Source: Gemmatimonadaceae bacterium (GTDB lineage Bacteria > Gemmatimonadota > Gemmatimonadetes > Gemmatimonadales > Gemmatimonadaceae). From it: a stretch of 64,000 bases of DNA. The position numbers and the translations under genes are program-made. This document shows, in pieces, positions 1 through 64,000 of the stretch (position 1 is the stretch's first letter; every line of letters starts with the position of its first letter). The notes below the pieces were generated by a model. The model was not told where the DNA came from. It did no database searches and worked only from the letters and a program-made list of their open reading frames with translations. The DNA is taken from assembly GCA_051859245.1 (NCBI GenBank), contig JBHYGA010000005.1, positions 512,001-576,000 of the forward strand, in the 5' to 3' direction.

Positions 1-1
1 C

Positions 2-442
2 GTCACTGATCGTTTGTCCGAGGGCGTTGATCTTCACAAGTACTGTCGCCATCTCGTGCACTACGAACTGGATCCCAGCCCCATCCGCACGGTGCAAAGG
101 AACGGTCGACTGCGACGAGTGAGCTCCTGGGCCGCGATCGTCGGTGAGCCCATTCGGTATGCGTACCCGGCGTTTCGCGGAACACGCGATCAACGACTTG
201 TGGAGATCATGCAGAAGCGACTCAACAGCTTCTCGCTGCTGCTCGGTGGCGTGCAATCGTTTGACGTGGACACGGATACCGAGGAGGACGAGCGCTGGCG
301 GGACGGTGTGATCGCCCATGCGCGGCGGCAGTTGCAAAGTGTCGGCCTGCAGTTGTGCTGCGGAGCCGCGCAGGGCAACGTGGTGTCATTAAAGGAGCAG
401 CTACCACCTAAACAGCGGGTCGCACAAGAGCGATTACCCTAA
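2..442 (+). CDS. SF2 helicase, C-terminal (HELICc) domain, 5'-truncated by window edge
   Basis: Frame open from base 2: VTDRLSEGVDLH (motif V-like), LVHYELDPSP and TVQRNGRLRR (motif VI QRxGRxxR). Confidence 0.8.
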   Translation, partial: VTDRLSEGVDLHKYCRHLVHYELDPSPIRTVQRNGRLRRVSSWAAIVGEPIRYAYPAFRGTRDQRLVEIMQKRLNSFSLLLGGVQSFDVDTDTEEDERWRDGVIAHARRQLQSVGLQLCCGAAQGNVVSLKEQLPPKQRVAQERLP

Positions 443-731
443 TGCAGTGAACGGATAGATTCGGCGCCATGGTAACACTCGCTGGTCGCAATCAAGCTCG
501 GCGTCAGGCCCGCGGTGGCGAGCCCTGCTTGTGGCGCGCTGATACAGAGCCAAGCGGTAGAGACGGTTGGCCGTGGCCTACGGCTGCTGTTGTCGCGGTG
601 CGTTACGATCCCGTCGACGTCTCTCTAAGTCGGATCTCGCGCGCTGAGGAATGAAGACCGGTGACCGAGACGAAGTGATCCGTGGCGGACACGCTGGCCG
701 TCCTGACGACCGCTCATCGGATGCCGATGCC

Positions 732-866
732 GCATCATGCAGCATCGAAGCGTTCGGCGCATGATGCAACAATCTGCGCATTCCGTGCACGTTGCATAAA
801 GTGAGCGTTTGGTGCATGATGCGCATGTTGCAGCAATTCAGCGTTCGGCAAACCCGCAGCAATTCC
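732..866. repeat. Intergenic cluster of nested direct and inverted repeats
   Basis: Direct: AGCGTTCGGCGCATGATGC 749-767, AGCGTTTGGTGCATGATGC 804-822, AGCGTTCGGC 840-849; GCAGCAATTC at 830 and 857. Inverted: GCATCATGC 732-740 / GCATGATGC 759-767 and TGCAACA..TGCGCAT 765-781 / ATGCGCATGTTGCA 819-832. Confidence 0.7.
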
Positions 867-1102
867 GAACTGGAGTTTGGACACATCGACGACGTACTTT
901 AGCGGCGACGTAGGTTCGCCATTACTGCGGAACTATACGATGCGGTCAAGTGCTCGACGCCGTCGACAGCGGTGCTGACCTACGATTTAGTCCCACAACA
1001 AGCAAACGCATGGTTTCATTTTGCGGTGTGCACACCCGATCGCTTCCCGTAGATGCGCAATAGGCGGCGTGGAGCTTCATCTTTACACGCAATTAAGCAA
1101 AC

Positions 1103-2593
1103 ATGTCGACTGCCGAGATGAAGGTAGAGTTGTACAATCGTGCCGAATCCCTACTCGCGTCATTGATCGACCGAGCGATAGCCGCAGGAGCTTTTCAACC
1201 CACTGATGCTGATCAGTCGGGACAGAAACTTGCTTGGCGTTTCTCCTTCGGATTCCTGCCTCTCATTCTGGCGGCCGATGGAGAGCTATCGTGGGACGAA
1301 CATGAGTTCTACAAGCAGTATTTCGGTGCGGAGTTAGGATACGCGGAAATCTTGGAACAGATTGAGAATGAGCGGTCGCTATATGCAGGATCTCTCGACA
1401 CCGTTCCCGAGTTTTTCGACGGCCTCGTGAGGCTCGATCGCAGCGAGCAGACCCGCACCGCACTCGGCGCACTCGAGGCGATAAAAGCAATGGGTTTCTT
1501 CGCTGCCTCGAGTGATTCAGAAACAGGGACCGAGGAGGTGCAGCTCATCCTCAGCTACCTGCAACTACTATCGCGCGCAGCTGTATCTGGAGGCGTTGCA
1601 ACCGCCGCACAGGCGACGAGCGTGATATCGGAAGGTTCGCTCATTGCATCATTGCATGATCAATGGGAGGCAGAGCAGGTGCAGGCCGACGCAACAGAGC
1701 CAGGCAAAAGTGACGAGGACACTTATCGCGGAGTTCCGGTTGTTGGTTTGTCTGCTACGAGAAACGAAAGTTCTGATGCAAAATCGCTTTCGGTGCTGAT
1801 CGAGGAGTTAAATGCCTTGGTCGGACTAGATCGGGTTAAGCAGGATGTGATTGGACTTACCAACTTGATGAAGGTTCGTCAGCTACGTCTGGAGCGCGGC
1901 CTCGCTGCGCCGACGATGTCGCTACATCTTGTTTTTACTGGCAACCCTGGAACTGGAAAGACCACCGTCGCAAGGATCTTGGCAGGCATCTACAAAGAGC
2001 TTGGTATCCTGCGTTGCGGTCATCTTGTTGAGACTGACCGGGCGGGTCTCGTTGCGCAGTACTCCGGCCAGACCCCGATGAAAACCAAGGATGCGTTTTC
2101 TCGAGCGCTCGGAGGCGTTCTCTTCATCGACGAGGCGTACGCGCTCGTGGCCGGTCGACACGAGCACGATTACGGATATGAGGCGGTCGACACGCTCCTG
2201 AAGTTGATGGAAGACCATCGAGACGATATCGTCGTTATCGTAGCGGGTTACGGCGATAAGATGACTCGCTTCCTGGAGTCTAATCCGGGGTTGCTATCGC
2301 GATTCAACAAGTTTGTAGACTTTGCCGACTATGTTCCGGATGATCTTAACGAAATCTTCCGTCGCCTTGCCGTGAAATCTGACTACCTGCTTTCCCCCGA
2401 AGCGGAACGTGCGGCTACGGCACTTGTGACGGCTCAGTACGAACTGCGCGACCAGCATTTTGGGAACGCGCGCTTCGTCCGCAACCTCTTCGAGCAGATC
2501 ATCGCGCAGCAGTCAAATCGTATAGCACACATGGACGACCCCTCACACGAGGATCTGTGCGCGATCCTGCAACAGGACATCCCGACAACGTGA
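1103..2593 (+). CDS. CbxX/CfxQ/SpoVK-family AAA+ ATPase with N-terminal TerB-like domain
   Basis: Walker A GNPGTGKT, Walker B VLFIDEAY, NPGLLSRF and FGNARFVRN are typical of the CbxX clade. N-terminal ILAADGELSWDE and AASSDSETGTEE resemble the two TerB ADG/E motifs. Confidence 0.85.
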   Translation: MSTAEMKVELYNRAESLLASLIDRAIAAGAFQPTDADQSGQKLAWRFSFGFLPLILAADGELSWDEHEFYKQYFGAELGYAEILEQIENERSLYAGSLDTVPEFFDGLVRLDRSEQTRTALGALEAIKAMGFFAASSDSETGTEEVQLILSYLQLLSRAAVSGGVATAAQATSVISEGSLIASLHDQWEAEQVQADATEPGKSDEDTYRGVPVVGLSATRNESSDAKSLSVLIEELNALVGLDRVKQDVIGLTNLMKVRQLRLERGLAAPTMSLHLVFTGNPGTGKTTVARILAGIYKELGILRCGHLVETDRAGLVAQYSGQTPMKTKDAFSRALGGVLFIDEAYALVAGRHEHDYGYEAVDTLLKLMEDHRDDIVVIVAGYGDKMTRFLESNPGLLSRFNKFVDFADYVPDDLNEIFRRLAVKSDYLLSPEAERAATALVTAQYELRDQHFGNARFVRNLFEQIIAQQSNRIAHMDDPSHEDLCAILQQDIPTT

Positions 2594-2631
2594 ACGCCTG
2601 CGTCGGCCGATAGTTACTGGGCGTAGGGCGT

Positions 2632-3003
2632 GTGCTGATGAGACGGCTCGACCATCTCGGTACCGCGGAGACGCGTACACGGGCTCACCGGATTCTCCGA
2701 AGCGACATGTTGAGTCTTCCTCCAGTGACGCGTGAAGTGGCGATGGATATCGCTCGCCGGGAAGCAACCTCTCTACTTAGGGAGGCGAAGGTGCATGAGC
2801 TTCTGCGGCTGATATTGGACGTGTCTAACCTGATTGCAGAAAAGCCGGAGGTTTTCGCGGAGGTAAGCCCGCAAACAAAGGAGATGAGCTACGACCTCCG
2901 TGATGCACTTGGCGATCCTGCGTCCGCGACACGACGAGAGATCGATATCGCCGCTGTGTTCAGTGACCTGCGCAATCCCTTCGACGGAAGCTTTGTCGGA
3001 TAA
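2632..3003 (+). CDS. Hypothetical small helical protein (start uncertain)
   Basis: 123-aa ORF following and co-oriented with the AAA gene, with plausible composition and no recognisable motif. Confidence 0.45.
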   Translation: MLMRRLDHLGTAETRTRAHRILRSDMLSLPPVTREVAMDIARREATSLLREAKVHELLRLILDVSNLIAEKPEVFAEVSPQTKEMSYDLRDALGDPASATRREIDIAAVFSDLRNPFDGSFVG

Positions 3004-3419
3004 GTGGATGGATATTCCGATGATCTCGAGGTGCTTGATCAGGTTGGGCGAAACTGAATCGCAGGTTCGCTTCCAGCTTTGGCAAGCAAACGCCGGTTAT
3101 CTAGTCTTGAATAGTGTCTACGCTGTGAGTGCAAGCGGTGTGCGCGGTTCGCGCTGCTTCCCGATTGCTGCGCGCTGTAGCTACATCTCGTTGCGTGCGC
3201 AGCGAAAGGGCGCGAAGCGCATGCTGTGCAGCATAGCAAGTGGGATGCAGGTGAGCGCGCGTTGCACGATGGTGTCAGAACTGAAATGCGCGAGGGACCA
3301 CTGTTCGAGTTTAGTATCGCGGGTGTCACAACCCTCTGACCGATTGTACTCATTCCCTTTTCTGTCGAGGGATGGTAGCGTCCCCAAATAGCTCGCAGCT
3401 TGTCGCGGTATTGATCGCG

Positions 3420-3812
3420 TCAACAGTTCACGTATGTGATAGGATTTGCCGCGCCGCGCTTCCAGTTTGCGGCGACCGATCTTCCCACGTAGCGGTCACG
3501 AACCGTCTCCTGCGCGAGCGTTCCAGTGAACTCCCAACGACCGGGGCGCTGAACGTCCTCAAGCGGACGCACGTTATAGTCGGTGGTGCCCGCGGGATGC
3601 CATTGATCGATCTCGTAGACCTCGCGGACGATCCCGTCAAACACCGCCAGCGCGAACTTCGCACCGCTCCGGCGCGGGCCGACCACCCACACGCCACGTG
3701 TGACTTCGTACAGCTGCTCGGCGGACATGTCGGGCCGATAGGCCCGTTGAATGCGAATCAAAATGGCGGCGTCGTTAATCACGACAGGAGTGGCGACTTC
3801 GTTCGTTCGCAT
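3420..3812 (-). CDS. Uncharacterised protein resembling the C-terminal domain of LEM-3-like GIY-YIG proteins (no GIY-YIG domain present)
   Basis: 130 aa with the pattern YEVTRGVW..G..R....FALAV..GIV.EVY....W....RWEFTG, recalled from that family and not HMM-confirmed. Confidence 0.55.
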   Translation of the reverse strand: MRTNEVATPVVINDAAILIRIQRAYRPDMSAEQLYEVTRGVWVVGPRRSGAKFALAVFDGIVREVYEIDQWHPAGTTDYNVRPLEDVQRPGRWEFTGTLAQETVRDRYVGRSVAANWKRGAANPITYVNC

Positions 3813-4001
3813 AGGTCATTTTTCTCGATCTTGATGGAGCGTTGGTGCAGCGTTGTCAACGAATCGCACGCAGCTGCGAGCGCCGCCTCGTCAGCATTCG
3901 TGTGGTCATATGCAAATGAATAGCACTGAAAACGGCGGGCAGCGACGGCGGGCGAGCGCCTCGGCGAATCGATTGATCGCCGCCGCGTGAAAAGTACGTC
4001 G

Positions 4002-5318
4002 TTATTCGCCGGTAGGTCCTCGCCGTAGTTTCGCGTCGTAGTTGCCCTTGCCACGACGCGCGTTGTGCGTGCGTTGCATCTGATACTTCGCGTCGCGTTC
4101 GGAGTAGTCACCGTCCCGATACCGCGCCTCCATTTGCGCGAGGTCGGCTGACTCGGCCAGCATCTCCGATGCGAACGCGACGTCGCTATATGCCGGGGAG
4201 GAGAGAATCCACTGCTGCGCGTCCTGCATGTGCTGCGCGGCCGCGTCGGCATTGCCTTGACGTTGTTCGCGAGCCGCGGCTTCACGCGCCTTCGCGGATC
4301 GGGCCATGACGATGGCGCGTTCGACTTCGGGCACCATGTGCGCCTGGCCATCGAGCGTGGCCGCGATGGGCAACGCGAGCGTGCGCTGCTCCACGCCTCC
4401 GCCGTTGGTGAGGACAAACGCTGAGACGCGCAGCGTCGCGAGAACGACAGGTTCGTTGATCGCGACGGTCGACGCGTTCGCCGGCGCGAGCAATTCGAAT
4501 AGCAACGGCTTGGGTTCACTCGCATACAGATCGCCCAGGTCGAACGTGAACGAGCCGTTTTGCTGCGTCGTGGGCCAGTCGGAGTGCACCGTGAGCATCT
4601 GGACCTCGGGGTGGAGCGTGAGCGTCACCGTCAGCCCCTGCGCTGCGACATTGAGCAGATTTCCGAGTTCCTCGGCGAAGACGTCCTGCGCCTGATCCGG
4701 CCGTTCGACGTACCACGCATTGCCGCCACCGGCGTCGGCCATGGCGCGGAGCAGATCGTCGTCGTAGCCCTCGCCGACGCCAATGGTAGACGTGGTGATG
4801 CCGAGCGTGCGTGCGGTGCGCGCGAGATCGACTAGCGTATCCCGGTCGACGATGCCCGCGTTAGCGTGGCCGTCGGTGAGGAGCACGATGCGTCGCGACG
4901 TGCCGGCGGCGCTGGACAGGAGTTCGGCGGCAGATTCCATGTGCTGACGACCTCGCAGCCACCCTCCACTGAGATTCGTGCTGCCGCCCGGCTCGATCTC
5001 TCGCAGGCGGTCAGCCAGCTGGTGTTGGTCACGGCACCGCGCGGGATCGGCCAGCGTCTCAATGTCCTGATCGAAGAGCACCGCCGAGACAACATCGTTG
5101 GGGTGCAGGCGTTCGACGGCGCGTGCGGCGGCAGAACGGGCCGCGTGCAACGGTGCGCCGGACATGGAGCCGCTGCGGTCGAGTACGAGGGAAAGACCGA
5201 GGGGCGCGCGGGACGCGGCGGTGGGAGCCGTGCCGGCGATGGAGAGCAGGGCCCGCACGACGGTGGTACCGGGGGTGGTCGCGTGCGGCTGGTGATCGAG
5301 GAGGAGCGTGGTGTCCAT
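4002..5318 (-). CDS. von Willebrand factor A (vWA) domain protein
   Basis: MIDAS motif DRSGSM, GSTNL, LLTDG. Start moved to MDTTLLL (ATG 5318) because the longer ORF overlaps the HD gene. Confidence 0.9.
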   Translation of the reverse strand: MDTTLLLDHQPHATTPGTTVVRALLSIAGTAPTAASRAPLGLSLVLDRSGSMSGAPLHAARSAAARAVERLHPNDVVSAVLFDQDIETLADPARCRDQHQLADRLREIEPGGSTNLSGGWLRGRQHMESAAELLSSAAGTSRRIVLLTDGHANAGIVDRDTLVDLARTARTLGITTSTIGVGEGYDDDLLRAMADAGGGNAWYVERPDQAQDVFAEELGNLLNVAAQGLTVTLTLHPEVQMLTVHSDWPTTQQNGSFTFDLGDLYASEPKPLLFELLAPANASTVAINEPVVLATLRVSAFVLTNGGGVEQRTLALPIAATLDGQAHMVPEVERAIVMARSAKAREAAAREQRQGNADAAAQHMQDAQQWILSSPAYSDVAFASEMLAESADLAQMEARYRDGDYSERDAKYQMQRTHNARRGKGNYDAKLRRGPTGE

Positions 5319-5346
5319 GCGCGTGTCCGTTGTGAGGGATACGGGC

Positions 5347-5368
5347 AGGTTAGGGGGAGGGTCTGACA
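5347..5368 (-). promoter_or_regulatory. PafBC/RecA-NDp-type promoter motif upstream of the vWA gene
   Basis: Minus strand TGTCAG-accctccccc-TA-acc-T, ending about 29 nt before the ATG. Confidence 0.7.
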
Positions 5369-5970
5369 GGGGCGGTTGGGTGCGCGACACCTTCAATGAC
5401 CGCGAGCAGCCGTTCCATTTCATCAAGCAGGGGCCCGCTGAATCCGGCCGTTCGATACGCGTCGCGTGCTCCCGCGTAGTACCAGACTTGCCGATCCCTG
5501 GGCGCGTTGAATCGCGACCACACCTCGTCACCAGTGCGCTCAATATCGGCCACGATCGATCGCAAGTTGTCGACCTTGTCGGCCACAGTGACGCGCAGAT
5601 CCGCGGGGTTCGCCGTGCGCGCGTGTGCCAAATACGATTCTTTGCGCTCAATCCATGGTCTCTTTGGGCCGCCTCTGTAGCCCGGGCCGGTGTCGCTGCT
5701 CAACTCCACGATGCGGCGCACGCGTTCGCCAAACTGCGCCTCGATCTCGTCGGCACTGATTTCATCGCCGTGATCCTCTACGGCGTCATGCAACAGCGCG
5801 GCGACGGCTTCATCTTCGTCACCTCCATGCCGTTGCACGAGCTGACAGACGCCGAGGAGATGCGCCAGCGTGGGAATCTGCGTGCCCTTGCGTGCGTCGG
5901 TAGCATGCAGCTTCGCGGCGAGTGCGAGAGCTGCAGCGAGGCGAGGGGAGAGGGAAGCGGTATCGGCCAT
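5350..5970 (-). CDS. RelA/SpoT-type HD-domain hydrolase (small alarmone hydrolase/MESH1-like)
   Basis: H..D.RKG...P...HL, AALLHDAVED, FGERV..IV, PW..RK..YL, ADKVDN. Start MADTAS at 5970. Confidence 0.85.
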   Translation of the reverse strand: MADTASLSPRLAAALALAAKLHATDARKGTQIPTLAHLLGVCQLVQRHGGDEDEAVAALLHDAVEDHGDEISADEIEAQFGERVRRIVELSSDTGPGYRGGPKRPWIERKESYLAHARTANPADLRVTVADKVDNLRSIVADIERTGDEVWSRFNAPRDRQVWYYAGARDAYRTAGFSGPLLDEMERLLAVIEGVAHPTAPVRPSP

Positions 5971-6105
5971 GCGTTTTGGGTTTGAGGGGGGCGGACGCAG
6001 CTCGCGTACTTGGCAACAAACTATCTCGGAAAAAATCGTGGTGTTTTCCACCGTCAAAACGCCAGCGACGTGTGGGTGTACTTGCACGAGCACCGACCAC
6101 GACGC

Positions 6106-6585
6106 TTAACACCGCCGACGAATCGGCATGTCAGGAAAGCAAAATTCCCCATGCGAGTTACTGAACGCCTGATAGTGCAGCTGTTCTATACCCTCGATTC
6201 CATACACCTCACGCAGCGTACAGATGAGCAGTGCTGCGACCTGCCGCACCGATGTGCCAGCGGGTACGTCGATGAAAAAGTTGGGGCTCCCATTGGGATC
6301 GTTGTACTTCGCCACCAGTTCCGGTGCATCATCAGTCGCTCGACGCCACCCTAGTTCGGTCAAGTAGCAGTACTGCTCGACCGTGAGCGCCGCACTCGGC
6401 GGTTCAATGTACGTGTTGCTGACCGCTTCAATGCGGAACGCCCCGGTAGTCGTACCAGCTACCTGCACAAAGTGATTGACATGACGACGCGCAATGATCA
6501 TGAAATCGCCTTTCCCCAAGTCGCCGAGCGCACGCGCGACCGCTGAAGTGAGCGATTCCCAGTGCTCTTCAGTACTTGTTGTCAC
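6106..6585 (-). CDS. TY-Chap-like (T3SS-chaperone/YbjN-like) domain protein
   Basis: FVQVA....FRIEAVSNTYI...LGW...PNF...A.L...TLREVYG pattern. GTG start at 6585 with GGAG 7 nt upstream. Confidence 0.6.
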   Translation of the reverse strand: MTTSTEEHWESLTSAVARALGDLGKGDFMIIARRHVNHFVQVAGTTTGAFRIEAVSNTYIEPPSAALTVEQYCYLTELGWRRATDDAPELVAKYNDPNGSPNFFIDVPAGTSVRQVAALLICTLREVYGIEGIEQLHYQAFSNSHGEFCFPDMPIRRRC

Positions 6586-6704
6586 GCACGATCTCCATTC
6601 GAAGGACACCGAAAATTTCGCAGCGGGGTCTGAGAGCGCCCGCGTCAACATTTGTCGGTGCACGCAAATGAGATCACGCGCATGCACCGACCGTCGATCG
6701 CTCC

Positions 6705-8684
6705 TCAGCGCCGACGCATGATCTGCGGCGTGTCTACAGCACGAGCGCTCGCGTTCGCACCAGTGAGCATTGGAACGTTCGTATCGGGTAACGCTCGCGC
6801 GCGATCACGGCGCAGCTGTTCAAGTTCCGTTGACAGCTCAGCGATGGATGACGGCATGGTGGAGCTTGCGCCAATAAACGCGTCCGCCAAGACACTCTGC
6901 AGGTTGTTGCCAGGGCAAGCCTCAAGAAGCGGCGTCAGTCTCGGCCCGAGCCCACTCACCCGAAACGACACGGCCTTTGCGCTCCCCCGGAACTCACCGA
7001 ATGCAAACGTGAACAACCGCGAGCCTGCGACCTGAAAGGCAAATGACTTGACGGAGGCATTGGTCCCTGTTTTACCGAGCGAGCTAAAGTTGTCGAACTC
7101 AAGCCAGGTCTCAGCCACTGGTGTTCCGCCATCAAAGGAAAACGCCACGGTACCGCTCGCGGTGACAAAACGATCCGTGGCGACCCATGCCACAAACGAC
7201 CCAGTCGACGAGCATACAAAAGTGAGCTCAGGATATTCGGATGAGCCAAACTGGTTTGAAATCTGATTGTCGGAGGGAAGCGTGGTGAATACGATGCCGT
7301 TACCGCTGAGCGACAACCAGTCGTACGCGGTGATTGGACTTTCCCAGGCCACTCCATCAATCGTCGCCACAATGGTGATCGTACCGGTACCGGCCGGAGT
7401 GAAGAGTCCCGCTGGCGTGAACGTGCCTGCCGAAGGATTCGTCGTGCTCCAGGAAACGGGGCGAGAGATCGTGTTCCCATCTGACGTGCGTGCAGTCACC
7501 GAATACTGATAACTGTCGCCAACCTTCACGCGCGCTGTGCCAGTGAGCGTCACACTCGTCACGGCAGATCGAACTTGTATCACGAGCGTGCCAGTACGAC
7601 CCTCGCTGCTCGCAGAGATCGAGGCCGTGCCCGGAGCGACAGCGCTCACCAGCCCAGTGGCGGACACGGTGGCAATGCTGGAATTACTCGTGCCCCACAC
7701 CACGGTGCGGTCTGTCAGCATCGCTCCATTCACGTCGCGTATTGTCGCTGAAAGTTGCGCCGTGGCGCCGGGTGTAAGCGAACTCGCCCCGGAGATCGAA
7801 ACAGTTGCAACGGGCACGGGGAGCACTGTGAGTGTCGCACTACCCGTCTGACCCTCGCTGGTGGCAGAAATGCTTGTCGTACCCGGAGCGACCGTGGTAA
7901 CTCGTCCGCTGGCATCAACCGCGGCGACCGACGTGTTCGATGATGTCCATGCCACCACGCGGCCGTCCAAAGGGCTTCCGTTGGACGATCGCAACGTTGC
8001 CGATGCCGACGTAATCGTGCCCGCGACGACTGATGCCTGCGCGAGCGTCACCGTCACGGAGGCGACAGGCGGCGGCGTCACCCTGAGTGACGCACTCCCC
8101 GTTCGTCCTTCGCTCGTAGCAGTGATCGTCGTTGTTCCGGCGGCGAGCGCGGTGACTGTTCCGGTAGCGTCAACACTTGCCACCGACGGCGCTGACGAAC
8201 TCCATGCTACGCTGCGACCGGTGAGCACGGCGCCATTGTCGGAACGCAGTTCTGCCGTTGCCGACGTGCTGGTACCCGCAACGATCTGTGGGTTCGATAG
8301 ACTCACGGTTACGGTCGCCACAGGAGGCAGTGTCACAGTCAGTGACGCACTTCCGGTTCGTCCTCCGCTCGTCGCCGTGATCGTCGTTGTTCCCGCGGTC
8401 AGTGCTGTCACGGTACCGGAGCCATCAACACTCGCCACTGCTGGCGATGACGAACTCCATGTGACACTGCGGCCACTGAGAACCGTGCCGTTAGCGGCTC
8501 GCAATTCTGCGCTTGCCGACGTGCTGGTACCCGTCACGATTTGTGCGTTCGTAAGCACCACCGTCACCGTGGCCACCGCGGGTGGTGATGGGTTCCCTGG
8601 TGGGGCGACAGGATTGTCAGTACCGCCACCACCACACGCCGTAACGAACAGCAGTGCCGCACCGCACAGTAACGATCGCTTCAT
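6705..8684 (-). CDS. Lipoprotein with 4-5 bacterial Ig-like (Big_2) repeats and a C-terminal VasI/TagO-like domain
   Basis: Signal peptide with lipobox FVTAC, then ~85-aa repeats V.WSSS.P.VASVD..G.VTA..AGTTTITATS.G. C-terminal domain PELTFVC...FDGG...W...F.VSGL..LTPLLEAC. Confidence 0.85.
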   Translation of the reverse strand: MKRSLLCGAALLFVTACGGGGTDNPVAPPGNPSPPAVATVTVVLTNAQIVTGTSTSASAELRAANGTVLSGRSVTWSSSSPAVASVDGSGTVTALTAGTTTITATSGGRTGSASLTVTLPPVATVTVSLSNPQIVAGTSTSATAELRSDNGAVLTGRSVAWSSSAPSVASVDATGTVTALAAGTTTITATSEGRTGSASLRVTPPPVASVTVTLAQASVVAGTITSASATLRSSNGSPLDGRVVAWTSSNTSVAAVDASGRVTTVAPGTTSISATSEGQTGSATLTVLPVPVATVSISGASSLTPGATAQLSATIRDVNGAMLTDRTVVWGTSNSSIATVSATGLVSAVAPGTASISASSEGRTGTLVIQVRSAVTSVTLTGTARVKVGDSYQYSVTARTSDGNTISRPVSWSTTNPSAGTFTPAGLFTPAGTGTITIVATIDGVAWESPITAYDWLSLSGNGIVFTTLPSDNQISNQFGSSEYPELTFVCSSTGSFVAWVATDRFVTASGTVAFSFDGGTPVAETWLEFDNFSSLGKTGTNASVKSFAFQVAGSRLFTFAFGEFRGSAKAVSFRVSGLGPRLTPLLEACPGNNLQSVLADAFIGASSTMPSSIAELSTELEQLRRDRARALPDTNVPMLTGANASARAVDTPQIMRRR

Positions 8685-8740
8685 CGGGCCTCTCCTCAGT
8701 CATGCTTGATGCACAACGGCATTTCCGTCATACCAAGTAC

Positions 8741-8762
8741 AAGCTGAGGGAGGGGTCTGACA
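8741..8762 (-). promoter_or_regulatory. PafBC-type promoter motif (variant) upstream of the Ig-repeat lipoprotein
   Basis: Minus strand TGTCAG-acccctccct-CA-gct-T. The spacer is nearly identical to the 5347-5368 copy. Confidence 0.6.
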
Positions 8763-11093
8763 CTACATGTTGAGCGCCGAGCGCAATCGATGAATGCGCT
8801 CCCGCAGCGCGACATGCATTGTTGCTGGCGCGATCACTTCGGCGTCTCCGCAGTACTGAAAAACGTGGCGCACTGCCCACTCCGTGTCAGCGAGTGGATG
8901 CGATACCGTGAGTGACCCATCGTCAGCGAGCGCGACTCCTTCCCGTTCGGCAATCCATCGGGCGATAGTTGGCGAGTAGCGAACCACGAGCGCGGCGTGC
9001 ACACCGTTCATGAAGGCGCGGCCGCGTTGAACAACAGCATCGATAGAGAAGCCGTCAGGAATGACGTACTGTTCGCCGGTTTTCTGTGCTTCGAGCACGC
9101 GATCAAGTCTGAACAGGCGTAGCTGCTGTGCCCGTCTGCAGTGGGCCACCATGTACAGACACGCTCCGCTTGCAAGAATCGCATAGGGTTCGACCTCGCG
9201 CGTTTCAGCGACATTGGCGCTTGACTTATGGTAGTGAATTGTGAGCACTTGCCGCTGCTGCAGCGCCAACCGCACTGTGGCCAGCGTAGCCAGGTTGCCC
9301 ACATCACCAGCCGATACCGCAAATCGATCGACGATCGGGTCGTTTCCAATCGCAACCACAACGCGTTCGAGTCTCGCCCGCGCCCGTTCCAGTACGGCGT
9401 GCTCGTTTGGGGTGCGCAAATGCTTGAGCACCGAAAGGCCGAGTGTGATCGCACAGACTTCCGTTGCGACGAGGCGCATGGGCCGCCTGAACGCTGTTGT
9501 GACAGCGGAAATCGTTTCGCGGTCGATGAAGAGTTGCACGCCCTCCACAAATCCGCCCGGTGTGTCATAACGAGCGACCAGCGCAAAGACATCACTGCGC
9601 AGCGTGTCCGCATCGATACCCGTGCGTTGCACGAGATCCTGTATAGCATGCGAATCACCGCTCGCGAGCAGTGGCATCGTTTGCAGGATCCGCCGTAACT
9701 GCGCGGCTGCTGTTTCCGTTACGCGTGCTACTCGCGCGGCCGGTTTGGTGAGCACTGGTGCGAGTGCGGGCGCCTGTGTCCCCAGCGCCGCTGCCTGCGC
9801 CGCACCGGTCTCAACAGACGTTGCCAAACGTTCGAGTGCGTGGCGCACGCCGTCTACAAGGCTGGTCGGCGACTCGGGAATCGCGTCACCGGCGAGCGCG
9901 AGCAACCAACGAATAAAGGCATCTTCTCGTCGAACGGAGAAGCGGCGACGTTCGGTACCGTCGGCGGCGGGCGGCAGTGTTTCCCCCAGCTGCAACGCGG
10001 CGCGTGCCGCGTCATCGTCTGCGCGAAAACGCACGATCACCTCGAGCGGCGGGTCTTCACCAAGCTCCCACGCCTGTCGCGACGCCGCGTGCTCGCGCAA
10101 GCGAAAGTCTGACGGCACGTCGAAGTCTGGCGTTTGTGCCTGCTTCGTGTTCAGCTGCGGCACACGGATACGATTCAGTCGAAAGTTCCGGAGTGCCGCC
10201 GCGTCGACATCTCTCGCCACGAGATACCAGTGACCGCTCTGAAAGAAGAGCCCCCACGGTTCGACCGCACGTTCACGCACCTCATTTCGACCGAAGGTGT
10301 GATACTCGAAACGCACGCGTTTCCGTCGCTGCATCGCGTCTGCGAGCGCCGCAAAAACTGCCGCGTCATGCTGCGCCGCATCATGCTGCACACGCGGTAC
10401 TCCGCTGCTCACGTGCACCGCGCCTTGCTGCTGTTCGCTGCCCGTTGGTCCCACCGGCAGATCGAACGCGAGCTTCCTGAGCGCGCGCGACGCTTCCGCA
10501 GCGAGCATTGGATCACCGAGCTCACGGGCACAGGCCGCAGCATCAACGATGGCCTGGAGCTCGTCGGGCTCGAAGGCCAACGTGGCCAACGCAGCGTACC
10601 CATAACCTGCAATCGCACGCGCACGCTCGGCGGTAGAGCCCAGCGTTTGCTGCGTTACGGTTTGCGTTGAAGCCTCTGGCGCAACCAGCACAAGATACGG
10701 CAGGTAGAAATCCGTGCGCCGCAAGCGATACGCGCCTTCCTCATTGTCGTCGTGGTCAGCAACAGTTTCGATGGGTATGCCTAGTGCGCGCAGTTCGTCC
10801 TTGTCGCGTTCGAACATGCGTTTGGTACTGTCGCGTCGTCGCTTGATCTCGGCGAGCTGTGTCGGATCGTTTGTGCCAGCCACATCGGGCCATTCGTACG
10901 CCGGCACCTCGGGTGCGAGCTGCTCGAAGGTGACTTCCTTGCGACGCGCGAGAAGAGCGGCCACCAGATCCACCCATCGCTGTAGTTTCGCGTTGCCCGC
11001 GCTGGCCGGTGGCAACTCCAAGTCGTCGGCAGCTTCGTCAGCGCTGTTGTGTTCGCGAGCCGTCGCGGAGGATCCGGGTTGTGTGGACATCAT
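8763..11093 (-). CDS. PafBC-like fused double HTH-WYL-WCX transcriptional regulator
   Basis: PafB-like half: KRMFERDKDELRALGIPI, VEPWGL, GHWYLVARD, RNFRLNRI. PafC-like half: FRRPMRL, VEPYAI, LRLFRLDRV, V.QYCGDAEVIAP. Start MMSTQP at 11093 is inferred. Confidence 0.9.
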   Translation of the reverse strand: MMSTQPGSSATAREHNSADEAADDLELPPASAGNAKLQRWVDLVAALLARRKEVTFEQLAPEVPAYEWPDVAGTNDPTQLAEIKRRRDSTKRMFERDKDELRALGIPIETVADHDDNEEGAYRLRRTDFYLPYLVLVAPEASTQTVTQQTLGSTAERARAIAGYGYAALATLAFEPDELQAIVDAAACARELGDPMLAAEASRALRKLAFDLPVGPTGSEQQQGAVHVSSGVPRVQHDAAQHDAAVFAALADAMQRRKRVRFEYHTFGRNEVRERAVEPWGLFFQSGHWYLVARDVDAAALRNFRLNRIRVPQLNTKQAQTPDFDVPSDFRLREHAASRQAWELGEDPPLEVIVRFRADDDAARAALQLGETLPPAADGTERRRFSVRREDAFIRWLLALAGDAIPESPTSLVDGVRHALERLATSVETGAAQAAALGTQAPALAPVLTKPAARVARVTETAAAQLRRILQTMPLLASGDSHAIQDLVQRTGIDADTLRSDVFALVARYDTPGGFVEGVQLFIDRETISAVTTAFRRPMRLVATEVCAITLGLSVLKHLRTPNEHAVLERARARLERVVVAIGNDPIVDRFAVSAGDVGNLATLATVRLALQQRQVLTIHYHKSSANVAETREVEPYAILASGACLYMVAHCRRAQQLRLFRLDRVLEAQKTGEQYVIPDGFSIDAVVQRGRAFMNGVHAALVVRYSPTIARWIAEREGVALADDGSLTVSHPLADTEWAVRHVFQYCGDAEVIAPATMHVALRERIHRLRSALNM

Positions 11094-11188
11094 CGTGTAT
11101 TGTCGGCGGTTGCCTGCATTCGAGCGCCCCGTTTGGTGCGTGCGAGCCGGGTCAGGGAAGGGATCGCACATGACCCGAACAGAAAACG

Positions 11189-11210
11189 AAGGTACGGTCG
11201 AGCTCTGACA
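11189..11210 (-). promoter_or_regulatory. PafBC-type promoter motif upstream of the PafBC-like gene (possible autoregulation)
   Basis: Minus strand TGTCAG-agctcgaccg-TA-cct-T, about 95 nt upstream of the inferred start. Confidence 0.65.
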
Positions 11211-11389
11211 GTGGCCTGCGAGCCTCAGGCCGTAGCCCCGGTTTGGCTGTGGGTAGCCAAGTGCGCAACAGATGCTTATCGATCGCCAAGTCAGACGCGG
11301 GCTAGGCAACCGACACACCGCGAGCCTGCCGCAATCGGACTGCTTCGTGTTTAGGCTTGGCGGCAAAACTTCGCTTCGTCTGCCTGATA

Positions 11390-11485
11390 TGCAATCACCG
11401 ATTCCAAGGTGCTTACCTTAAGTAGGTGTTTACGGAACCCGGTGCATCGCAATAGAGTGGCCGTCAGCATCATGTGTCGTTATGA
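11390..11485 (-). mobile_element. Truncated/degenerate attC site after the RNase H-like gene
   Basis: R''-like TCATAAC (11485-11479) contains the stop codon and is 1 mismatch from the complement of this cassette's start GTTGTGA. An internal hairpin 11390-11405/11434-11451 follows. No L'/R' arm found. Confidence 0.5.
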
Positions 11486-12094
11486 CTCTGCCGAACGAAC
11501 GACAAGGCAAGGCTGTGAGAGGATCTCTAGGTCACGGCTCCAGCCTGTTGCAAGCATGGCTGCGCCAATTAGGGCGAGAGGAAGCTCGCAGGTAACGTCT
11601 GAGGTGGGGGCGCCACCAGCTGTGCGCTTGAGAAAGCCGTTCACGGCGATCATTGCATCATCGCTATGATTCGCTCCCTTCGCTCCGCCCGAAACAAACC
11701 CCTCCCAGAAAAGCACGCCTTCGTTGGCTTCATTGAAGAGGCGCCAGTCTATGAATCCCGGGGCCGCGTCGTGGAGTTCACGAATCCTTCGCAGGATCCA
11801 AGTGACTTGGGTCAGCCCTGTAGCAAGCGCAGCGGCCCCGGCGCCTGCGGACCAAGGTCGATTGCCCTCGCCCGTGCGCGCCGCGGTGAGGCCGATGGGG
11901 TCACAAGAAACTGGCACGAAGAGGGGGCACTCGAAGCCGAGTGCGACCTTTTGCCCCGAGGTCAGCGAACTCGCAACGGCGCCGGCCAGCGTTTCAGGAT
12001 CAGAACCTGTCTGCCAACCGCTACCGACGCGCCAGCCGGCCCACCCGAAGCGGCCCGTTCGCACCGAGCCGATATCTGCGCAAGCTATAAGCAG
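11480..12094 (-). CDS. DUF429-like RNase H-fold putative nuclease, CTG start; cassette gene
   Basis: The frame extends to CTG at 12094 with a perfect SD TAAGGAG 8 nt upstream, giving MLIACADIGS. Also ALGFECPLFVP, LFWEGFVSG and HSDDA (acidic residue pattern). Confidence 0.65.
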   Translation of the reverse strand: MLIACADIGSVRTGRFGWAGWRVGSGWQTGSDPETLAGAVASSLTSGQKVALGFECPLFVPVSCDPIGLTAARTGEGNRPWSAGAGAAALATGLTQVTWILRRIRELHDAAPGFIDWRLFNEANEGVLFWEGFVSGGAKGANHSDDAMIAVNGFLKRTAGGAPTSDVTCELPLALIGAAMLATGWSRDLEILSQPCLVVRSAES

Positions 12095-12112
12095 CTCGGT
12101 GTCTCCTTATTG

Positions 12113-12252
12113 TCACAACCCTCGCGTTCTGCAGCGAACGCCCACACGGAAGCAAGCGGGGCGTTCGCACTTTCCTTTCAGACTACAGCGAACGCACCGC
12201 GATCGCTACACGGGTCTTCGCCGCGTTTGACTGCAGCAACGCAAGGTTAGCC
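12113..12252 (-). mobile_element. Integron attC recombination site (140 bp)
   Basis: R'' GGCTAAC-5 nt-L'' GTTGCTGC ... L' GCAGAAC-6 nt-R' GTTGTGA. Two extrahelical bases lie 6 bp apart (GTT-G-CTGCAG-T-CAAACGC vs GCGTTCG-CTGCAG-AAC). Inner stem 12156-12168/12188-12200. The G-T wobble forms on the bottom (+) strand. Confidence 0.88.
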
Positions 12253-12398
12253 TGCGGCTGGGTCCAGTACAGGTACATGGTTCACACTTTGCTGTAGTAC
12301 CAAACCCTGCTCGGTAGGTTCGACGAGCGCACGCGTACGATCACCGGCGCGCCGTCACAAAAAAGGACTGTTAACCATGTGCCCGGACATAGTGTCAC

Positions 12399-13373
12399 CT
12401 ATCTTCCCGTGTTCACTGTGCGTGCTCGTGCGGGGCTACGTGGATTCTTTCTGGATAGTCGCACTCGCGTGCAGACTACTCGACCATCCGCGACTACATC
12501 CTCCCGACGATCCCTTCGACTCACTCGCAAGCAACCCACCTCAGGGAATCGCATAGCGATAAGGATTGAGGCGAGCACGTGCGGCTTCGGACCCATGGGG
12601 ATCAAGTTGACATCGGCAGAGCGTCGATGCGGATCAATGGTCTCGGCAAGATACCGAAATGCCTGTTCTACGCTTGTCAGCGGAAGCCCGAAGGAGCGCG
12701 CAGCTTGAGACACGATTTCTCGATTCTCCTCCTGAACTCGCGCGGCGTATCCATCGGGGGCGTCCTGCTCTGCAAAGAATGAGTAGATCAGATCAGGCTC
12801 CATCTGGTCTAGAACACAGAGGGATGCCAGACTGTCAAAGCCGAGGCCGATGATCGCCACTGACCGATTGTGCGCAAGCGCTCCTCCTTCGCAGCCCGGA
12901 ATGCACAGTACATTGTCAATGACCATAGGCGGAAGAGTAGTCTGGTGTCTTCCCACGGCGTAAACGAAGTCGATGTCGACGGTTTCAAGAGCACTTGCAA
13001 CTCGAAACCAATTCAGAACCGCTGCGTACCAGAGACGCGACATCGCACTGTAGTCAACCAAGATCTTGAGCGCGGACTTGGCGTTAGACTCTGCGTCTCT
13101 CAAGCACGAATAGATGGCGATATCGTCACTTCCTGCTATGACCTTCGGAAGTACGCCAAAAGCACTGCGAAAAAACTCGTCGTTTGTCTTGCGGACGATA
13201 TCGTCGGCAACCGTGGAAAAGCCGACTACTGAGATCTTTCCGAGACGCGCAGCTTCCAGCTTGCCGGCGATAAACGATGCGCGGACCTCATACCCACTCG
13301 CGAAAATGCTGGCGTCGTAACTTCCGGCTTGCACTGCGGCAAGGTCAGAGTCCTCGATGCTATCAATCAACAT
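12399..13373 (-). CDS. Uncharacterised protein with two Rossmann/CARF-like domains
   Basis: ATG 13373 with GGAGG upstream. Halves ASGYEVRA...ILVDYSAMSR and GLGFD...LIPMGPKPHVLAS. Overlaps the ATPase stop by 11 nt. Confidence 0.65.
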   Translation of the reverse strand: MLIDSIEDSDLAAVQAGSYDASIFASGYEVRASFIAGKLEAARLGKISVVGFSTVADDIVRKTNDEFFRSAFGVLPKVIAGSDDIAIYSCLRDAESNAKSALKILVDYSAMSRLWYAAVLNWFRVASALETVDIDFVYAVGRHQTTLPPMVIDNVLCIPGCEGGALAHNRSVAIIGLGFDSLASLCVLDQMEPDLIYSFFAEQDAPDGYAARVQEENREIVSQAARSFGLPLTSVEQAFRYLAETIDPHRRSADVNLIPMGPKPHVLASILIAMRFPEVGCLRVSRRDRREDVVADGRVVCTRVRLSRKNPRSPARARTVNTGR

Positions 13374-15189
13374 GAGAATCGTCGCCTCCGAACAAGTCGC
13401 TCTGCTCGACAAGGCGTGCGGCGCGTTCTTCTTTCGAGGCAGACTGATATGCGAGAATCCAAGTCAAGCTTCGCGCGCGTCCGCGTCTAGGTAGTATGCG
13501 AAAGTGTGGCGCGAGAACGTACGCTAGATGAAACGTACCGCTGCGAATTGGCATCTGATCCGGATTGCTTTGGCCAGTGTTTGGGAAGAGTAGTCCCAGA
13601 CCGACAGCGCGTTCGATGAGCTTCCAGTGTTCGCTGCTTACCGATGCATCGACGATAAAGCTCGAGATCTGGTCCGTGCTTATGGGGCGGTTGTGCAGTG
13701 AGTCGCGCATGAATGAACCGACACGCTCAATGAATGTGAAGAGTTCCGGGCCAACCTCCGGCTCGCTTTGGATTCTTGAGAGGGTAGTAGTGGAGAACGC
13801 GATCAGGTTTCTTGTTTGGTTCGCCTGCGTTATGGACTTAATCCTTCTTCCGTCTCGCCAGCGTTCCTCAACCAAGAAGCTGTTAATGATCCTGATGAGT
13901 CTCCGTGGATTTGCGTCGCCGCACCGCACGATCATGCTCGCGCCAGAGTAAACTTTCAACTCATCGCGACCAGTCGTCCTTTGAATTGCCTCGCGGAGCT
14001 GTATCGCGCCATGCATTTTGCGACTGATCTGATTTCTAAACTCGGACGGATTCGGTACAAGACGATCCGCTCTGGCGATTGTTTGCTCATCCGCATGCTT
14101 TCTTAGGAGCTCCCAATTCGCGGAATCTTCATCCCACGATTCACTCTGTGGATCAAGAAGTTCTGAGCGTCCAAAGAGCGCGTTTAAGGTAACTCCCTGA
14201 TACTTCGCGCCTGACGCGGATGCTCGCTTCCGAAATAGCAAGTCAGCGAACTGCCTCCCGTTGTCTTCCTTCACGCCGGAGAAGCCGATTGGATCGCGAT
14301 CGATGTAGACGTATTCAAAATCGTGACCAACATTCAAACCTACTCCAAGATTGGTGTCTTGGGTCAGGTGGTAGTACGGCATGGTCGTAATCTTGAAGTG
14401 CAGATTGCCACTGTTGCTTCGAAGATACGAGTTAAGGATTCGCTGGTGTTCGAGTCCCAAGAACTCCGCCTCGTCGAGGCATAGTAACCATGAGCAGTCT
14501 GCAGGCAGTTGCAAAGCTACGGCACTTAGTGCGATCGCCCTGCGCAGCGGCGTGAAGAGAGGTAGGTCAAAGCCAATTCCTGCTGGCTCCTCCGCTTCAC
14601 GAAGAGATCCGGTCGCACGTACCCTCACCAATTGCTGCTGCTTCTGATGCTCACTTGCTTCGATTTGTGCTTGTAGCGCGCGAATACTCTCTAATGGCGG
14701 GAACTCCGGCATCCATGCCACGCAAAGCTGCCCGACTATGTGCCCCTCAAGACGAGCCGCTTCACCACGATCAGAGGAGTATCTGTCTAGGCAGCTACGC
14801 AGGGTGACGAGGAACGCCAAGCAGCTCGCGACGTTTAGCCGCCACTGGAAGAACGACTCCAGCTCGACTTCCGTTTGCCACGTCTTGTTTTTGAGTCCAC
14901 CAACCCACTCAAGGCTCGTTGGCAGATAGATGCCGATGAACGCTCTCGACTGGATTGCGCTCTTAGCGCGCGGATTTTCGAATCTGGACAGATGATCATG
15001 TGAGAGCATCTTCGCCAGCACAGTCTTGCCCGATCCGCGGGCGCCAAGAACGATATGGTTTTTCGGAGAAAGCAACCGCCAGAACGACCTCGTGTCGACA
15101 AAGGTGGCGACAACCTCATCGCGCGTCAGGTTTCTTGCGTTTTCTATCTCGAAAAGATCTCGCCGGAAGTCGCTGCTTGTCTCAACCAT
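13363..15189 (-). CDS. ORC/CDC6-like STAND P-loop ATPase with C-terminal winged-helix-like region
   Basis: N-terminal FEIENAR, Walker A GARGSGKT, Walker B LLCLDEAE, NPRRLIRI, C-terminal LIERAVGLGLL...FHLAYVLAPHFRI. Confidence 0.8.
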   Translation of the reverse strand: MVETSSDFRRDLFEIENARNLTRDEVVATFVDTRSFWRLLSPKNHIVLGARGSGKTVLAKMLSHDHLSRFENPRAKSAIQSRAFIGIYLPTSLEWVGGLKNKTWQTEVELESFFQWRLNVASCLAFLVTLRSCLDRYSSDRGEAARLEGHIVGQLCVAWMPEFPPLESIRALQAQIEASEHQKQQQLVRVRATGSLREAEEPAGIGFDLPLFTPLRRAIALSAVALQLPADCSWLLCLDEAEFLGLEHQRILNSYLRSNSGNLHFKITTMPYYHLTQDTNLGVGLNVGHDFEYVYIDRDPIGFSGVKEDNGRQFADLLFRKRASASGAKYQGVTLNALFGRSELLDPQSESWDEDSANWELLRKHADEQTIARADRLVPNPSEFRNQISRKMHGAIQLREAIQRTTGRDELKVYSGASMIVRCGDANPRRLIRIINSFLVEERWRDGRRIKSITQANQTRNLIAFSTTTLSRIQSEPEVGPELFTFIERVGSFMRDSLHNRPISTDQISSFIVDASVSSEHWKLIERAVGLGLLFPNTGQSNPDQMPIRSGTFHLAYVLAPHFRILPRRGRARSLTWILAYQSASKEERAARLVEQSDLFGGDDSHVD

Positions 15190-15194
15190 GTTTG

Positions 15195-16418
15195 CTAATT
15201 GAAAAGGAGAACGATGTCTTCTGGTGTATCTCCGTGCGTCCGAAAATCGAAGTGCTTTTCTATGTCGCGAAGAACCTGTAGGATCGTCTCAGCCGGTAAG
15301 TATTTGAGGTCGGAGCATTCGGCGACGATTTCATGCCAGCTGCAGTAAGCCTTGGGTCCCCTTCTAGCGTTAATGATGGGTGAGACAAGGGACCGGAGTT
15401 CGGAGATTGTGTCGTGTTTGCCGAATGGGCGCCGATGCTCGATGCCGTGATGAATCCGACTTTTTTGCCAGCCATTGGAGAACAGATACGACCAGCTCTC
15501 CACGGTCCCGCAAATCCGCCCCGACCTCGTTCGGCCATCAACCGCAATCACGTGAAACTGATTTGCGACGATGCCACTCCACCTGGTGCTGATCAGAGCA
15601 GAGAGACTTCCTGAGCCTAGGATCGCCAGCGGTGGGTATGGTGTTGTCGCGTACGTATTGAAGTGTGGCTTGTGCTTGTGACCATGAACGAGTAGATCGA
15701 TCTCGTGGCGCCCGAGCATCTTTAATAGCGCGTCAGAATTGACCATCAGACTAAAGTCTGGCGAATCAGGCGCAGGATCCGAGTACTGCACCGGATGATG
15801 ATGCACCAAGAACACTCTCAGTTGTCCATTGGCCGGCGGACGCGCGGACAGCAGTCGGTCTAGTTCTTCGAGCGACTTTGTAGAAATGCTACCGTGGTGT
15901 GGCTTCGTATCGGGATTGTCGTTCCATGATGAGTTGTGAGCGAAGAGTACCGCGTGTTCGTCCTCCCAAAAGCCGAGGTACGGTTCATCAACCAAGCTCG
16001 TCGAACTCTTCGAAATACATCTAGACAAAACTTGACTGGTTCGGGTTAGCGGAACGTACCGCTGCGCCGCTCCTAGTCCGGTCTTGTCATCAGGATATTG
16101 AGAGAACGACGTCCAGTTTACATCGTGATTCCCAGGGACAAATGCAATTCTCTCTTCGGCGACTCCTAGTGCTTCCGCGATCTCTAGCAGAAACTCTGAC
16201 GCGAGTACGAATTCATCCGGTTGGGCTTTGTTGCTCACGTCACCAGGGCAGAGTAGATAGTCCGCCCTTATCGTGTTCTCGCGAAGAAATTTGATGAAGG
16301 TCGATCGATAGTTGCTTTCGATCTGATGTGTCGAGGGACTTGGTGACAGATCCTTGGCGCGAGCACCAGTACCGACGTGGAGATCGCTTGCAACTGCCAA
16401 ACGGAGTGGCTTTTTCAT
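15195..16418 (-). CDS. Calcineurin-like metallophosphoesterase with C-terminal extension
   Basis: All five motifs present: SDLH, PGD, GNHD, VHHH, HGHKH. Start MKKPLRLAV at 16418, 10 nt after the MTase stop. Confidence 0.9.
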   Translation of the reverse strand: MKKPLRLAVASDLHVGTGARAKDLSPSPSTHQIESNYRSTFIKFLRENTIRADYLLCPGDVSNKAQPDEFVLASEFLLEIAEALGVAEERIAFVPGNHDVNWTSFSQYPDDKTGLGAAQRYVPLTRTSQVLSRCISKSSTSLVDEPYLGFWEDEHAVLFAHNSSWNDNPDTKPHHGSISTKSLEELDRLLSARPPANGQLRVFLVHHHPVQYSDPAPDSPDFSLMVNSDALLKMLGRHEIDLLVHGHKHKPHFNTYATTPYPPLAILGSGSLSALISTRWSGIVANQFHVIAVDGRTRSGRICGTVESWSYLFSNGWQKSRIHHGIEHRRPFGKHDTISELRSLVSPIINARRGPKAYCSWHEIVAECSDLKYLPAETILQVLRDIEKHFDFRTHGDTPEDIVLLFN

Positions 16419-16428
16419 TGTGCGTTCG

Positions 16429-17250
16429 TCAGCGCTTCGCGATAACAGAGTTTGTGAAGACCAGTTCTGCAGCGCGGCGCCTATGCTTCGCAAAACCAGA
16501 TATGTTTCGCTGGACGAACTTTCGTTCTACATGCCAGCCATTGAACTGCCGCCTTGACTCAGCTGAGTCGGCGTACGATAGGACGAACGTCGCCCCCAAC
16601 GCGTTGATGCAGTGCAGGAGTTCTGACAGACGCTCCAAATCTTCCAAACCGAACGTCGCTGGCCCGTACTGACGAAAGATCCGACGATTCTCAACCGCAT
16701 ACGGCGGATCTAGGTAGACGAGGTCTCCCGATCGTACGTTGTCGCGAACAACGCGTTCAAAGTCGCCACAGACAATCTTGCAGGATCGGAGCCGAACGCT
16801 GCATTGCTGAATCTGTGTAAAGGAGGGCAAACGGCCGGTTCGCGTAGGTGCATAAGGTACGTTGAACTGCCCCTGAAGATTGGTCCTATAGAGTCCATTG
16901 AAGCAAAAGCGATTCAGGTAGACTAGCCTTGCCGCACGTTGCGCGCTTGTAAGATTCGAGTAATCCTGACCTCTCAGTGAGTTGTACGTCTCCCTGGATT
17001 GCGGCAGACGGTCAAGCTCATGAGACACAGCGTCTGGAGTATCTCTTACAGCAACGTATAGATTCGTGAGTTCCTCGTTCGAGTCCGACAGCAGTGCTCG
17101 TTTCGGATCGAGTGCAAAAAATAGACTTGCCGAGCCTGCGAATGGTTCGACGTACCGAACGTGCTGCTCCGCGTTCCAGTAGCGCACTAGTGTGCTTATT
17201 AGGCGTCGCTTGCTGCCCGCCCATCGAAGTATCTGGAGCTCTGACTTCAC
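16429..17250 (-). CDS. Dam-family (D12 class) DNA N6-adenine methyltransferase
   Basis: LRWAGSK, YVEPFAGS, FNGLYRTN..G.FNVPY, VYLDPPY. GTG start. Confidence 0.92.
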   Translation of the reverse strand: MKSELQILRWAGSKRRLISTLVRYWNAEQHVRYVEPFAGSASLFFALDPKRALLSDSNEELTNLYVAVRDTPDAVSHELDRLPQSRETYNSLRGQDYSNLTSAQRAARLVYLNRFCFNGLYRTNLQGQFNVPYAPTRTGRLPSFTQIQQCSVRLRSCKIVCGDFERVVRDNVRSGDLVYLDPPYAVENRRIFRQYGPATFGLEDLERLSELLHCINALGATFVLSYADSAESRRQFNGWHVERKFVQRNISGFAKHRRRAAELVFTNSVIAKR

Positions 17251-17439
17251 GAAATCGGTAGTCCACAGAGGTTTCGCAAATTACTTACCGGGGGAAGATC
17301 GTCTCGGCAGCGGGCGTGCGTAAGTGCGAGCTGCCTGCAGTTCGCGGCACCGCCAAGAAGCAGAAAATTGGGTCGCAAGAATAGCCGGCGTTGTGCGTAC
17401 GGCCAGAACCTAGGTTTGGTGTGCCCTGCCACCGGGCGC

Positions 17440-17988
17440 TCAGGGAGTAGCCGAAACTCTCGCTGGAGGCGCCTGCTGAACTTTGAAGAAGTCCCCCATC
17501 TCGGCGTGAACGATCTCATACGTCTGGACTCGGAAACGCCCAAAGGCGGTCTCCAACTCACCCAGTCTGTCCGCCGAGTTTGAAGCACGCGCGATGGCGA
17601 TGGATGCTTCCCAATCGGCGCGAAGCGCCTGAAGTGCGAAGAGCGCCTCGGTTTGACTTCTCCATCCGACTTCCCATCTAAAGTGAGTACCGATTCCGGT
17701 TAGGATCGCTATCACGGCTGAAGCAGCGGATACAAGGAAGCTCTTGCTGATCGGGAATCCGTAGACAACCGTGTCTGTTGCGAATACGGCAATCAGCGGA
17801 AGTAGTCCGCTCAACACGATTATGCTGACGCTTGAGTACCTGAACCACTTTCGCTTCGTCGTCGATCTGTCACGATAGTAGTCGAGCATGTACTCAAAAC
17901 TCTCAGGCGTGTGAATGTCTGAGAGAAACACGGATGTGCTCAGCTGGGTGAGGTAGCGCTCTATTGTATCGTCAGTTTTTGCTTCCAT
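17440..17988 (-). CDS. DUF4231/SLATT-like two-transmembrane protein
   Basis: YYRDRSTTKRKWFR, two hydrophobic segments, then FRWEVGWRS.TE...L. It is the first gene after the cassette start. Confidence 0.75.
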   Translation of the reverse strand: MEAKTDDTIERYLTQLSTSVFLSDIHTPESFEYMLDYYRDRSTTKRKWFRYSSVSIIVLSGLLPLIAVFATDTVVYGFPISKSFLVSAASAVIAILTGIGTHFRWEVGWRSQTEALFALQALRADWEASIAIARASNSADRLGELETAFGRFRVQTYEIVHAEMGDFFKVQQAPPARVSATP

Positions 17989-18360
17989 ATCTTCGGACCG
18001 ATTTGGGGGTGCCGCAGGCTAACGTGGATCGGATGGCCCGACATATCGTCCGCCGAAGCAACCTATTCGCAGGCAAGTTGCTCGATCTGCCGCCGGTGAA
18101 CGAATCAGCAACTTGTTGATGTCAAACTATCTGTACGCGCCTGATTGCTAGCGAAGTCGCAATACGGTCGGTCTACCTAATCCCAACTCGACCACACACT
18201 CCTCTAGCTGACAATTGACTGCGGGGCTGCAGCGCCCGCGAACTCCACCGCACAAGAAGCTCGCGTTCGATGCCGACTAGCTAGCAGGCGACGCCTCGGC
18301 CCGCTAGCCTGTCCACTCGCCGTTGGTTCGCGACGCGACACAAGTGTTGGCGCACATGAA

Positions 18361-18390
18361 GCCAAGCAGATCCTGATGAAACTGCTTGGC
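18361..18390 (-). terminator. Hairpin downstream of bchZ
   Basis: GCCAAGCAG-12 nt-CTGCTTGGC, just 3' of the bchZ stop, with a weak U-tract. Confidence 0.4.
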
Positions 18391-18406
18391 CGAACGCTAG
18401 TTCTTC

Positions 18407-19861
18407 TCACCCCACCCCCACCAACCCCCGTCTCGACGCCATAACGTGATCCCGCGTCACCGTCCCATCCCCCAGCTCCCGCGCATCTCTCTCGGCCGCG
18501 TCCCTCAACCGCTTCGCCACTGAAATCCGAATCAACACCGGCTGCGCATCACACAACTCATCAAGCAACGCCTTCGCGTCATCACTCCACGGCAGCTCCT
18601 TATGCAGTCTCGCCGGCGTCGCATCGATCTTGTCCATATCCGTACCCAGCGGCAGGATATGAAACAGCGCATCAAACAGCTGATTACACACTTCCTGAAT
18701 CAGATACGTCGCGCCCGAATACCCCATGAACGGCGTGCCCGTATGCCGGCGAATAATCGCCCCAGGAAACGACGCCGGAATGTACATCGCGCGCGACCCA
18801 CTCTCGGCCAGATACATGCGCTCGTTGTACGAACCAAACATGATCAGTGGCGGCGTAGCTTTAATCGCCGCACGCACGGCCTGATTGTCCGGCTTTACAC
18901 CAGGCCTGCGCGCAAAGCTGAAAGTGCAGGGCAGCCCCATCTCCGTTTCAAGGAAATGGCGAATGCCACGCGCGTGCGTTTCGTTCGCCACAATCGCAAA
19001 ACTCGCCGTGCCGAAAAAATCTTGCGTGACCGACCGCCACAAATCCCACAACGGCTTGATGGTGGTGTGCTTTTCTTTTTCAATGAACGGTTCGGGATCT
19101 ACACCCAGCAACTCACCGAGCGTGCGCAAAAACTTGGTGGTGCTATGCAAACCGATTGGTGCCTGCAAATACGGCACATCAAGATCTTCGCACAGCAGGC
19201 GACCAAACTCGCGGTACATGCAGATGTTCACATCAGCATCCACCAACCGCGGCACTTCACTCAAATGCGCGCCGAGCGGGAACACCATGTTGATCTCCGC
19301 GCCAATGCCTTCCACCATGCGGCGCACTTCGGCGAGATCACTCCACGTGTTGAAGTAGCCGTACATGGGCCCGATAATGTTCACGCGCGGCTTGGCGCCG
19401 GGCAAACGCTCCGACTTGTTGGGACGCACACCTTTTTTGAGGCCGTACTCCGTCCACAACCAGTAGATGGCACGGTTCGCAGCCTGCCACTGATCTTCGT
19501 CAATCGTGCGCGGCAGAAAACGCTGAATGTTGGTGCCTTCCGGCGTGACACCACCACCAATCATTTCGGCGATTGAACCGGTCACCACTACGGCCGGCAA
19601 CTCCGGATCAAGCGTGGAGTGCGCGCGTTTCATGGCGGCTTCAGTACCGGTCTGACCAAGCTCTTCTTCGCCGAGTCCGGTCACAACAATGGGCAGTTCG
19701 TGCGGCGGCAGTGCGTCGGTGTAGTGCAGTACCGATGTCACCGGCAGGTTTTCGCAGCCAACCGGCCCGTCAATCACCACCTGCAAACCCTTGATCGCGG
19801 TAAACGCATACACTGCGCCCCAATACCCACCAGCGCGATCAAGATCGAGAATCAATGTCAT
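18407..19861 (-). CDS. bchZ: Chlorophyllide a reductase subunit Z
   Basis: [22 protein letters not shown]-terminal [18 protein letters not shown]. Position after bchY. Confidence 0.97.
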
Positions 19862-21519
19862 ATCATCTGCTCCGCCTGACGCTTCTTATTCAGGCGCGCG
19901 AGGTGGCGTTTGTAGTGTTCACGGAACTCCGGACGGTCCACCGGCACTTCTTCCCATACGCCGGCCGCGTAACCCGAACCTACGTCACCAAAGAAGTTCT
20001 TCATTTCCAGGAAGCGCGCTTTGTTGCCAAGCGCGGCGTTCACAACCGTGGCCAGTGAACCCGCACCAGCCGGGCCCATGAGCGGCCGCGCCGAAATGAG
20101 ATTGGTAAAGTAGAGCGCGGGAATCATCAGCTCTTTTGCTTTCTGCACCACAGGCGTGGTACCAATCGCGAGGTCGGGCTCAAACTCCTGCATGGCCTGC
20201 AGATCATGTTCGAGCGACGCGCGGAACTGCACACGCACACCACGCGCTTCCAGCCAGTCACGATCGGCCATGTTGTACGGCGTGCGCGGGCACGCCGAGC
20301 CTACGTAGCGCACATCGGCGCCGCTCTCAATGAGCAAACGCGCCACCAGCAACTCCGAGCCTTCGTAACCACTCATGGTAATGCGGCCTTTGATGGGCCG
20401 AGATGCAAGCGCACCCTTGATCGCCGGCAGCACGCGATTTTTTGCTTCGTCAATTTTATCGCGCGACACGCCGGCCATTTGCCCGATGTTTTCGAGCCAC
20501 GCTTCGGTACCGTCGTAACCAACCGGCGCTGAACCAACAATCGGTCTGCCCGCCGCTTCAAACTCGCGGAAGCTCGCCGTGTAAAACGGATGAATCGCGG
20601 CCACACCAACACAGTCGAGCGCGGCGTACAGTTCACGCCACTCACGCGTTGGCACAACCGGACCGGCCGCGAGTCCCATGGGCTCGAGCATCATGCCAAT
20701 GCCAACGGGGTCCACCGGAAACATTTCGCCCACCAGTGTGACCGTGGGCTTTTCCGCGCGACCGCCACGTGGTGCCTGCACGGGACCCTGTTCGGCCTCG
20801 AGTCGCGCGTACTTGAGCATGGCGCCGGCGAGCACGTCTTTGGCTTCGGCGTGCGTGGGCACACCAAAACCCGGCACATCAATGCCCACAATGCGCACGC
20901 CGTTGATTTCTTTCGGCAAGATCTGCAGGGGAACGCCTGATGCCGTGGGTACGCACAAGTTGGTAATCACAATTGCATCGTACAGCGCCGGATCGGCCAT
21001 CTCGTGTACGGCGTCGCGAATGTCTTCGAACAACTTGCCGGTCACGAGCGACTCGGAGTTGAACGGCACATACCCAACCGTGCGCCGAGCGCCGTAAAAG
21101 TGCGACGTAAACGTGAGACCGTACACGCAGCACGCACTGCCGCTCAGAATCGTGGCCGTGCGACGCATGCGCAGACCAACTCGCAGCGAACCAAACGCGG
21201 GGCACATGCTCTGCGGCTGATCGTGCGGGCCTTTGGGATAGTCGGCCGCGTAACGGTCGAGCGTTTCGCTCTTGCCCGCCGCACGTGCAGCCGCGCGCAT
21301 TTCGCCTGCACCGGAGTGACAGCCGATGCCGTCTGTTACGGTAGCCGCCACGTTGATGTCTTCCACAATCGGCAGCGCACTGCGCGTGCCCGTGTTTTCG
21401 CCGACTGCAGCCGGCGACGGCGCACACCCAAGCCCACCCGGCGCGTCACCATCATTCGCCATGGGCGTTGCGCCGGCATCGTCGTACGCAACCTCGTTCC
21501 TTCGCACATCAATCGTCAT
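19858..21519 (-). CDS. bchY: Chlorophyllide a reductase subunit Y
   Basis: [41 protein letters not shown]. Confidence 0.97.
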
Positions 21520-21530
21520 GGCGCGCTGCC

Positions 21531-22532
21531 TCAGACGGTGTCGTAGACAACTTCAAGCGTCGACTTGGTCACTTCTTCCTTGCCGCACATATCAAACATC
21601 GTGGCCGGCTGCAGCACCACATCTCGGCCCGTGGTCTCGGCGCTGAACAGATCCAGAATGCCGTCCATGGTGAGCGGCTTGGGACGTACCGGCGGCGCGT
21701 CGGCCACATTGCGCGCGAGCTCTTCAAACAGCGGGCCCCACTCGGTGCCCGGAATGCCAATGATCTCGTAGTTCGCACTCTTGCGACGAATGTCATCGTG
21801 CTGCGGAATCGCGGCGAGCACGGGAATGCCGGCGGCCTTGGCAAACGCGGCCGCTTCACCGGTGCCGTCGTCCTTGTTGATCAAGATGCCGGCCACACCA
21901 ACGTTGCCACCAAGGCGGCGGAAATATTCCACCGCGTTGCACACGTTGTTTGCCACGTACAGCGACTGCATGTCATTGGAGCCAACCACAATCACCTTCT
22001 GACACATGTCGCGCGCGATGGGCAAACCGAATCCGCCGCAGACAACGTCGCCGAGGAAGTCGAGCAGCACAAAGTCAAAGCCCCAGTCGTGGAAGCCGAG
22101 CTTTTCAAGAATCTCGAAGCCGTGAATGATGCCGCGTCCACCGCAGCCGCGACCTACTTCGGGGCCGCCGAGTTCCATGGCAAACACACCGTCGCGAATA
22201 AAACACACGTCGCCAATCTGTACCGCTTCACCGGCGAGTTTTTTCTTGGCGCTCACTTCAATGATCGTGGGGCAGGCTTTGCCACCAAACAACAGTGATG
22301 TGGTGTCGCTCTTGGGATCACACCCAATGAGCAACACCTTCTTGCCCTGCTGCGCCATCATGTACGACAGGTTCGCGAGCGTAAAACTCTTGCCGATACC
22401 GCCCTTGCCATAGATCGCAATAATCTGCGTCTCTTTGGTTACGGGGCCGGTGTGTACCGCCTCTGGTTCGCTGTTCGCTTCGGCGCGCACGTTGTTGTGC
22501 AGTTGGTGCAGGGCAGTGGCGTTGTCACTCAT
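21531..22532 (-). CDS. bchX: Chlorophyllide a reductase iron protein subunit X
   Basis: NifH-like YGKGGIGKS, GCDPKSD, GRGCGGRG, DFLGDVVCGGF. Confidence 0.97.
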   Translation of the reverse strand: MSDNATALHQLHNNVRAEANSEPEAVHTGPVTKETQIIAIYGKGGIGKSFTLANLSYMMAQQGKKVLLIGCDPKSDTTSLLFGGKACPTIIEVSAKKKLAGEAVQIGDVCFIRDGVFAMELGGPEVGRGCGGRGIIHGFEILEKLGFHDWGFDFVLLDFLGDVVCGGFGLPIARDMCQKVIVVGSNDMQSLYVANNVCNAVEYFRRLGGNVGVAGILINKDDGTGEAAAFAKAAGIPVLAAIPQHDDIRRKSANYEIIGIPGTEWGPLFEELARNVADAPPVRPKPLTMDGILDLFSAETTGRDVVLQPATMFDMCGKEEVTKSTLEVVYDTV

Positions 22533-23470
22533 GCGACGGAGCTCCAGTCGAGGATCATCTTGACGCAGTTGGGATCGGTGAAAGCGGTGGTGTAAGCCAA
22601 CTCGGCCTGTTCCGCTTTGTGCGTGTGCGTAATCAGCCCATCAAGGTTCAGCTGACCACTATTCGTTAACTCGGCGACCGCTGCGAGATCACCGGGTGCC
22701 CACTGCGCGGCAACAGCCAGTGTTGCTTCGCGCAAAAATGCGGGCGGAAATACAAAACTCACGGGCTCGTGATAAAAACCGGCGAGCACAATCGTGCCGC
22801 CTGGCTTGAGTCGCGAAATGAGTGTGTCGAGCAAACCATTCGCGCCGCTCACTTCCTGAATGCACTGATAACTCGTGCCCAGATCTTCGTCAGGATGCAC
22901 CACGCGATATCCTTCCGCGCCCGTGCTGCGAATGGGATTCACTTCCCACACGGTTGGTGCCGCGCCGCCGAGTACGAGTGTGAGTCGCGCAATGAGTCGG
23001 CCGAGTGCACCGTGTCCAACGATTAGATCAGGCAGCGCACGTTTGCCAACACCAAGTGCGTGATACGCTGTTGCAGCGAGCGCGAGCAACACACCGCGTT
23101 CCTGCACGGAGTCAGCGAGTGGTACGGTGCGTGCACCGGGCACCACAACGCGTGCGGCTTGTCCACCAAAGAGTCCGCGTGCGCCTTCAAATCCTTTGGA
23201 GCCGGCAATGAATACCTGCCGCCCAACGGTGCGCCCGGAGGTTGGACCGGCGTGCACGATTTCGCCCACGGCCTCGTAGCCCGGCACGAGCGGGTAGCCG
23301 AGCCCGGGGAAGGGTGGCATTTGCCCAGTATATAGAAGGCGCTCGGTGCCGGTGCTGATACCGGACCACCGGATCGCGACTATGACATCCTCGTCGGCGG
23401 GCGAGACGAGCGACAATCGGCGCAGCGAGAGAGTCTCAGGCTGCTCGAACACTACGGCCAGCGTGTCCAC
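22529..23470 (-). CDS. bchC: 3-hydroxyethyl bacteriochlorophyllide a dehydrogenase
   Basis: WSGISTGTERLL..G.MPPFPG.GYPLVPGYE, ALAATA.HA, C.KMILDWS. Confidence 0.95.
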   Translation of the reverse strand: MDTLAVVFEQPETLSLRRLSLVSPADEDVIVAIRWSGISTGTERLLYTGQMPPFPGLGYPLVPGYEAVGEIVHAGPTSGRTVGRQVFIAGSKGFEGARGLFGGQAARVVVPGARTVPLADSVQERGVLLALAATAYHALGVGKRALPDLIVGHGALGRLIARLTLVLGGAAPTVWEVNPIRSTGAEGYRVVHPDEDLGTSYQCIQEVSGANGLLDTLISRLKPGGTIVLAGFYHEPVSFVFPPAFLREATLAVAAQWAPGDLAAVAELTNSGQLNLDGLITHTHKAEQAELAYTTAFTDPNCVKMILDWSSVA

Positions 23471-23522
23471 TGAACCTCATGGAGCGATCGGAAGGACTAC
23501 GTCCCTGGGGGGACAGACAAAG

Positions 23523-23566
23523 TGTAAACTGAACGTGACACCTTGCCCTGTCAACAAATGCCGATG
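23523..23566 (-). promoter_or_regulatory. PpsR/CrtJ box pair at the bchC promoter
   Basis: Perfect TGT-N12-ACA at 23523-23540. A half-site 8 bp away contains TTGACA on the minus strand (23554-23549). Confidence 0.8.
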
Positions 23567-23599
23567 ATCCCGTTCGGAAAGGCTCCGAACGGGGGCCAA

Positions 23600-24841
23600 T
23601 CAGGCTTCGGCCACGATCAGGCCGGTCTGAATCGGGTAGCGCGTGGCGATGGACTTGGAGCGCCGGAAGCCGGCTGCGGCGATCATGGCGTGCAGCTCTT
23701 CCGGCCGCCGCGCGCGCCCTTTCCCCATTGCCATCAGGTAGAAATTGAAGTACGCGTCACCCACCGGCTCGGCGCCGCGCACACCGGCCATGGCCTCGGC
23801 CACCAGCAGCGTGCCACCCTTGGGCAGCGCGGCGTGCACCTTGCGCAGCAGGCGGTTCACTGAGGCGTCGTCGTGGTCCAGCAGCACGCGCACGAGCGAG
23901 CAGACACTCGCGCCCGTGGGCAGTGCGTCTGCATGAAAATTGCCGCCCACGCTACTGAACCGATTGGCCAGACCGGCCTTGGCCATGCGCGACTGTGCTC
24001 GGCTGGTCACGGCCGGCAGGTCGAACAGCACGAGCTTGAGGTTGTTGTGCCTGAGGCCGGCGTGCGTGAGGAACACGCCTTCGCCGCCGCCCACGTCGAG
24101 CAGACACTCGTGCTTGGACAGGTCATAGGCGTCGAGCACATCGCTGGCCAGCGGGGGCAGCGTCTCGGCCATCATTTGTGAGTACGAGGCCACGCGGGCG
24201 TCGTCGATGGCCTGCGGGCGGGGCGCGTCGGCGTAGGGCCAGTAGCGCGAAAGTTCGGTGCGGAAGTCGCTGCCTGCTCTCAGCAGGCTCACCGGGTCGG
24301 CCAGGTCGCCGTAGGCCATGGCGTGGTGACGAATCAGGGCCACGAGCCCCGCATTGCCGGCCATGGGAGCGCCCAGGGGGCCCAGGGCCACGCGTCCGCC
24401 GCGTCGTGTGGCGAGCAGCTTGAGCGACGTGGCGGCGCGGACAAGCGTTTCAGTGGCAGCGGCCGGCAGACCCGTGTGTTTGGCGATCTGGTCTTTCGTG
24501 AGCGGGCCCTTCGCGAGCAGGTCGAAGAGGCCGAGTTCCACACAGGCGTACAGCGTTTGTGTGTAGACGAAGCCGGCCATCAGGTCGAACAGGGCTCGGC
24601 TTCTTCTTAGGGCGACTGGCCGCGTAAGCGGGAAGCGCGCGGCCCAGCTCTGGAAGCCTTCCGTGGCCACGAACGCGTTCCACCGGTCGCGCCATCGCTC
24701 CCAGAAGGGGGCGGTATAGGCGGACGGTAGCGGGAGCGCGTGCGAGGGGGCGGTCGGGGTCGCGAGCGCCGGTGCTGCGCTCGTTGAGGCGACGGTGACG
24801 CCGGGCATGGCCTCGGCGAGCGAACGGTCGGGGGGCGTCAT
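23600..24841 (-). CDS. crtF: Hydroxyneurosporene/demethylspheroidene O-methyltransferase
   Basis: FQSWAARFPLTRP.A.R...ALFDL.AGFVY.Q, SAM motif LLDVGGGEG. Canonical crtF-bchC adjacency. Start uncertain. Confidence 0.88.
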   Translation of the reverse strand: MTPPDRSLAEAMPGVTVASTSAAPALATPTAPSHALPLPSAYTAPFWERWRDRWNAFVATEGFQSWAARFPLTRPVALRRSRALFDLMAGFVYTQTLYACVELGLFDLLAKGPLTKDQIAKHTGLPAAATETLVRAATSLKLLATRRGGRVALGPLGAPMAGNAGLVALIRHHAMAYGDLADPVSLLRAGSDFRTELSRYWPYADAPRPQAIDDARVASYSQMMAETLPPLASDVLDAYDLSKHECLLDVGGGEGVFLTHAGLRHNNLKLVLFDLPAVTSRAQSRMAKAGLANRFSSVGGNFHADALPTGASVCSLVRVLLDHDDASVNRLLRKVHAALPKGGTLLVAEAMAGVRGAEPVGDAYFNFYLMAMGKGRARRPEELHAMIAAAGFRRSKSIATRYPIQTGLIVAEA

Positions 24842-24968
24842 CGGGGACACCCGCAAATGGGGCGAGCTGGCAAACTTGGCGCGTGGGGAGCCCAGGTAGG
24901 TTGGCGCGCTGGATGCGCGATCTTGTACCGTGGCGTACAAAGGCGACGATAGTGCGCGCCTCAGAAAG

Positions 24969-25011
24969 TGTCAAGCGAAGTGTACACTTGCGGTGTAAGG
25001 GCTTAATTACC
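24969..25011. promoter_or_regulatory. PpsR/CrtJ box pair between divergent crtF and bchI
   Basis: TGT-N12-ACA at 24969-24986 and TGT-N12-ACC at 24994-25011, 7 bp apart. Confidence 0.8.
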
Positions 25012-25016
25012 GCCCC

Positions 25017-26051
25017 ATGCGCCATGTCTATCCGTTTAGTGCAATTGTGGGTCAGGACGAGATGAAGCTCGCCCTGCTGTTGACCGCCGTGGACCCGTCC
25101 ATTGGCGGGGTCATGGTTTTTGGCGACCGAGGCACCGGCAAGAGTACGGCGGTGCGCGGTCTCGCCGGCCTGCTGCCCTCCATGACCGTGGTCGCGGGGT
25201 GTCGCTACGGCTGCGCGCTGCCGAGCGATTCGTCGGGGTGTGGGTACTGCGAGCGCGGGCATGCACACGGCGAAAAGATTCGTTCGGCGAAAGCGCCGGT
25301 GCCGGTTGTTGATTTGCCACTTGGTGCCACGGAAGATCGTGTGGTTGGTGCGCTCGATCTTGAACGTGCGCTCACCACGGGTGAAAAAGCGTTTGAGCCG
25401 GGACTGCTCGCGCGTGCGCATCGCGGGTTTTTGTACGTGGACGAAGTGAACTTGCTGGAAGATCATCTTGTGGATTTGCTGCTCGATGCGGCGGCCACTG
25501 GTGAGAATGTGGTGGAGCGCGAAGGTGTGAGTGTGCGACATCCGGCGCGGTTTGTCTTGGTTGGCTCCGGTAATCCGGAAGAAGGTGAACTACGCCCGCA
25601 GTTGCTGGATCGATTTGGATTGGCGGTGGACGTGAAGACGCCGCGTGAGATTCCGCTGCGTATTGAAGTGATCAAACGACGTGATGCGTTTGATCGGGAC
25701 GCAGATGCGTTTGTGGCGCATTGGGAGAAGGCCGAGAAGGCGGTGCGCAAGCGGATTGTGAAGGGGCAGGAGCGGTTGGAGAATACGACGGTGCCCGACG
25801 CGGTGCTCGTGCGTGCAACGGTGCTGTGTTCAAAGCTTGGTACTGACGGGCTGCGCGGTGAACTCACGTTGTTGCGCACGGTGCGTGCGTACGCGGCGCT
25901 TGAAGGGCACAGTCAGGCGACGCTTGAGGATTTGCGCAAGATTGCGCCGCTGTGTCTAAGGCATCGGTTACGGCGCAATGTGCTGGATGAAGCGAGCAGC
26001 AGCACTCGTGTGGAGCGGGCGCTGGATGAACTGTATGCCGCCGCTGAGTGA
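25017..26051 (+). CDS. bchI: Magnesium chelatase ATPase subunit I
   Basis: YPFSAIVGQ, GDRGTGKST, LPLGATEDRVVG, GNPEEGELRPQLLDRFG. Confidence 0.97.
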   Translation: MRHVYPFSAIVGQDEMKLALLLTAVDPSIGGVMVFGDRGTGKSTAVRGLAGLLPSMTVVAGCRYGCALPSDSSGCGYCERGHAHGEKIRSAKAPVPVVDLPLGATEDRVVGALDLERALTTGEKAFEPGLLARAHRGFLYVDEVNLLEDHLVDLLLDAAATGENVVEREGVSVRHPARFVLVGSGNPEEGELRPQLLDRFGLAVDVKTPREIPLRIEVIKRRDAFDRDADAFVAHWEKAEKAVRKRIVKGQERLENTTVPDAVLVRATVLCSKLGTDGLRGELTLLRTVRAYAALEGHSQATLEDLRKIAPLCLRHRLRRNVLDEASSSTRVERALDELYAAAE

Positions 26052-26131
26052 TTGCGTTCCTGTCATGAATCGCTTGCCTTTTTCGCTCGCGTGATGAACA
26101 CCGCGACTCTCTCGCATCTCGTGTTCGCACG

Positions 26132-27976
26132 ATGAACGGCGCTGTTGCCGCTGCACCGTCGCGTGTCCGCGCGTGGAATGACGCCGAGTTGGCCGCGGCG
26201 TTGCTCGCGATTGATACGGGCGGGCTGGGTGGTGTGGTGCTTGATCATGCGTCGCACGAAGCCGCGCGCGAGTGGAACTTGTTGCTGGGTGCATGTTTGC
26301 CCGAAGGCGCACCAATGCGACGTGTGCCTGGCAGCGTAACGGACGACCGCTTGCTCGGCGGTGTAGATCTCGCGGCTACGCTCTCGACCGGACGGCTGGT
26401 GGTAGAGCAGGGTGTGCTCGCTGCGAGCAACGGTGGCGCGGTGGTATTACCCATGGCCGAGCGTGCTTCGGCGTCAGTGCTTGCCGCGCTTGTTGGTGTG
26501 CTGGATACACACACCGTGCGCGTTGAACGCGAGGGCATTGCCGCTGAGCATGCGGCGCGAATTGCGCTGGTGTGTTACGACGAAAGTTCAGATGACGAGA
26601 GCATCGCGCGTGCACTCACGGACCGACTCGCATTTCGCGTGACGGGCATGCAGCGGTTCAGCATTAGCGATGAAGCGCGCGAGTTGTTGGTGCGCGCGGT
26701 GCGTGATGCGCGTGAAACGCTGCATCGCGTAGAAGACGGCGCGACGTGGATTAATGCGCTCTGCGAACTGGCCGAAGCGTACGGTGTGGATTCCATGCGT
26801 GCGCCGATTTTTGCATGGCGAGCCGCGCGGGCACATGCCGCGCTGCACGGACGCGATGTGGTTACGGAGGACGATGCCACGGCCGCAGCGCGATTGGTGT
26901 TATTGCCGCGTGCTACGCGTATGCCTGCGCCGCCGCCGGAGCCCAGTGCCGAGCCGGAACAGGAGCCAGAGCCCGCGCCCGACAGTACGCCGCAGGAGGC
27001 GCAGGAGCAGACCCCACCGCCGCCGTCCGACTCGTCGCGCGATGACGAGACACCGCCGCCAGAATCGTCTCAGGAAGAAACGTCTGAAGACACACGCCCA
27101 CCCGTCGACATTCTGCGCGACGCCGTGACCGCATCATTGCCAGCGGGCGTGCTCGAACAGTTGCTCGCGCGCACCGCCGCCATGCGTGGTGTGCAGGGAC
27201 GGGTTGGTGAAGAAACCGTGAGCCTGCTACGCGGACGTCCGCGCGGCGCCAGGCACGGCATGCCACGTGGTGGTGCGCGATTGCACCTGCTCGAAACACT
27301 GCGCACCGCCGCTCCCTGGCAACGTGTGCGTGGCCGCACGGAACGCAGTGAACGGGTGCAACTGCGCAAAGACGATTTCCGCGTGCGCCGGTTTGTCGAA
27401 CGCACGGGCACCACAGTAATCTTCGTGGTGGATGCCAGTGGCTCGTCGGCGCTGGCGCGGTTGTCTGAAGCAAAGGGCGCGATCGAAATGTTGCTGGCCG
27501 AAAGTTATGCTCGGCGCGATCGGGTAAGCTTGATTGCGTTTCGCGGGAACGTGGCAGAAACGTTGCTGCCTCCCACGCGGGCACTCGCTCGTGCACGGCG
27601 TGTGCTGGCAGCCATGCCGGGTGGTGGTGGTACACCACTCGCGACCGCGATTGATACCAGCGTTGGCGCCGCACTTTCCGCGCAGCGCGCCGGTTCGTCA
27701 CCACTGGTGGTGTTCCTCACCGACGGTCGCGCCAACATTGCACGTGACGGTACACCGGGCCGACCCAAAGCCGGAGAAGACGCACTCGCCAGCGCCCGCA
27801 TGTTTGCGCAGCAGCGATTGAGTGCACTGTTCGTGGATACATCACTCAGACCAGATGCCACCACGCGTGCCATCGCCGACGCCATGCACGCGCGTTACGT
27901 CCTACTGCCGTCAGCCAACGGTGATGCACTGCGCGGTCTCGTGCGCGCGGTGCAGCAGCAAGCGGGTGACGCGTGA
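26132..27976 (+). CDS. bchD: Magnesium chelatase subunit D
   Basis: Degenerate AAA domain, Pro/acidic linker, vWA domain VDASGS...TDGRAN. Confidence 0.95.
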   Translation: MNGAVAAAPSRVRAWNDAELAAALLAIDTGGLGGVVLDHASHEAAREWNLLLGACLPEGAPMRRVPGSVTDDRLLGGVDLAATLSTGRLVVEQGVLAASNGGAVVLPMAERASASVLAALVGVLDTHTVRVEREGIAAEHAARIALVCYDESSDDESIARALTDRLAFRVTGMQRFSISDEARELLVRAVRDARETLHRVEDGATWINALCELAEAYGVDSMRAPIFAWRAARAHAALHGRDVVTEDDATAAARLVLLPRATRMPAPPPEPSAEPEQEPEPAPDSTPQEAQEQTPPPPSDSSRDDETPPPESSQEETSEDTRPPVDILRDAVTASLPAGVLEQLLARTAAMRGVQGRVGEETVSLLRGRPRGARHGMPRGGARLHLLETLRTAAPWQRVRGRTERSERVQLRKDDFRVRRFVERTGTTVIFVVDASGSSALARLSEAKGAIEMLLAESYARRDRVSLIAFRGNVAETLLPPTRALARARRVLAAMPGGGGTPLATAIDTSVGAALSAQRAGSSPLVVFLTDGRANIARDGTPGRPKAGEDALASARMFAQQRLSALFVDTSLRPDATTRAIADAMHARYVLLPSANGDALRGLVRAVQQQAGDA

Positions 27977-28875
27977 GCGACGCGGCCACCGTGCACACCG
28001 AACCGCTCGGCAGCGTGGACATCACGCCGCCGCGCTCCACGCGCCGCTCCTTCCTTGATCGCTGGCTGCCGCGCGGAACCGCGGCGCAAGTGATCTCTGT
28101 TCGTGAGACACCGGTGCGCGTGTTCGTGCGCTCGGTAACGTTCGTGGTGCTCTACTGGTGGCTGGCCACCGGCGCGATCTTCGCGCTCGAACGCAGCCCG
28201 GCCACCCGTGGTGGTGGACTGCTTCTCGCCCTGGTACTCGGCGCGATCGGCATCGTGCTGCTCGTGCGCGCACGTGATGACGCGTCACCAGTAGGCGCGC
28301 GCCGCTCATTCCTCGGCGGCGCATTCTTGTGGAGCCTGGTGCAGGTGTCGTTCTACGGCGGCTGGCTCGTTGGCCCGGTTGGACTCGCGCAGCATGTGCC
28401 CGTACAACAGCCGTCACTCGCCTTTGCAACACAAGCAGTGATCAGCATGCTGTGGTACCAACTCGCCATGCTCGCCACGCTCTGGCTGGCGTTCGCGATT
28501 ACGTGGGACCGCATCAATCGCACGGGCTGGTGGGCGCTGTCCGTGTTCTATACCACGCATCAACTTGCGTGCATCAGCATTTTCCTAGGTGTCGCAAACC
28601 CGGGGCGCGGATTTTTTCCGCAGCATCTGGTGTTTCTCGAATCGTACTTTGGGCCGGCACAGAACTCGCTGTTCCTGATTCTGTCGATTGTTGTGTTGCT
28701 CGCGCTCACGTTGACGCTCGCGATCAAGGCGCTGCGGAGCACGATGCCCATGCGGCGGCAGGGGCTCACGCTGCTCACGGTGCTGGGCACGCTCGGGGTG
28801 CTGGAGTTGCTGGTGCTGGGGCTCGCTGTGGAGCTGAATCTTTGGGATAGGTTCCTGGAGTTCCGCGGGTACTGA
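27973..28875 (+). CDS. Putative photosynthetic complex assembly membrane protein (PuhE/DUF3623-like)
   Basis: WWLATGAI, IFLGV.N....F.P.HL.FL.SYF, LGVLE..VL...LW. Overlaps the bchD stop. Confidence 0.7.
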   Translation: MSDAATVHTEPLGSVDITPPRSTRRSFLDRWLPRGTAAQVISVRETPVRVFVRSVTFVVLYWWLATGAIFALERSPATRGGGLLLALVLGAIGIVLLVRARDDASPVGARRSFLGGAFLWSLVQVSFYGGWLVGPVGLAQHVPVQQPSLAFATQAVISMLWYQLAMLATLWLAFAITWDRINRTGWWALSVFYTTHQLACISIFLGVANPGRGFFPQHLVFLESYFGPAQNSLFLILSIVVLLALTLTLAIKALRSTMPMRRQGLTLLTVLGTLGVLELLVLGLAVELNLWDRFLEFRGY

Positions 28876-28932
28876 GGTTGGTGCGATTGCAGTTCTCCGC
28901 GGGATGGTGCGTGGGTGGAATCGATACTGCCT

Positions 28933-29075
28933 GACCGCAGAGACGCAGAGTCGCAGAGACTGCATGTTGCGACGTGCAGCGACGCGTGATGCGAACATCA
29001 TCAATTGTTTTTTTGATTTGCTGCGACGCTGCTCAAACCAGCATGCAGTCTCCGCGCCTCTGCGTCTCTGCGGTC
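28933..29075. repeat. 34-bp inverted repeat (REP-like/bidirectional terminator) between convergent genes
   Basis: 28933-28966 vs 29042-29075 are 32/34 complementary. The arms are built from CGCAGAG units. Confidence 0.85.
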
Positions 29076-29182
29076 CATGCAGTTCCGAGGCCGGCCGGCG
29101 CACTTGACTCGCGGACCCGGTAACGGCCTCCGAAGTAAATGCAGTTTCCGTTCGCCGACCCAAAGCGCACCAGCGCAATCGA

Positions 29183-30433
29183 TCACTCGTGCCGGAGCGC
29201 CTCAATCGGATCCAGCCCCGCCGCTCTCCGTGCCGGCACCATCCCGAAAACAATGCCGATCCCAACGGACACCGCCACCGCGATGGCCGTCAACGAAAAC
29301 GGCACACCCGTATCCACATCAAGCAGCGTCGTGAGCAACCACCCGGTTGCGAGCCCGAGCAGAATGCCAATGAGCCCACCAATCCCCGTGAGCGTGGCCG
29401 CTTCCACGAGAAACTGTTCGAGGATGTCACGCCGCGTGGCCCCGACGGCTTTGCGCAATCCGATCTCACGCGTGCGACTGGTAACCGACACCATCATGAT
29501 CGCCATCACACCAATGCCGCCCACCATGAGTGCCACACCGGACAACACAATCATCACCAGAAAAAACACGCCGGTAATGTTGTTGAACGTGTCGAGAATC
29601 TGATCCTGCGTGACCAGATCAAACGTGCTCGGATTCGCCGGCCGCAGCCCACGACTCGCACGCAACTCCACCGTCACCGCCTCCTGCGCATCGGCCACCG
29701 TTACCGATTCGCGCGGCTTCACCGGAATCCAGAGCGCGTTGTTCTTGTCAATGCGAAACGAGCGTTCGAGATAGCGGAACGGTACAATCGCACCCGTTTC
29801 CTGACCCGGCGGCGCAAAGATATTGCCCGGCTCCTCCCACACACCGATCACTTGCACGGGGCGTCCGCCAATACGAACCCATTTGCCAATCGGCTGGATT
29901 TCACCGAACACGCGGTCTTTCACGTTCGCCTGCAACACGACAACTGGCGCACCACTCATGCTTTCGTTGCGTGTGAACCAGCGTCCCTCAACGAGTTCGC
30001 CGCCCTGAATAATCGGAAACCCTTCATCGGCGCCAAACACTGCCACACCTTGCGTGCGTGAACCTTCGTACTCAACACGCGCCAGCGTCTGCCCCCAGAG
30101 CGACGCATACTGCACTTCACTCAGGCGGCGAATTCGCTCGGCATCGTCTTCGGTGAGATCGGGGCGCACACGCACATACTCGGGCGGATTCTCCGGATTG
30201 ATAGGCGTCTGCGAAAAAATCTTGAGCACGTAAAACGTGCTCGGCCCGGCCACCTCAATCGTGTTCACAATCTGATCACGAATGCCTTGCACGATGGACG
30301 CCATCGTCATCACCGTGGCGACACCAATCACCACACCGAGAATGGTGAGCGCGGACCGCATGCGCGCGCCGAGGATCGCGGAGAACGCGATGCCGATGTT
30401 GTGCCGCAGTGAGCGCGGATGCCAGGAGGCCAC
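29183..30433 (-). CDS. MacB/FtsX-family ABC transporter permease (type B of pair 3)
   Basis: RSALTILGVVIGV, VGGIGVM.IMMVSVT.RTREIGLRKAVGA, LDPIEALRHE. GTG start at 30433 with GGAG. Confidence 0.92.
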   Translation of the reverse strand: MASWHPRSLRHNIGIAFSAILGARMRSALTILGVVIGVATVMTMASIVQGIRDQIVNTIEVAGPSTFYVLKIFSQTPINPENPPEYVRVRPDLTEDDAERIRRLSEVQYASLWGQTLARVEYEGSRTQGVAVFGADEGFPIIQGGELVEGRWFTRNESMSGAPVVVLQANVKDRVFGEIQPIGKWVRIGGRPVQVIGVWEEPGNIFAPPGQETGAIVPFRYLERSFRIDKNNALWIPVKPRESVTVADAQEAVTVELRASRGLRPANPSTFDLVTQDQILDTFNNITGVFFLVMIVLSGVALMVGGIGVMAIMMVSVTSRTREIGLRKAVGATRRDILEQFLVEAATLTGIGGLIGILLGLATGWLLTTLLDVDTGVPFSLTAIAVAVSVGIGIVFGMVPARRAAGLDPIEALRHE

Positions 30434-30435
30434 CG

Positions 30436-31680
30436 CTACTCCGCTTTCATGGCGCGAATGGGATCCAGCTTCGCGGCGCGTGCGGCTGGGTACACACCAA
30501 ACAACACACCAACCCCCGCGCCGAGCGACAGTGCGAGCGCAACAGACCACCACGTGACACGCGCTGGCAGTGGCGACACCGTGGCAATGATCCACGCGAG
30601 TGACCAGCCACCCAGCACACCGAGCAATCCACCAGCAACGGCGAGCATCACCGACTCGGCCAGGAACTGTTTGCGCACATCACCGGCGGTTGCACCGAGC
30701 GCCTTGCGAATGCCGATTTCGTGCGTGCGTTCACTCACCGACATCAGCATGATGTTCATGATCACGATACCGCCAACCACAATGCCAATACCCACCACAG
30801 CGGGCACAACGGCAAACAGCACAGACGTGAGCTGCTTCCAGAAGCTCACTAGCGCGTCGGAGGTGCTGAGCGAAAAATTGTTTGCCTCGCTGGGGCGGAG
30901 CTGCCGCGCCAGACGCATCGCTTCTTCGGCGCGTTGCATGGCCGGTCCGACTTCTTCAGCCGTGGCGAGCTTCACCGAAATCGTGGTCGCGTTTCGCCGT
31001 CCCCAGATCGCTTCGAAGGTGGTGATCGGCATGAGGACAAAGCCGTCGAATGACTGACCGAGTACCTGTCCTTTCGCCGACGTGACACCCACCACTTCGA
31101 AGGGACGCCCGCGAATGCGCACTTCCTGCCCGATGGGATCGAGTTCCTCGAACAGCTTCTCCGCGATATCACGCCCGATCACCACCACCGGACGGCGCTC
31201 ACGAATATCGAGCTCCTGCAACGGACGTCCGCGCTCAAATCGGTAGTCCTGTACCACCTGGAAATCGGGCGTTACACCAAACATGAGCGCACTGCCCAGT
31301 GTGCGACTGCGCCACTGCACATCGGCCACCGGGGTGGGATATCCGCTCTGCAGCGAGATCGCCATCGCATCGGGCAGCGCTTCGCGAACGGCCGCTGCGT
31401 CTGTTTCAGAAATGCGCGGAAAGCGCGCTGTACGGCGCAGCTCTTCGTCGTCGAACAAACCGAGGGAGATCGGCGACTTGCGCACTTGAAACGCGTTCAT
31501 GCCGATCATGGCGTCGGCAATGTTCTCCTTCACGTACGCGTTCATGCCCTGAATGATCGCCACGACCGCGACCAGAAACCCCACGGAGACGATGATGCCG
31601 AGCAGCGTGAAGAACGACCGCAGCAGGTTGGCGCGGAGCTGTCCAAACGCAAACCGCACGACATCATCGGGGCGCATCAT
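30436..31680 (-). CDS. MacB/FtsX-family ABC transporter permease (type A of pair 3)
   Basis: RSFFTLLGIIV, IVIMNIMLMSVSERTHEIGIRKALGA, YPAARAAKLDP. Confidence 0.92.
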   Translation of the reverse strand: MMRPDDVVRFAFGQLRANLLRSFFTLLGIIVSVGFLVAVVAIIQGMNAYVKENIADAMIGMNAFQVRKSPISLGLFDDEELRRTARFPRISETDAAAVREALPDAMAISLQSGYPTPVADVQWRSRTLGSALMFGVTPDFQVVQDYRFERGRPLQELDIRERRPVVVIGRDIAEKLFEELDPIGQEVRIRGRPFEVVGVTSAKGQVLGQSFDGFVLMPITTFEAIWGRRNATTISVKLATAEEVGPAMQRAEEAMRLARQLRPSEANNFSLSTSDALVSFWKQLTSVLFAVVPAVVGIGIVVGGIVIMNIMLMSVSERTHEIGIRKALGATAGDVRKQFLAESVMLAVAGGLLGVLGGWSLAWIIATVSPLPARVTWWSVALALSLGAGVGVLFGVYPAARAAKLDPIRAMKAE

Positions 31681-31735
31681 ACTTTGAAATTTAGCGAGTT
31701 CGCGGGCGATCGGTGGAGCCGCCGCGGCGCCAGTT

Positions 31736-31830
31736 GGTACGCCGCGTTATTCGTGCCGCAACACCCGTGGGTACGCCGCGTTATTCGTGCCGCAACACCC
31801 GTGGGTACGCCGCGTTATTCGTGCCGCAAC
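31736..31830. repeat. 34-bp tandem repeat, 2.8 copies
   Basis: GGTACGCCGCGTTATTCGTGCCGCAACACCCGTG at 31736 and 31770, plus 27 bp at 31804. The unit includes the permease's last codons and stop. Confidence 0.95.
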
Positions 31831-33080
31831 GCCTCAACCGGATCAAGCTTGGACGCCTTGAGCGCCGGCAGCATACCAAACGCGATGCCTGTGAGCGCAC
31901 TCGCGCCCAGCGCCACAAACACGGCACTCAGCGGCAACTGCGCCGGCAACGACGACACCGACCGGATCAGCCACGTCAGGCCGGCACCAATCAGGAGCCC
32001 GCTCGCCGCACCAATCAGCGTGAGTGTGGCGGCCTCCACCAGGAACTGCCACAGAATCGTGCCCCGCGATGCGCCCAGCGCTTTGCGTACGCCAATCTCG
32101 CGCGTGCGCTCCGTCACCGAAATCATCATGATGCCCACCACGCCCACGCCGCCCACGAGCAGCGCCACGGCTGACAGCGCCAGACCAACCGCGAAGATCG
32201 CACCAAAAAGCTGGTCAAACGTTTCGAGAATACGCTCCTGCGGAATCAGCTCAAAGTTGTTCGGTTGCGCCGGCTTGAGGCCACGCTGCGCGCGCAGCGA
32301 TGCCACCACGTCGTCCATCACCACATCACGCGGAATGCCAACGCGCGGCACCACGGCCAGTGACAATCCCGATCGAAACAGATCGAGATTCCGAATGGCC
32401 GAGTTGAGCGGAATGATCGCGCGCGGTGTGTCGGGGCCGCGCCCTTCGAGCGAACGAATGAAGCCCGCCTTCAGATTAAAAATGCCGATCACCATGAACG
32501 GCTGACCGTTCACGCGAATCTGTTTGCCGATTGGATCAAGCGTGCCAAAGAGTTGCGCACGCAGCGTGTCATTAATCAGCACCACCGGCGTGCCGGCATC
32601 ATGCTCGGCGGCCGTAAAGTTGCGACCGGGCTCAATGTCGGCGGCCGAAATGCTCAGCCAGTCGGGGCTCTGCGCGTCGTAGCCAATGTTCTTGAGTTGT
32701 TGGTCGCGAAACTCAAAGGTGCTCGCGCTGCCAATCGTGCCGATCACCGTTTCAACGGACGGCAACTGCCGCAGCGTTTGCCATTCGCCAAAACTCAGCG
32801 CGGGATTCTTGCGATCGGGGCAGGTGTCGTCTGTTCCGTCGCAGGCCTGAATACCAATGCCGCGCCTGGCTACCTGAAACGTTTCGGCGCCAATGTTCTT
32901 GAGGTCTTCTTCAAATGAGCGACGAATGCCATTCACGGCCGCGGCCATGGTGACCACCACAAACACGCCAATGGCCACACCGGCAATCGTGAGAAAGGCG
33001 CGAACCTTGTTGGTGCGAAGCGATTCGAGCGCAATGCTGACGCCTTCGAGCGCGGTAAAAATGCGCGTAGACAGTCTCAT
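31815..33080 (-). CDS. MacB/FtsX-family ABC transporter permease (type B of pair 2)
   Basis: VGGVGVVGIMMISVTERTREIG, LDPVEALRHE. Start MRLSTR at 33080. Confidence 0.92.
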   Translation of the reverse strand: MRLSTRIFTALEGVSIALESLRTNKVRAFLTIAGVAIGVFVVVTMAAAVNGIRRSFEEDLKNIGAETFQVARRGIGIQACDGTDDTCPDRKNPALSFGEWQTLRQLPSVETVIGTIGSASTFEFRDQQLKNIGYDAQSPDWLSISAADIEPGRNFTAAEHDAGTPVVLINDTLRAQLFGTLDPIGKQIRVNGQPFMVIGIFNLKAGFIRSLEGRGPDTPRAIIPLNSAIRNLDLFRSGLSLAVVPRVGIPRDVVMDDVVASLRAQRGLKPAQPNNFELIPQERILETFDQLFGAIFAVGLALSAVALLVGGVGVVGIMMISVTERTREIGVRKALGASRGTILWQFLVEAATLTLIGAASGLLIGAGLTWLIRSVSSLPAQLPLSAVFVALGASALTGIAFGMLPALKASKLDPVEALRHE

Positions 33081-33084
33081 GCTG

Positions 33085-34323
33085 TTACTCCTGTCGTAGC
33101 GCGGTAATTGGATCGAGCAGTGACGCGCGACTGGCTGGATACGCGCCCGCGAGAATGCCAACGCCTGCGCCCATGACCAGCGCTACACCAATGGCCCACG
33201 GTGCAACGGCCGCGGGCAAGGGAGTGAGCGTGGCAATGAGCTGCGCGAGTGCCAGGCCGAGTGCAATGCCAATGGCTGCACCCACAATGCTGAGTGTGGC
33301 CGCTTCGGCCAGAAACTGCGACATGATATCGCGCCGGCGCGCACCGAGTGCTTTGCGCACACCGATCTCGCGTGTGCGTTCGGCCACGGCCACGAGCATG
33401 ATGTTCATGATCACCATGGCGCCCACCACCAGACTGATCGCAGGCAACGCCGTGGCGAAAATGATCAGGCGTCCCTTGAGTTGTTCAATAAAGGCAAACG
33501 CGGCGTCTTGTGTGATCAATCCAAAGTTGTCGGTTTCGCCGGGACCGAGCTTGCGTGCCGGGCGCAGTGCTTCGCGCGCCAGTTCCATGTACGCGGCGAT
33601 CTCTTCCTGGGTGCGGCCTTCTACAATCAAGGAACCAATGTCGCCCCGCGGTCGCAGCACACGTTGCATGGGCGACGTGCGCGGTGCAATGGCGAGGCGA
33701 TCCAATGAGAAGCCGAATACACTGCCTTGTTCTTCGATGACACCCACCACGGTGTAGGGCGTACCGGCAATGCGCAGTTCGCGATCGATGGGGTCGAGTC
33801 CGTCAAAAAAGTGTTTGGCCACTTCACTTCCAATCACCACCACGCGCGCACCGGCACGCGCTTCCTGATCCAGAAACGTGCGCCCCTGCGCAATTACATA
33901 GTCTTTGATGTCGAAATACGACGCATCAGTGGCCACGGCCTGCACCTGACGTGGCCGCGCATTCGGCGATGACGCGTACAGAAAACTTTCGGTGACAATG
34001 GCCGATCGCACGCCTTCGGGCATGGCGGCGCGTACCACGTCGGCGTCGAGTGGCATGAGCGGCGGGCTGCGCAACTGATCGCGCACATCGCGTCCTCGAC
34101 CCTGCGGGCCAGTACTCGCAAACCGGCGCAGCGTGAACGTATTGCTGCCAATAAGACGACCGGCGAAATCTTCCTCGACATACTTGGCCATGCCCTCCAC
34201 AATGGAGACCACGGCAATGAGGAACATCACGCCGATCATCACGCCCAGGAGGGTAAAGACACTCTTGAGCTTTTGGACCCGAATCTGATTAAATGCGAGA
34301 CGGACAGCTTCGAGAAGGGACAC
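33085..34323 (-). CDS. MacB/FtsX-family ABC transporter permease (type A of pair 2)
   Basis: VIMNIMLVAVAERTREIG, YPASRASLLDP. Confidence 0.92.
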   Translation of the reverse strand: MSLLEAVRLAFNQIRVQKLKSVFTLLGVMIGVMFLIAVVSIVEGMAKYVEEDFAGRLIGSNTFTLRRFASTGPQGRGRDVRDQLRSPPLMPLDADVVRAAMPEGVRSAIVTESFLYASSPNARPRQVQAVATDASYFDIKDYVIAQGRTFLDQEARAGARVVVIGSEVAKHFFDGLDPIDRELRIAGTPYTVVGVIEEQGSVFGFSLDRLAIAPRTSPMQRVLRPRGDIGSLIVEGRTQEEIAAYMELAREALRPARKLGPGETDNFGLITQDAAFAFIEQLKGRLIIFATALPAISLVVGAMVIMNIMLVAVAERTREIGVRKALGARRRDIMSQFLAEAATLSIVGAAIGIALGLALAQLIATLTPLPAAVAPWAIGVALVMGAGVGILAGAYPASRASLLDPITALRQE

Positions 34324-34332
34324 GCGCGCGGG

Positions 34333-35568
34333 TTATTCGTGACGCAGCGCGACCACCGGATCGAGACGGGACGCGCGCAAGGCAGGCAACATGCCAAAAA
34401 GCACGCCAGTAATGACGCTCGCCGCAAGGGCTGCCACAACCGCCAGCGGGGGAACCGAGGCCGCAATGGGGCTGAACGAGCGGATGGCCACGGCGCCCAC
34501 CCACCCGGCCGCCAGTCCGATCACGACGCCAATGCCGGTGAGGGTAATGGCCTCTACCAGGAACTGCCACAGAATAGTGGCCCGCGTGGCGCCCAGCGCC
34601 TTGCGCACGCCAATCTCGCGGGTCCGCTCCGTTACCGAGATCATCATGATGGCCACCACGCCCACGCCGCCCACCAGCAGACCCACAGCCGAGAGGGCGA
34701 TCATCACCAGGAAGAACACGCCAAAGATGCTGTTGTAGGTGTCCAGTAGCTTGTCCTGGGTGATGATCGCGAATGACGATTCTTCGGCCGGACGCTGGCC
34801 GCGCAGTCCGCGCAGCGTGGCCGTGACCTGGTCCACCATGGCGTCACGCTCAACGCCGGCGCGCGGCTTCACGGCGAGCCCGATGTTGTCCATGCGTGCG
34901 CCGAGGTGCCGCGTGGCACTGTACACAGGCATGACCGCTTTGGGGCGGTCGCCGCCGCTGAGGAATGACGCCACATCTTTGTACACACCGATCACGCGGA
35001 ACGGCTTGCCGTTGAACTGCACCTCGCGGTCGAGCGGGTCGCCTTCATCGAACAGCTGTTCGGCCATTTTGGTGTTGATCACCACAACCCGCGCACCACT
35101 GGCCGCTTCGGAGGCCGTGAACGCGCGACCGGGCCAGATTTCCGGCGCGGAGAGCTCGGGCCATTCGGCGGAAAACGCTTCAATAGACGTGCCCTGCAAA
35201 CGCACGTTCCGGAAGCTCGCGTCGGCACTCCAATCAATGCGCATGCCCACCGCCTGCGCTTCCGGCAGCTGCTGCAGCGCTTCCACTTCGCTCACGCGAA
35301 TGGGCGGATTGCGCAGCCAGGCGCAGGTGTCGCCACTGCCGTCGCAGTTCTCAAACGAAATCGGATAGCGACTCACAAAAAATGTGGTTGGGCCGGCCGA
35401 TTCGAATTCCTTGGCCACGCTCATGTTGATGCCGTGCACCGCGGCCGCAATAAGCACCACTACGAACACGCCAATCGCCACACCCATAATGGTGAGCGCC
35501 GCGCGCACGCGATTCGCGCGCAGCGAACTGAGGGCGATCAGCACACCTTCTGCAATCGTGGTCAACAT
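34333..35568 (-). CDS. MacB/FtsX-family ABC transporter permease (type B of pair 1)
   Basis: VGGVGVVAIMMISVTERTREIG, LDPVVALRHE. Confidence 0.92.
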   Translation of the reverse strand: MLTTIAEGVLIALSSLRANRVRAALTIMGVAIGVFVVVLIAAAVHGINMSVAKEFESAGPTTFFVSRYPISFENCDGSGDTCAWLRNPPIRVSEVEALQQLPEAQAVGMRIDWSADASFRNVRLQGTSIEAFSAEWPELSAPEIWPGRAFTASEAASGARVVVINTKMAEQLFDEGDPLDREVQFNGKPFRVIGVYKDVASFLSGGDRPKAVMPVYSATRHLGARMDNIGLAVKPRAGVERDAMVDQVTATLRGLRGQRPAEESSFAIITQDKLLDTYNSIFGVFFLVMIALSAVGLLVGGVGVVAIMMISVTERTREIGVRKALGATRATILWQFLVEAITLTGIGVVIGLAAGWVGAVAIRSFSPIAASVPPLAVVAALAASVITGVLFGMLPALRASRLDPVVALRHE

Positions 35569-35571
35569 GGA

Positions 35572-36819
35572 CTATTCCGCTCGCAACGCCGTAATGGGAT
35601 CCAGACGCGACGCACGGCTGGCCGGATACACCCCGGAAATGATGCCAACACCGGCACCAACAACAACACCAAGCACAACGGACCACGGCGCCACCGCTGT
35701 TGGCAGCGGTGTCACTGCGCGCATGATCATGGCCAGCACTACACCAAGACCCACGCCACACATCGCACCAACCGCGCCGAGCGTGGATGCTTCCACAATG
35801 AACTGCGACAGAATGTCCTGACGGCGCGCGCCGAGGGCTTTGCGCAAGCCGATTTCAGCGGTGCGTTCGGCCACAGCCACGAGCATGATGTTCATGATCA
35901 CGATTGCGCCAACCACGAGACCAAACGCGGGCAACGCCACACCGGCGAGCACCAGATATCCCTGCAGTTTGTTCCAGAACTCGAGCGCGCTGTCGGCCGT
36001 TTGCATGGCGAAGTCGTCTTTTTCCGCCGGACGCAACTGATGCAACGTGCGCATGACGGTGCGCACCCGTTCCATTGTTTCCGTCATTTCCGCTTCACTC
36101 GGCGACTGAATCATGATCGCGTCGATCATGGTGGGCTCCTGATTGAAGAGCCGTCGCGCGGGCGCCTTGAATGGCACGTACGCCACATTGTCGAACGACA
36201 TGCCAAACGCGCTGCCCTGCGTTTCCGAGACGCCAATCACGGTGTACGGAATGCCCGCAATGCGCACTTCACGATCGATCGGATTGAGATTGGGAAACAG
36301 TCGCTCCACCACATCCGGTCCGATCACCACGACGGGGCTGCCGAGCGCGTACTCTTGTGGGGTGGGCAGTCGTCCGTCGGTCACTTCGAGCGCTTTGATG
36401 CCGAAGAAATCACCTTCGACGCCGCTTACGCGCACCGAGCGCGGACCGCGGCCAAACTGCGACGTCATGTTGATCGATGCGTCGGCAATCACAGCGTAGC
36501 GTGTGCCGGCGGGCAACACTTCCGCGACCGGTGCGACTTCGTGGTAACGCAGGCGCTTGCGCTTGCGGTATTCTTCCCACGTGGCGTTGTCGACGTCGCC
36601 CATGTTGATGTTCGGGCGGTGACGCAGCTCAAAGCTGTTGATTGCAATGAGCTTGCCGACCAGATCGTCTTTGAGATACTTGCCCATGCCGTTGACAATG
36701 GAAACAACGGCAATGAGGAACATGACACCGATGCACACACCCATGAGCGTAAAAGCGCTCTTGAGTTTTTGCGTGCGAATTGTGTCGAGTGCGAGCCGTA
36801 CGGCTTCTAAGGGGTTCAC
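35572..36819 (-). CDS. MacB/FtsX-family ABC transporter permease (type A of pair 1)
   Basis: IVIMNIMLVAVAERTAEIG, YPASRASRLDP. Confidence 0.92.
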   Translation of the reverse strand: MNPLEAVRLALDTIRTQKLKSAFTLMGVCIGVMFLIAVVSIVNGMGKYLKDDLVGKLIAINSFELRHRPNINMGDVDNATWEEYRKRKRLRYHEVAPVAEVLPAGTRYAVIADASINMTSQFGRGPRSVRVSGVEGDFFGIKALEVTDGRLPTPQEYALGSPVVVIGPDVVERLFPNLNPIDREVRIAGIPYTVIGVSETQGSAFGMSFDNVAYVPFKAPARRLFNQEPTMIDAIMIQSPSEAEMTETMERVRTVMRTLHQLRPAEKDDFAMQTADSALEFWNKLQGYLVLAGVALPAFGLVVGAIVIMNIMLVAVAERTAEIGLRKALGARRQDILSQFIVEASTLGAVGAMCGVGLGVVLAMIMRAVTPLPTAVAPWSVVLGVVVGAGVGIISGVYPASRASRLDPITALRAE

Positions 36820-36889
36820 AGCGAGCGGTGCAGGGGACGGGCCCGCTGGGCCCGCCCGAGTGAACGATCAATCAAGAATCAGTTGAGTA

Positions 36890-37714
36890 TCAGTCGTGTG
36901 CGACTTTGGTGGTCGCGTGCGCAATGCCCACGCGATCGACAAAGCGTTCGCGACGTTCGTCGCTTTCCACAACACCGTCACGCAACACAACAACACGACG
37001 CGCGTGCGCGGCGATATCGGGTTCGTGCGTGACCATGACAACAGTCTGACCCTGACGCGAAAGATTTTCGAACACGCGCATGATTTCCTGCGACGTGGTC
37101 GAGTCGAGATTACCCGTGGGTTCGTCGGCCAACAGAATGGACGGGCGATTCACCAGCGCACGCGCAATGGCGACGCGCTGACGCTGACCACCGGAGAGTT
37201 CGTTCGGACGGTGATGCAAACGCGGTCCAAGCTGCACGGAGTCGAGCGCTTCAGTGGCGCGTCGCTTGCGTTCGTCGGCGGGAATGCCGGCGTACACGAG
37301 CGGCAGTTCCACGTTCTGCAGCGCCGTAGCGCGCGGCAACAGATTGAACGTCTGGAACACGAAGCCGATTTCCTTGTTGCGCACGCGCGCCAGCTGATCG
37401 TCGCTCATGGCTGAGACGAGCATGCCGTTGAGCCAGTACTCACCGCCGTTCGGCGAATCGAGACAGCCGATCAGGTTCATGAGCGTGGACTTGCCGGAAC
37501 CGGACGGTCCCATGATGGCCACGTACTCATTCTTGCGAATTGCGAGATCGACGCCACGCAGCGCGCGCACCACTTCGCCGCCCATGTCGTATTCGCGCTT
37601 GAGGCCGCGCGCCACGATTACCCATTCCGGGTCGGGCGTGGTGCCAGGCACAGAGACAACTGCCTGGCGCTCGCCCGTGGTGCTGATTCCGATGTCGTCG
37701 ATTGTATTGCTCAC
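36890..37714 (-). CDS. ABC transporter ATP-binding protein (LolD/MacB-type)
   Basis: [33 protein letters not shown]. Confidence 0.96.
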
Positions 37715-39003
37715 GAGGTCTTACCCTTCGCCGTGGCGTCAGTGGGTGTTGGGGCGGTGCGTACGAGTGCGCCATCCTTCAAGTCACGAATGGCCTGGTA
37801 CGTGCCAGCGACGATATTCTCGCCGGCCTTGATCCCCGAGAGCACTTCAAAATGGCGCTCACCGGCAATCCCCACTTTTACGGGGCGGAAGGTCACTTTG
37901 TTGTCTGTGCCCACCACAAACACGCCTTCCACGTCGGTTCGGCCGATCTGCTTGGCTGGTGCGGCGCGTCCAACGGCGACGGCGGTGTCTTCGGTCTTCA
38001 GCGATTCGTTCTCGCGAACGGTCAGGGCAATGATCGGGATCGACAGCACTTTCACGCGCGTGTCGGTGATGATCTTGGCCGTGGCCGAAAAGTCGGGACG
38101 CGTATCCACCGGCGGATTGATGAGCTCAATCTTGACTTCAAAATCCACGGCCTGATCGGCGCTGGCCGTGGTGCCGCTGGCGGTGGCTGACACCGAGCTG
38201 TTCGAAATCTCGACCACGCGACCATAGAACGTGGTGTCGTTGAACGCGTCGATCTGCACGACGGCCGAGTCGCCAATCTTCACTCGCGCAACGTCGGTTT
38301 CGTCCACGCGGACCTTGGTCTCGTACACGCTGAGATCGGCAATCGTGAGCAGCGTGGCCGCGTCTTTGTTGAGCGTACCCATGATCGCCGTTTCACCTTC
38401 CTGCACGCGCAGACGGGTGATCTTGCCGGACATCGGCGCGACGATCGTGGTGCGGCTCAGCGACTGCTTGGCGTCGCGCAAATTGGCGTTGGACTGTTCC
38501 ACGGAGTAACGCGCCGCTTCGAGCAACGCGGCGTTCACTTCCGTCTGCGTTTTGGCCTGCTCCACCTGCTCCACCGAAATGAGCGTGGGGGTAGCCTTCT
38601 GAATGGACAGCAGACGCTCGTAGTTGCGCGTGGCCTGAATGCTGCTGGCGCGCGTCTGGGCTTCCTGCGCCTTGGCCGACGCAAGCGCCGCTTCGGCACG
38701 CTGCACGGCCGCGGCCGGCTGCTCCGGGTCGATCTGCAGCAGGAACTGGCCACGCGTGACCATGTCTCCCTCCTTGACCGCCAGGCGCACGATCTTGCCG
38801 GTGACGTCGGCGCTGACGTCCACCTTTGTGCGTGGCTGGATCTTGCCGCTGGCCGTCACAGACGCAACGAGGTCACGCGCTTCCACTGCTTCGATGCGCA
38901 CCTCGGCGGCTTGCGGACGACTCTTCTTGGCGCCTACGAAAGCCAAGCCCGAGAGGCCCGCAACGACGACGACGGCAATGCCGATCTTAACACCTTTGGT
39001 CAT
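37711..39003 (-). CDS. Efflux periplasmic adaptor (membrane fusion protein, MacA-like)
   Basis: N-terminal TM, lipoyl halves VKEGDMV.RGQ.L and I.APMSG, helical hairpin. Confidence 0.93.
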
Positions 39004-39018
39004 GGAGTATTTCCTGGG

Positions 39019-40500
39019 TTACCGAAGCGGACGACCGACGGCCGCTTCGAGCTGCGTGAACGCACGCTGAAAATCAAAGATTGCGTTGATACGGTCGGTC
39101 TCAGCGCGTTCAAAATCGGTACGCGCCTGAATGAGCTCGACGAGGTTGATCGCACCGGCACGATACCGCTCTTCGGCGAGCGACAACGCGGTGCGTGCAG
39201 TGCGAGAGTTTTCTTCCTGCAGATCGACGGCCTGCTTTTGCGCCGTGAGCGTGAGATAGGCGGCCGAGATGTCGGTGGACACACGGAGCTCTTCCTGACG
39301 CAGTGTGTTCTCGGCGTTGCGGCGCTGTACCGTTGCCGTCTGCACATCGGATTCGCGGCGGAAGCCATTGAAGAGGGGCAGGGAGAGCGTGGCGCTGAAC
39401 TGATACGGGCTACGCGTGAGATCGAATGGAAAGCGATCCTGCTCAGCGCGAATGCCGGCTTCGGCTTCAGGTGTCCACGCAATCGCGTTGCACTCGGCGA
39501 GTCTGTTTGGCAGCCCGGCCGCCGCGCGCACTTCTTCTGAGCGAATGCAGCTCGCGCGCTGTCCTTCAACACCGGCGATTCCCTGCGCAATGAGCAGGTC
39601 GGTATTAGTGTTGCGTAGCGCAAAACCGGAAACACCCGAGCTGAGGCTCAACGACGGTACGTACGCACTGCGGGCGATCGACACGCCGCGACGAGCCTGC
39701 GTTTCACGCAACCGAGCCGCTTCAATCACCGGATTCTGACGTCGCGCCTGTTCGAGCAAGTCATTCACGGTCATCGTGGGCAGCGTGACATCGAGCGGAC
39801 CAGTGAGGCGCGTACCCGCCGCCGGTTCAACACCCATCAGCTGATACAGGCGCAACACTTCGATATCGGCCTGATTGCGCCCCTGCAGTGCGGCCACTCG
39901 CTGCTGGCCGTTGGCGACTTCAGCGCGCTGTACTTCGAGCTGCGTGCCAGAGCCTACCGTGAGACGAGCGCGTGCGAGATCCAACTGTGCCCGCGTGGTG
40001 GCCACCAGCGTGTCCTGCAGAATGGCGCGCGCTTCGGCCTGCCGTGCGGCAATGAACTGTGTGGTGACCTGCTGACGAAGATTCTGCTCGGAGGCCACGA
40101 TGTCGGCTTCAACAGCTTCAGCGCTGGCCTTCTGGGCGCGCAGCTGGTTGAGCGACGCCATGGACAGCTGCATGCTGGCGTTGATACTGCCGTTCGTATT
40201 GAGCTGATCGTTGGTGGAACCAAAGCCCTGACCACCAAAGAACTCCTGTCGACCTTCACGCCACGAGCCGCCGAACGACGAGCTCACGTTGGGAAGAAAG
40301 GCTCCGTAGGCATTCCGAACATTCGCGTCGGCGGTCCGCTGCGCGTTCTGCGCGGTGCGAAACGCTGGATTGTTCTGCCGCGCGGCGGCGAGCGCCTGTT
40401 CGAGGGTCAGAGTCGGCCCCTGCGAGGCGACCGGAGCAGCCTGAGCGCCAAGAGCGGGAGCCGTGCCGAGGCACGCGATCACGAGCAGCAGATTTCGCAT
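39019..40500 (-). CDS. TolC-family outer membrane protein
   Basis: Signal peptide, LTLEQAL..A..NNP, two OEP repeats, ERYRAG. Confidence 0.93.
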   Translation of the reverse strand: MRNLLLVIACLGTAPALGAQAAPVASQGPTLTLEQALAAARQNNPAFRTAQNAQRTADANVRNAYGAFLPNVSSSFGGSWREGRQEFFGGQGFGSTNDQLNTNGSINASMQLSMASLNQLRAQKASAEAVEADIVASEQNLRQQVTTQFIAARQAEARAILQDTLVATTRAQLDLARARLTVGSGTQLEVQRAEVANGQQRVAALQGRNQADIEVLRLYQLMGVEPAAGTRLTGPLDVTLPTMTVNDLLEQARRQNPVIEAARLRETQARRGVSIARSAYVPSLSLSSGVSGFALRNTNTDLLIAQGIAGVEGQRASCIRSEEVRAAAGLPNRLAECNAIAWTPEAEAGIRAEQDRFPFDLTRSPYQFSATLSLPLFNGFRRESDVQTATVQRRNAENTLRQEELRVSTDISAAYLTLTAQKQAVDLQEENSRTARTALSLAEERYRAGAINLVELIQARTDFERAETDRINAIFDFQRAFTQLEAAVGRPLR

Positions 40501-40598
40501 GAGAAAAATGGGGATGAATGGATGGGACAAGCGACTGTACGGCGGCTGTCCGCAAAGGGTTTCAGCCGTCTGTCGGGAAGGTGTCGATACGTCCCGGC

Positions 40599-41348
40599 TC
40601 AGCGCGGAACGTCATCGCGGATCGCATCCAGTCCTAGGGCGGGAACCGTCGCCCGCAAAATCCGACCGTTTGCGTCCGACCATATGACACGCCGACGGCC
40701 CGGATCGTCGACAATCCATCGCGTGGCGGGCAAACGGATACCAGCGACCACGACCGTATCCGCTGGCGCATCGAGCGTCACCCGCACGTCACGCTCCCGA
40801 TTCTCCATGGGCGCCAGCGCGTGCACCGTGAAATCCACACTCCCCGCCCGATGCCGGAGCAGCAGCGCAGCCTGGTGCACCGACTCCACCTCAAGGACCA
40901 TGACGCCGACCGGCAACAGATATTCGCGAGCGGCCTCACCGCGATCGGTGCGGGCCAGCGTCGCAAAACGCCCGCGGACACGCTGCCCGCCCAGGCGGAG
41001 CACGGTGGTGGTGCCCTCGCGCACGTCGGCCGAATAGCGGAGGGGGGAACCGGCGGTGTCGGTCTCCAGGCGGGTGGCCAGCCGGCGCTCGCCAATCGCT
41101 GATTCCGCCCGCAGCTCGAATTCCACGCCCTCCGGCGATGCCACGTGCCGCAGACTGAACTGCTCGCGCCCCACACGCACCCCTTCACGCAAAATCGTGA
41201 AGCTGCCCACATCCACGTGGTCCGGTTGCGGGCTCGCAACAGGCGTCGCACGTGCGGCCTGATGGCTGAATCCGAGGGCTGAACCTGCGGTCAGCAGAAC
41301 CGGGATCACGAGGCCAAGCACGCGGTATCGGGTACGAAGAAAGACCAT
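40599..41348 (-). CDS. Hypothetical exported beta-rich protein
   Basis: Signal-peptide-like N-terminus and alternating beta-strand pattern. Start inferred. Confidence 0.6.
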   Translation of the reverse strand: MVFLRTRYRVLGLVIPVLLTAGSALGFSHQAARATPVASPQPDHVDVGSFTILREGVRVGREQFSLRHVASPEGVEFELRAESAIGERRLATRLETDTAGSPLRYSADVREGTTTVLRLGGQRVRGRFATLARTDRGEAAREYLLPVGVMVLEVESVHQAALLLRHRAGSVDFTVHALAPMENRERDVRVTLDAPADTVVVAGIRLPATRWIVDDPGRRRVIWSDANGRILRATVPALGLDAIRDDVPR

Positions 41349-41450
41349 CCCAAGAAAACTAGTGACGCGAGGAGACCCGAACACGCTGTAGCTTACAGCG
41401 GGCTTCTCGCCGCACCGTTCGTCAACTCCCTCCGACCACGCGCAGCACGC

Positions 41451-44400
41451 TTGGCCACACCTCCCGCCATCGATCACAACGCCGCCGACCGCTCGCGCTG
41501 GCCCTGGCTCTGGACGAGCGCCGGCCTGGTGTCATCATTTGCGATCGCGCGCTGGCAACAAGCCGAACTGCTGCATTGGCTCGTGCTGGCCACCGTTGGA
41601 TTGGTGGTCATGCTGATCACCATTCGAAAGCTCGCGCGTCCCCGCATCTTTCCCGTGCTGGCGGTGTGTTCGCTCGCCGTGGCGCTCGGTATTGCGGCGG
41701 CCGAGACGAGCGCGTTGCGCGATCTGGCGCGCGCTGGCGAGATGTGGGCGTTGGCGGCACGCAATCGCGATGTCGCGCGTGTGGCCGACGCGATCGCCGC
41801 AGCGCGCGTGGAGCTCACACGCGCCGCATCCGAGGCCGCCACGAGTGGACTCGCCACGGTGCCGGAGATTCGAGAGGCGGAGTCGGCGGTGGCCGTGTTC
41901 GAAAGCGGGCGACTAATGACGCGTGCGGGACAATCGCGCGTAACACTCGCTGCCGGACCGGATGGCATCACGTTTGAGCAGGGGCTGTTTCACAGTGTGT
42001 TGATCGTGCGTGTCACGAGCGGACCCCGCACTGCGGTGGCCACCACACTGCTCGCGGCGGCGCCGCCGGCTGATCGATTTGCACGCGCGCTGATTCCCAA
42101 TGTTGTCGCGCGCGACCTCGCACCGTCGATCAGACTGGAGCGACCATCAACATTGTATCCGGTGGATCCCACTGAGCCGTTGCGTCGCGCTGTACCGCGC
42201 AGTGCGAATGACAACACGCCGATTGTGGTGATTTCAGCCGCGCCACGTTCATTGGACGAAGCGCGACTCTCCGGTATGCAGCGCGCGCGCGTGCGCACGT
42301 CGGTGCCGCTTGCGGTTGCCGCACTGTGTGTGCTCGTGGTGGCGTGGAGGCGACCGGCCCGACTTCGCGAACGACTGCTGAGCGTGTTCGCACTGCTCGC
42401 CACCATCGCCGTGGCACCGCTCGGCGCGTTGTCAAACGTGTCGCCGCTCTTCAACGCCGCGAACTATTACTCGGCCGTGGCCGGTCCATTTACCGGCAAC
42501 ATTGCCGCGCTCACGCTGGCCGCCGCGTTGGCCTTGCTGGCACTGTTTCGAGTGCTGCGCAGTACGCGACTGGTGGAATCGCGGCGTGTGGCGGTGGCGC
42601 TTGTGGTTGGTATTGCGATTCTCGGTCCGTTCGCACTGCGCGATCTTGCGCGCGGCATCGCGTTTCCGCCGAGCGGACCAAGCGTTGGATTGTGGATTGC
42701 GTGGCAGTTGGCGATTGCATTGGCAGCGGCCGGTATCTTGATCGCGGGTGCAAGCGCGGGTCAGGTGGTGATTGGCAGACGACGCGGGCTGTCCGTAACC
42801 ATTGGTCCTGTGGTCGCGGCGCTGGCTGCGATTGCCGCGCCACTGCTGTGGCAAGCACCTGGTGAATGGCCGTCATGGTATCCGTTGTTCTGGATTGTAG
42901 CGATTGCCTGTCTCGCGTTTGCACGACGCGGTCGCGGATTGGTGACAGCGGTGGCCGTGGTGGCGGGGTGCGGTTCCATCACGCTCACGTGGGGTGCAAC
43001 CACACGCACGCGCATGCAGTTGGCCGAGCGCGATGTGCAACGACTTGGTGTGGTGGACGAAAGTGCGTATCCGTTGCTGGCGCGATTTGCTGAGTCGCTG
43101 AATAGCGAACGTCAACCGCCGGATCGGGCGCGTCTGGTGCAAGCGTACGCGTCGTCCGAGTTGGCGCGTGCAGGCTATCCGGCGCGCTTGGCTATGTGGA
43201 GTGCGGTGTCACCGAATGCGCCGATTGCGTCGGTATCACTGACCACGATCATTGACGCGGGCGGTGTGCAGGAAGCGATGGCCTCGATGGTGCGAACGGT
43301 TGGCGAAGCCGAAATTCGATCGGCCGATGACGGACCATTCACAATGCTCGTGGCTGCGGTGCCGTTTGGCACGGATCTGGTGGCTACGATTGCGGTGCCG
43401 CCTCGCACGTGGTTGTTGCCACCCGATCCGTTCGCGCGACTGACGGGACTTGCTTCAACGCCGGATCGCGCGCCGCCATACCAACTGTCGCTCGGCGCAA
43501 TGCTTGCCGGTCAACGTGATTCGTTGTCGGATCGCATGTTGTGGGAGCGTCGTGGCAACATCATGGCGGGTGATGCTGGTGTCGGCACCGACATTGAGCG
43601 TCGACGTGCACACGTTGAAGTGGATCTGCGAGGCATGGACGCACTGTTGCCGCGTGGCGCACTGCTGGTGCTGTTCGACGTGGCCATCGTGCTGCTCGTG
43701 TGGGCGGCGAGTGCCATGGCCGACGGCGGTTTCTGGCGCTGGCTGCGCTGGCAGCGTGCGCGGTGGCGGCGTTCGTATCGCTCGAGGTTGTCGATCGCGC
43801 TGCTCACGTTCTTTCTGGCGCCGGCGGTCGCGTTTGCCGCGTGGGAAACGTATCGCCTCCGCGAAGACGATCGAAACGCACGCGAGTTGCTGGTGCGCGA
43901 AGCGTTGCGGCGCGCCGAGTTGCCAACGTCGCGCGATACCTTGGCGCTCTCGCAGCTGGTGTCCACGAACGTGCTCGCAGATCTCGCCGCCGATGTTGGT
44001 GGTCCGCTGTTTGCGTTTCGCGATGGTGTGCTGGCGGAAGCCAGTGATCCTGTGCTTACCGCACTGGCACCGTTTGGCACGCTGTTGCCCGAGGGCGTGC
44101 CGAGTGGTGTGTTGGGTGATGCGGTGCGACTTGATGCCAACACGGAGCTTTCGTTTACGCAAACGGTGCTGCTTGAAACACGCAGCGCACTCGTGGCCTA
44201 TCGCCCAACGATTGGTCCGGCGGGTGTGCCGCTGGTGATTGCCACCGCTGCTCGTGGTGATGAGTTTGCGCTCGACGCACGACGTGCTGATCTCGCTGTA
44301 CTCGTTGCGGTGGTGATTGCGGCCGGCGTGTTGGCGGCGCTGTGGTTGAGTGGTGCGGCGGCGCGTACACTCGCACGTCCGATTGGCACCCTGCGTGACG

Positions 44401-45644
44401 CGGCACTGGCGATTGCGAGCGGACGACCAATGCCACCGCTCGATGCGATGCCACCGGCGGAGTTCGTGCCGGTGTTCGGTGCGTTTGCGCGCATGGCTAC
44501 GGATCTTTCCACCAGTCGCGCGGCGCTTGAAGAAGCACAGCGACGCACGGCGGCGGTGTTGCGCGAAGTTGCGAGTGGCGTAGTGGCGGTGCGTCACGAC
44601 GGCACCGTGTTGCTGGCGAATCCGCGCGCGGAAGCGCTGTTTGGTGCAACCCTCGCGCCAGGTACGCCGGTGCTTTCGGCCAACGGTTCCAATAGCGCGT
44701 TTGGTGATTGGTCACGCGTTGCACCGCGTGTGCAAGAGTTTCTCGAACGTCCTGATCGATCCGCCGACGCGTTTGACGTGACGATTCCGGCGCGTGTAGC
44801 GGATCGTGATGGTGCAAGCGTGCGCGGTGTGCGTGATGACGATGCCGCGAGCGAACCCCCAATGGATCGGCAATTGCGCGCCTCGCTCACGCGATTGCCT
44901 GGCGGCGCCGTACTTACGCTTGATGATGTCACGGAGCTGGCCACGGCGCAGCGCGTGCTCGCGTGGGGAGAAATGGCGCGACAGGTGGCCCACGAAATCA
45001 AGAATCCGCTCACACCGATTCGTTTGGGCGTGCAGCATTTGCGCCGTGCATGGCGCGATGGTCGTGCGGATTTCTCCACGATTCTTGATACGAATGTCAC
45101 GCGCATTCTGAGCGAGATCGATCATCTGGATGAAATCGCGAAGGCGTTCAGCAGATATGGCAGTGTGCCGGCGGATCGTGCGCCGGGCGAAGCGGTGGAT
45201 GTGGCGCTTGTTGCGCGGGATGTGATTGCGCTCGAGCGCATGGGTGAAGGCGATGTGTCGTGGGAGTTGACGGTGGGCAGCGTGTCGCTTGCTCGGCCAG
45301 ACGATAAGGCGGAACCGGTGATGGCAATAGCGCGGGCCGACGAGCTGAAAGAGGTGTTGCTGAACCTGTTGGAGAACGCACGGCTCGCGAATGCCACGCG
45401 TGTGCACATGTCGATCGCGCGCAGCACGGAGAGCATCACCATTGTGGTGCGCGACGATGGTGGCGGGATTTCCGGCGATGTGTTGCCGTACATTTTTCAG
45501 CCGCACTTCTCCACCCGAACAAGTGGCAGCGGGCTGGGGCTCGCCATAAGCCGACGGCTTCTTGAAGGGTGGGGCGGCAGCATTGCCGTGGCCAGCGAAA
45601 TTGGCGTGGGCTCTACGCTCACCGTCACGCTGAAATCCGCTTAA
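41451..45644 (+). CDS. Large multi-TM sensor histidine kinase (HAMP-PAS-HisKA-HATPase, NtrY-like)
   Basis: WGEMARQVAHEIKNPLTPI H-box, NLLENA, DDGGG, GSGLGL, many TM segments. Confidence 0.93.
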   Translation: MATPPAIDHNAADRSRWPWLWTSAGLVSSFAIARWQQAELLHWLVLATVGLVVMLITIRKLARPRIFPVLAVCSLAVALGIAAAETSALRDLARAGEMWALAARNRDVARVADAIAAARVELTRAASEAATSGLATVPEIREAESAVAVFESGRLMTRAGQSRVTLAAGPDGITFEQGLFHSVLIVRVTSGPRTAVATTLLAAAPPADRFARALIPNVVARDLAPSIRLERPSTLYPVDPTEPLRRAVPRSANDNTPIVVISAAPRSLDEARLSGMQRARVRTSVPLAVAALCVLVVAWRRPARLRERLLSVFALLATIAVAPLGALSNVSPLFNAANYYSAVAGPFTGNIAALTLAAALALLALFRVLRSTRLVESRRVAVALVVGIAILGPFALRDLARGIAFPPSGPSVGLWIAWQLAIALAAAGILIAGASAGQVVIGRRRGLSVTIGPVVAALAAIAAPLLWQAPGEWPSWYPLFWIVAIACLAFARRGRGLVTAVAVVAGCGSITLTWGATTRTRMQLAERDVQRLGVVDESAYPLLARFAESLNSERQPPDRARLVQAYASSELARAGYPARLAMWSAVSPNAPIASVSLTTIIDAGGVQEAMASMVRTVGEAEIRSADDGPFTMLVAAVPFGTDLVATIAVPPRTWLLPPDPFARLTGLASTPDRAPPYQLSLGAMLAGQRDSLSDRMLWERRGNIMAGDAGVGTDIERRRAHVEVDLRGMDALLPRGALLVLFDVAIVLLVWAASAMADGGFWRWLRWQRARWRRSYRSRLSIALLTFFLAPAVAFAAWETYRLREDDRNARELLVREALRRAELPTSRDTLALSQLVSTNVLADLAADVGGPLFAFRDGVLAEASDPVLTALAPFGTLLPEGVPSGVLGDAVRLDANTELSFTQTVLLETRSALVAYRPTIGPAGVPLVIATAARGDEFALDARRADLAVLVAVVIAAGVLAALWLSGAAARTLARPIGTLRDAALAIASGRPMPPLDAMPPAEFVPVFGAFARMATDLSTSRAALEEAQRRTAAVLREVASGVVAVRHDGTVLLANPRAEALFGATLAPGTPVLSANGSNSAFGDWSRVAPRVQEFLERPDRSADAFDVTIPARVADRDGASVRGVRDDDAASEPPMDRQLRASLTRLPGGAVLTLDDVTELATAQRVLAWGEMARQVAHEIKNPLTPIRLGVQHLRRAWRDGRADFSTILDTNVTRILSEIDHLDEIAKAFSRYGSVPADRAPGEAVDVALVARDVIALERMGEGDVSWELTVGSVSLARPDDKAEPVMAIARADELKEVLLNLLENARLANATRVHMSIARSTESITIVVRDDGGGISGDVLPYIFQPHFSTRTSGSGLGLAISRRLLEGWGGSIAVASEIGVGSTLTVTLKSA

Positions 45645-45654
45645 CTTCCCGCGC

Positions 45655-47469
45655 ATGGCCCCGGTCGATCCTATCCTTACGCCAACGCGACTTCGGGCGG
45701 CACTGCCACGGCATTTGGCCGACTGGACATTGCCGCCGGGTTGGTCGTGGGGTCAGGACAGTGTGTGGGGTGACCGTCGACACTATCAGGAGTTGGTGGA
45801 CGCGCTCGGGCGCTCACTGTCGTTGGTGAGTGCCCCGGATCCGGCGCACGACGATTGGCTGCGTGATGAAGCGCGGGCGTTGGCGCACCGCAATCACCCG
45901 TCGATTCCCACCACGTACCACTACTGGGCGAACTATCGCGAGAGTCGGCGTGGACCGGGTTATCTGCGTCGCTGGATCGCCGGTGAAACGGTCGCGCAGC
46001 GCGTGGTACGCATGGGGCCCGAGTCGGTGCCCACGGTGCTGCAGGTGTTGCGCGAGGCCGGAAGCACGCTGGCGTATTTGCACGACGCGGGTTCGCTGCA
46101 TCGTGCGTTGTCGGCGTACAACGTGTGGCTCACGCCAGGCGGGCGCCTGTGGCTGCTCGGCTGGGAGTGGGCGCTGTCACCGGATCAGATTCCGGCAGGA
46201 CTGCTCCCCGATCCCGCGCGCACGCCGCAGGCACCCGAGTGGCGCGGTGGTGATGTGACGCCAACAATGGCCAGTGATCAATGGCAGTTGGCCGCCATGG
46301 TCTTCACGGCGCTCACCGGTGAAACGCCGCCGGAGCGTGACGCACCACCGATTACGCTGTTGCGTCCGGATTGTCCGGTGGGATTGGCGCGCGCGCTGGA
46401 ACAGGCGTTGCACAGCGATCCGAACGAACGCTTCCCGTCGGTACGCACATTCTTGCGTGAAGTGGATCGTGGAGCGAGCGGGCGCGTGATCATGGTCGGC
46501 CCTGATGGCAGTGACCGGCAAACGGCGCAGGAAACGCCGGAGTCACGACTGCGCTGGGCCACCAGTGATGACTACGAAATTCTCGCACCACTTGGCTCAG
46601 GCACGTTTGGTAGTGTGTGGCGGGCGCGCGATCTCACGCTCGCTCGCGAAGTCGCGATCAAAGTGTTGCACCCGCACATCGCAAAAGATGATGTGGCGGT
46701 GTCGCGCTTTCGTCGTGAAGCGCGACTCGCGGCACAACTCGCGCACCCGGCGATTGTGCCGATCTACGACAGCGACGAACGCAGTGGTGTGGTGTGGTAC
46801 ACCATGGAGCTGGCCGAAGGCGGATCGGTGGCGAGTTTGATTGCGCGCCGCGGTCCGCGTGATTTTGAAGAAATCGCGATGCCCGTGGACGGTGTGCTCG
46901 ATGGACTGATGACCGCGCACGCGAGCGGAATTATTCATCGCGATCTCAAGCCAGAGAACATTCTGATCGATCGCTATCGTCGTTGGCGCATTGGTGATTT
47001 TGGTATTGCGCAAGCGTGGGGTGAAGATCCGACCACAGGTTCTTCGGGCACGCCGGCGTTTGCGGCACCTGAACAACTGCTCGGCGAAGCACAGGGACCG
47101 GCCACCGATTGTTATGCAATCGCGGGCATTGTGTACTTTGTGCTGACCGGTCGTGCGCCGTTTGGTGATGCGAGTGCGGAGCAGGTGCTGGCGCAGCAGC
47201 TCGGCGATCGGCTCACTGAACGATTGCAGTTGGCCGCGTTTCCGGAACCGCTCGAAGAGTTCCTGGTCAAAGGTTTGCACCCGCGCGCGGACGAGCGCTT
47301 CAGCGATGCGAGCGAACTGCGTCTGGCGTGGCGTCAGGTGGTGAAAGCCATGCGCCGCGCCGATGATCCGCGGCCGTGGTGGCGCCGCGTGTTTGAAGGA
47401 CCGATGGACGGAGACGACGAAGCGTTCGACGATCCGTTGCTCGGCTCGGGCGTGCGCGACACCAGATAG
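45655..47469 (+). CDS. Ser/Thr protein kinase with N-terminal pseudokinase domain
   Basis: C-terminal domain has GSGTFG, VAIK, HRDLKPEN, DFG and APE. The N-terminal domain has HRALSAYNV and LGWEW in place of HRD and DFG. Confidence 0.88.
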   Translation: MAPVDPILTPTRLRAALPRHLADWTLPPGWSWGQDSVWGDRRHYQELVDALGRSLSLVSAPDPAHDDWLRDEARALAHRNHPSIPTTYHYWANYRESRRGPGYLRRWIAGETVAQRVVRMGPESVPTVLQVLREAGSTLAYLHDAGSLHRALSAYNVWLTPGGRLWLLGWEWALSPDQIPAGLLPDPARTPQAPEWRGGDVTPTMASDQWQLAAMVFTALTGETPPERDAPPITLLRPDCPVGLARALEQALHSDPNERFPSVRTFLREVDRGASGRVIMVGPDGSDRQTAQETPESRLRWATSDDYEILAPLGSGTFGSVWRARDLTLAREVAIKVLHPHIAKDDVAVSRFRREARLAAQLAHPAIVPIYDSDERSGVVWYTMELAEGGSVASLIARRGPRDFEEIAMPVDGVLDGLMTAHASGIIHRDLKPENILIDRYRRWRIGDFGIAQAWGEDPTTGSSGTPAFAAPEQLLGEAQGPATDCYAIAGIVYFVLTGRAPFGDASAEQVLAQQLGDRLTERLQLAAFPEPLEEFLVKGLHPRADERFSDASELRLAWRQVVKAMRRADDPRPWWRRVFEGPMDGDDEAFDDPLLGSGVRDTR

Positions 47470-47478
47470 TTCGCGTGG

Positions 47479-48861
47479 CTATTCGGCCACGCGAATTGTT
47501 TTCACGTTGGTGAACTCCCGGAAGCCGGGCGTTCCAAGCTCGCGCCCCATACCGGATTGTTTCACGCCGCCAAACGGCACGCGCGGATCAGACGCCACCA
47601 CTTCATTCACGAATACCATGCCCGCTTCGAGCTCAGCCACGAAGCGGGCGGCACTGCGCGGATCGCGTGTCCAGACGCTGGCGCCGAGTCCGAAGCGCGT
47701 GTTGTTGGCGCGCGCCAGTGCGGCGTCGGCATCCGCAACGCGAAAGACGGCCGCCACGGGGCCGAACAGTTCGTCTTGTGCGGCCGGTGCGTTGTCCGGA
47801 ACATCCACCAGTATTGTGGGCGGATAGAAGAACCCATCGCCCTCGGGTACGCGTGCCGCGTACGCAACGTGCGCACCGGCGCTCACGGTGTCTTGCACCT
47901 GCTGGTGCAGATCGTCGCGAATGGAACGTGTGGCCATTGGACCCACGTCGGTGCGCGGATGTGTTGGATCACCGAGTCGCAGCGCTTTCATGGCGCGCGT
48001 GAATCCGTCAAGAAATTCGTCGTACACCGCGTCGCACACAATAAAACGTTTGGACGCGATACAGGATTGCCCGCCATTCACAATGCGACCGGCAACCGCG
48101 CTCTTCGCAGCGCGCGCGACATCGGCATCGGGCAGCACAATAAACGGATCGCTGCCGCCGAGCTCGAGCACCACTTTCTTAAGATGTTTTCCCGCTTCCG
48201 TTGCCACGGCGCGACCCGCGGCTTCGCTGCCGGTGAGTGTGACGGCGGCAATACGATCATCGGCAATCAGCGGGGCGATCTGATCGCTGCTAACCAGGAA
48301 GAGCGGCGCGATTGCAGGTGATGCGTCGGTCTCTGACGCCGCCTGCGCAATCAACATGTGCAACAGTTGCGCACAACCCGGAACAGAGGCGGCCGGTTTG
48401 TGCAACACGGCGTTGCCAGCGAGCAGGTTGGGCACGATTACGCGCATCGCCTGCCAGTACGGAAAATTCCACGGCATCACCGCGAGCAGCACACCGAGTG
48501 GCTGATATTCAACACGCCACGCGCCGAGCGTGTCTTCGGTGATGCGCTCCGGCGCGAGTGCACGGGGCGCGAGCTGTACCGCGAGCTCACAGAGCATGGC
48601 GCACTTGTCCACTTCGGCGCGCGCGGCGGCGAGTGGTTTGCCCATCTCTTCCGTGCACCGCGCGGCCAGTTGTTCTCGTTCGGTGCGCAGCAGCTCACCC
48701 AACCGTGTGATCAGCCGCGCGCGTTGCGCGAGCGAGCGATACCGCCACTCACGCTGCGCCGTAGTCGCCGCGTTCACGGCCTGCTCAACTTCTGCGGCGG
48801 TCAACGCGGGCGTGTCGCGCAGGATCGCTGCGGTAAACGGATTGGTGACTCGAAAGCTCAT
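47479..48861 (-). CDS. NAD(P)-dependent succinate-semialdehyde dehydrogenase-like aldehyde dehydrogenase
   Basis: MPWNFPYWQ, TGSE.AG, LELGGSDP, GQSCI, ELFGP, PFGGVKQSG. Confidence 0.93.
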   Translation of the reverse strand: MSFRVTNPFTAAILRDTPALTAAEVEQAVNAATTAQREWRYRSLAQRARLITRLGELLRTEREQLAARCTEEMGKPLAAARAEVDKCAMLCELAVQLAPRALAPERITEDTLGAWRVEYQPLGVLLAVMPWNFPYWQAMRVIVPNLLAGNAVLHKPAASVPGCAQLLHMLIAQAASETDASPAIAPLFLVSSDQIAPLIADDRIAAVTLTGSEAAGRAVATEAGKHLKKVVLELGGSDPFIVLPDADVARAAKSAVAGRIVNGGQSCIASKRFIVCDAVYDEFLDGFTRAMKALRLGDPTHPRTDVGPMATRSIRDDLHQQVQDTVSAGAHVAYAARVPEGDGFFYPPTILVDVPDNAPAAQDELFGPVAAVFRVADADAALARANNTRFGLGASVWTRDPRSAARFVAELEAGMVFVNEVVASDPRVPFGGVKQSGMGRELGTPGFREFTNVKTIRVAE

Positions 48862-48895
48862 GATGGGCCCGGAAGGTCAATGACGCTTCCGAACC

Positions 48896-50164
48896 CTACG
48901 CGGCGGAGACGGCTCCGGTCAACTCTGAGGCGGCGGTGGCGATGGCCGCGCGGCGCCGAGCCTTGGGCGTACGCGTGGACTGACTGATAGCCGACATCGC
49001 GGATCGCGCGGCGCGCCGCGACCGTTTGTGGTGCAGAAGATCCGCGTCGGCCGCATCGAGCAACGCATCGAGTGACGCGGCCTTCGAGGCGTTGGCATAC
49101 ACGTGTCCAACACTGATACCGATTGGTGCCGGGAGCAGGTTCAGCGCATTCAGCTCGTCGAGTCGTTCGGCGATTCGCGCGCGGATGGCACCATCGCAGG
49201 CACCAATCGCGTCAATCGCCAGAATGGTGAACTCATCGCCGCCCATGCGCGCGACCAGGTCGGTTTCGCGGACCGCGGCGCGGAGGACACGCGCGATTTC
49301 CCGAAGCGCCCGGTCACCCGTGGCGTGTCCGTGCACATCGTTGATCTGCTTGAAGGCGTCACAATCGAGGTAGAACAGCACGGCGTTGTGACCGTCAGCG
49401 CGCGCCTTGCTTAACCGTTCATCCGCGAGCGAAAGGAAGGCGCGTCGATTGAGCAGACCGGTGAGTTCATCGGTGAGTGACGCACGCTGCCAGCGCGCGG
49501 CCTCGCGCTTGCGCTCACGAATATCGGAGAGCGTGAGCGAGAGTCCGGTTTCAACAGGCACCGCACGCACGCGCAACCACGAGGTCGTGACATGGCGCGG
49601 ATGAGCGCGCACTTCATCGCGAAATGTGGCGCCGGTGGAGACGGTATTGACGAGCGACTGAAAGAGGGCGGTGTCCGGCGCGAGGCTTGCCAGCGCAGTC
49701 ACGCGAAATCCTTCGATATCAGCGAGCGTGCGGCGGAACATGCTCGCGACCCGTTCATTGGCGTCCGTGACCACAAAGTCGACGATCGCGCCCGAAGCGT
49801 CGCGTACCGGCTCGAGATGCACGAGTCCGTCCTCGCTCCCGTGCACCGACAGGCGCAGGCGGCGTTCTCGGCTGCGCAGCGTCTGGAGGTCGGTCGCTTG
49901 CTTTCGTGTCTGTTCGGCGAGCCGCTGATTGGTGCGACCCGAGAGCATGAGTGCGAACAATCCGGCGGACAACGTGAGCAGGACGAACAGCAGCGGAAAC
50001 GTGGAGACGGTACGCACGGTCGCGTCCACCACGAGATCAGGACTGTTTGATGCAGGTTCGAGCGAAGGCCACATATAGGGAAGAGGGAGTTCGATCCGAT
50101 CGGGTGCGTGCCCAAGCGTCTGGTCACAGCAGCCGAGCCCATCCATAAGCAACGGTTGTGCCAC
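48896..50164 (-). CDS. Membrane-anchored PAS-GGDEF diguanylate cyclase (start uncertain)
   Basis: DELTGLLNRR, FKQINDVHGH, RETD I-site five residues before GGDEF. Confidence 0.9.
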   Translation of the reverse strand: MAQPLLMDGLGCCDQTLGHAPDRIELPLPYMWPSLEPASNSPDLVVDATVRTVSTFPLLFVLLTLSAGLFALMLSGRTNQRLAEQTRKQATDLQTLRSRERRLRLSVHGSEDGLVHLEPVRDASGAIVDFVVTDANERVASMFRRTLADIEGFRVTALASLAPDTALFQSLVNTVSTGATFRDEVRAHPRHVTTSWLRVRAVPVETGLSLTLSDIRERKREAARWQRASLTDELTGLLNRRAFLSLADERLSKARADGHNAVLFYLDCDAFKQINDVHGHATGDRALREIARVLRAAVRETDLVARMGGDEFTILAIDAIGACDGAIRARIAERLDELNALNLLPAPIGISVGHVYANASKAASLDALLDAADADLLHHKRSRRAARSAMSAISQSTRTPKARRRAAIATAASELTGAVSAA

Positions 50165-50417
50165 GGGTCACAGAGGATGAATTCGCATGTGGATAACTTC
50201 TGTTCTTTGTTTTAAGACTTTGTAATTCAATGCGTTCAGTGTTCCAGTAAATGGAATACTCGTGTAATCGCGGCTCGTCGCCCGGCCCTCCGCTCGGCCG
50301 CGCCAGAGGGACGAGAATGCCGCCCGATTGGCAGGCGGCAATTTTCGCCGGGTCGCGATGACGCCGATTTCGCGGCCACGCCCGGTCACCGAGGCGTGGC
50401 GTCAGGTTCCACCCTGC

Positions 50418-52022
50418 CTAGTGCCCCGCCGCTGGTTCCTCCGAACCCAGCAGCGTGCGCCGCTCCAGCGCGGCAAAGCGGGCCGCGCCGTCCTTGTCGG
50501 GACGCAGCAACGACACCAGCATGCCCACCGCGAACGAGATCGGTACCGAGACAAGGGCCGGATTGCGCAGTGGGAACCAGGCTGACTCGTGCTTGAGCAA
50601 GTCCATCTGGATGGCCGGCGACAACGTGATCAAGCCCACGGTGGTGAGCGTGCCGATCACCATGCTCGCGGCCGCACCGGCGGTGCTGGTGCGCGGCCAG
50701 AACACCGCAAGGAGCAGGGCGGGGAAGTTGCCACTGGCGGCAATCGCAAAGGCGAGGCCCACCATGAACGCCACGTTCTGTCCCTTGAACACCACGCCGA
50801 GGGCCATGGCAATCAACGCGAGGCACACCGTGGCAATACGGGCCACGCGCAGCTCTTCGCCGGGCTTGGGTTCACCGCGTCGTACCACGCTCGCCCACAG
50901 ATCGTGCGAGATCGCCGCCGCGCCGGAGAGCGCGAGTCCCGCGACGACCGCCAGAATCGTGGCGAACGCCACGGCCGCAATGAAGCCAAGGAACGGTCGG
51001 CCACCGAGCAGCTCGGCGAGCAGCGGTGCGGCCATGTTGCCGCCGGCGTCTACGGCGCGAATCGCGTCAGGTCCCACCAACACCATGGCGCCAAAGCCGA
51101 GGATGAAGGTGAGCAGATAGAACAGGCCGATCAGTCCCGTGGCGAAAAACACAGACCGGCGCGCCGCACGCGCATCGGGCACGGTGTAGAAGCGCATCAG
51201 AATGTGCGGCAAACCCGCGGTGCCAAACATGAGCGCAATACCGAGCGAAATCGCATCGAGCGGATTCTGCACCAGCTTGCCGGGTGCGAGCACGCCGCGC
51301 CCCTGTGCATCCGCCGCGGCGGCGAACAGTTGCAGCGGAGAAAAGTTGAACCGCGACAACACCAGAATCGCCAACATCGCCGCACCACCGAGCAGCAACA
51401 CTGCTTTGACGATCTGCACCCACGTGGTCGCGAGCATGCCGCCAAACAGCACGTAGGCCATCATCGCAATACCAACACCGATCACGGCGATCTCGTACGG
51501 TACACCAAGCAGCAAACGAATCAGCCCACCCGCACCAACCATTTGCGCAATCAGATAGAACGTGATCGTGGCGAGTGTGCCAACGGCTGCGGCAATGCGC
51601 ACTGGCCGTGGATTCAATCGCGCGGCCACCACGTCAGCAAAGGTGTAGCGTCCGAGATTGCGCAGTGGTTCGGCCACAAGAAACAACACCACCGGCCAGC
51701 CGACCAACCATCCGGTTGAGTACAACAAGCCGTCAAAACCAGATGTGGCCACGAGTCCGGCAATACCAAGAAACGAGGCCGCGCTCATGTAATCGCCGGC
51801 GAGCGCGAGTCCGTTCTGTCCAGCGGTGACGGTGCGCCCCGCAGCGTAAAAGTCATCGGTGGTGCGCGTGCGTCGCGCGGCCCAATACGTGATGCCGAGG
51901 GTGGCCGCGATGAACACCGCGAAGAAGGCGACAGCAACGGCGTTAGGCTGTCCGATACTGGTGGCGGCGGACGACGATGCTGCTGAGCTGGTTGCCGCCT
52001 GCAAGAGTGCGATCGTGATCAT
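50418..52022 (-). CDS. actP: Cation/acetate symporter
   Basis: [35 protein letters not shown]. Paired with a DUF485 gene. Confidence 0.93.
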
Positions 52023-52351
52023 TCGGCGATGCGCGTTGAGGCCTGCAACTCGGCGCGCTGCTCGGCGACCATTGGATCGTACACGGCATTGGTCCAGCGC
52101 ACGTAGGCCCACGTGAGCAGCCAGGCACTCACAATCACCATCGCCCCAAGCAGAATGCCGAGTGACAGACCGGGCGTGATTTCACGACCGAGCAGCGCCG
52201 GCGACCACGCCACGAGCGAGAGAAATCCGAAATAGATCGCCATCATCGCGATGGTGAGCGCGCCGGCGAGACGCCAACGCCGCCGCGCCACACCGCGCAT
52301 GCGCACGAGGGCCGCGTCGGACTGGCGGGATGAAGCGGAAGAGGAAGTCAT
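52019..52351 (-). CDS. DUF485 (YjcH-like) membrane protein
   Basis: Two TMs, YVRWTN..YDP. Overlaps the actP start. Confidence 0.88.
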
Positions 52352-52434
52352 AGGGAAGGGAACGTACGGGCAGTGCATTGATGGGCAAGCGCTGCCATAT
52401 ATTCCTGCATTCCTTCACGCCTCACTCGCGCGCC

Positions 52435-52863
52435 ATGCCTCGAATGCTTATCGCGTTGTCCAGCCTGATTTCGGGTCTGGTGGCGCTCTACCTGCACCTG
52501 TGGAAGATCGGCAAAGCCGGATCGCTGGCGTGTAGCGGCAGCGGTGGTTGCGCCCTCGTGCAGGGCAGCAAATACGGGTGGTTTCTCGGCGTGGACGTCG
52601 CGCTCATTGGCACGATTGGCTACGCGCTGATTTTTCTTGTCGCGATTATCGGGACATCGGCGCGGTTTGCCGATTCGCGTGCAATTACCCGCGCGTTACA
52701 ACTGCTGATCTGGCCGGCGGTGCTGTTTACGGTGCGGCTCAAGTGGGCCGAGTTTGTGATTCTTAAATCGTTCTGCCCGTGGTGCGCCGTATCGGCCGTT
52801 ACGATTACGCTGTGTGCGATACTGGTTACGCTCGACGCGCGTCGATTGGCCCGCGAGGCGTGA
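52435..52863 (+). CDS. Vitamin K epoxide reductase (VKOR) family protein
   Basis: Loop cysteines CSGSGGC..V..S.Y, active site CPWC, TM helices. Confidence 0.9.
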   Translation: MPRMLIALSSLISGLVALYLHLWKIGKAGSLACSGSGGCALVQGSKYGWFLGVDVALIGTIGYALIFLVAIIGTSARFADSRAITRALQLLIWPAVLFTVRLKWAEFVILKSFCPWCAVSAVTITLCAILVTLDARRLAREA

Positions 52864-52917
52864 CCGACGCGCGTGGAACGTTCGCGGTGATGCGCCGCAG
52901 CTGTGCGCTGTTGCTGC

Positions 52918-53589
52918 TCAGGGCGCGGCGCGATCGCCGAGCATCACGTCAAACCACGACGCCATGCGTTCGGGACCGCCGTATCCTTGCATGGTCCCGC
53001 GAATGCGACCGTCTGCGTCAACGGCCACAAACGTGGGCGTGCCGCGGTAACGGAACGTGAGCAACACCTGTGACTGTGATGTTGCCGGCCCGAGCGGCAC
53101 AGCGCCCTGCAAGCCCGCTTCCACAAGCATTGGGGCCCCGTCAATCGCGCCCTCGAGCGTGAGCATGCGAAGCCCCGGTACCGGACGGCCTTTGGCATAC
53201 TGGCCCAGATCCTTGAGCGCGAGCTTGCAGTATCCGCACGTGCGCGAGTTGATCATCACAATGGCCGGCTCACCCGTGCGCACGATAGGCACCGTGGCGC
53301 CGCTCATGTCATGTACGGGAAACGCGCCGAGTCCCTGTACGCTGCTGGCGAGCGAACCGGGCGGTGCTTCCGTGGCCAGTGCGGCAACAGTAGCGGCCGC
53401 ATCATTCGTGACGGATCCCGGCACCGCCGATGCCGCGGGCGCAGCGGGCGTTTTGTCGCGCAGCGCAAAGACGATCGCGAGCACAATGGCGCCGCCGGCG
53501 ACGGCCATGAGCAGGTCGCGAGATGTTCGCCCCGCGCGCACACGCAGCGGTGAGGCCGCAGCCGAAGGCAGTTCAGTGAAATGACGCAT
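52918..53589 (-). CDS. TlpA-like membrane-anchored thioredoxin-fold protein (start uncertain)
   Basis: TM anchor, CGYC, cis-Pro motif GTPTF. Confidence 0.75.
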   Translation of the reverse strand: MRHFTELPSAAASPLRVRAGRTSRDLLMAVAGGAIVLAIVFALRDKTPAAPAASAVPGSVTNDAAATVAALATEAPPGSLASSVQGLGAFPVHDMSGATVPIVRTGEPAIVMINSRTCGYCKLALKDLGQYAKGRPVPGLRMLTLEGAIDGAPMLVEAGLQGAVPLGPATSQSQVLLTFRYRGTPTFVAVDADGRIRGTMQGYGGPERMASWFDVMLGDRAAP

Positions 53590-54447
53590 ACCGGGAAAGA
53601 TCGCGAATCCGAGGGCCGTTTTGCACCCGCTGCGCCGGCGCCAGATACCGCGGGCTCGCTCACGGCGGGTCAGCTGCGCGAGCTGGACCTGGAGGCGTTC
53701 CTCCGCGATCCGCAGCGGAAGCAGGCGTTTGTCACTCCGATGTTCGACGTGATTGCGCCTCGGTACGATGACTTCACGCGTCTGTTCTCCTTTGGCATGG
53801 ACGCCCGCTGGAAGGCCGAGCTGCTCCGCGAGGCGCAGCGTCAACTCGAGTCCGGACGCAATATGGAGCCACGAGTGCTGGATCTGGCCTGCGGCACGGG
53901 TGATCTGGCGATTGGTGTGGCTCGGAGCGCGCGTGCGCAGTTCCCGGGGGTGCGCGTACTGGGTGTGGACGCGTCGAAAGAGATGATCAAACAGGCGCGC
54001 GAACGTCTGCTCGGCAGCGATCGCGACGTGGGCGACCTCGTGCAGGTGATCGCAGGCGACATGAGTGCGCTGTCTGCCACGAACGGCTCAATCGATCTGA
54101 TCACGGCTGGATACGCGGTACGGAACGCCCCGTCCCCTGAGCTGGCTATCCGTGAAGCGGCGCGTGTACTCCGGAGCGGCGGGGTGTACATCACCCTCGA
54201 TTTTTATCGGCCCGCGTTAACACCGTGGCGCGTGTTGCTGCTCGGGTACCTCGCGGCTGCGGGTAACCTTGTGGGCTGGACCTGGCATCGGTCTCCGGTG
54301 GTATACGGCTACATTGCAAGGTCCATCGAACATTTCATGTCGTGGCAAGAGTTTTCGCGTGCGCTCGATCGCAATGGGTTTGCGGTGCAGTCGGTCACGC
54401 GCTGGTTGGGTGGTGGAGTCGCGATGCACGTCGCTGTTCGTCGCTGA
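53581..54447 (+). CDS. UbiE/MenG-family quinone C-methyltransferase
   Basis: MFDVIAPRYD...LFSFG.D..WK, LDLACGTGDL, Y.YI..SI. Confidence 0.88.
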   Translation: MTHTGKDRESEGRFAPAAPAPDTAGSLTAGQLRELDLEAFLRDPQRKQAFVTPMFDVIAPRYDDFTRLFSFGMDARWKAELLREAQRQLESGRNMEPRVLDLACGTGDLAIGVARSARAQFPGVRVLGVDASKEMIKQARERLLGSDRDVGDLVQVIAGDMSALSATNGSIDLITAGYAVRNAPSPELAIREAARVLRSGGVYITLDFYRPALTPWRVLLLGYLAAAGNLVGWTWHRSPVVYGYIARSIEHFMSWQEFSRALDRNGFAVQSVTRWLGGGVAMHVAVRR

Positions 54448-54486
54448 TTTGTGTCCGCCATTTTTCTCACTTTCACGCAGGCTGTC

Positions 54487-54999
54487 ATGCACGCTTTCGC
54501 ATTTGCACGTTCACGTCGTCGCTCGTTTCTCGTGGCACTTCCGCTGGCGGCACTCGCACTCGTCGCCGCGTGCTCAAACAGTGATGCCGGCAATCCAACG
54601 GGTCCGTCCAACCCGGCGACCGAAGTGTTTGCCGCGTCGCTTGGTGTGGATCTCGCGCAGATGACGGAGCGTGCATCTCGATTGTACGTGCGTGACATCA
54701 CGGTTGGCACCGGCGCCGAAGCGACGGCCGGACGCAGTCTGCGCATGCGCTACACTGGCTGGCTGCGCACGGGTGTGCAGTTCGACAGCAATGTCTCGTC
54801 GGGAACGCCGTTTACGTTCACGCTTGGCGCTGGCCAGGTGATTGCCGGTTGGGACATTGGTGTGGCCGGCATGCGTGTTGGCGGAAAACGCCGCCTCGTG
54901 CTTGGCTCCGAGTACGGCTACGGCCCGTCGGGTTCGGGTTCGATCCCGCCGCACGCGACGCTCGTGTTTGATGTCGAGCTTGTGAGTATCGCGAACTAA
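54487..54999 (+). CDS. FKBP-type peptidyl-prolyl isomerase lipoprotein
   Basis: Lipobox LVAAC, YTGWL..G.QFDS, VIAGWD.G, YG...GSIPP.ATLVFDVEL. Confidence 0.93.
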   Translation: MHAFAFARSRRRSFLVALPLAALALVAACSNSDAGNPTGPSNPATEVFAASLGVDLAQMTERASRLYVRDITVGTGAEATAGRSLRMRYTGWLRTGVQFDSNVSSGTPFTFTLGAGQVIAGWDIGVAGMRVGGKRRLVLGSEYGYGPSGSGSIPPHATLVFDVELVSIAN

Positions 55000-55025
55000 C
55001 CGCGTACCAGGCGCATACTGCGGGA

Positions 55026-55769
55026 TTATTCGAGGGGCGACGCTTCGGCCGTCGCGATGAGGTGGCCATGCAAACGGGTCCACCACGCGCGAACCACGAT
55101 GTGTCGCCCCTCAAACTCTGGAAGCGAGAGACGCACGTCGGTCTTCCCGTTCGCGTCGGGACTCACTTCGACTTCCTGAAAGCGCACGTATCGCTGCACG
55201 TGCGGATCGATCGTTTTGTACACCGCTTCTTTCAGCGCAAACCGCAGTCGCACCGCTTCGCGATAGGCCAAGGCATCATTCGCTGCTAACCAGGCGAGCG
55301 CATGGCGTTCTGACGCGGTGAGAATTTTCGGCGCGAGATCCGGTCGTGTGAGATCCCGCTCGTCAGGGATTTCTTCCACGTCGATGCCAATCGTGTTGAC
55401 CATGTGCTGCGGCAGTGCGGCCATACCCACGGCGAGTGTGCGCTTGTGGCTCACGGAGCCGAGCACGCCCGGTGGCAGCTGGGGCGCGCCGCGCGGGGTT
55501 TTGAGCACCGGCACGTGCTGCGCATCCGGCGCGACAACAGACAGCGCGTTCCGAAGCGCGAGTCTTCCGCCAACGAACGACACACGTCGTGGAATCGCCA
55601 GTCGCTCGGCGAGTTGTTGTTCGTCGGGCAGCAGCTGCGGTTCTGATCGCTCAAGTGTGGCGCGGAGCGCGTCCTCACTGCGCGAACCGGGCAGTCGCAC
55701 CACGGCCAACTGGCCGTGTGGGAGGCGCTGACTCGAAAGTACGAGAAAATCTTCGTTGGGTGATTCCAT
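55026..55769 (-). CDS. 4'-phosphopantetheinyl transferase (EntD/Sfp-like)
   Basis: G.P.LP.G.LGSVSHK, IGIDVE, FALKEAVYK. Start MESPNE. Confidence 0.88.
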   Translation of the reverse strand: MESPNEDFLVLSSQRLPHGQLAVVRLPGSRSEDALRATLERSEPQLLPDEQQLAERLAIPRRVSFVGGRLALRNALSVVAPDAQHVPVLKTPRGAPQLPPGVLGSVSHKRTLAVGMAALPQHMVNTIGIDVEEIPDERDLTRPDLAPKILTASERHALAWLAANDALAYREAVRLRFALKEAVYKTIDPHVQRYVRFQEVEVSPDANGKTDVRLSLPEFEGRHIVVRAWWTRLHGHLIATAEASPLE

Positions 55770-55814
55770 ACCTCCAATCTCCCATCTGTGCGCGCAAGAT
55801 GCCATGCTTCCCGC

Positions 55815-57110
55815 ATGACGCAACCTGCCACTCCCGCGCGTGCCTGGTACATCATTGCAGTGCTCACGCTGGCCAACGTGAGCGGCTTTGTGGATCGACA
55901 GATCTTGTCGCTGCTGGTGGAGCCGATCAAACGCGACCTGGGGGTGTCGGACACGCAGGTATCGTTGCTCATGGGGCTGAGCTTCGCGGTGTTTTATTCC
56001 GCGTTGGGCATTCCGATTGGTCGACTGGCAGATCGCGGAAGTCGACGCGCGATTGTGGCGGTTGGTGCAGCGCTGTGGAGTGTGATGACGGCGCTCAGCG
56101 GCCTCGCGCGCACGTTCACGCAACTGTTTGTGCTCAGAATCGGCGTGGGTGTTGGTGAGGCCACGCTCGGGCCCTCGGCGATTTCCATGATCGCCGATGC
56201 CTTCCCGCGTGAACGACGCGGCACGGCCATGAGCGTCTACATGCTCGGCACCTTTCTCGGGTCGGGCATTGCCTACGCATTGGGCGCCTATGTGGTCGGA
56301 CTCACCGCTGCGCAGGGAAGTTTGAGTTGGCCGATTGTCGGCGAGATTCGTCCCTGGCAGAGCGTGTTTTTCGTGGTGGGGCTTCCCGGGTTGGTGATTG
56401 CATTGCTGGCCATGACCATGCACGAACCAGCGCGTTCAAACACGGCGCCGGTGTTGCCGTTGCGAGAGGTCGTGCGGTATTTCCGCCAACATGCAAAAAC
56501 CATGGGGCTGCTGTCGTTCGGTTTTGCGTGTTCGGCCGCGGTGAACTACGGCATCGCCGCCTGGCTGGCCACGTTCTTTGTGCGCACGCACGGGTGGACG
56601 GCCACTGAGGCCGGCACGTTGCAAGGTGTGCTCACCATGACCGTTGGTGTGGCCGGTACACTCGTGGGTGGACGGCTCACGGACCGCTGGACGCGCGCTG
56701 GTCAGACTGATGCGCCGCTGCGTGTGGGTATCTACGCTGCGACTGGACTGCTGCTCACAGCGGGACTGTATCCACTCGTCCCATCGGCGACGGTCGCGGC
56801 CGCGTTGCTCGTGCCGGTGAATCTGTTTGCGGCCATGCCGTGGGGTGCCGCCAGTGCGGCCGTGGCCGAAGCGTTGCCGTCGAGGATGCGCGGACAGGGG
56901 TCGGCAGTGTACTTTCTCGTCGTCAACTTATTCGCTGGCGTGTTTGGACCGACGGCGGTAGCGTTGCTCACGGATCACGTGTTCGAAGATCCCGCGTCGC
57001 TGCGTTGGTCGCTCGCCGTGTGTACGGTTGTCGGAATGCTGCTTACAATCACGCTACTTGGATTCGGTCGCGCGGCGTATCGAACAACGGTGGCAATACG
57101 GGAGACCTGA
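55815..57110 (+). CDS. MFS transporter (spinster-like)
   Basis: DRQILSLLVEPIKRDLG.SD, GRLADRGSRR, R..VGVGEA. Confidence 0.93.
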   Translation: MTQPATPARAWYIIAVLTLANVSGFVDRQILSLLVEPIKRDLGVSDTQVSLLMGLSFAVFYSALGIPIGRLADRGSRRAIVAVGAALWSVMTALSGLARTFTQLFVLRIGVGVGEATLGPSAISMIADAFPRERRGTAMSVYMLGTFLGSGIAYALGAYVVGLTAAQGSLSWPIVGEIRPWQSVFFVVGLPGLVIALLAMTMHEPARSNTAPVLPLREVVRYFRQHAKTMGLLSFGFACSAAVNYGIAAWLATFFVRTHGWTATEAGTLQGVLTMTVGVAGTLVGGRLTDRWTRAGQTDAPLRVGIYAATGLLLTAGLYPLVPSATVAAALLVPVNLFAAMPWGAASAAVAEALPSRMRGQGSAVYFLVVNLFAGVFGPTAVALLTDHVFEDPASLRWSLAVCTVVGMLLTITLLGFGRAAYRTTVAIRET

Positions 57111-57733
57111 TGCGTCGAATGCTTTTCGCAGGGGTTGGTGTGCTGGCGGGTGCTGTCATGCTTTCAACGTCTGCGTCGGCGCAGTCCATGCCGCGCACGC
57201 CGCGTGCTGAAGCTGGGGTGTCTATGATCATGTCACCATCTGCCAGCTCGCGAATTCCAGAGTTGATGGTTGGTCCGATGTTGAACGTCACCGTGGCGCA
57301 AGCCGGTGGTGGTATCGTTGGTGTTGAAGGTGCCATGCGATTCCGCGCTGATGGAACGCAGTTGCAAGTATGTCCGCAGCCACCGGGTGTGATTTGTGAT
57401 GCGCGCAATGTGAAGACGCTCACGACTGCTGGTCTCACATTCCGTCGCGGCTTTGGCGCACAGCCCATGCGCGAGGGTGCGATTTTCCGCGCTGGTATTG
57501 GCGCTGCGTTCACGTCGCTGAAAGGCACGGCCACGATTTATCCGAATGCCGACGGCACACGTCCGGCACTCGAAGACGTGCAGAAGAATTCCGGTGTCGC
57601 CGATCTCGGCCTGGGCTGGATTCAGCGCGTTGGCAACGTGCCGGTGCGTCTCGAAGGTCGCGTGGCCGGATTTGCGCCGGAACTGGCCAACACGCGCTAC
57701 GTGTACGGATTCCAGATCGGCCTCGGCTACTAA
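57110..57733 (+). CDS. Hypothetical exported protein, probable small outer-membrane beta-barrel
   Basis: Signal peptide ending ASAQ, C-terminal YGFQIGLGY. Confidence 0.65.
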   Translation: MRRMLFAGVGVLAGAVMLSTSASAQSMPRTPRAEAGVSMIMSPSASSRIPELMVGPMLNVTVAQAGGGIVGVEGAMRFRADGTQLQVCPQPPGVICDARNVKTLTTAGLTFRRGFGAQPMREGAIFRAGIGAAFTSLKGTATIYPNADGTRPALEDVQKNSGVADLGLGWIQRVGNVPVRLEGRVAGFAPELANTRYVYGFQIGLGY

Positions 57734-57754
57734 CCCCGATTGCTTTGCAGCACA

Positions 57755-57792
57755 GCGGCGGACGCGAACTGATTCGCGTCCGCCGTTTTGTT
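57755..57792 (+). terminator. Intrinsic terminator
   Basis: 13-bp stem CGGCGGACGCGAA-CTGA-TTCGCGTCCGCCG followed by TTTTGTT. Confidence 0.85.
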
Positions 57793-59065
57793 ATCGCGCG
57801 CGATCGCCTTCCACAAAATCCGGTCGCGAGAGACCCGTGACCACATTGCCAGCAAGCAAACCGGCGGCCAACGAGATGCCGATAATCGCAACGTTGAACG
57901 CGGTATCGATTCCTGCTACGGTTTCGTTGCCGAGCAACGAGGTGACGGAGCGAAAGCCAATGCTCCCCGGCACGAGAATCAGCAGTCCCGGTACTTGTGT
58001 GACCATGGCGGACGCACGCCGAAAACGTTCGAGCAAGTTGCTGCCCGCACCCACCACGAGCGCGCCGAGGAATGCGCCAAGCTCTTCGCCCATCGCGCGT
58101 CCCGCGTAACGCGACGTGACAAACGCGGTGACACCAGCGAGCACAATCCATCCCACGTCTTTGCGATCGGCGCGCAGCAGCACGGCAAAACACAGCGGCG
58201 CGAGCACAGCGGCGACGGCCTCTGTCCACCACGCAACGCGAGGCGCTTGAATCATCCACGCGGGGTCGCCGTTCAGCACGAGATTGGCGAACAGCGTGCC
58301 CGCTTTCGCGCCCAGCGCAACGCCAAAACCCAGTCCAAGAAACGTGACGAGTGCACCGGACAACCGCGCCGTACCGGACGCGAGATGTCGCGTGCTGAGT
58401 TCGGTGAGTCCGATGGTGAACGTGAGTCCTGGCAGCAGTACGATCAGACCCGCGAGCGACGTTTGATAGGCATTGCCGCTGGTTGTGAGACCGGCGACAA
58501 AAAACGCGAGCGTTGACACAATGCCGGCCGTCATGGGTTCGAGCACCGGCGCGAGTGATTTGTTGCTGGTCGCGGCGAGTGCACACAAGCCGGCCACGAG
58601 TCCGAGCACTCCCGCGATCGCGGCTTCGAACACCGTGACTCCGAAAAAACAGGAGATCGCGGTCGACGCGACAACAAACGCGGCCAGTGTTTGCCACTTG
58701 CTCCACCGCGGCGGTTCCGCGAGCAAGGCCATGATGCGGGCCGAACCTTCTGACGCGGTGACTTTTCCGTCGATGACTTCGGACATGATGCCGTCGAGTC
58801 GCGACAGATGGCCGAGGTTGGGCTCACCGGGCTCCACGCGCATGAGGTGCGTGCGCTGCGCGTCCTGCGTGCCGAATCCGGCAAAGATGGAGGTTGGTGT
58901 GGTAAAGAACTGGGCTTCCACACCGAGCTTTGCGGCGACGGCGCCGAGCACCGCTTCGAGCCGGTGCGCGGGATAGCCGTGCGCGTGCAGCGCCCGCGCG
59001 AGATGCAGGATGAAATGCGACGAGAGGTGCTGCGCGGTATCAACCGGTGCGGGCGTGACAGGCAT
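57791..59065 (-). CDS. ThrE-family threonine/serine exporter
   Basis: L..LH.HG.PAHRLE, LLPGL.FT..L.EL....L.SG.ARL, VPG.I.LVPGS. Confidence 0.9.
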   Translation of the reverse strand: MPVTPAPVDTAQHLSSHFILHLARALHAHGYPAHRLEAVLGAVAAKLGVEAQFFTTPTSIFAGFGTQDAQRTHLMRVEPGEPNLGHLSRLDGIMSEVIDGKVTASEGSARIMALLAEPPRWSKWQTLAAFVVASTAISCFFGVTVFEAAIAGVLGLVAGLCALAATSNKSLAPVLEPMTAGIVSTLAFFVAGLTTSGNAYQTSLAGLIVLLPGLTFTIGLTELSTRHLASGTARLSGALVTFLGLGFGVALGAKAGTLFANLVLNGDPAWMIQAPRVAWWTEAVAAVLAPLCFAVLLRADRKDVGWIVLAGVTAFVTSRYAGRAMGEELGAFLGALVVGAGSNLLERFRRASAMVTQVPGLLILVPGSIGFRSVTSLLGNETVAGIDTAFNVAIIGISLAAGLLAGNVVTGLSRPDFVEGDRAR

Positions 59066-59107
59066 AGAGCGAGGAGTCTACTCAAAAGTCGCGCTGGCTG
59101 GCGCGGG

Positions 59108-59128
59108 TATAGGGGGACGGGGTATACT
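59108..59128 (+). promoter_or_regulatory. Putative CsoR operator overlapping a -10 element
   Basis: TATA-GGGGGACGGGG-TATA G-tract box with TATACT at 59123-59128, upstream of csoR. Confidence 0.6.
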
Positions 59129-59173
59129 ACATGAGTTGCTCACTCGCCGCTGGATCTATTTGGGAGACGTCAG

Positions 59174-59533
59174 ATGAAAACAGAGATGGTGCAGGGGGCG
59201 GCGCACTGCGCGTGCGGCCCAGCGCTGGAAGACGCTGGCGACGGCAAGCATGCGACTGCGGTGGATCCAGAGATCAAAAAGCGGAATCTCTCGCGACTGC
59301 GGCGCATTGAGGGGCAGGTGCGCGGTCTGCAAAAGATGGTGGAAGAGGAACGCTGGTGCGCGGATGTGCTGACGCAGGTGTCGTCGGTGCAGGAAGCGTT
59401 GCGCGGTGTGTCCCGCGAGCTGATGCGCAATCATCTCAAGCACTGCGCGGCATCGGCGGCGCGGCAGGCCGATGGTGATGCGGACGCGGTGTACGATGAG
59501 CTGGTGGAGTTGATGTTCAAGTACGCACGGTGA
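59174..59533 (+). CDS. csoR: CsoR-family metal-sensing repressor
   Basis: RLRRIEGQVRGLQKMV...CADVLTQ, HLKHC (Cys/His/Cys ligands). Confidence 0.88.
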   Translation: MKTEMVQGAAHCACGPALEDAGDGKHATAVDPEIKKRNLSRLRRIEGQVRGLQKMVEEERWCADVLTQVSSVQEALRGVSRELMRNHLKHCAASAARQADGDADAVYDELVELMFKYAR

Positions 59534-59576
59534 GCGGGCGCTGCTCAGCAGACTTTCCCCTGCGTTGCCGTTCCCG

Positions 59577-59792
59577 ATTCGGTCATTCGGCCCTGTAGCA
59601 GGAGCCTATGGCCATTTGGCCTTTCGGCCTCCCCGTTTCGGAAGGCCGCACGGAACGTACGATTCCCGTGAGATCCTGGCGTTGCACAAGGCGCTCGTTG
59701 TTCTCCGTGGGTGCTCTGTGCCTGTGTACGAAAATGCGAGGCCGAAAGGCCAAATGGCCATAGGCTCCTGCTACAGGGCCGAATGACCGAAT
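59577..59792. repeat. 216-bp element with perfect 55-bp terminal inverted repeats (MITE/REP-like)
   Basis: 59577-59631 is the exact reverse complement of 59738-59792. Confidence 0.93.
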
Positions 59793-59881
59793 ACGAACTG
59801 CAACAGCAGCAGTGCGGCGATAGGTGACCGCGCGAAGTGAATTGGTGAGAGAGTTGCGGTGCGACGGGTGTAGGGTGTGCC

Positions 59882-61513
59882 ATGCTCGCATCTGCTGCCT
59901 CCGCCGCGATCGTTGGAATAGACGCTGTCGACATTACCATCGAAGTGCATGTGGCCAATGGATTGCCACAGTGGACACTCGTGGGATTGGCGGCGACCGC
60001 CGTCAAAGAGAGTCGTGATCGCGTGAGTGCGGCGCTGGCGAACTCCGGATTTACCGTGCCGCCGCGTCGCATCACGGTGTCGCTGTCACCTGGAGATCTG
60101 CCCAAAGCGGGCACGGCGTTTGATTTGCCGATTGCACTGGCCGTGCTCTCCGCGAGTGGCCAGCTCAACGCCGAATGTCTGCGCGGACTGCGCGTGGTAG
60201 GTGAGCTGGGACTCGATGGCAGTGTGCGTCCGGTGCGCGGCGCGCTCGCCATTGCACGACACGCCGCCCGCTGCAATGACATACTTGTGATGCCGTCGCA
60301 CAACGCCGCGGAAGTCGCGTGCGTGCGCAATGTGCGTGCGCTCATCGCCGAATCACTTCGCGAACTGGTTGACGTGCTGGGAGCGGGTGCGACGCACGAA
60401 CATGTGCGTTCGGCAGCCGAACTCGTGAACCTGGTGCAGGCGCGCAGTGTGTCGGTGCGCGCGCCGTCATCACCCGCTCGCGGGGAGACCGAGCAACCCG
60501 ACATGTGCGACGTGGTGGGCCAGGATCACGCGCTGCGCGCCATGGAAATTGCGGCCGCTGGCGCGCACAACGTGCTGTTGATCGGTCCTCCCGGTGCGGG
60601 CAAAACCATGTTGGCGCGCCGCCTGCCGGGTGTGCTGCCTCCCCTTGAGAACGACGAAGCGCTTGAGGTCCTGGCCGTGCACTCTGTTGCGGGACTGCTT
60701 GGCACGGGCGTCACTCACGCCGTGCGTCCGTTTCGCGCCCCTCATCATTCAGTGTCGGCGGCTGGCCTGGTTGGCGGGGGCAGCATGCCGCGGCCCGGTG
60801 AAGTGAGTCTGGCGCACCTTGGCGTGCTCTTTCTCGATGAACTTTCGCTGTTCCCTCGACACGTGCTGGAATGCCTGCGGCAACCGCTCGAAGATGGGCA
60901 CGTCACGCTCGCGCGCGCGGCCACGTCGCTCCGATTTCCCGCGCGCTTCATGCTGGTGGCCGCCACCAACCCGTGTCCGTGCGGTTACGCCGGTGACCCC
61001 GAACGGGTGTGCAGTTGCTCGCAGGCCGATCTGGATCGACATCGCATGCGCCTCTCCGGCCCGCTCGCCGATCGCATCGATCTGCACGTGCCAGTGCGAC
61101 GTGTGCCGCCGGCGTCACTCGATGCCATGCCACGCGGCGCGAGTTCCGCTACGCTCGCGGAGCGAATCGCCAACGCCCGCGATCGACAGCGACACCGATA
61201 CCTGCGTACGAGTGCGCCCACGTTGGTGGTGCGGCCGGATACGAACGCGAGTGTGAGCTCCCGGTTGTTGCTGGCCACGGCCGCGCTCAATCCGCCAGCG
61301 CGTGCATTGCTCGTGACTGCCGCAGATCGCCTGCATTTGAGTGCGCGCGGATATCACCGCGTGCTGCGCGTGGCGAGAACCATTGCCGACCTCGACGACC
61401 TGCCTGCGGTGCTGGCGGACCACGTGGCCGAAGCGCTGCGATATCGCGCGCTGGAATCAGACACCCACGGATCGGTTGTGTCAGGCACGGGACGTGACGA
61501 GGGCGCCGCATGA
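59882..61513 (+). CDS. comM: YifB/ComM-family Mg-chelatase-like ATPase
   Basis: VGL....VKESRDRV, PKAG..FDLPIA, GPPGAGKT, PFRAPHH, PGEVSLAH, NPCPCG, SGPLADRID. Confidence 0.92.
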   Translation: MLASAASAAIVGIDAVDITIEVHVANGLPQWTLVGLAATAVKESRDRVSAALANSGFTVPPRRITVSLSPGDLPKAGTAFDLPIALAVLSASGQLNAECLRGLRVVGELGLDGSVRPVRGALAIARHAARCNDILVMPSHNAAEVACVRNVRALIAESLRELVDVLGAGATHEHVRSAAELVNLVQARSVSVRAPSSPARGETEQPDMCDVVGQDHALRAMEIAAAGAHNVLLIGPPGAGKTMLARRLPGVLPPLENDEALEVLAVHSVAGLLGTGVTHAVRPFRAPHHSVSAAGLVGGGSMPRPGEVSLAHLGVLFLDELSLFPRHVLECLRQPLEDGHVTLARAATSLRFPARFMLVAATNPCPCGYAGDPERVCSCSQADLDRHRMRLSGPLADRIDLHVPVRRVPPASLDAMPRGASSATLAERIANARDRQRHRYLRTSAPTLVVRPDTNASVSSRLLLATAALNPPARALLVTAADRLHLSARGYHRVLRVARTIADLDDLPAVLADHVAEALRYRALESDTHGSVVSGTGRDEGAA

Positions 61514-61568
61514 CGGTCGATCAGGCACCGAACGGCTCCCGTGCCCGCGCACAACGCAAATGGCGGGC

Positions 61569-61619
61569 TTTACAAGGGTCTCTAAATGGAGTAAAATACG
61601 TAATAACTCCAGAAAGAGA
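61569..61619 (+). promoter_or_regulatory. Sigma70 promoter with overlapping palindromic operator for the TA operon
   Basis: TTTACA (61569)-17 nt-TAAAAT (61592). Inverted repeat TCTCTAAATGGAGT 61579-61592 / ACTCCAGAAAGAGA 61606-61619. Confidence 0.75.
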
Positions 61620-61626
61620 TCATCCT

Positions 61627-62028
61627 ATGACAGCACTTTCGCTCGAAAAGTCAGATGCACTCGTCGCGGCGGCGCCAGCGGCGCTCCGTACCTACTTCCG
61701 GATTGCCGATGCGTGGCAGCTCTCTGGGGCGGAGGCACGCACGCTGCTGGGTTCGCCGCCAGCGTCCACGTTCTTCAAGTGGAAGGCCGGACAGGTTGGA
61801 CAGGTGAGCCGCGATCTGCTGGAGCGCGTGTCGTACGTGCTTGGCATTTACAAGGCGCTGCAGGTGCTGCTGCCACAGAGTGCTGCGGCAGACGCGTGGG
61901 TGCGCCAGGCAAACAGCGCGGCCCCATTTCACGGACAGTCGGCACTTGATCGCATGCTGTCGGGCAACGTGGCCGATCTCTTTATTGTACGCCAATATCT
62001 CGACGCGCAGCGAGGCGGTTGGGGGTGA
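61627..62028 (+). CDS. Xre/MbcA/ParS-family antitoxin
   Basis: FRIADAWQLS..E...LLG, ERVSYVLGIYKALQVL, W.R..N...PF.G, VRQYLDAQRGG. Confidence 0.9.
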   Translation: MTALSLEKSDALVAAAPAALRTYFRIADAWQLSGAEARTLLGSPPASTFFKWKAGQVGQVSRDLLERVSYVLGIYKALQVLLPQSAAADAWVRQANSAAPFHGQSALDRMLSGNVADLFIVRQYLDAQRGGWG

Positions 62029-62735
62029 GTGCAAAAGGTCGCGCTGCACCAGACATCGACACGACGGCCGTGCGTTGGCTGCCGAGTGTTCGCATCATTC
62101 CCAGTCGATTCCCGCCCATCGGTCTGTTCGAGCGCGTTTCTGATCCTGCCGACCTCGACGCCGTTTTCGCGATCGAAGCACTCACCAATCCTCGTGTGCG
62201 CGCGGAGGTTGGAGCGCTGCACGCGCTGCCTGCGGAGGAGCGTGTGACCGGGGCGGGGGCTGGGTATATCATGGCGTCGTTCACGCACCTGTCGCCAAGC
62301 GGTGCGCGATTCTCCACGTCGCAGTTCGGCGCGTACTATGCAGCGCGCACTCTGGAAACCGCGATTGCGGAAACGGTGCATCATCGCGCGTTGTTTTTCG
62401 CCGCCACTCGGCAACCGCCCATGCATATCGATATGCGCGTACTGCACGCCAATGTGCGCGGGCGCTTGCTCGATCTTCGGGCGCAGCGCGACGAACACAC
62501 CGCGCTGTACGCCCCCGACAGCTACGCGGCGTCACAAGTGTTCGCCGAACAACAACGCGCGTTGGGACAGCTTGGTGTGGTGTACGCGAGTGTTCGTGAC
62601 GCGGGCGGTGAATGTGTGGCCGTGTGGCGTCCGCGTGTGCTGTCGCACTGCAAACAAGCGGCGCATCTCACGTACGTCTGGAACGGCGATCGTATCGCGG
62701 AGGTGTTTACGAAGTCGCGACTGCGCCGGCTATAG
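62025..62735 (+). CDS. RES-domain toxin (NAD+ phosphorylase family)
   Basis: RIIPSRFPPI.LFE, RFS...FG.YYAA...TAIAET.HH, Y..SQ, G.VY.SVR. Overlaps the antitoxin stop. Confidence 0.9.
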   Translation: MSAKGRAAPDIDTTAVRWLPSVRIIPSRFPPIGLFERVSDPADLDAVFAIEALTNPRVRAEVGALHALPAEERVTGAGAGYIMASFTHLSPSGARFSTSQFGAYYAARTLETAIAETVHHRALFFAATRQPPMHIDMRVLHANVRGRLLDLRAQRDEHTALYAPDSYAASQVFAEQQRALGQLGVVYASVRDAGGECVAVWRPRVLSHCKQAAHLTYVWNGDRIAEVFTKSRLRRL

Positions 62736-62763
62736 TCGCGCTTACATCGAGCTCAAATCGCGC

Positions 62764-63684
62764 TTAAATCGCGCGGTCCAACCGCTTGAGTCTGAATCCG
62801 CGTCGGCGCTGCGGTTCATCCGATACGCCGTGTGCCTCGTCGGCCTCATGCGCCGGTGCGCTCGGCGCGTCGGCGAAAATTGACTCCATCGGCTCGTCCG
62901 CGCTGCTTTCGTCGACGGCGGATGCGTCGACGGCGGATGCGTCGACGGCGGATGCGACGGTGGCGCTCGCGGGGGCATCGACAGCCTGATCAGCCCTCGC
63001 CTCCGCAGTCCCCTCCGCCGTCGCCTCCGTCGGTGCCGCCGCTGAGGGCACGTGCCGAGTCCACGGTCGGATCGGTTCTTCCGATTCCACCTGGCGTTTG
63101 CCCGACTGAGGTGCGCCAATTGGCATGCCGGCAATGCGCGCCTGCGACGTGGCGATGTCGGCTTCCAGTTGCGCTTCGCGCGCCAGCTCCCGCGATTCGA
63201 GTTGAATCACGGATTGTTCGAGGCGCGCCACAATTTCCGAGAGCGCATCGAGCACCACGCGCAGCGACAAGTCCTCAGGTGCCGAGGCCACGTCATAGTC
63301 GGCCCAGATGCGCGCGCCGCCGTGATCGGCGACCACGCAGCAGCGCAGACGAGCGTCAGAGCCGACGGTGAGAAAGCGCATGGCGCTCGGCGGTCCGACC
63401 ATGCGGTCATGCCGGATCACGTAGTGCACCGAGTTACCACCGGGACCGTTGCTGCCGGCACGCAGCACGGGTACGTCATGTGACATGGTGGATTGGAGCA
63501 GACGCGCGGCGTGGCGCACCAGCGTATTGACGTAGAGCGACGCTTTGCGATCGGTCACCTGTCCGAGCCGATGGGCCGTCCGGGTGCGTTGTCCCAGCGA
63601 AATGGCCATGGCCACCAACGCGCGGGCGTCGGCGATGGGGTCGCGCTCTGGAGCGGTGGTGCCGACAGCGGAGGTGGCGGACAT
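62764..63684 (-). CDS. Hypothetical protein with coiled coil and low-complexity acidic tail
   Basis: 306-aa ORF. The AVDAS repeats are encoded by a 15-bp tandem GTCGACGGCGGATGC near 62911-62955. Confidence 0.6.
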   Translation of the reverse strand: MSATSAVGTTAPERDPIADARALVAMAISLGQRTRTAHRLGQVTDRKASLYVNTLVRHAARLLQSTMSHDVPVLRAGSNGPGGNSVHYVIRHDRMVGPPSAMRFLTVGSDARLRCCVVADHGGARIWADYDVASAPEDLSLRVVLDALSEIVARLEQSVIQLESRELAREAQLEADIATSQARIAGMPIGAPQSGKRQVESEEPIRPWTRHVPSAAAPTEATAEGTAEARADQAVDAPASATVASAVDASAVDASAVDESSADEPMESIFADAPSAPAHEADEAHGVSDEPQRRRGFRLKRLDRAI

Positions 63685-63920
63685 CGGGCAATGAAAAGGC
63701 GGGCGCGTACGGGGAATCCGTTCTCCGTCGCTTCAGATCAGTGTCGGACGACGCGATCAGTGCTTGAGTGATTCGGCGCACACAGGCCAGCGCCGTAACG
63801 TTCGTGCCCGTGCTGTATGGGTCGATCGCACTTTCACGCAGTCCTGAGCGTGGGATAGCTTTCGGGGATGCAAATTCCCCAGCGTTTCACCGGGCCCGTG
63901 TCTCCCCGCACATCGATCCT

Positions 63921-64000
63921 ATGGGCTGTCTGACCCGGCTGGTCGGCACGGTCGTGTTGCTGCTGGGCGCGGTGGTCGCGTACTGGTGGTGGAGCGGCGG
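63921..64000 (+). CDS. Start of a membrane/exported protein, truncated by window edge
   Basis: MGCLTRLVGTVVLLLGAVVAYWWW, open to the end of the window. Confidence 0.45.
   Translation, partial: MGCLTRLVGTVVLLLGAVVAYWWWSG

Follow-up and report, generated by a model that had tools for sequence, protein, structure and literature searches.

A probable PafBC-type regulon core clustered in a defence island of a gemmatimonad genome

Described systems closest to the locus

Actinobacterial PafBC activates the DNA-damage response by sigma adaptation; recA and most repair genes induced by damage are under its control, and its target promoters lack a -35 element. Mycobacterial PafBC is described as being activated by single-stranded DNA (PMC11804915) and is reported to govern roughly 150 genes (PMC8635444). 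The promoter motif given for it is tGTCgg(N10)tA(N3)T, and two arginines of PafB are described as reading the GTC triplet (PMC8635444). The fused and the paired forms of PafBC are both described as actinobacterial (PMC6789036). In the proteome table of an M. smegmatis pafBC deletion, MSMEG_5511, labelled “von Willebrand factor”, is listed at -1.6 (PMC5656591). Our literature search pairing PafBC with Gemmatimonad found no paper.

The ARG-centric systems (Iyer, Burroughs, Anantharaman and Aravind 2022) are predicted to counter viral ADP-ribosylation (PMC9503650). Their accessory parts are a WYL or Nudix factor, an alarmone-type HD phosphatase, a vWA protein and TY-Chap3 (PMC9503650, section 3.8). 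The coupled phosphatases are of the rhodanese, calcineurin-like, alarmone-type HD or HAD kinds, and the peptide-binding chaperones are vWA, SseB and TY-Chap1-3 (PMC9503650).

Layout and proteins of the gemmatimonad cluster

The window, a stretch of 64,000 nucleotides, comes from a 4.7-Mb, 99.9%-complete, Gemmatimonas-like gemmatimonad genome. The following features were annotated in it:

3420..3812, minus strand: small ORF, 130 aa, a neighbour with no Pfam family
4002..5318, minus strand: vWA protein, 438 aa, with a MIDAS-bearing vWA domain, a beta-sandwich and a helical bundle (Pfam; structure model)
5347..5368, minus strand: PafBC-type box 3, TGTCAGAC-N8-TAACCT, lying in the 3'-terminal part of the hydrolase gene, with the vWA ATG 28 nt downstream
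5350..5970, minus strand: RelH-type small alarmone hydrolase (HD_4), 206 aa (Pfam; PDB matches)
6106..6651, minus strand: TY-Chap3, circularly permuted YbjN/T3SS-chaperone-like (Pfam PF22552, E 4.8e-17)
6642..6697, minus strand: strong RNA hairpin in the stretch that separates the Big_2 stop codon from the TY-Chap3 start codon
6705..8684, minus strand: Big_2 lipoprotein with five Big_2 repeats (Pfam; lipobox LLFVTAC in the translation)
8741..8762, minus strand: PafBC-type box 2, TGTCAGAC-N8-CAGCTT, beginning just past the pafBC stop codon, with the Big_2 ATG 56 nt downstream
8763..11093, minus strand: fused PafB-PafC-like regulator, 776 aa, HTH-WYL-WCX twice (Pfam WYL x2, WCX x2, HTH_PafC)
11189..11210, minus strand: PafBC-type box 1, TGTCAGAG-N8-TACCTT, with the pafBC ATG 95 nt downstream

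The initial annotation had described six co-oriented genes, and all six ORFs are on the minus strand. This co-orientation is unremarkable, as ~17 successive genes, from 3420 to 24940, share that strand. The domains proposed for the six products were recovered with Pfam and PADLOC, the small ORF having a PADLOC match only. The cluster is set within a defence island. Its interval as initially drawn ends at 11210, the first base of box 1.

The regulator gene is single copy in the genome, with one further, weak WYL match. Its best solved relative was PafBC (6sj9, E 6.5e-27); in the PDB comparison the N-terminal half matched PafB and residues 525-766 matched PafC. By sequence comparison, a PafB-like half and then a PafC-like half are naturally fused in the 776-aa protein. 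Its R92 and R96 align with R46 and R50 of M. smegmatis PafB (residues 88-136 here, 42-90 in PafB), and the GTC-reading arginines are kept within the helix RMFERDK.ELR.LGIP.ET.

The HD protein, already read as an alarmone hydrolase, is of the RelH type as judged from its sequence. It matched RelH of L. levettii (7qoe, E 1.1e-38) and of C. glutamicum (7qoc/7qod, E 5.8e-30), and its catalytic motifs LLHDAVED and ADKVDNL were matched in the 7qoe and 7qoc alignment.

In the vWA protein, the MIDAS residues D47, S49, S51, T114 and D149 were invariant across 38 vWA sequences. Its structure model (pLDDT 89) gave a Foldseek match to ArnAB (8s05, E 1.8e-22, TM 0.63/0.70), and also to 4fx5, 5a8j and Sec23/24; the modelled protein has an ArnB/Sec23-24-like build. 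A Ku-like reading was dropped, there being no Ku chain among the best 50 Foldseek matches.

The lipoprotein ends in a conserved domain of ~165 aa with two cysteines invariant in the alignment, and orthologues of this domain were found in 12 of 301 genomes. Its model had a pLDDT of 70, and the sole match, to IalB (3dtd, E 8e-4, TM 0.40/0.59), was marginal, a weak IalB/MotY-N-like resemblance; assigning a function from structure was abandoned on both counts. The hairpin that follows the gene has a dG of -43.3 kcal/mol (z -3.1, equalled by none of 200 shuffles), and no T run was found after it. TY-Chap3, rare in the phylum (5/301 genomes), may start at a GTG at 6687. The gaps along Big_2, TY-Chap3 and hydrolase are 17-53 and 135 nt, and no terminator was found.

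Promoter box and gene linkage

A motif had been reported upstream of three of the genes. We found it to be a 22-nt box, TGTCAGAS-N8-nAnnnT, before pafBC, the Big_2 lipoprotein gene and the vWA gene, each time on the coding strand and 28-95 nt from the start codon. Its layout equals that of the published mycobacterial motif, with the GTC triplet within TGTCAGA and a fixed distance to a -10-like nAnnnT. No -35 element was found at the three promoters, and sigma-70-type promoters were absent from 3200-11600 (0 observed vs 2.0 expected). The position of box 1 suggests that pafBC may be autoregulated. The strict TAnnnT form of the box occurred just three times in the 4.7-Mb genome, two of them in the window, and the actinobacterial form GTCGGTG-N8-TANNNT four times in the genome and never in the cluster. 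There was no enrichment of GGTCGGTG in the window (3 observed vs 3.7 expected). In this cluster neither the TY-Chap3 nor the hydrolase gene has a good box to itself, and their common GGTCGGTGC word was equalled in 9 of 100 shuffles.

Box enrichment was confined to the N8 spacing in the genome and in 37 related loci. For spacings N4 to N13 the genome had 4, 6, 6, 4, 13, 4, 3, 7, 3 and 1 sites, and the related loci 1, 1, 1, 0, 19, 1, 3, 2, 1 and 0; within the window, N8 gave three sites and the nine remaining spacings none. Columns left free in the search pattern were also biased across 22 sites, with C or G at positions 8 and 9 in all 22 and at position 10 in 21, and a purine at position -1 in 21. 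In four other whole genomes the box pattern gave 8, 9, 14 and 5 sites and the reversed pattern 1, 2, 2 and 2. Of the 13 relaxed sites in the genome under study, at least 8 fall within ORFs; these are probably chance occurrences. The box as written came chiefly from a single family; in the second large family, the majority of loci had none. A looser form, tGTC-N12-nAnnnT, occurred 19 times upstream of pafB in 33 regions of 330 nt, against a roughly estimated expectation of ~7, a hint of possible autoregulation.

In the genome itself, no box was found upstream of recA or lexA, and the single site near recB sits inside recC, 319 nt upstream. The regulon therefore looks small and local here, compared with the roughly 150 mycobacterial genes.

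Elsewhere, the box was retained at orthologues unlinked to pafBC. Seven of nine such vWA loci had it and two lacked it. Both unlinked loci of the RelH-type hydrolase (79% and 77% identity) had a strict box ahead of the gene, at distances of 43 and 45 nt. TY-Chap3 had its own box in two of four phylum loci (G257 and G136). For the Big_2 orthologues, the box was upstream of the gene in G257 and within the 5' end of the open frame in G225; four of five further loci had none. It also preceded a YbjN protein gene, a TY-Chap1 protein gene, a recB-like gene (L128) and, in G225, recC of an operon-like recC-recB-recD-pafBC run. The pafB gene itself was boxed in three loci (L116, L130, L174). In a footprint of eight vWA upstream regions, invariance was limited to TGTCAGA, two -10 bases (A and T), the ribosome-site GGA and the ATG, and the rest was unalignable.

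With respect to gene order, only the linkage of pafBC with the vWA gene was widespread: the two lie within ~5 kb of each other in 14 other genomes from four families. Linkage of pafBC to the hydrolase was seen in three genomes (G240, G222, G202), of the Big_2 C-terminal domain to pafBC in one (G249) and to TY-Chap3 in two (G148, G257). The commonest neighbours of pafBC in the phylum were RecB- and RecD-like helicase-nucleases (9/20 loci). A protein of about 365-420 aa with a weak Pua-like match, here protein X, was encoded between pafC and the vWA gene in 10 of 34 loci; three queries did not find it in the genome under study, and the small ORF is not its relative (hhalign probability 0.1%). 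Among 80 loci with HD relatives (tblastn, E<=1e-5), PafBC, TY-Chap3, the vWA protein and the small ORF were found in none.

The small ORF matched the C-terminal half of the PADLOC family PD-T4-3 (128-253 of 256) and of phrog_5356 (131-252 of 255). The PD-T4-3 defence protein has two domains in about 255 aa, the N-terminal half being a GIY-YIG nuclease, and the small ORF covers the C-terminal half only. It was found in 4 of 301 phylum genomes and belongs to a stand-alone family of 193 proteins. Its 190-nt upstream region contains no box, and it showed no linkage to the other genes. Its membership in a module, as first proposed, is not supported, and we treat it as a separate gene, a neighbour only.

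Readings of the locus and comparison with known systems

We consider the region to be, probably, the clustered core of a PafBC-type regulon. The control of the cluster by its WYL regulator, part of the initial annotation, is backed by the candidate PafBC-type box at three genes here and at unlinked orthologues elsewhere. Since the box is retained at orthologues unlinked to pafBC, this is most likely a clustered PafBC-type regulon rather than a fixed six-gene system. These results suggest that a phylum far from the mycobacteria also employs PafBC-type control. Of the first interpretation, WYL control, the RelH-type HD protein and the defence-island setting are supported; a conserved six-gene system and the membership of the small ORF are not.

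By analogy with mycobacterial PafBC, with its sigma adaptation and activation by single-stranded DNA, DNA damage or phage attack would place the regulator between promoter and housekeeping sigma factor. Three units would be turned on: pafBC itself (box 1); the Big_2 lipoprotein, TY-Chap3 and RelH-type hydrolase genes, assumed to be co-transcribed (box 2); and the vWA gene (box 3). As output, (p)ppGpp or (p)ppApp-type nucleotides would be hydrolysed, client proteins bound by the vWA and TY-chaperone proteins, and the cell surface altered. For induction, its signal and the sign of regulation, this picture relies on the mycobacterial analogy.

The cluster had been said to resemble no characterised system. 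This has to be qualified, as the gene combination is the accessory set of the predicted ARG-centric systems (PMC9503650). The locus could then be an ARG-less derivative of such an anti-ADP-ribosylation system, in which the WYL factor would be a repressor sensing ADP-ribose-like ligands, and the HD phosphatase, vWA protein and TY-Chap3 would act on proteins that phage enzymes have modified, processing and chaperoning them. The published parts list fits, as does the defence island around the window. Relatives of TY-Chap3 adjoin ARG genes in four metagenome loci (L147, L157-L159), beside Metallophos, ARPP-1 and rhodanese-type phosphatase genes, and TY-Chap3 adjoins HD_4 in the loci L155, L169 and L138. 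Against this, ADP-ribosylglycohydrolase (PF03747) had no match anywhere in the genome, which is 99.9% complete, and the control search was positive in 7 of 14 genomes; ARPP, Macro and NADAR were not found either. A scan of selected ORFs around pafBC showed no ARG gene. The commonest neighbours of pafBC in the phylum are the RecB- and RecD-like genes, and the factor itself resembles PafBC, with a promoter layout described for an activator. We regard this derivation as unlikely.

Still less probable is an autonomous six-gene anti-phage or stress system that includes the small ORF and moves and acts as a unit. The tight co-oriented arrangement, the defence island and the match of the small ORF to a PD-T4-3 domain would suit it, but the full gene set was found nowhere else (0/80 HD loci, 0/34 pafBC or vWA loci, 0/31 metagenome TY-Chap3 loci). 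The G+C content is also uneven along the cluster (~0.58 over Big_2 and TY-Chap3, 0.66 over the vWA gene), the 79%-identical hydrolase orthologue sits in a block matching another contig of the genome under study, and the small ORF has neither box nor linkage. That the genes are chance neighbours in a variable island, each in different surroundings in most relatives and without common control, is very improbable: a pairwise scan of upstream regions against shuffles gave nothing significant, with a vWA upstream stretch cut at 42 nt, too short to reveal the box, but the box is specific in its spacing, is retained at unlinked orthologues and stands out in the vWA footprint, and pairwise adjacencies recur in different families.

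Under the PafBC-type regulon reading, we tentatively propose that PafBC-type sigma adaptation extends beyond Actinobacteria as a compact recovery regulon of Gemmatimonadota, and that ARG-centric systems may be outputs triggered by single-stranded DNA and controlled by an activator; we hold this possible rather than probable. If true, Gemmatimonadota PafB-PafC (here fused) and a GTC-plus--10 grammar would drive an alarmone hydrolase, an ArnB/Sec23-like vWA protein, YbjN/TY-chaperones, an envelope lipoprotein and RecBCD. Damage sensing would be tied to alarmone removal and to a vWA/chaperone pair, and a predicted anti-phage gene set would receive a different regulatory reading. PafBC and its promoter mechanism were worked out in mycobacteria; a conserved box and conserved reading residues in a Gram-negative phylum would make the reach of that mechanism testable, and the box sites are a ready promoter list for such tests.

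Compared with ARG-centric systems, the locus shares the WYL factor, HD phosphatase, vWA protein and TY-Chap3 in a conflict-island setting. It differs in that the genome as a whole lacks the ARG enzyme by which those systems are defined, and in that the regulator looks like an activator, whereas the factor proposed for ARG-centric systems is a repressor.

ArnB acts in archaellum control. The vWA protein resembles ArnB/vWA2 of Sulfolobus (8s05, 5a8j), 4fx5 of Catenulispora and the Sec23/24 trunk in having three domains in one chain; it differs from them in sequence (16-19% identity) and in being tied to pafBC, and no FHA partner was seen adjoining its gene. The hydrolase shares with RelH (C. glutamicum and L. 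levettii; 7QOC, 7QOD, 7QOE) and Mesh1 one HD domain in ~200 aa; residues 7-197 align with 7qoe, and the HD...ED and DK..N motifs fall in register. The gemmatimonad enzymes differ in being boxed directly (L002, L003) or placed in a putative box-driven unit (the window).

Other WYL activators (SiwR, DriD and a Moraxellaceae regulator) are likewise described as WYL sensors governing local stress or defence genes. By their descriptions they are single-chain homodimers, whereas the gemmatimonad regulator is by its domains a PafB-PafC fusion with a PafBC box.

The likeness to actinobacterial PafBC covers a PafB-like HTH-WYL-WCX half followed by a PafC-like one, their natural fusion, described for some actinobacteria such as A. 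aurescens (6sj9; PMC6789036), a 22-nt bipartite box with an equal distance from GTC to the -10, and, in relatives, linkage of pafBC to double-strand-break helicase-nuclease genes. The host differs, being of the phylum Gemmatimonadota. Actinobacterial PafBC is encoded with Pup-proteasome genes (pafA operon), whereas no Pup ligase (PF03136) was found in the whole gemmatimonad genome, with a control search positive in Corynebacterium, and the proteasome context is hence lacking. The box reads TGTCAGAS here and tGTCgg in mycobacteria, recA and lexA go without it in the gemmatimonad, and gemmatimonads hold only about 5-14 sites per genome. The recurrent members of the gemmatimonad set are the vWA protein, the small alarmone hydrolase, TY-chaperones and envelope proteins.

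Gene content and genomic setting

The genome has 4.7 Mb in 11 contigs and a G+C content of 62%, with the window at C5:512001-576000 (contig C5). Six minus-strand ORFs occupy 3420-11093, and their proteins have the closest named relatives in Gemmatimonas and Gemmatimonadaceae assemblies. Pfam, NCBIfam and PADLOC agreed with the domains given in the initial annotation.

Genes of the cluster
minus strand: pafBC, 776 aa; two WYL, two WCX and one HTH_PafC domain
minus strand: lipoprotein gene, 659 aa; five Big_2 repeats
minus strand: TY-Chap3 protein gene
minus strand: HD_4 protein gene (putative hydrolase)
minus strand: vWA protein gene
3420-3812, minus strand: small ORF, 130 aa; without a Pfam family

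The co-orientation that the initial annotation noted is real but means little, because ~17 genes in a row lie on this strand.

The hydrolase matched two RelH enzymes, that of L. levettii (7qoe, E 1.1e-38) and that of C. glutamicum, and its catalytic motifs aligned with theirs; the latter enzyme is reported to hydrolyse (p)ppGpp (PMC5954133). In the vWA model (pLDDT 89), a beta-sandwich and a helical bundle accompany the vWA domain, whose MIDAS is invariant; the model was most similar to the ArnA-ArnB complex, an ArnB paralogue, 4fx5 and Sec23/24. The Big_2 protein has a C-terminal domain with two invariant cysteines and a marginal IalB-like match. A strong hairpin (6642-6697; -43 kcal/mol, z -3.1) that is not followed by a T run separates the Big_2 stop codon from the start of TY-Chap3. 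Stand-alone proteins of ~125–130 aa make up the large family to which the small ORF belongs; it has no Pfam model, and some of its members are fused to PF22945 or PF04255. The same domain is found as the C-terminal half in both PADLOC PD-T4-3 and phrog_5356. In metagenomes, TY-Chap3 was also fused to TPR repeats or long unassigned C-terminal regions (loci L165:2138-3427, L166:5315-6622, L152:316-2280, L154:5051-7186).

The surroundings of the cluster are a defence island. The window is preceded by McrBC, by a type I restriction system that contains an NB-ARC gene, and by a PLD-like and SNF2 pair. One flank holds, on the opposite strand, an AAA+ ATPase of SpoVK/CbbX/EccA type (1103-2593) that is extended by 220 aa at its N-terminus, and then a 123-aa ORF without a family. 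The other flank (12399-17988) carries a CARF6-like protein (PADLOC E 3.2e-51), an ORC-CDC6-like ATPase (PF24389, E 4.1e-91), a metallophosphoesterase, a Dam methylase and a DUF4231 protein, and is likely a separate defence system. Directly after the island, from ~18.4 kb, begins a photosynthesis gene cluster (18407-28875), encoding nitrogenase-like reductase subunits, a NifH-like protein, an O-methyltransferase, magnesium chelatase I and D, and DUF3623.

Promoter boxes and regulator

The motif proposed to be shared upstream of three of the six genes was confirmed as a 22-nt box, TGTCAGAS-N8-nAnnnT in relaxed form, at pafBC, the Big_2 gene and vWA.

Boxes in the cluster
11210-11189, minus strand: box 1, TGTCAGAG-N8-TACCTT, 95 nt before the pafBC start
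8762-8741, minus strand: box 2, TGTCAGAC-N8-CAGCTT, 56 nt before the Big_2 gene start
5368-5347, minus strand: box 3, TGTCAGAC-N8-TAACCT, 28 nt before the vWA start

The layout is that of mycobacterial PafBC promoters, for which an excerpt of PMC8635444 gives the in vivo consensus tGTCgg(N10)tA(N3)T, in which a -26 element is combined with a normal -10 and a -35 is lacking. Scanning the cluster region for sigma-70 promoters gave no standard match.

The spacing was specific. The relaxed pattern had three sites at N8 in the window against 0 at other spacings, 13 in the genome against 1–7 at nine other spacings, and 19 in 37 related loci (532 kb) against 0–3. Four other genomes of the family had 8, 9, 14 and 5 sites, versus 1, 2, 2 and 2 for the reversed pattern. 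Among 22 sites, picked from the data by the pattern itself, columns free of the pattern were still skewed: C/G occupied positions 8–10 in 21–22, and position -1 was a purine in 21. Several genome sites fall within genes (e.g., rpsI, dnaJ, ggt) and are probably chance matches. The strict form, ending in TAnnnT, occurred three times genome-wide, twice within the cluster. The third (C5:497598-497619; L190:3599-3620), TGTCAGAC-N8-TATCAT, lies 14 kb before the window and 31 nt upstream of hsdM, in a type I restriction locus with an NB-ARC gene between hsdS and hsdR and McrBC just before; the cluster's regulator may also control this restriction system. The genome's recA and lexA, both present, lack the box.

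The closest solved relatives of the regulator were A. aurescens PafBC (6sj9, E 6.5e-27) and M. smegmatis PafB and PafC, PafB matching its first half and PafC residues 525–766. Residues 88–136 align with PafB 42–90, the stretch RMFERDK.ELR.LGIP.ET being nearly identical. R92 and R96 occupy the positions of PafB R46 and R50, which according to a figure legend in PMC8635444 read the GTC triplet. Neither a second such regulator gene nor a Pup ligase was found in the genome.

Linkage and boxes across genomes

The idea of a fixed six-gene module did not hold. Among 80 loci that carry an HD relative, drawn from many phyla, PafBC, TY-Chap3, vWA and the small ORF were detectable in none, and a weak Big_2 match in one. 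Gene calls in related loci are our own ORF picks. Of 301 Gemmatimonadota genomes sampled (including the unpublished G057), 92 had PafB-PafC genes, mostly adjacent, and in five of these the match was continuous as one stop-free frame. Related genomes in the sample do not count as independent. TY-Chap3 (5/301) and the small ORF (4/301) were rare.

The steady partner of pafBC was vWA: in 14 genomes, from four families, a full-length orthologue lay no more than ~5 kb from pafB/pafC, in most cases directly downstream on the same strand. The two were far apart or on different contigs in one genus (vWA 56–58% identical) and in genome G225 (65%). Other pairings recurred at low frequency: the hydrolase with pafBC in G240 (divergent, 97 nt apart), G222 and G202, a tally that includes the unpublished G057, G182 and G157, no single claim depending on unpublished genomes; the Big_2 C-terminal domain with pafBC (G249) or TY-Chap3 (G148, G257); and TY-Chap3 with the hydrolase (G202, metagenome loci L155 and L169). 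One hydrolase orthologue, 79% identical, sits in a block matching another contig of the studied genome.

UvrD and PD-(D/E)XK (RecB-like) genes adjoined PafB-PafC in nine of the 20 first-fetched loci, three of these also having a RecD-like gene. Between pafC and vWA, 10 of 34 loci had a conserved protein of ~365–420 aa with a weak Pua-like match and many invariant residues (L175:7511-8602, L180:6927-8075, L178:7499-8650 and seven more), absent from the studied genome. Clustering placed Ser/Thr kinase-TPR proteins near pafBC in 7/34 loci (L112:9841-12582, L124:11145-13850 and five more; Pfam checked for two), recalling the kinase control of ArnB-type vWA proteins.

The box was kept in seven of nine loci where vWA is not beside pafBC, and lacking in two. 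Aligned vWA boxes end 28–40 nt before the ATG, and across eight aligned upstream regions the only invariant elements were TGTCAGA, the -10's A and T, the ribosome-site GGA and the ATG. Hydrolase orthologues had the box with a strict -10 in both close relatives; TY-Chap3 orthologues had it in G257 and G136, as did the Big_2 orthologue of G257. In G225 it lies inside the Big_2 open frame, at its 5' end, and four of five further Big_2 loci lacked it. Boxes also occurred at a YbjN protein, a TY-Chap1 protein, pafB itself (three loci), recB-like (L128), and recC of a recC-recB-recD-pafBC run (G225). In the second large family, the box as written was absent from most loci. Some box pairs point apart in one intergenic region, serving divergent genes (L129:2748-2820, L130:12137-12210, L203:3197-3309; e.g., Big_2 and recC in G225). 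Since orthologues apart from pafBC keep the box, these genes would be under common control.

Comparison with ADP-ribosylglycohydrolase-centred systems

Predicted systems centred on ADP-ribosylglycohydrolase (ARG) combine WYL or Nudix factors, phosphatases including the alarmone-type HD, and chaperones including vWA and TY-Chap3, and were proposed to have repressors sensing ADP-ribose (Iyer et al. 2022). In agreement with that study, TY-Chap3 stood beside ARG genes in metagenome loci L147 and L157–L159. The cluster has overlapping parts, whereas its genome has no ARG gene. Because of this absence, and because regulator and promoters point, at the sequence level, to PafBC-type activation, we classified the cluster as a probable PafBC-type regulon: it shares parts with the predicted ARG-centred system but is probably not a member of it.

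Follow-up and report, generated by a model that had tools for sequence, protein, structure and literature searches.

The 64,000-nt stretch of Gemmatimonadaceae DNA analysed here (the window) carries a gene for a fused PafB-PafC-like regulator and, within 6 kb around it, three copies of a promoter motif close to the one described for mycobacterial PafBC. We consider it likely, from the sequence and its relatives, that the three sites are PafBC-type -26/-10 hybrid promoters through which the regulator would act on three units in the window, one of them its own gene. The features concerned are:

4002..5318, minus strand: gene for a vWA protein of 438 aa (Pfam VWA, 4.3e-18)
5347..5368, minus strand: site 1, motif TGTCAGACCC... 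with the -10-like TAACCT, 28 nt 5' of the vWA ATG at 5318
5350..6093, minus strand: gene for an HD_4 (RelA/SpoT-type hydrolase-like) protein (Pfam HD_4, 5.8e-21)
6106..6687, minus strand: gene for a TY-Chap3 (YbjN/T3SS-chaperone-like) protein (Pfam PF22552, 4.8e-17)
6705..8684, minus strand: gene for a lipoprotein-like protein with five Big_2 Ig-like domains (Pfam, 4.5e-48), the first gene after site 2
8741..8762, minus strand: site 2, the full TGTCAGACCCC element with a CA-type -10 (CAGCTT)
8763..11093, minus strand: gene for the fused PafB-PafC-like regulator, with two HTH-WYL-WCX modules
11189..11210, minus strand: site 3, TGTCAG, a 10-nt spacer and the -10-like TACCTT, upstream of the pafBC-like gene

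An earlier note on this DNA had read the WYL gene as a PafBC-type regulator, and Pfam families, PDB matches and contact residues all identify its product as a fused PafB-PafC homologue. The protein has 775 or 776 aa when started at ATG 11090 or 11093, and 802 aa if ATG 11171 is used; a 79%-identical homologue of 775 aa supports the start at 11093/11090. Pfam assigned two WYL domains (2.1e-40), two WCX domains and an HTH_PafC domain (residues 465-577). The sole PDB sequence matches were PafBC chains (6sj9 PafBC, 6.5e-27; 7p5x PafB, 1.8e-17, and PafC, 4.7e-17), and both halves of the regulator align to the PafB and PafC chains of 7p5x. PafBC is usually found in an operon with pafA and the Pup-proteasome genes, a context typical of Actinobacteria and not strictly defining. 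Pfam scans of the window ORFs revealed neither pafA nor Pup-proteasome families, and the gene for the sigma factor also lies outside the window.

The regulator and M. smegmatis PafB have nearly identical recognition helices. In a phmmer alignment to chain 7p5x_AY, R92 and R96 align with PafB R46 and R50, which lie on helix 3 of HTH-B and read the GTC triplet, and K98, R102 and Y122 with K52, R56 and Y76, described in the same source as backbone contacts (PMC8635444). In place of PafB E42 and A43 the regulator has D88 and S89, and PafB K5, R8 and S40 fall outside this alignment. R305/R308 align with PafB R211/R214, and R662/R665 with PafC R201/R204, the WYL arginine pairs reported to be needed for ssDNA binding (PMC11804915). 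Across 42 homologues, no substitution is seen at R96, K98, Y122, R305, R308, R662 or R665, and at least 90% retain R92; R102 falls in neither group. Fused proteins are the minor form among complete Gemmatimonadota loci (3 of 34, with separate pafB and pafC frames in the other 31), and about 85 were listed by a protein search that admitted lengths of 426-1358 aa only; the fusion in this phylum may be independent of the actinobacterial one.

Exact matches to TGTCAG-N10-YA-N3-T, searched on either strand, number three in the 64 kb, all on the minus strand. The three copies first proposed, at 5368-5347, 8762-8741 and 11210-11189, are exact and are the sole matches, and the two C-rich spacers among them are nearly identical, as had been claimed. 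The “TA” of site 1 falls within the TAA stop (5352-5350) of the upstream HD_4 gene, whose last codons and stop overlap the site. Site 2 begins right behind the WYL gene's TAG stop (8765-8763), and 56 nt separate its end from the lipoprotein ATG (8684). The end of site 3 is 95-98 nt from the ATG pair 11093/11090 and 17 nt from the in-frame ATG 11171, where the stored 802-aa protein starts. Each is on the coding strand and 28-98 nt upstream of a start codon, and together they fit within 6 kb around the regulator gene.

The number of matches is by itself weak, or mildly unusual: shuffled sequences gave a mean of 0.65, with 4 of 100 reaching three, and allowing R at position 5 left three matches against 1.36 expected, with 14 of 100 shuffles reaching three. 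The pattern fixes only about nine positions and so carries little information; in GC-rich DNA such a count could arise by chance. The significance of the sites comes from their placement, described above, and from other genomes, where the motif is enriched three- to five-fold over shuffles near pafBC, prefers one spacer length, and is conserved before orthologous genes with only 35-44% protein identity. Against this, chance is a very improbable explanation, already disfavoured.

The comparison covered 44 Gemmatimonadota loci (568 kb), all chosen for holding pafBC, so that the enrichment refers to the surroundings of pafBC and leaves recA and uvr promoters outside the set. With G or C at position 6, the motif had 59 matches versus about 16 in shuffles. 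The form TGTCRG-N10-YANNNT had 35 versus 7.4 (maximum 13 in 20 shuffles), and the TGTCRC form 24 versus 8.7 (maximum 15). When the spacer was varied from N5 to N16, N10 gave the 59 matches and each other length 5-22; a strict form of the motif gave 22 at N10 versus 0-4 elsewhere, and actinobacterial control loci 5 versus 0-2. We regard this comparative evidence as strong. The motif, initially described as close to the PafBC consensus, is kept beside Gemmatimonadota pafBC with the 10-nt spacer of mycobacteria, and the suggested enrichment was observed above shuffles near pafBC in these 44 loci.

We also scored the window with a weight matrix trained on 33 sites from other genomes. Sites 1, 2 and 3 obtained 23.1, 23.0 and 21.3 bits, and the next-best of about 128,000 positions 9.7 bits; choosing the training sites by the same core pattern makes this ranking partly circular. 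Independent of the core are A at position 7 (26/33) and C at positions 8-10 (20-24 of 33), and sites 1 and 2 have both. The 33 sites share a conserved A-C-C-C(-C) after a TGTC(A/G)(G/C) core, with A prevailing at position 5 (29/33) and, in Gemmatimonadota, G or C at position 6. The -10 opens with T in 24 of them and with C, as at site 2, in the other 9. T-G-T-C, with the GTC core of the -26 element, is present in all three window sites.

Among the genes following the sites, the one for the vWA protein is the most consistently associated with the motif. Its AlphaFold model (pLDDT 86.7) retrieved 8s05 ArnAB (1.2e-20) and 4fx5 (2e-18) in Foldseek, and the modelled fold is ArnB/Sec23-24-core-like. 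The best 120 homologues listed are 55-86% identical, those named being from Gemmatimonadota. The motif is found in six of six vWA orthologues, the window included, starting 45-113 nt before the start codon, and the only invariant columns of the upstream alignment lie in the motif (TGTCA, ACCC, and the A and T of the -10). The proposal that the vWA gene is a target is consistent with this conservation. The lipoprotein-like protein has an N-terminus ending in Cys followed by glycines, and a C-terminal region that matches no known family. We did not find an orthologue of it near pafBC in 71 loci, so site 2 has no orthologous site for comparison. The TY-Chap3 gene follows 17 nt after the lipoprotein stop and is probably co-transcribed with the lipoprotein gene, spacing being the sole basis for this. 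The HD_4 gene starts at GTG 6093 or at an ATG near 5970, and the match of its product to TIGR00691 is partial and below cut-off. The regulator gene also adjoins a defence-like island (CARF6-like, ORC-CDC6-like ATPase, phosphoesterase); in the window, the motif is absent from the island genes.

The motif before the regulator's own gene, previously taken as a sign of positive autoregulation, recurs upstream of pafB(C) in 14 of the 44 loci. In seven more it precedes the co-directional gene directly upstream of pafB, and 23 have it directly upstream of neither pafB(C) nor such a gene, three of these having less than 100 nt of upstream sequence. As at site 2, the motif lies directly 3' of pafBC in L001, L011, L014 and L031. 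In L010, L032 and L042 the pafB ATG is 6-7 nt beyond the final T of the motif. Picking the first start codon after a motif can by chance yield such spacing, and these cases were checked against the conserved N-terminus; since the next start in frame is already within the conserved first helix, the three starts look leaderless-like.

According to the earlier note, the targets were not DNA-repair genes. This stands for the window, where the sites precede the vWA gene, the lipoprotein operon and pafBC, and fails in the relatives: the motif was found upstream of six of nine AddB-like genes and two of four SF1 helicase-nuclease genes, and also before genes for RmuC and other PD-(D/E)XK nucleases (DUF2800-type and DUF2779-type). 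Nucleases, helicases and vWA proteins are the identified neighbours at Gemmatimonadota pafBC loci. Given the motif before helicase-nuclease, RmuC and PD-(D/E)XK genes, the Gemmatimonadota system looks like a DNA-damage response.

Each site would consist of a -26 element (TGTCAG, usually with ACCCC), a fixed 10-nt spacer and a housekeeping-type -10, (T/C)ANNNT, without a -35. Consistently, no sigma-70-type -35/-10 pair (16-18-nt spacing) was found in 3800-12400, and the columns 5' of the motif sites have no -35-like consensus. That the regulator binds and activates these promoters, how it engages sigma, what stimulus it answers and where transcription starts are our inferences from the sequence comparisons. 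The regulator would detect single-stranded DNA via its two WYL domains, contact the GTC core with the recognition helix of its first HTH (R92, R96), and use its second HTH as a bridge to the housekeeping sigma factor at region 4, and RNA polymerase would initiate about 6-8 nt past the final T of the motif. The putative units are the regulator's own gene, giving positive feedback (site 3), the lipoprotein, TY-Chap3 and HD_4 genes (site 2) and the vWA gene (site 1). Phylum-wide, the same signal is predicted to drive DNA-end-processing nucleases and helicases as well, which makes DNA damage the most likely stimulus.

It is unlikely, we think, that the regulator binds TGTCA(G/C) as a conventional activator or repressor, leaving sigma region 4 where it is, with the fixed distance to the -10 reflecting operator placement only. 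Other WYL regulators do work differently: DdaA, which binds about 50 bp before the start site, is said not to use sigma adaptation, and CapW and BrxR are described as repressors (PMC12392091). Moreover, the alignment to M. smegmatis PafC begins at chain residue 67, past the sigma-contact residue D62 of HTH-C. Yet the spacer is sharply preferred at the mycobacterial 10 nt, the protein retains its two HTH modules along with the PafB contact residues, and, there being no -35 element, some substitute for the -35 contact is needed; a repressor site over -26 with a strictly spaced -10 would still require an unseen -35. Still less probable is that the motif serves an alternative sigma factor or another regulator and co-occurs with pafBC through a shared stress regulon. 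Sampling near pafBC only does leave room for a genome-wide regulator, but the core agrees with the PafBC consensus from the literature, GTC triplet included, M. smegmatis PafB has a nearly identical recognition helix, and a 10-nt gap to TANNNT is unlike the 16-18 nt used in the scan for sigma-70-type -35/-10 pairs. The PafBC-type hybrid promoter remains our preferred reading.

To our knowledge, sigma adaptation has been demonstrated structurally in M. smegmatis only. Recent papers present PafBC as a damage-response activator of Actinobacteria (PMC12392091, PMC8635444), and our literature search found no paper tying Gemmatimonadota, Gemmatimonadetes or Gemmatimonas to PafBC or WYL regulators. 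The related genomes compared here suggest that Gemmatimonadota, too, use a transcription switch for which all descriptions so far come from Actinobacteria. If this holds, with an unchanged 10-nt geometry, in a phylum of Gram-negative type, the mechanism would be independent of the actinobacterial partners CarD and RbpA, sigma adaptation by PafBC would be older or more mobile than believed, and the damage regulon of Gemmatimonadota, a phylum that includes cultivable phototrophs, could be read straight from sequence. The vWA protein and, in the window, the lipoprotein operon are new candidate outputs. The full reading, to which we give slightly less than even weight, is that sigma adaptation by PafBC extends beyond Actinobacteria: Gemmatimonadota would have a second, phylum-wide, ssDNA-triggered damage response with a longer -26 element, TGTCA(G/C)ACCCC, and positive feedback, in which the vWA protein is a previously unrecognised effector of the bacterial damage response and which, in a phototroph, has captured an operon for lipoprotein, chaperone-like and alarmone-hydrolase-like proteins.

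Among known systems, BrxR/CapW-type regulators share the WYL sensor domain, and the window regulator likewise adjoins a defence-like island; they are described as single-module repressors of an adjacent defence operon, whereas here we find a two-module PafBC homologue beside an island without the motif. DriD (Caulobacter) and DdaA (Moraxellaceae) are reported as ssDNA-sensing, SOS-independent WYL activators of damage-response genes outside Actinobacteria; unlike the window regulator, both are single-module proteins that form homodimers and bind different motifs, and the DdaA site is stated not to be a -26 arrangement (PMC12392091). Closer in architecture are the naturally fused PafBC of Arthrobacter aurescens (6sj9), the best PDB match, and other actinobacterial “class C” fusions (PMC6789036), with both halves on one polypeptide as here; the window regulator is only about 27-34% identical to the fused forms of Actinobacteria.

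With mycobacterial PafBC, the regulator shares two HTH-WYL-WCX modules and the conserved GTC-reading and ssDNA-binding arginines (PMC8635444, PMC11804915). The sites share with RecA-NDp/PafBC promoters, whose consensus is tGTCgg(N10)tA(N3)T (PMC8635444), the TGTC(A/G)(G/C) core and 10-nt spacer to (T/C)ANNNT without a -35, and helicase-nucleases are among the putative targets in Gemmatimonadota relatives, as in mycobacteria. In contrast to mycobacteria, the Gemmatimonadota motif has mostly A at position 5, G or C at position 6 and then an ACCC(C) extension; neither pafA nor proteasome genes were found in the window, and vWA is the most constant neighbouring target. Finally, mycobacterial PafBC levels are reported to stay constant under stress (PMC6789036), whereas here the motif precedes the regulator's own gene, and with the predicted autoregulation the Gemmatimonadota system would depart from the model.

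Pattern search and sequence reading found the motif TGTCAG-N10-YA-N3-T, a PafBC-type promoter candidate, at exactly the three places described in the earlier note, and nowhere else on the two strands of the 64 kb. The five genes around the sites are co-directional, and their identities were taken from Pfam:

4002-5318, minus strand: vWA gene
5368-5347, minus strand: site 1, TGTCAG-N10-YA-N3-T
5350-6093, minus strand: HD_4 hydrolase-like gene
6106-6687, minus strand: TY-Chap3 gene
6705-8684, minus strand: lipoprotein gene with five Big_2 domains
8762-8741, minus strand: site 2, TGTCAG-N10-YA-N3-T
8763-11093, minus strand: WYL gene (pafBC, the regulator), 776 aa, with WYL (two stretches), WCX (two stretches) and HTH_PafC domains
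11210-11189, minus strand: site 3, TGTCAG-N10-YA-N3-T

Site 1 overlaps the last codons and TAA stop of its upstream gene and ends 28 nt before the vWA ATG (5318), site 2 starts immediately past the TAG that terminates the WYL gene, its end lying 56 nt before the lipoprotein ATG (8684), and site 3 precedes the WYL gene itself. An in-frame ATG lies 17 nt past site 3; the first residue of a 79%-identical, 775-aa homologue aligns with the second ATG of the 11093/11090 pair, and therefore the pafBC leader is probably about 90 nt long.

By itself, the motif count in the window was only mildly unusual: three copies against 0.65 expected, a number reached in 4 of 100 shuffles, or in 14 of 100 when R was allowed at position 5. 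Against a weight matrix built from 33 motif sites of other genomes, the fourth-best position in the window (6635-6614, minus strand, TCTCAGACCCC..., 9.7 bits) fell close to where the TY-Chap3 ORF begins, without the invariant G or the -10 pyrimidine, and a TGTCAC-type match at 23540, ahead of a bchC-like gene, scored 7.3 bits; both were regarded as chance matches. We also rejected the sites as an RNA element, with no Rfam match at E up to 0.1 in 3800-12400, and as part of a larger repeat, given that no repeat family contains them and that sites 1 and 2 share no similarity in their flanks.

Scanning a genome collection with the regulator family alignment yielded 71 loci, 44 from Gemmatimonadota and 27 from other taxa, mostly Actinomycetota. 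On both strands of the 44 loci, which total 568 kb, TGTCRG-N10-YANNNT occurred 35 times against 7.4 in dinucleotide shuffles (maximum 13 in 20), and the form with C at position 6, found possible from the vWA promoters, 24 times against 8.7 (maximum 15); every comparison locus was chosen for holding pafBC, so these figures describe enrichment in pafBC neighbourhoods. The sharpest test of the motif was its spacer preference. When the spacer was varied from 5 to 16 nt in the 44 loci, 59 matches were found at N10 and 5-22 at each other length; the strict form TGTCA[GC]-Nk-TANNNT gave 22 at N10 and 0-4 elsewhere, and the control actinobacterial loci 5 at N10 and 0-2 at other spacers. The published consensus (PMC8635444) is tGTCgg(N10)tA(N3)T, and the N10 peak therefore indicates that the two half-motifs are coupled at the distance of this consensus. 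Among 431 crude ORF calls, a gene-level control counted 24 with the motif between -200 and +150 on the coding strand and 11 with it on the opposite one, but was given little weight because the rough gene calling missed known sites.

In the profile of the 33 sites from other genomes, position 5 is A in 29, position 6 is G (19) or C (14), position 7 is A in 26, and positions 8-10 are C in 20-24. Compared with the mycobacterial consensus as quoted from PMC8635444, the Gemmatimonadota sites thus add an A-C-C-C extension. The first position of the -10 element is T in 24 sites and C in 9, and consequently the CA-type hexamer of site 2 is a normal variant. No -35-like consensus was seen in the columns upstream of the motif in these 33 sites, nor did a generic sigma-70 scan find a -35/-10 pair in 3800-12400. 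At the level of sequence, the sites appear to have the features of PafBC promoters. In three comparison loci (L010, L032 and L042), pafB has a single plausible start, an ATG that lies 6-7 nt past the final T and leads into the conserved first helix within 5-7 residues. A leaderless mRNA with its 5' end at the predicted +1 would show this arrangement, which lends that start indirect support; only these three loci were counted, because the first start codon after a motif can be near by chance.

The predicted 776-aa protein of the window is a fused PafB-PafC homologue. Among solved structures, it matched in sequence only fused PafBC from Arthrobacter aurescens (6sj9, E 6.5e-27) and both the PafB and the PafC chain of 7p5x, an M. 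smegmatis RNA polymerase complex; its homologues with a named source were all from Gemmatimonadota. M. smegmatis PafB uses R46 and R50 to read the two guanines of GTC, and K52, R56 and Y76 to hold the DNA backbone (PMC8635444). These five residues align to R92, R96, K98, R102 and Y122 of the window protein, and the recognition helix and following turn are nearly identical between the two. The ssDNA-binding arginines named in PMC11804915, R211/R214 of PafB and R201/R204 of PafC, align to R305/R308 and R662/R665. Across 42 aligned homologues there is no variation at R96, K98, Y122 or the four WYL arginines, and R92 is at least 90% conserved; R102 belongs to neither group. Coverage of PafC in its alignment starts at residue 67, so that D62, the sigma-touching residue of the second HTH module (HTH-C), falls outside it. 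The regulator thus seems to carry the sequence features of the PafBC family.

Using the relaxed core, the motif was found within 350 nt upstream of pafB or pafBC in 14 of the 44 loci; three of the 44 have less than 100 nt of sequence upstream of pafB(C). In 7 further loci (L003, L004, L022, L026, L027, L041 and L049) it precedes a co-directional gene ending just before pafB. Orthologues of the vWA gene adjoin pafBC in 5 loci, and with the window all 6 of 6 have the motif, starting 45-113 nt ahead of the start codon; these upstream regions, once aligned, are invariant only at TGTCA, at ACCC and at two -10 positions (A and T), and the proteins are just 35-44% identical. The motif also lies upstream of 6 of 9 AddB-like PD-(D/E)XK proteins (about 1040 aa) and of 2 of 4 SF1 helicases with RNase_H_2 and nuclease domains, and precedes RmuC, DUF2800-type and DUF2779-type nuclease genes, as well as ARPP-1, DUF6361 and several family-less proteins. 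Across the phylum, the predicted local regulon is dominated by DNA-end-processing enzymes. The view that the targets are not DNA-repair genes, taken from the window, describes the window itself (vWA, lipoprotein unit and pafBC) and is corrected by these neighbours in its relatives.

In one locus (L016), two motifs, one at 9855 (minus) and one at 9911 (plus), lie back to back in the gap separating pafB from an AddB-like gene, as a divergent promoter pair. Beside pafBC, 9 loci (L009, L019, L020, L022, L024, L026, L027, L029 and L038) have a conserved protein of about 390 aa that matches no Pfam family; the window lacks it. Two actinobacterial loci with fused pafBC hold, close to it, DUF2800-type nuclease homologues that have TGTC..-N10-TANNNT just before their starts (L047, 1344, minus; L061, 5518, minus), which points to the same target class in both phyla.

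The AlphaFold model of the vWA protein (33 input sequences, pLDDT 86.7) matched 8s05 (archaeal ArnB, as a chain of the ArnAB complex; E 1.2e-20), 4fx5 (a vWA protein from the actinobacterium Catenulispora; E 2e-18), inter-alpha-inhibitor heavy chain (ITIH) and Sec23/24. The model gave no support to a Ku-like end binder, with no Ku entry among the structure matches listed. Among its best 120 homologues all but one are 55-86% identical, those with named sources are all from Gemmatimonadota, and they are often on the same contigs as the regulator; its look-alikes in the protein atlas are generic VWA clusters, with Actinomycetota the commonest.

Near pafBC in the comparison loci, we found no orthologue of the lipoprotein, TY-Chap3 or HD_4 genes, except one weak Ig-domain match in L013, and no orthologous counterpart of site 2. 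A reading of the targets as a defence system was set aside: PADLOC had no match for vWA, HD_4, TY-Chap3 or the lipoprotein, and only generic WYL models for the regulator. Within the lipoprotein gene, 7591-8487 holds tandem repeat units of about 252-255 nt that are 63-73% alike and correspond to its repeated Big_2 domains.

Directly upstream of pafBC, the stretch 12399-16493 (minus strand) has a lower GC content (0.54-0.56) and encodes a CARF6-like protein (PADLOC 3.2e-51), an ORC-CDC6-like ATPase (Pfam 4.1e-91) and a metallophosphoesterase resembling an "anti-phage phosphoesterase" model with a score below the cut-off; the stretch resembles an island for defence or signalling, and the matrix scan found no PafBC-type motif in it. 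The window also carries bacteriochlorophyll genes (Pfam); with the Gemmatimonadota homologues of the regulator, these make the organism a phototrophic member of that phylum. Part of a photosynthesis gene cluster lies at 18407-28875, with two nitrogenase-like reductase subunits and a NifH-like protein (bchZ/Y/X-type), an ADH-like gene, an O-methyltransferase, Mg-chelatase I and D subunits and DUF3623 (Pfam). Four MacB/FtsX-type permeases, an ABC ATPase, an HlyD-type adaptor and an outer-membrane efflux protein are clustered at 29183-40530. At 61651-62735, a RES-domain gene (Pfam 1.4e-32) and the end of a small opposite-strand ORF upstream of it overlap; the two could be a toxin-antitoxin-like module.

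Motif positions, conservation and spacing, and the homology of the regulator with its conserved DNA-reading and ssDNA-binding residues, were computed here; the steps of the mechanism are taken from the mycobacterial system. Single-stranded DNA would activate the regulator, whose first HTH module (HTH-B) would bind the -26 element while HTH-C takes the place of the -35 contact of the housekeeping sigma factor, and transcription would begin 6-8 nt past the -10 element. The circuit of the window would drive pafBC itself, vWA, and the lipoprotein, TY-Chap3 and HD_4 genes, whose short gaps suggest one operon.

The proposed circuit differs from the actinobacterial system in phylum, in the ACCCC extension and the G/C at position 6 of the sites, in the predicted autoregulation and the vWA target, and in having no pafA or proteasome neighbours among the window ORFs (Pfam scans). 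The autoregulation proposed in the earlier note would depart from mycobacteria, where PafBC levels are reported as constant on stress (PMC6789036). Among complete Gemmatimonadota loci, pafB and pafC are in separate frames in 31 of 34 and fused in 3, and the window has the fused form; even so, the protein collection has many fused forms. In the paper library searched, nothing tied Gemmatimonadota or Gemmatimonadetes to PafBC, nor Gemmatimonas to WYL regulators, and a 2025 paper (PMC12392091) still calls PafBC the activator of Actinobacteria; as far as these sources go, the proposed PafBC circuit would therefore be new to Gemmatimonadota.

Follow-up and report, generated by a model that had tools for sequence, protein, structure and literature searches.

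A putative 5.9-kb integron-type cassette carrying a candidate anti-phage operon behind the bacteriochlorophyll genes of a Gemmatimonadaceae bacterium

The minus-strand segment from 18022 to 12119 of the window (the whole stretch of 64,000 nucleotides analysed here) is quite probably a single integron-type cassette, inserted at a G|TT site and carrying a candidate anti-phage operon. An integron cassette is commonly pictured as one small gene; the present unit spans 5,904 bp and contains five genes. It is regarded as one cassette because its terminal hairpin belongs to an attC family, its first bases are complementary to the R'' side of its own attC, and no attC is found inside it. The initial annotation had proposed such an exceptionally large multigene cassette from the letters of the sequence, and this proposal is supported by the attC family with its covariation, by a complementarity rule which holds in array cassettes, and by the lack of an internal attC. 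The features of the region, all on the minus strand, are as follows.

18024..18406, minus: right flank, 383 nt non-coding from the stop codon of the bchB-like gene to the insertion point; no attC
18011..18023, minus: predicted 5' boundary of the cassette, G18023 and the first 12 cassette bases; crossover G|TT between 18023 and 18022
17440..17988, minus: SLATT-domain membrane protein, 182 aa; NCBIfam SLATT_1 (NF033634) 56.3 bits, cut-off 41
17251..17439, minus: non-coding gap between the SLATT and Dam genes, 189 nt; no attC, no notable fold
16429..17250, minus: Dam-family N6-adenine DNA methyltransferase; TIGR00571 191.9 bits, cut-off 114.85; PF02086 E 8.9e-42
15195..16418, minus: calcineurin-like metallophosphoesterase, 407 aa; PF00149 E 3.5e-14
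13363..15189, minus: ORC/Cdc6-like AAA+ ATPase, 608 aa; Pfam ORC-CDC6-like PF24389 306.9 bits
12399..13373, minus: stand-alone tandem-CARF protein (PADLOC 'CARF6'), predicted; PDLC01912 E 3.2e-51
12253..12398, minus: spacer from the CARF stop codon to the attC, 146 nt; imperfect inverted repeat 12267-12286 / 12369-12388
12113..12252, minus: predicted attC, 140 nt; R'' GGCTAAC at 12252-12246, R' G|TTGTGA at 12119-12113, crossover 12119/12118
11480..12118, minus: left flank; TTGTGAC after the crossover, then a 194-aa ORF without family match

Cassette ends and the attC site

Direct reading gives the 13-mer GTTAGCCTGCGGC on the minus strand at 18023-18011 and GCCGCAGGCTAAC, also on the minus strand, at 12258-12246, and the two are perfectly complementary over 13 bases, which confirms the pairing between the start of the unit and its R'' side that had first drawn attention to it. 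In the whole genome (4,698,531 bases, both strands) GTTAGCCTGCGGC has two copies, namely this inverted pair at 18023-18011 and 12258-12246, and the pair is without other copies in the 4.7 Mb; by chance, 0.14 copies would be expected in the whole genome. T18022 lies 34 nt upstream of the SLATT ATG (17988), and G|TT is read at both cassette junctions. Such complementarity of a cassette start to the flank of its own attC extends over 8-14 bases in nine of 12 array cassettes with attCs of the same family; it covers 13 bases in the window cassette and 14 bp in a sister cassette on another contig of the genome (C6).

An attC site is an imperfect palindrome between R'' (...AAC) and R' (GTT...), with a length of 57 to about 150 nt. 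The hairpin at 12113-12252 has both boxes and is 140 nt long, the reconstituted R' of the cassette is GTTAGCC, and by these sequence features the hairpin is identified as a predicted attC. For this hairpin the covariance models gave 136.9 and 92.1 bits when the minus strand was read, as opposed to 21.4 and 11.0 bits for the plus strand, and since the models were built from this attC family itself the scores are those of a within-family fit. The DNA fold gave z values of -2.6 and -3.6. It is the only significant attC in the 64 kb by the covariance model, the next best match having 16.9 bits (E 0.064). Model R1, made from three sites, picked up four more sites beside an intI remnant on contig C1, and for model R2 the number of sites in this genome is seven. 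Relatives are found in the two cassette arrays of this genome, on contigs C1 and C6, and in metagenomes, where 29 of the 32 loci fetched together contain 82 sites and the longest array has nine; thus the family shows the array arrangement with co-oriented ORFs, the window copy itself being single. Eight metagenome attCs are 75-87% identical to the window attC over 12251-12117 only, that is, the likeness is confined to the attC. To our knowledge, Rfam contains no attC family.

In the family alignment 88.7% of the cells are paired and 13 of 25 pairs contain compensatory changes; the observed pairing score was reached by none of 500 shuffles, with an alignment fitted to the model, which favours structure. 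Canonical attC bottom strands carry an extrahelical G (G/T) on the R''-L'' arm, and this base sets the recombining strand. The model alignments show a central spacer of 3 x 4 and, on the 5' arm, an additional G; this arm would be the canonical one. On the R''-L'' arm, the identity of the extrahelical base is unlike that of canonical bottom strands.

Genomic setting

The unit, called an integron cassette in the initial annotation, is not part of an integron: profile and attC model searches of the window gave no integrase, no attI and no second attC, and neither attC nor attI lies upstream of the unit. In the genome the best score against TIGR02249 is 130 bits (cut-off 265), and the match is all that is left of intI, a truncated C-terminal piece of 114 aa on a different contig. 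A complete integron consists of IntI, attI, Pc and an array, and an intact integrase and attI adjoining the cassette were not found; what is found is a lone attC without another att site or integrase and with a GWT crossover, as in SALIN / attG insertions. The unit appears from its sequence to be an isolated SALIN-type cassette at a G|TT site, outside any integron.

Isolated attC cassettes (SALIN) have been reported in 2,469 genomes with an attG consensus of GWT, as given in the accessible text of Loot et al. (10.1101/2022.09.11.507474), and the G|TT at both junctions fits this consensus. As in the cassettes described there, the window has one attC with genes upstream, no integrase or attI nearby, and G|TT; it differs from them as far as that text describes them, in having five genes and 5.9 kb instead of the usual single ORF, and its insertion is a deduced one. 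On contig C1 of the same genome, a cassette slot of 5.3 kb lies in an array between two attCs, with its gene antisense. The C1 slot and the window unit are both multi-kilobase cassette cargo, and the window copy has its own attC and both end signatures intact.

In the relatives, similarity stops at the bchB stop codon and synteny is lost, the whole region left of bchB being different; the left flank with its 194-aa ORF was not found in 40 related genomes. Neither a circle junction nor an empty site was found among these relatives and the sequencing runs examined, nor was a strain lacking the unit, and the stretch is present in only one of the runs examined, as contigs. It is from the end signatures that the cassette may be supposed to be mobile as one excisable unit.

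Cargo genes and the conserved four-gene module

The five genes are all on the minus strand, as originally described, and are tightly packed; the likely start of the CARF gene (ATG at 13373) overlaps the ATPase stop codon, the overlap being 11 nt if this ATG is used. Their GC content is 0.527-0.552 and their GC3 is 0.58-0.61, compared with GC3 of 0.66-0.69 in resident genes and a genome GC of 0.62, which bears out the earlier impression that the unit is more AT-rich than its surroundings.

Of the five gene labels proposed earlier, SLATT, Dam, phosphoesterase and CARF-like were retained, and only the STAND ATPase was rejected: nSTAND3 reaches 16.4 bits where 27.2 are required, and PF24389 matches instead at 306.9 bits. 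The ATPase alignment shows conserved Walker A and B motifs, with G52-T56 nearly invariant and D239 E240 invariant, and 356 homologues were obtained at E<=1e-10, the best with 63% identity. The SLATT protein scores 22 bits against Pfam DUF4231, under the cut-off of 24.7, and among 400 further genomes of the phylum it has a single weak match. The Dam protein has the DPPY motif and belongs to the Dam family, with predicted GATC specificity. The phosphoesterase has the DxH, GD, GNHD and GHxH motifs and matches NCBIfam DS9_1 'anti-phage phosphoesterase' at 96.2 bits (E 2e-27), far from the cut-off of 420 and limited to the phosphatase domain (profile positions 195-475 of 486). Membership in the DS-9A / Calcineurin-CE equivalog was rejected on this score; by its sequence the protein resembles this validated class, as characterized in the available portions of PMC13092281 and PMC12871103.

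The CARF gene product is predicted to have a tandem CARF Rossmann-like fold, according to an AlphaFold2 model with a mean pLDDT of 91.9. VIA-align placed this model closest to Can1 (6sce_A; Z 13.0, rmsd 3.2, 222 residues aligned), and the first 15 ranks are occupied by CARF proteins without exception (Z 13.0 to 9.2); in Foldseek, Csm6 was matched with a probability of 1.00 and a TM of just 0.26. Like Can1 and other type III CRISPR CARF effectors, it would have two CARF domains per chain, but unlike Can1 it has no fused effector domain, and the cassette has no cas10 or other cyclase.

Related loci, 49 in number, were fetched via the ATPase alignment and come from at least 49 species genomes of many phyla. 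The phosphoesterase gene is present in 47 of them, the tandem-CARF gene in 46 and the Dam gene in 34, while SLATT is present in none. Judging from gene content, the conserved system appears to be of four genes, that is, Dam, metallophosphoesterase, ORC/Cdc6-like ATPase and tandem-CARF protein, so the five-gene defence system first proposed holds for these four and not for SLATT. The flanks of 15 related loci contain toxin-antitoxin, restriction-modification, relaxase, integrase or transposase genes. None of the 49 has an attC of the window family, and the pairing of this cargo with an attC is therefore a singleton. PADLOC 2.0 has no system model for the four-gene set, and no description of the module was found in the literature searched. 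We know of no defence phenotype for the set. Together with SLATT, the four genes seem to constitute a foreign, lower-GC operon and a candidate anti-phage system which is widespread and uncharacterised.

Origin of the unit and proposed function

In the family arrays the median attC spacing is 912 bp and the largest of the 53 spacings is 3,166 bp, compared with 5,904 bp here. With the filters of the covariance model switched off, the strongest match inside the unit in a scan of 10500-19500 had 6.8 bits (E 2.9). A heuristic based on structure alone found no attC within 12253-18022, and the region 17240-17450 folds no better than shuffles (z +1.39). The initial annotation had found no internal attC and had named the SLATT-Dam gap for a scan with an attC model, and these analyses likewise gave none in the unit or in this gap. 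The uniform GC and GC3, the overlapping or abutting genes and the lack of an internal attC are counted as support for one unit.

It is unlikely, even so, but conceivable that a small original cassette, for example SLATT and the attC, grew by later insertion of the four-gene operon between ORF and attC; the present unit would then still be one cassette, but not captured whole. The absence of SLATT from the related loci, the 189-nt gap between SLATT and Dam, and the lack of an attC in any other locus of the system examined speak for such growth, but SLATT and the four genes are alike in GC and GC3, the four-gene block has no flanking direct or inverted repeats (the longest word shared by 17230-17460 and 12253-12420 is 8 nt), and the unit is free of transposase and recombinase genes. 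Fusion of two cassettes, SLATT and the four-gene operon, with decay or deletion of the attC between them would agree with the typically small cassettes of the family and with the non-coding nature of 17251-17439; it is very unlikely, as the complement of the R'' flank sits upstream of SLATT at 18023 and not in the gap, which has neither an attC match nor excess folding. Least credible, and already disfavoured, is a genomic island formed by some other mechanism, with the hairpin as a structured repeat or terminator and the 13-mer as chance: the window lacks an integrase and array, the relatives are different throughout the region left of bchB, and by arithmetic estimate any 8 kb should contain about 0.5 inverted pairs of 13 bp by chance, but the 13-mer lies exactly at the R'' box without other copies in the genome, the complementarity rule holds in the array cassettes, and the attC family of the hairpin shows covariation and is organised in arrays.

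For the favoured single captured cassette, the following course may be proposed. In the circular form, the 3' attC hairpin would close on the first 12 bases to make a 13-bp R-box stem, and an integron integrase, since lost, would have recombined the folded attC with an ordinary G|TT site in double-stranded DNA, 383 bp downstream of bchB. Insertion at ...GATCCAC-G|TTGTGAC... would have left the cassette isolated, of the SALIN type, with an attC but no integrase. Because the genome has just the 114-aa intI remnant, the cassette would by now be immobile unless an integrase were supplied in trans. In addition, a cassette with attC sites 4 kb apart was not recovered in a library experiment, as stated in the part of the source available (10.64898/2026.03.17.712381), so a 5.9-kb cassette is expected to recombine poorly.

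The most likely function proposed for the cargo is that of an anti-phage or abortive-infection system dependent on GATC methylation. In such a system the tandem-CARF protein and the ATPase would act as sensors of a nucleotide or DNA cue, nucleotide pools or nucleic acid would be the target of the phosphoesterase, and SLATT would serve as an added membrane effector. In the accessible text on PUA-Cal-HAD (DS-9), defence depends on Dam methylation (PMC12871103, PMC13092281). Common to that system and the window cargo are a calcineurin-like metallophosphatase effector (a candidate one here) and a nucleotide-binding sensor domain; unlike PUA-Cal-HAD/DS-9 as presented in these sources, the window system has no PUA or HAD, its sensor candidates are the tandem-CARF protein and the ORC/Cdc6-like ATPase, and it has its own Dam. 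The cargo also resembles the phage-defence integron cassettes (BRiCs; 10.1101/2024.07.02.601719) in having defence-type genes in an attC-bounded cassette. BRiCs, according to the available text, are in mobile integrons and phage-tested, whereas the window cargo is a predicted defence, a multi-gene operon and outside an integron; homologues of cassette-borne defence systems outside integrons were reported there by Kieffer et al.

A bolder and rather doubtful reading is that integron-type recombination packaged and delivered whole multi-gene defence operons of 5-6 kb twice in this genome, once to a non-integron G|TT site, and that the cargo is a new, phylum-spanning immunity in which CARF and ATPase control the phosphoesterase and GATC methylation is needed. 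Such a need would explain why the system carries its own Dam, except in hosts which already have one, and the GATC dependence would suggest that the cue is a nucleotide derived from the methylome, comparable to the m6-dAMP of PUA-Cal-HAD; the tandem-CARF sensor would then be a cyclase-less one.

The pattern of Dam genes across the loci of the module gives a concrete, testable hint at its mode of action, and the cassette is a natural substrate for studying the size limit of cassette recombination. The intact recombination signatures around five genes and 5.9 kb suggest that integrases can move whole defence operons to ordinary chromosomal sites, in this case directly behind the photosynthesis operon, beside the bacteriochlorophyll genes.

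Gene content and composition

Within the window (contig C5:512001–576000), the unit at 12119–18022 comprises 5,904 bp and five closely spaced genes, all on the minus strand, with a hairpin element at one end.

17440–17988, minus strand: SLATT-domain protein (NCBIfam SLATT_1, 56.3 bits against a cut-off of 41)
16429–17250, minus strand: Dam-family methyltransferase (TIGR00571, 191.9 bits against 114.85)
15195–16418, minus strand: calcineurin-like metallophosphoesterase (PF00149, E 3.5e-14)
13363–15189, minus strand: ORC/Cdc6-like AAA+ ATPase (PF24389, 306.9 bits)
12399–13373, minus strand: "CARF6" protein (PADLOC PDLC01912, E 3.2e-51), a label taken from PADLOC profile names alone
12113–12252, minus strand: attC site, a 140-nt element folding into a long imperfect hairpin

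As read from the sequence, the methylase contains DPPY and the phosphoesterase contains all of DxH, GD, GNHD and GHxH; in the ATPase, conserved alignment columns coincide with the Walker A and B positions. This ATPase had initially been labelled a STAND ATPase, a name that is not borne out, that is, the protein is ORC/Cdc6-like and belongs to no recognised STAND family. The five genes have a GC content of 0.527–0.552 and a GC3 of 0.58–0.61; resident genes have a GC3 of 0.66–0.69, and the GC content of the genome is 0.62. The unit is foreign DNA. When 400 further genomes from the phylum were searched for SLATT homologues, only one gave a match, and a weak one. A scan for promoters and terminators gave nothing exceeding shuffle expectation. 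It may be speculated that read-through from the co-oriented bchB, the photosynthesis gene to the right, could express the cassette. An imperfect inverted repeat of 20 nt (12267–12286 and 12369–12388), 80% complementary and with its arms 82 nt apart, lies in the stretch from the CARF stop codon to the attC.

The attC site, the ends and the unity of the cassette

A second copy of the hairpin with the same architecture is present on C6, another contig of the same genome (4.7 Mb in 11 contigs); some 0.9 kb upstream, a 14-bp stretch starting at the GTT of a preceding attC perfectly complements the flank of this copy's R'' box. A covariance model of three sites (R1) led to four further sites on contig C1, where they adjoin a truncated integron integrase. 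A model of all seven (R2) recovers these sites and no others across the genome, with only 150 of 5,178 first-look candidates scored. In the alignment of the seven sites, which was fitted to the model and so favours structure, 88.7% of cells pair and compensatory changes occur in 13 of 25 pairs. The covariance scores on the minus strand (136.9 and 92.1 bits) are far above those on the plus strand (21.4 and 11.0 bits), and the opposite orientation was rejected; consequently, the attC points the same way as the genes, which is the usual arrangement in cassettes. A weak match to the attC model at 28019–28096 on the minus strand (16.9 bits, E 0.064), in the Mg-chelatase gene region, is probably due to chance.

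The same family is common in metagenome contigs. Scanning these with a 20-letter pattern of the R''-L'' arm gave 32 loci. In 29 of these, R2 detects a total of 82 sites, which form co-oriented arrays with as many as nine members, although several loci are near-duplicates and the counts are not independent; the remaining three (L081, L089 and L095) contain the 20-mer with no R2 match. Eight metagenome attCs are 75–87% identical to that of the window over the span from 12251 to 12117, with no likeness beyond it, so the hairpin is a discrete module joined to different cargos elsewhere. By tblastn, none of the 32 loci encodes any of the five proteins, and the integrase remnant of C1 as query found no intI-like fragment in the fetched stretches.

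The integron crossover takes place at G|TT, so a cassette starts with bases pairing its own R'' box. The inverted pair of 13-mers noticed in the initial annotation at the two ends of the unit is indeed found at those positions, and GTTAGCCTGCGGC has only two sites when both strands of the entire genome are searched, namely the two unit ends; by chance, about 0.14 copies would be expected across the genome. In 12 cassettes lying between two attCs, the perfect complement between the start and the cassette's own R'' measures 12, 11, 9, 1, 1, 14, 10, 11, 8, 8, 10 and 2 bp, that is, at least 8 bp in 9 of the 12 family cassettes tested; the two 1-bp cassettes are one sequence in two contigs and the 2-bp cassette has a mutated GTT. 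The 13-bp complement of the window, 34 nt ahead of the first ATG, fits this family rule. The junctions read ...GATCCAC-G|TTAGCC... and ...GCGAGG-G|TTGTGAC..., and since G|TT stands on both sides, nothing more than a G|TT was used as target.

That the unit lacks an internal attC was also upheld, by the covariance model, a structure heuristic and folding of the gap. The full model, run without filters over 10500–19500, gave a best match inside the unit of 6.8 bits (E 2.9), and the structure-only heuristic gave no site inside it while recovering five of the six known sites in two other stretches of the genome, L006 on C6 and L008 on C1. The gap between the SLATT and Dam genes likewise contains no attC, and shuffled sequences fold as well as 17240–17450 does. 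What the DNA itself shows is the attC, the complementarity of the ends, a G|TT at each junction and the structure as a single unit.

Four of the genes may have been inserted later into a small SLATT cassette, a history compatible with one present-day cassette; however, the composition is uniform across the five genes and no repeat longer than 8 nt flanks the four-gene block. A fusion of two cassettes is argued against by the complement, which sits upstream of SLATT. Chance ends on an island unrelated to integrons are argued against by the attC family evidence. The unit read as a single cassette is very long: for successive attCs in the metagenome arrays the median spacing is 912 bp and the largest 3,166 bp (n = 53), figures biased against long cassettes by short contigs. 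For a cassette with attC sites 4 kb apart, 0 reads are given in a published account (10.64898/2026.03.17.712381).

Insertion site and mobility

The unit does not lie in an integron. Upstream of 18023 there is neither a match to the attC model nor structure (fold z 0.17), and a profile search of the window found no integrase; the best integron-integrase match of the genome is a C-terminal remnant of 114 aa on C1, which scores 130 bits where 265 are required. Isolated attC cassettes are reported to insert at genomic GWT sites (attG), which are recombined as double-stranded DNA (Loot and colleagues, 10.1101/2022.09.11.507474). The unit matches this route, namely that of a SALIN, an isolated attC cassette without integrase. 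An integron integrase would have joined the folded attC of a circular 5.9-kb cassette to double-stranded DNA at a G|TT behind bchB, and the cassette would now be fixed because the genome is without an intact integrase. Only the scars at the ends point to mobility of the unit.

In 40 related genomes searched with each flank, likeness reached no further than the stop codon of bchB, and nothing matched the left flank; in five related loci compared by tblastx, likeness ended at that codon too, and no empty site was visible. Among three sequencing runs, compared at 80% likeness, only X1, the probable source of the genome, contains the stretch. One contig of X1 crosses the region; it shows 0 differences and has a joint at neither 12119 nor 18022, contigs being blind to rare circles and deletions.

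The DNA to the left of the cassette (window 1–12118) has no counterpart in five related genomes in which bchB is shared, and resembles a variable island bordering the photosynthesis cluster. It encodes a Big_2 repeat protein, a TY-Chap3 protein, a VWA protein, an AAA ATPase and an 867-aa protein (8763–11366) with two WYL domains, WCX and PafC-HTH. Just past the attC, two overlapping 194-aa ORFs (11480–12064, minus strand, and 11666–12250, plus strand) have no match in Pfam, PADLOC or NCBIfam, and that on the plus strand, which extends into the attC, is probably spurious.

Two other stretches of the genome carry attCs of this family.

L006 (C6:195001–215000), 13870–15762: cassette array; no integrase was seen in its vicinity
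L006, 13870–13973, 14892–15014 and 15667–15762: attCs, the third weak (20.4 bits)
L008 (C1:516001–536000), 2152–11450: decayed integron
L008, 10446–10790: intI remnant, 114 aa, C-terminal

One L006 cassette holds a 179-aa ORF without family match and is followed by a HigB/HigA-like pair (read from translation). In L008 an HI1419/HI1420 toxin-antitoxin pair lies upstream of the intI remnant and four co-oriented attCs follow; an ORF of 1,550 aa runs antisense in a 5.3-kb slot between two of them (9268 to 3976).

The four-gene module and its possible function

Forty-nine related loci were fetched from species genomes via an alignment of 20 ATPase homologues, and genes were counted by tblastn. The phosphoesterase is present in 47, the CARF protein in 46 and Dam in 34, in addition to one divergent D12 methylase in L024 (Pfam); SLATT is found in none of the 49. 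The usual order is Dam, phosphoesterase, ATPase and CARF, with Dam at times downstream, and the hosts by record titles are Acidobacteriota, Proteobacteria, Nitrospirota, Verrucomicrobiota, Chloroflexota, Bacillota, Bacteroidota and others. At E ≤ 1, R2 matched no attC in these loci (793,907 bases), and the structure-only heuristic gave 15 candidates, one of which (L067, 11791–11843) is less than 300 nt from the end of the CARF gene.

The 15 loci without a Dam match consist of six cut by contig ends, L024, and eight fully flanked loci of Gammaproteobacteria (L041, L043, L045 and L047–L051; Enterobacterales, Vibrionales and Alteromonadales), whose hosts are Cedecea, Morganella, Serratia, Enterobacter, Vibrio, Shewanella, Pseudoalteromonas and Paraglaciecola. 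Bacteria of these three orders generally have a housekeeping Dam, and the absence of Dam in just these eight loci suggests that the system requires GATC methylation, whatever its origin. Furthermore, 56 flanking ORFs from 15 loci include HipA and HI1420-type toxin-antitoxin, MmeI-type restriction-modification, NERD and HerA-like genes, a relaxase, an integrase and transposases, which together are typical neighbours of defence genes.

The CARF6 protein is, on its structural model (mean pLDDT 91.9), a tandem CARF: the best structural match is Can1 (6sce_A; Z 13.0, 222 residues aligned over both halves), ranks 1–15 are CARF proteins throughout, and Foldseek gave local agreement with low TM scores. 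Sequence search of solved structures gave nothing for the CARF protein, nothing for the ATPase (best E 0.16) and only LpxH-type matches for the phosphoesterase (E 0.0077). The phosphoesterase matches DS-9A in the phosphatase domain (E 2e-27), far under that model's cut-off. DS-9 is described as a validated defence system of two genes (PMC13092281), and as PUA-Cal-HAD, in which the Calcineurin-CE domain depletes dNTPs and the trigger is Dam-derived m6-dAMP (PMC12871103).

There is about an even chance that the cargo is a defence system, which would be methylation-dependent and sense a nucleotide or DNA. A particular division of labour is considerably more doubtful: the tandem CARF might bind a nucleotide cue, possibly from methylated DNA, the ATPase might be a DNA sensor or a DNA-bound scaffold, the phosphoesterase might be the effector, and SLATT might serve as an additional membrane effector peculiar to the cassette of the window.

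No description of the four-gene module was found in the literature searched, and the module is provisionally regarded as undescribed. SALINs and insertion at attG have already been published (10.1101/2022.09.11.507474) and defence cassettes are in print; the unit of the window is a new and extreme member of the SALIN and defence-cassette kind.

Follow-up and report, generated by a model that had tools for sequence, protein, structure and literature searches.

A mobile four-gene operon of Dam-type methylase, calcineurin-like phosphoesterase, ORC/Cdc6-like ATPase and CARF6 protein as a candidate anti-phage system in a Gemmatimonadaceae bacterium

Among the described defence systems, those closest to the locus reported here are built around a metallophosphatase. 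In two of them, DS-8 and DS-9A, mutants in the catalytic residues of the metallophosphatase lost defence (PMC13092281). In the PUA-Calcineurin-CE-HAD system the trigger is Dam-derived m6-dAMP and protection requires host dam; in vitro, Calcineurin-CE turns dADP into dAMP and also splits NAD+, and the dNTP-to-dNDP step required the HAD enzyme (bioRxiv 10.64898/2026.01.15.699771). We provisionally equate this system with DS-9 of DefensePredictor, a correspondence drawn only from their common two-gene architecture of metallophosphatase and HAD. Other points of comparison come from ORC-Cdc6 AAA+ ATPases, to which the BrxC and BrxD proteins of BREX belong (PMC12839542), and from ZnR-kinase-AAA+-CARF-wHTH fusion proteins (Makarova et al. 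2014, PMC4012209).

The DNA analysed here, called the window, is a 64,000-nucleotide stretch of contig JBHYGA010000005.1 from a Gemmatimonadaceae bacterium. An ORF check placed four minus-strand genes at positions 12399-17250, coding for a methyltransferase (MTase), a metallophosphoesterase (MPE), an ATPase and a CARF-like protein (Table 1). The first-pass annotation had described a tightly coupled operon with gaps of 10 nt and 5 nt and an 11-nt overlap, and a base-by-base reading of the junctions bears this out: the TGA of the MTase is followed after 10 nt by the ATG of the MPE, the TAG of the MPE after 5 nt by the ATG of the ATPase, and the ATPase and CARF genes share 11 nt, ATGTTGATTGA. The MPE start at 16418 lies within a longer TTG ORF extending to 16493, and the ATG of the CARF-like gene at 13373 within an ORF extending to 13412. 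The four genes are probably co-transcribed and translationally coupled. The operon forms a low-GC island: its GC content is 0.525-0.541, that of the flanks about 0.61-0.63.

Table 1. Genes of the operon in the window, in order of predicted transcription
Feature	Coordinates	Strand	Remarks
Dam-family (D12 class) N6-adenine DNA methyltransferase	16429..17250	-	273 aa, GTG start
Calcineurin-like metallophosphoesterase (Calcineurin-CE-like; MPE)	15195..16418	-	407 aa; predicted effector
ORC-CDC6-like AAA+ ATPase (PF24389)	13363..15189	-	608 aa; predicted switch or scaffold
Stand-alone CARF6-clade protein	12399..13373	-	324 aa; two tandem Rossmann-like domains; predicted ligand sensor

The MPE scores 54.1 bits against PF00149 (cut-off 21.5), and its five motifs (D12xH14, G59D60, G96NHD99, H206-208 and G245HKH248) are all invariant or nearly so among 39 relatives. 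All 39 family members match the NCBIfam model NF053862, 'DS9_1 anti-phage phosphoesterase' (best E 4.6e-36), and 35 of them match the DS8 model NF053861. Judged by these profiles, the nearest curated relatives of the family are DS-9A/PUA-Cal and DS-8, both of them validated anti-phage proteins (PMC13092281). Membership in DS-9A itself was rejected for the window MPE, which reaches 95-96 bits against NF053862, where the equivalog cut-off is 420, and aligns to profile positions 195-475 only; it also lacks the PUA domain of DS-9A and its HAD partner. Against NF053861 (DS-8) its score is 26 bits, the cut-off being 790.

The kinship with the PUA-Calcineurin-CE-HAD system extends beyond this homologous effector. 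Dam-type methylation would enter into both, from host dam there and, as a predicted dependence, from the operon's Dam here; no nuclease is encoded in the one or the other (bioRxiv 10.64898/2026.01.15.699771; PMC13092281), and the two may share the logic of a sensor joined to a nucleotide-depleting effector that we propose below. The differences lie in the sensor, which is there a PUA-like domain fused to the effector and here a separate tandem-Rossmann CARF6 protein, in the partner, which is there a HAD phosphatase and here an ORC/Cdc6-like AAA+ ATPase, and in the methylase that the present operon brings along. DS-8 likewise couples a metallophosphatase effector to an AAA+/STAND-type NTPase, both of which were needed for defence (PMC13092281); however, DS-8 is a single fused protein whose NTPase is NACHT, not ORC-CDC6-like, and it has neither methylase nor CARF.

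In a search of the PDB with the MPE family profile, nucleotide phosphodiesterases come out on top (Lmo2642, 1.1e-14; Rv0805, 5.5e-7) and Mre11/SbcD rank lower, at about 2e-3. MADS also has a calcineurin-like phosphoesterase. The operon differs from BREX, DISARM, MADS and R-M systems in having no restriction endonuclease or helicase and in the small D12 Dam type of its methylase, and a PADLOC search with the MPE and the ATPase returned no match to PglX, PglZ, BrxC, DrmA, mad, REase, BREX, DISARM or MADS. These results weigh on the idea of a true restriction-modification-like system, in which the MPE would be an Mre11/SbcD-type nuclease cutting unmethylated foreign DNA and the ATPase would load or power it. 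The nucleases Mre11 and SbcD are indeed calcineurin-like enzymes and are reached by the PDB profile, 11 of the 39 MPEs weakly match the SbcD model TIGR00619 (best E 3.1e-9), and 34 match the PADLOC model 'Effector, Endonuclease', across only about 50 residues. The matches to DS-9A and to nucleotide phosphodiesterases are nevertheless far stronger, helicase, translocase and specificity subunit are all missing from the operon, and nucleotides are the substrate of DS-9A-type Calcineurin-CE (bioRxiv 10.64898/2026.01.15.699771), so that we regard such a system as improbable. Of the annotation's two options, 'nuclease or nucleotide depletion', nucleotide hydrolysis by the MPE appears likelier than nuclease activity.

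We met this gene order again in 49 related loci, spread over 14 phyla, which makes the operon association more than chance. Wherever the sequence extends 1300 nt or more upstream of the ATPase, the MPE is there (44 of 44 loci), and wherever it extends 1000 nt or more downstream, so is CARF (46 of 46); both core junctions measure at most 20 nt in each of the 40 loci with all three core genes as single intact ORFs, a count based on longest-ORF starts in which overlaps are upper bounds. No fused forms of the module proteins were found. Flanks are variable and rich in integrase, transposase, toxin-antitoxin and restriction genes, the neighbours including integrases, transposases, relaxase, HipA, SymE, AbiH, Abi_2, NERD and MmeI-type genes; at least one PADLOC match lies among the four nearest neighbours in 13 of 30 loci, a raw count without background control. 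The low-GC island, the patchy spread and the variable, mobile- and defence-rich neighbours support a self-contained, horizontally mobile module with features typical of defence systems.

Since ORC/Cdc6 proteins are replication initiators, and copies of the module adjoin integrases and transposases and occur on three plasmids, one could also picture an ORC-like initiator and Dam serving mobile elements in maintenance, replication control or epigenetics, with no part in defence. We consider this very unlikely. Loci of the module are chromosomal, in varied contexts and with no conserved replicon genes; the invariant phosphoesterase, of an anti-phage clade, and the CARF sensor would have no obvious replication role; and the effector gene has been disrupted repeatedly (L021, L026 and L025, the last by an IS256-family insertion), as expected of a costly toxin-like effector.

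The MTase matches PF02086 (144 bits) and TIGR00571 'dam' (191.9 bits, cut-off 114.85) and keeps its DPPY motif (residues 181-184) in 34 aligned relatives. Its nearest solved structures, DpnM (2dpm, 137 bits) and E. coli Dam (2g1p, 86 bits), are both GATC methylases. In comparison with them K9>R, Y119>F, N120, L122, R124 and P134, which we take to be contact residues for GATC, appear conserved; L120 varies among relatives. Its target is probably GATC. A Dam-like MTase occurs in 27 of the 36 loci in which both flanks are long enough to hold one; it may lie downstream of CARF instead (L030, L031, L032, L035 and L037), and in L002 a divergent D12 MTase occupies the same slot. One split of the MTase tree is identical to the deepest split of the ATPase tree (1 change, SH-aLRT 100). 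The methylase is a long-standing partner of the core and, because it co-diverges with the ATPase, not an incidental one. It is absent from 8 loci, which form one clade (SH-aLRT 97) and come from Enterobacterales, Vibrionales and Alteromonadales only, orders that carry a chromosomal Dam of their own. The loss is thus a single evolutionary event, so that its association with Dam-positive hosts amounts to one case (n=1).

The CARF protein has no Pfam family but matches the PADLOC CARF6 model PDLC01912 with 172.6 bits over profile positions 5-310 of 312, and all 40 relatives in the alignment are recognised by CARF6 models (best E 3.5e-165). The signature [DN]x[ST]xxx[RK] takes the form D107-Y-S109-A-M-S-R113, whose D107 and R113 are invariant; so is G261-P-K263 of the second domain. 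A profile search of the PDB gave no match; the AlphaFold2 model (pLDDT 93, pTM 0.91) was matched by Foldseek to the Csm6 CARF domain (8jh1_A, 5fsh_B; prob 1.00, ~148 columns) and to Cap4 SAVED (7yia; prob 0.97, 269 columns), borderline matches with E about 1e-3 and low TM-scores (TMq at most 0.34). Each of the best 150 CARF6 representatives is of stand-alone length (202-346 aa). As invariant as the ATPase, the protein is most likely the ligand sensor; the first-pass proposal had given it no role.

A Rossmann-like CARF sensor with this signature, in a tandem arrangement that recalls SAVED, brings the CARF/SAVED effectors of type III CRISPR-Cas and CBASS to mind, but here the sensor is not fused to an effector, and neither the operon nor the genes next to it include Cas10, a CD-NTase or another signal synthase. 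The operon might still be an accessory effector module whose CARF6 protein binds cyclic oligonucleotides (cOA) made elsewhere in the genome by type III CRISPR or CBASS, the methylase being incidental; membership in the CARF superfamily, the inclusion of the CARF6 models in the PADLOC Cas-accessory set and the likeness in fold to the cA4-binding Csm6 CARF domain and Cap4 SAVED speak for this. Its probability seems to us slight, given that the four proteins nearest to the module in each of 30 loci, 120 in all, gave no match to Cas10, other Cas or CD-NTase, that the methylase co-diverges with the ATPase, and that the module travels alone among 14 phyla.

The ATPase matches PF24389 (ORC-CDC6-like; 306.9 bits, cut-off 27) over residues 13-575 of 608. 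Its Walker A, G49ARGSGKT56 with arginine R51 inside the P-loop, its Walker B, D239E240, and D425xNPRR430 are conserved in relatives, and the catalytic motifs of MTase, phosphoesterase and ATPase, which had been noted as intact, are so and are kept in relatives too. The suggestion of a STAND-class ATPase with a winged helix was not borne out: nSTAND3 scores only 16.4 bits (cut-off 27.2), Foldseek gave no match at all at E<=0.001, and the secondary structure is compatible with a winged helix, no more. For the moderate AlphaFold2 model (pLDDT 74, pTM 0.53) the leading Foldseek matches are Orc5, Orc4, RADAR RdrA, Cdc6/Orc1, Apaf-1 and CED-4, none at E<=0.001. RADAR, too, joins a large AAA+-type ATPase (RdrA) to an enzyme directed against the nucleotide pool (the RdrB deaminase), but the RdrA match (8hr8_H) falls short of significance (E 0.031), the two effectors differ in chemistry, and RADAR has neither methylase nor CARF. 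The conserved Walker A arginine (GxR51GxGKT) and weak matches of 3 of 20 relatives to PADLOC 'CARF6--CARF_STK_AAA' (best E 1.1e-5) make homology to the ATPase of the ZnR-kinase-AAA+-CARF-wHTH fusions a lead, although the present operon keeps ATPase and CARF in two genes and encodes no kinase, and the similarity is weak.

The ATPase might instead recognise fully unmethylated, GATC-rich DNA of an incoming or runaway-replicating phage as non-self and turn on nucleotide depletion by the phosphoesterase, with the methylase only protecting self and CARF as a second input or feedback, an idea close to that of the first-pass annotation. The pairing of MTase and ORC/Cdc6-type ATPase resembles BREX (PMC12839542), and an ORC-CDC6-like DNA sensor beside a separate nucleotide sensor has been proposed for another predicted system (bioRxiv 10.64898/2026.10.19.760177). 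The leading, non-significant fold matches are DNA-binding ORC subunits, and the confinement of methylase loss to the Enterobacterales/Vibrionales/Alteromonadales clade fits equally well. However, Pfam profiles and Foldseek of the model found no DNA-binding domain in the ATPase, the invariant CARF protein would be left without a necessary role, and in Dam-positive hosts most phage DNA would arrive already methylated; we hold this reading to be possible but unlikely.

No named, characterised system matches the set, as the annotation had surmised: neither PADLOC 2.0.0 nor NCBIfam matched the ATPase or the MPE at system level, and no experimental description of the four-gene operon was found in the literature, where computational descriptions may exist. 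Its proposal of a candidate anti-phage system survives as a mobile module with defence hallmarks, through the island, the patchy 14-phylum spread, the neighbours and the DS-9A/DS-8 kinship; the STAND class, the winged helix and the reading of methylation state suggested for the ATPase found no support.

On balance we lean, by a little, towards a mobile defence against phages or other mobile elements in which the MPE would be the effector and adenine methylation would be needed. The Dam-family MTase would mark the host chromosome with N6-methyladenine, probably at GATC, and in a host with an existing Dam the operon could dispense with its own methylase. The tandem-Rossmann CARF6 protein would act as a small-molecule sensor, and because no signal-making cyclase is encoded alongside it, the ligand we prefer is a (deoxy)nucleotide of methylated adenine, or a short oligonucleotide, freed by phage degradation of marked host DNA. 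This trigger, a methylome-derived nucleotide sensed by CARF, follows the model of the related PUA-Cal-HAD system and seems to us rather doubtful. For the ORC/Cdc6-like AAA+ ATPase we propose the role of an ATP-driven switch or oligomeric scaffold, possibly with DNA contacts of its own. On activation, the Calcineurin-CE-like phosphoesterase would hydrolyse free nucleotides (dNDP/dNTP, NAD+ or similar), so that phage replication would be starved and the infection aborted.

The four genes lie consecutively on the minus strand between positions 12399 and 17250, and a base-by-base reading of their junctions bears out the tight coupling described in the first-pass annotation: the TGA of the methylase gene (MTase) is followed after 10 nt by the ATG of the metallophosphoesterase (MPE) gene, the TAG of the latter is followed after 5 nt by the ATG of the ATPase gene, and the ATPase and CARF genes overlap by the 11 nt ATGTTGATTGA, with a GGAGG placed 11 nt 5' of the CARF ATG. 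The GC content is 0.525–0.541 across the operon (13–17 kb) versus about 0.61–0.63 in both flanks, which points to an acquired island. Neither a tRNA gene nor any convincing flanking repeat was found at the island borders. Promoter- and terminator-like sites numbered at or below shuffle expectation, no Rfam family was matched, and GATC sites were neither depleted nor enriched (444 observed versus 438 expected).

Features of the operon and its surroundings, with window coordinates
Feature	Position	Strand	Evidence
AAA ATPase with AAA_lid_6	1103-2593		
vWA protein	4002-5651		
TY-Chap3/YbjN-like chaperone	6106-6687		
Big_2 protein, five repeats	6705-8684		
CARF6-clade CARF-like protein	12399-13373	-	PADLOC CARF6 models
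ORC-CDC6-like AAA+ ATPase	13363-15189	-	PF24389
Calcineurin-like metallophosphoesterase	15195-16418	-	PF00149 and five motifs
Dam-family D12-class N6-adenine DNA methyltransferase	16429-17250	-	PF02086, TIGR00571
Photosynthesis gene cluster	18407-27976		BchZ TIGR02014, 792 bits

The defence island lies directly downstream of bchZ. Besides BchZ, the photosynthesis cluster encodes a likely BchY, a NifH-family protein (BchX-like), a dehydrogenase, an O-methyltransferase, and Mg-chelatase I-like and D-like proteins, names that represent a reading of generic Pfam matches. Toward the start of the window, the cluster at 1103-8684 is possibly a further neighbourhood of the conflict type. The gene at 8763-11366 (-), just downstream of the operon, codes for a protein of 867 aa that contains two HTH-WYL-WCX modules (PafC-type HTH, two WYL and two WCX) and by its domains looks like a fused PafBC-like ligand-sensing regulator; between this gene and the operon (11480-12250), two ORFs of 194 aa each overlap one another on opposite strands, had no family match and are candidate genes only. 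On the other side, 190 nt upstream of the methylase gene and within the low-GC stretch, 17440-17988 (-) encodes a 182-aa SLATT-domain protein that scores 56.3 bits with NCBIfam SLATT_1 (cut-off 41) and 22 bits with DUF4231, under the cut-off of that family. This gene was rejected as a fifth component, as no homologue was found by phmmer in 49 related loci from other genomes or by Pfam among their nearest neighbours, and its absence from those loci indicates that it is probably a separate cargo gene. Proteins with a SLATT domain have been predicted to act as membrane effectors in conflict systems that use nucleotide signalling (Kaur 2020).

The methyltransferase scores 144 bits against PF02086 (cut-off 22) and 191.9 bits against TIGR00571 (cut-off 114.85). 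Its catalytic motif D181PPY184 is intact and conserved in relatives, as the first-pass annotation had held for the motifs of all three enzymes, and an AdoMet-binding motif of the FxGxG type (E35PFAGSASLFF) is present. PADLOC returned generic MTase_II matches only. Among solved structures, those of two GATC enzymes, DpnM (137 bits) and E. coli Dam (86 bits), come nearest, and R, F, N, L, R and P of the window enzyme align with K9, Y119, N120, L122, R124 and P134 of E. coli Dam, which we take to be its GATC-contacting residues. These presumed contact residues are thus mostly retained, and the methylase is probably GATC-specific, which we infer and do not report as a result.

The MPE matches PF00149 at 54.1 bits (cut-off 21.5), and its motifs D12xH14, G59D60, G96NHD99, H206-208 and G245HKH248 are all present and either invariant or at least 90% conserved among 39 sequences. 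Its nearest curated family is NCBIfam NF053862, the 'DS9_1 anti-phage phosphoesterase', which it matches at 95–96 bits, well under the equivalog cut-off of 420, and over positions 195-475 of 486 only, that is, the C-terminal catalytic part. DS9_1 was matched by 39/39 members of the MPE family (best E 4.6e-36), DS8 by 35/39 and SbcD, weakly, by 11/39. When the family profile was compared with the PDB, nucleotide phosphodiesterases came first (Lmo2642, 1.1e-14; Rv0805, 5.5e-7; SMPDL3A, 5.5e-4), with Mre11/SbcD at about 2e-3 only. This effector kinship speaks against a nuclease-type restriction-modification (R-M) system, which is the less likely account of the operon. In addition, PADLOC found none of PglX, PglZ, BrxC, DrmA-C, the mad genes or a restriction endonuclease (BREX, DISARM, MADS and R-M) in the operon, and no system-level match for the MPE, ATPase or CARF protein.

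The relatives to which the MPE points have themselves been studied. According to the DefensePredictor report, both DS-8 (metallophosphatase-NACHT) and DS-9 (metallophosphatase plus HAD) were validated as anti-phage systems whose metallophosphatase catalytic residues are needed for defence (PMC13092281). We equate DS-9 with PUA-Cal-HAD from their shared architecture of two genes, a metallophosphatase and a HAD, and the preprint on the latter describes activation by m6-dAMP, which derives from Dam-methylated host DNA upon phage-induced degradation, a requirement of protection for host dam, and cleavage of NAD+ by Calcineurin-CE in vitro; it credits the identification of Calcineurin-CE to Nicastro et al. 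2023 (bioRxiv 10.64898/2026.01.15.699771). The window operon differs from DS-9A/PUA-Cal-HAD not only in its sub-equivalog score but also in architecture: a PUA-like domain at the N-terminus and an adjacent HAD gene are found there, whereas no PUA or HAD family occurs in the operon, and in the MPE the DxH motif, at residue 12, stands right at the start.

The ATPase matches PF24389 at 306.9 bits (cut-off 27) over residues 13-575, nearly its full length. Its Walker A motif GARGSGKT is intact and conserved in relatives, as are a Walker B motif (hhhhDE) and a D-x-N-P-R-R motif. The STAND class to which the first-pass annotation had related this ATPase found no support, the nSTAND3 match reaching 16.4 bits against a cut-off of 27.2 and covering 25 P-loop residues only. 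An AlphaFold2 model of moderate quality (pLDDT 74, pTM 0.53) gave 0 Foldseek matches at E<=0.001; the top matches, all non-significant, were Orc5, Orc4, RADAR RdrA, Cdc6/Orc1, Apaf-1 and CED-4, so that the ORC/Cdc6 label is based on the Pfam profile. A winged helix would fit the predicted secondary structure of residues 455-555. The ATPase profile found nothing in the PDB (best E 0.85), and its C-terminus (residues 445-600) had no usable match in the ESM Atlas. At least 95% of 45 relatives retain an arginine within the P-loop (GxR51GxGKT, residues 49-56, window 15022-15045, minus strand), and such an arginine was described for the CARF-fused AAA+ domain of kinase-containing proteins by Makarova et al. 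2014 (PMC4012209). The PADLOC model 'CARF6--CARF_STK_AAA' was weakly matched by 3/20 ATPase relatives (best E 1.1e-5), which provides a lead that the ATPase and CARF6 protein may act together. For another predicted system, a preprint on ParA systems proposes a DNA-sensing ORC-CDC6-like component alongside a separate nucleotide sensor (10.64898/2026.10.19.760177).

No Pfam family covers the CARF protein, which matches the PADLOC CARF6 model PDLC01912 at 172.6 bits over its full length; CARF6 models were matched by all 40 of its relatives, with a best E of 3.5e-165. These models presumably derive from the 2020 CARF classification, and the CARF6 clade was reportedly defined by Makarova and colleagues in 2020. 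The signature [DN]x[ST]xxx[RK], said to have been placed after core strand 4 by Makarova in 2014, reads D107-Y-S109-A-M-S-R113 and comes after strand E101-107 in the structural model; D107 and R113, invariant in 40 sequences, belong to a set of invariant residues that also includes G27, E29, R31, W115, Y116, Y138 and G261-P-K263. The model is confident (pLDDT 93, pTM 0.91) and consists of two tandem Rossmann-like alpha/beta domains. Foldseek matched it to the Csm6 CARF domain (prob 1.00, E about 1e-3, low TM-score) and to Cap4 SAVED (prob 0.97, 269 columns, E about 1e-3), with TMq values of 0.28–0.34; other tandem Rossmann proteins, KaiC for one, scored equally well or better. Because these fold matches are borderline, the term 'CARF-like' is carried mainly by the profile and the motif; as an added observation, the two-domain arrangement in the model appears SAVED-like. 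The CARF profile found nothing in the PDB (best E 0.069), and in the ESM Atlas the protein matched unnamed 'hypothetical' clusters only. The CARF6 profile collected 2694 cluster representatives at E<=0.001, of which 489 reach E<=1e-30; the top 150 of the 2694 all measure 202–346 aa and are, by their lengths, stand-alone proteins. No CARF or ATPase fusion appeared among longer proteins searched with both profiles, which the search tool rates as weak evidence.

Conservation of the gene set extends well beyond this genome. Among 8000 scored candidates, 356 ATPase relatives were recovered at E<=0.001, the closest of those scored sharing only 63% identity, and a scan of species-representative genomes yielded 49 loci from 14 phyla, whose ORFs were searched by phmmer with the window proteins. 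The MPE is present in 44/44 loci with 1300 nt or more of sequence upstream of the ATPase, and the CARF gene in 46/46 with 1000 nt or more downstream. The order MPE-ATPase-CARF is constant in all loci, and both core junctions are no longer than 20 nt in all 40 loci with a single intact ORF per core gene, as counted from longest-ORF starts. The four-gene operon was also found on three plasmids (Cupriavidus p2 and two of Sinorhizobium meliloti), annotated there as a Dam methyltransferase, a metallophosphoesterase and two hypothetical proteins. No ATPase homologue was found among 50,697 phage records, and a DNA search with the Enterobacter and Cedecea operon versions gave no match in 5,426 complete E. 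coli genomes.

Both flanks leave room for a methylase gene in 36 loci, and phmmer detects a Dam-like methylase in 27 of these. Its usual place is upstream of the MPE; in five loci (L030, L031, L032, L035 and L037) it lies downstream of the CARF gene. In a Holophagales locus (L002), the usual upstream slot is occupied by a divergent 410-aa D12-class methylase (7534-8766; PF02086, 44 bits; PADLOC MTase_II PDLC03257). The methylase tree gives the same deepest split as the ATPase tree, with 1 change (SH-aLRT 100), which argues that the methylase is an old partner and not a repeated chance neighbour. In two loci of the deep branch the Dam-like methylase lies at a distance from the core, 2.8 kb upstream in L048 (5071-8691), by a DUF6996/6997/7226 protein and an Abi_2 gene, and 2.3 kb downstream on the opposite strand in L049 (12714-15827), by a DndB/DpdB-like gene; these methylases may belong to, or be common to, another system.

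In the other eight of the 36 loci no methylase was found within 10 kb. These come from Cedecea, Morganella, Serratia, Enterobacter, Vibrio, Pseudoalteromonas, Shewanella and Paraglaciecola, all of them Enterobacterales, Vibrionales or Alteromonadales, orders that carry a chromosomal Dam/SeqA/MutH system, and the ATPase tree unites them in a single clade (SH-aLRT 97). Within this clade the ATPase tree is discordant with host phylogeny, indicating that the methylase-less form moved among such hosts. As the pattern traces to a single loss event it is suggestive and not statistical. That the methylase is lost in this gammaproteobacterial clade only hints that adenine methylation is the input. The main rival is that the ATPase recognizes fully unmethylated GATC DNA and the methylase serves for self-protection only. 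This also predicts methylase loss in Dam-positive hosts, as does the alarm-signal model in which adenine methylation is the input; the two differ in the expected toxicity of the methylase-less core in a dam- host and in the ligands of the CARF protein and the ATPase.

The genes flanking the operon vary between loci. Among the four nearest neighbours, at least one PADLOC match (E<=1e-8) was found in 13/30 loci (120 proteins), a raw count with no background rate, and the matches comprised parts of type IIG, type I and type III R-M systems, HerA, AbiH, HNH, DpdB, a SIR2/pAgo-like protein and several 'PDC' candidates. Pfam, run on 62 nearest neighbours, identified integrases (L017, L021, L023, L028), a serine recombinase (L044), transposases (L019, L038, L040, L045), a relaxase (L005), HipA (L004, L020) and SymE (L027), and further AbiH, Abi_2, NERD, MmeI and Schlafen/AlbA. 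Several copies are damaged: the MPE is split into two ORFs in L021 (8749-9986) and L026 (8773-10007) and is broken up in L025 (7273-9881) by a transposase of the IS256/Mutator family (402.9 bits), and the ATPase is split in L016 (2419-4340), so that the predicted effector is affected in three of the four. A non-defence role is unlikely. The first-pass reading of the operon as a candidate anti-phage system is supported, with its mechanistic details as proposals.

A further rival is cOA signalling in trans. The cOA systems (type III CRISPR and CBASS) have a linked Cas10 or CD-NTase, whereas none is present in or by the operon; no signal synthase is encoded in the window operon, and no Cas protein (including Cas10) or CD-NTase was hit among the 120 proteins encoded closest to the operon at 30 loci. 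Signalling of this kind is unlikely. As the CARF6 ligand we would favour a nucleotide or oligonucleotide with methylated adenine that stems from the breakdown of host DNA, because no cyclase is present and the nearest characterized relative of the effector responds to m6-dAMP.

The structure of the operon, its conservation, the identities of the domains, the kinship of the effector and the distribution of the methylase are observed; the interpretation to which we commit beyond them is that the operon is a methylation-dependent abortive-infection module. It would be of a known kind, the nucleotide-targeting Calcineurin-CE defence systems with an NTPase switch and a ligand sensor. The methylase would put m6A marks on the chromosome, the CARF6 protein would detect a small nucleotide ligand, the ATPase would act as an ATP-dependent switch or scaffold, and the MPE would exhaust nucleotides or NAD+. 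In a bolder version, the operon Dam would 'barcode' the chromosome instead of serving self-protection, such that phage-induced DNA breakdown would free N6-methyl-(deoxy)adenine nucleotides, to which the tandem CARF6 protein would bind. The ORC/Cdc6-like ATPase would then assemble and unleash the Calcineurin-CE MPE on the dNTP/NAD+ pool. The ATPase may even perform the NTP-to-NDP step, which is the job of the HAD enzyme in PUA-Cal-HAD. Taken jointly, the full chain from Dam barcode through released m6A nucleotides, CARF6 and the ATPase to the MPE acting on the dNTP/NAD+ pool is speculative, and we regard it as rather doubtful.

The first-pass annotation could match the four genes to no named, experimentally characterized system, and a literature search likewise found no description of the set, the surveys that defined CARF6 and Calcineurin-CE lying outside that search. 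An earlier computational description, in Makarova et al. 2020 or Nicastro et al. 2023, is quite possible; the operon is thus without experimental characterization in the literature found, and a computational prediction of it may already be published.

If the operon does serve anti-phage defence, it would represent one more widespread system, in which DNA methylation, CARF-type ligand sensing and nucleotide-pool depletion, usually studied apart, are joined, and ORC/Cdc6-like ATPases would gain a defined role as immune switches. The operon raises the testable question of what ligand a CARF sensor binds when no cyclase accompanies it. With adenine methylation as the input, the alarm role recently reported for m6-dAMP would extend to a second family of sensors, unrelated to the first. 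Should the barcode reading prove true, this would be the first CARF-family sensor of a DNA-degradation product as opposed to a synthesized cyclic oligonucleotide, and 'methylome-derived alarm signals' would be a general principle at which PUA- and CARF-based sensors arrived independently.
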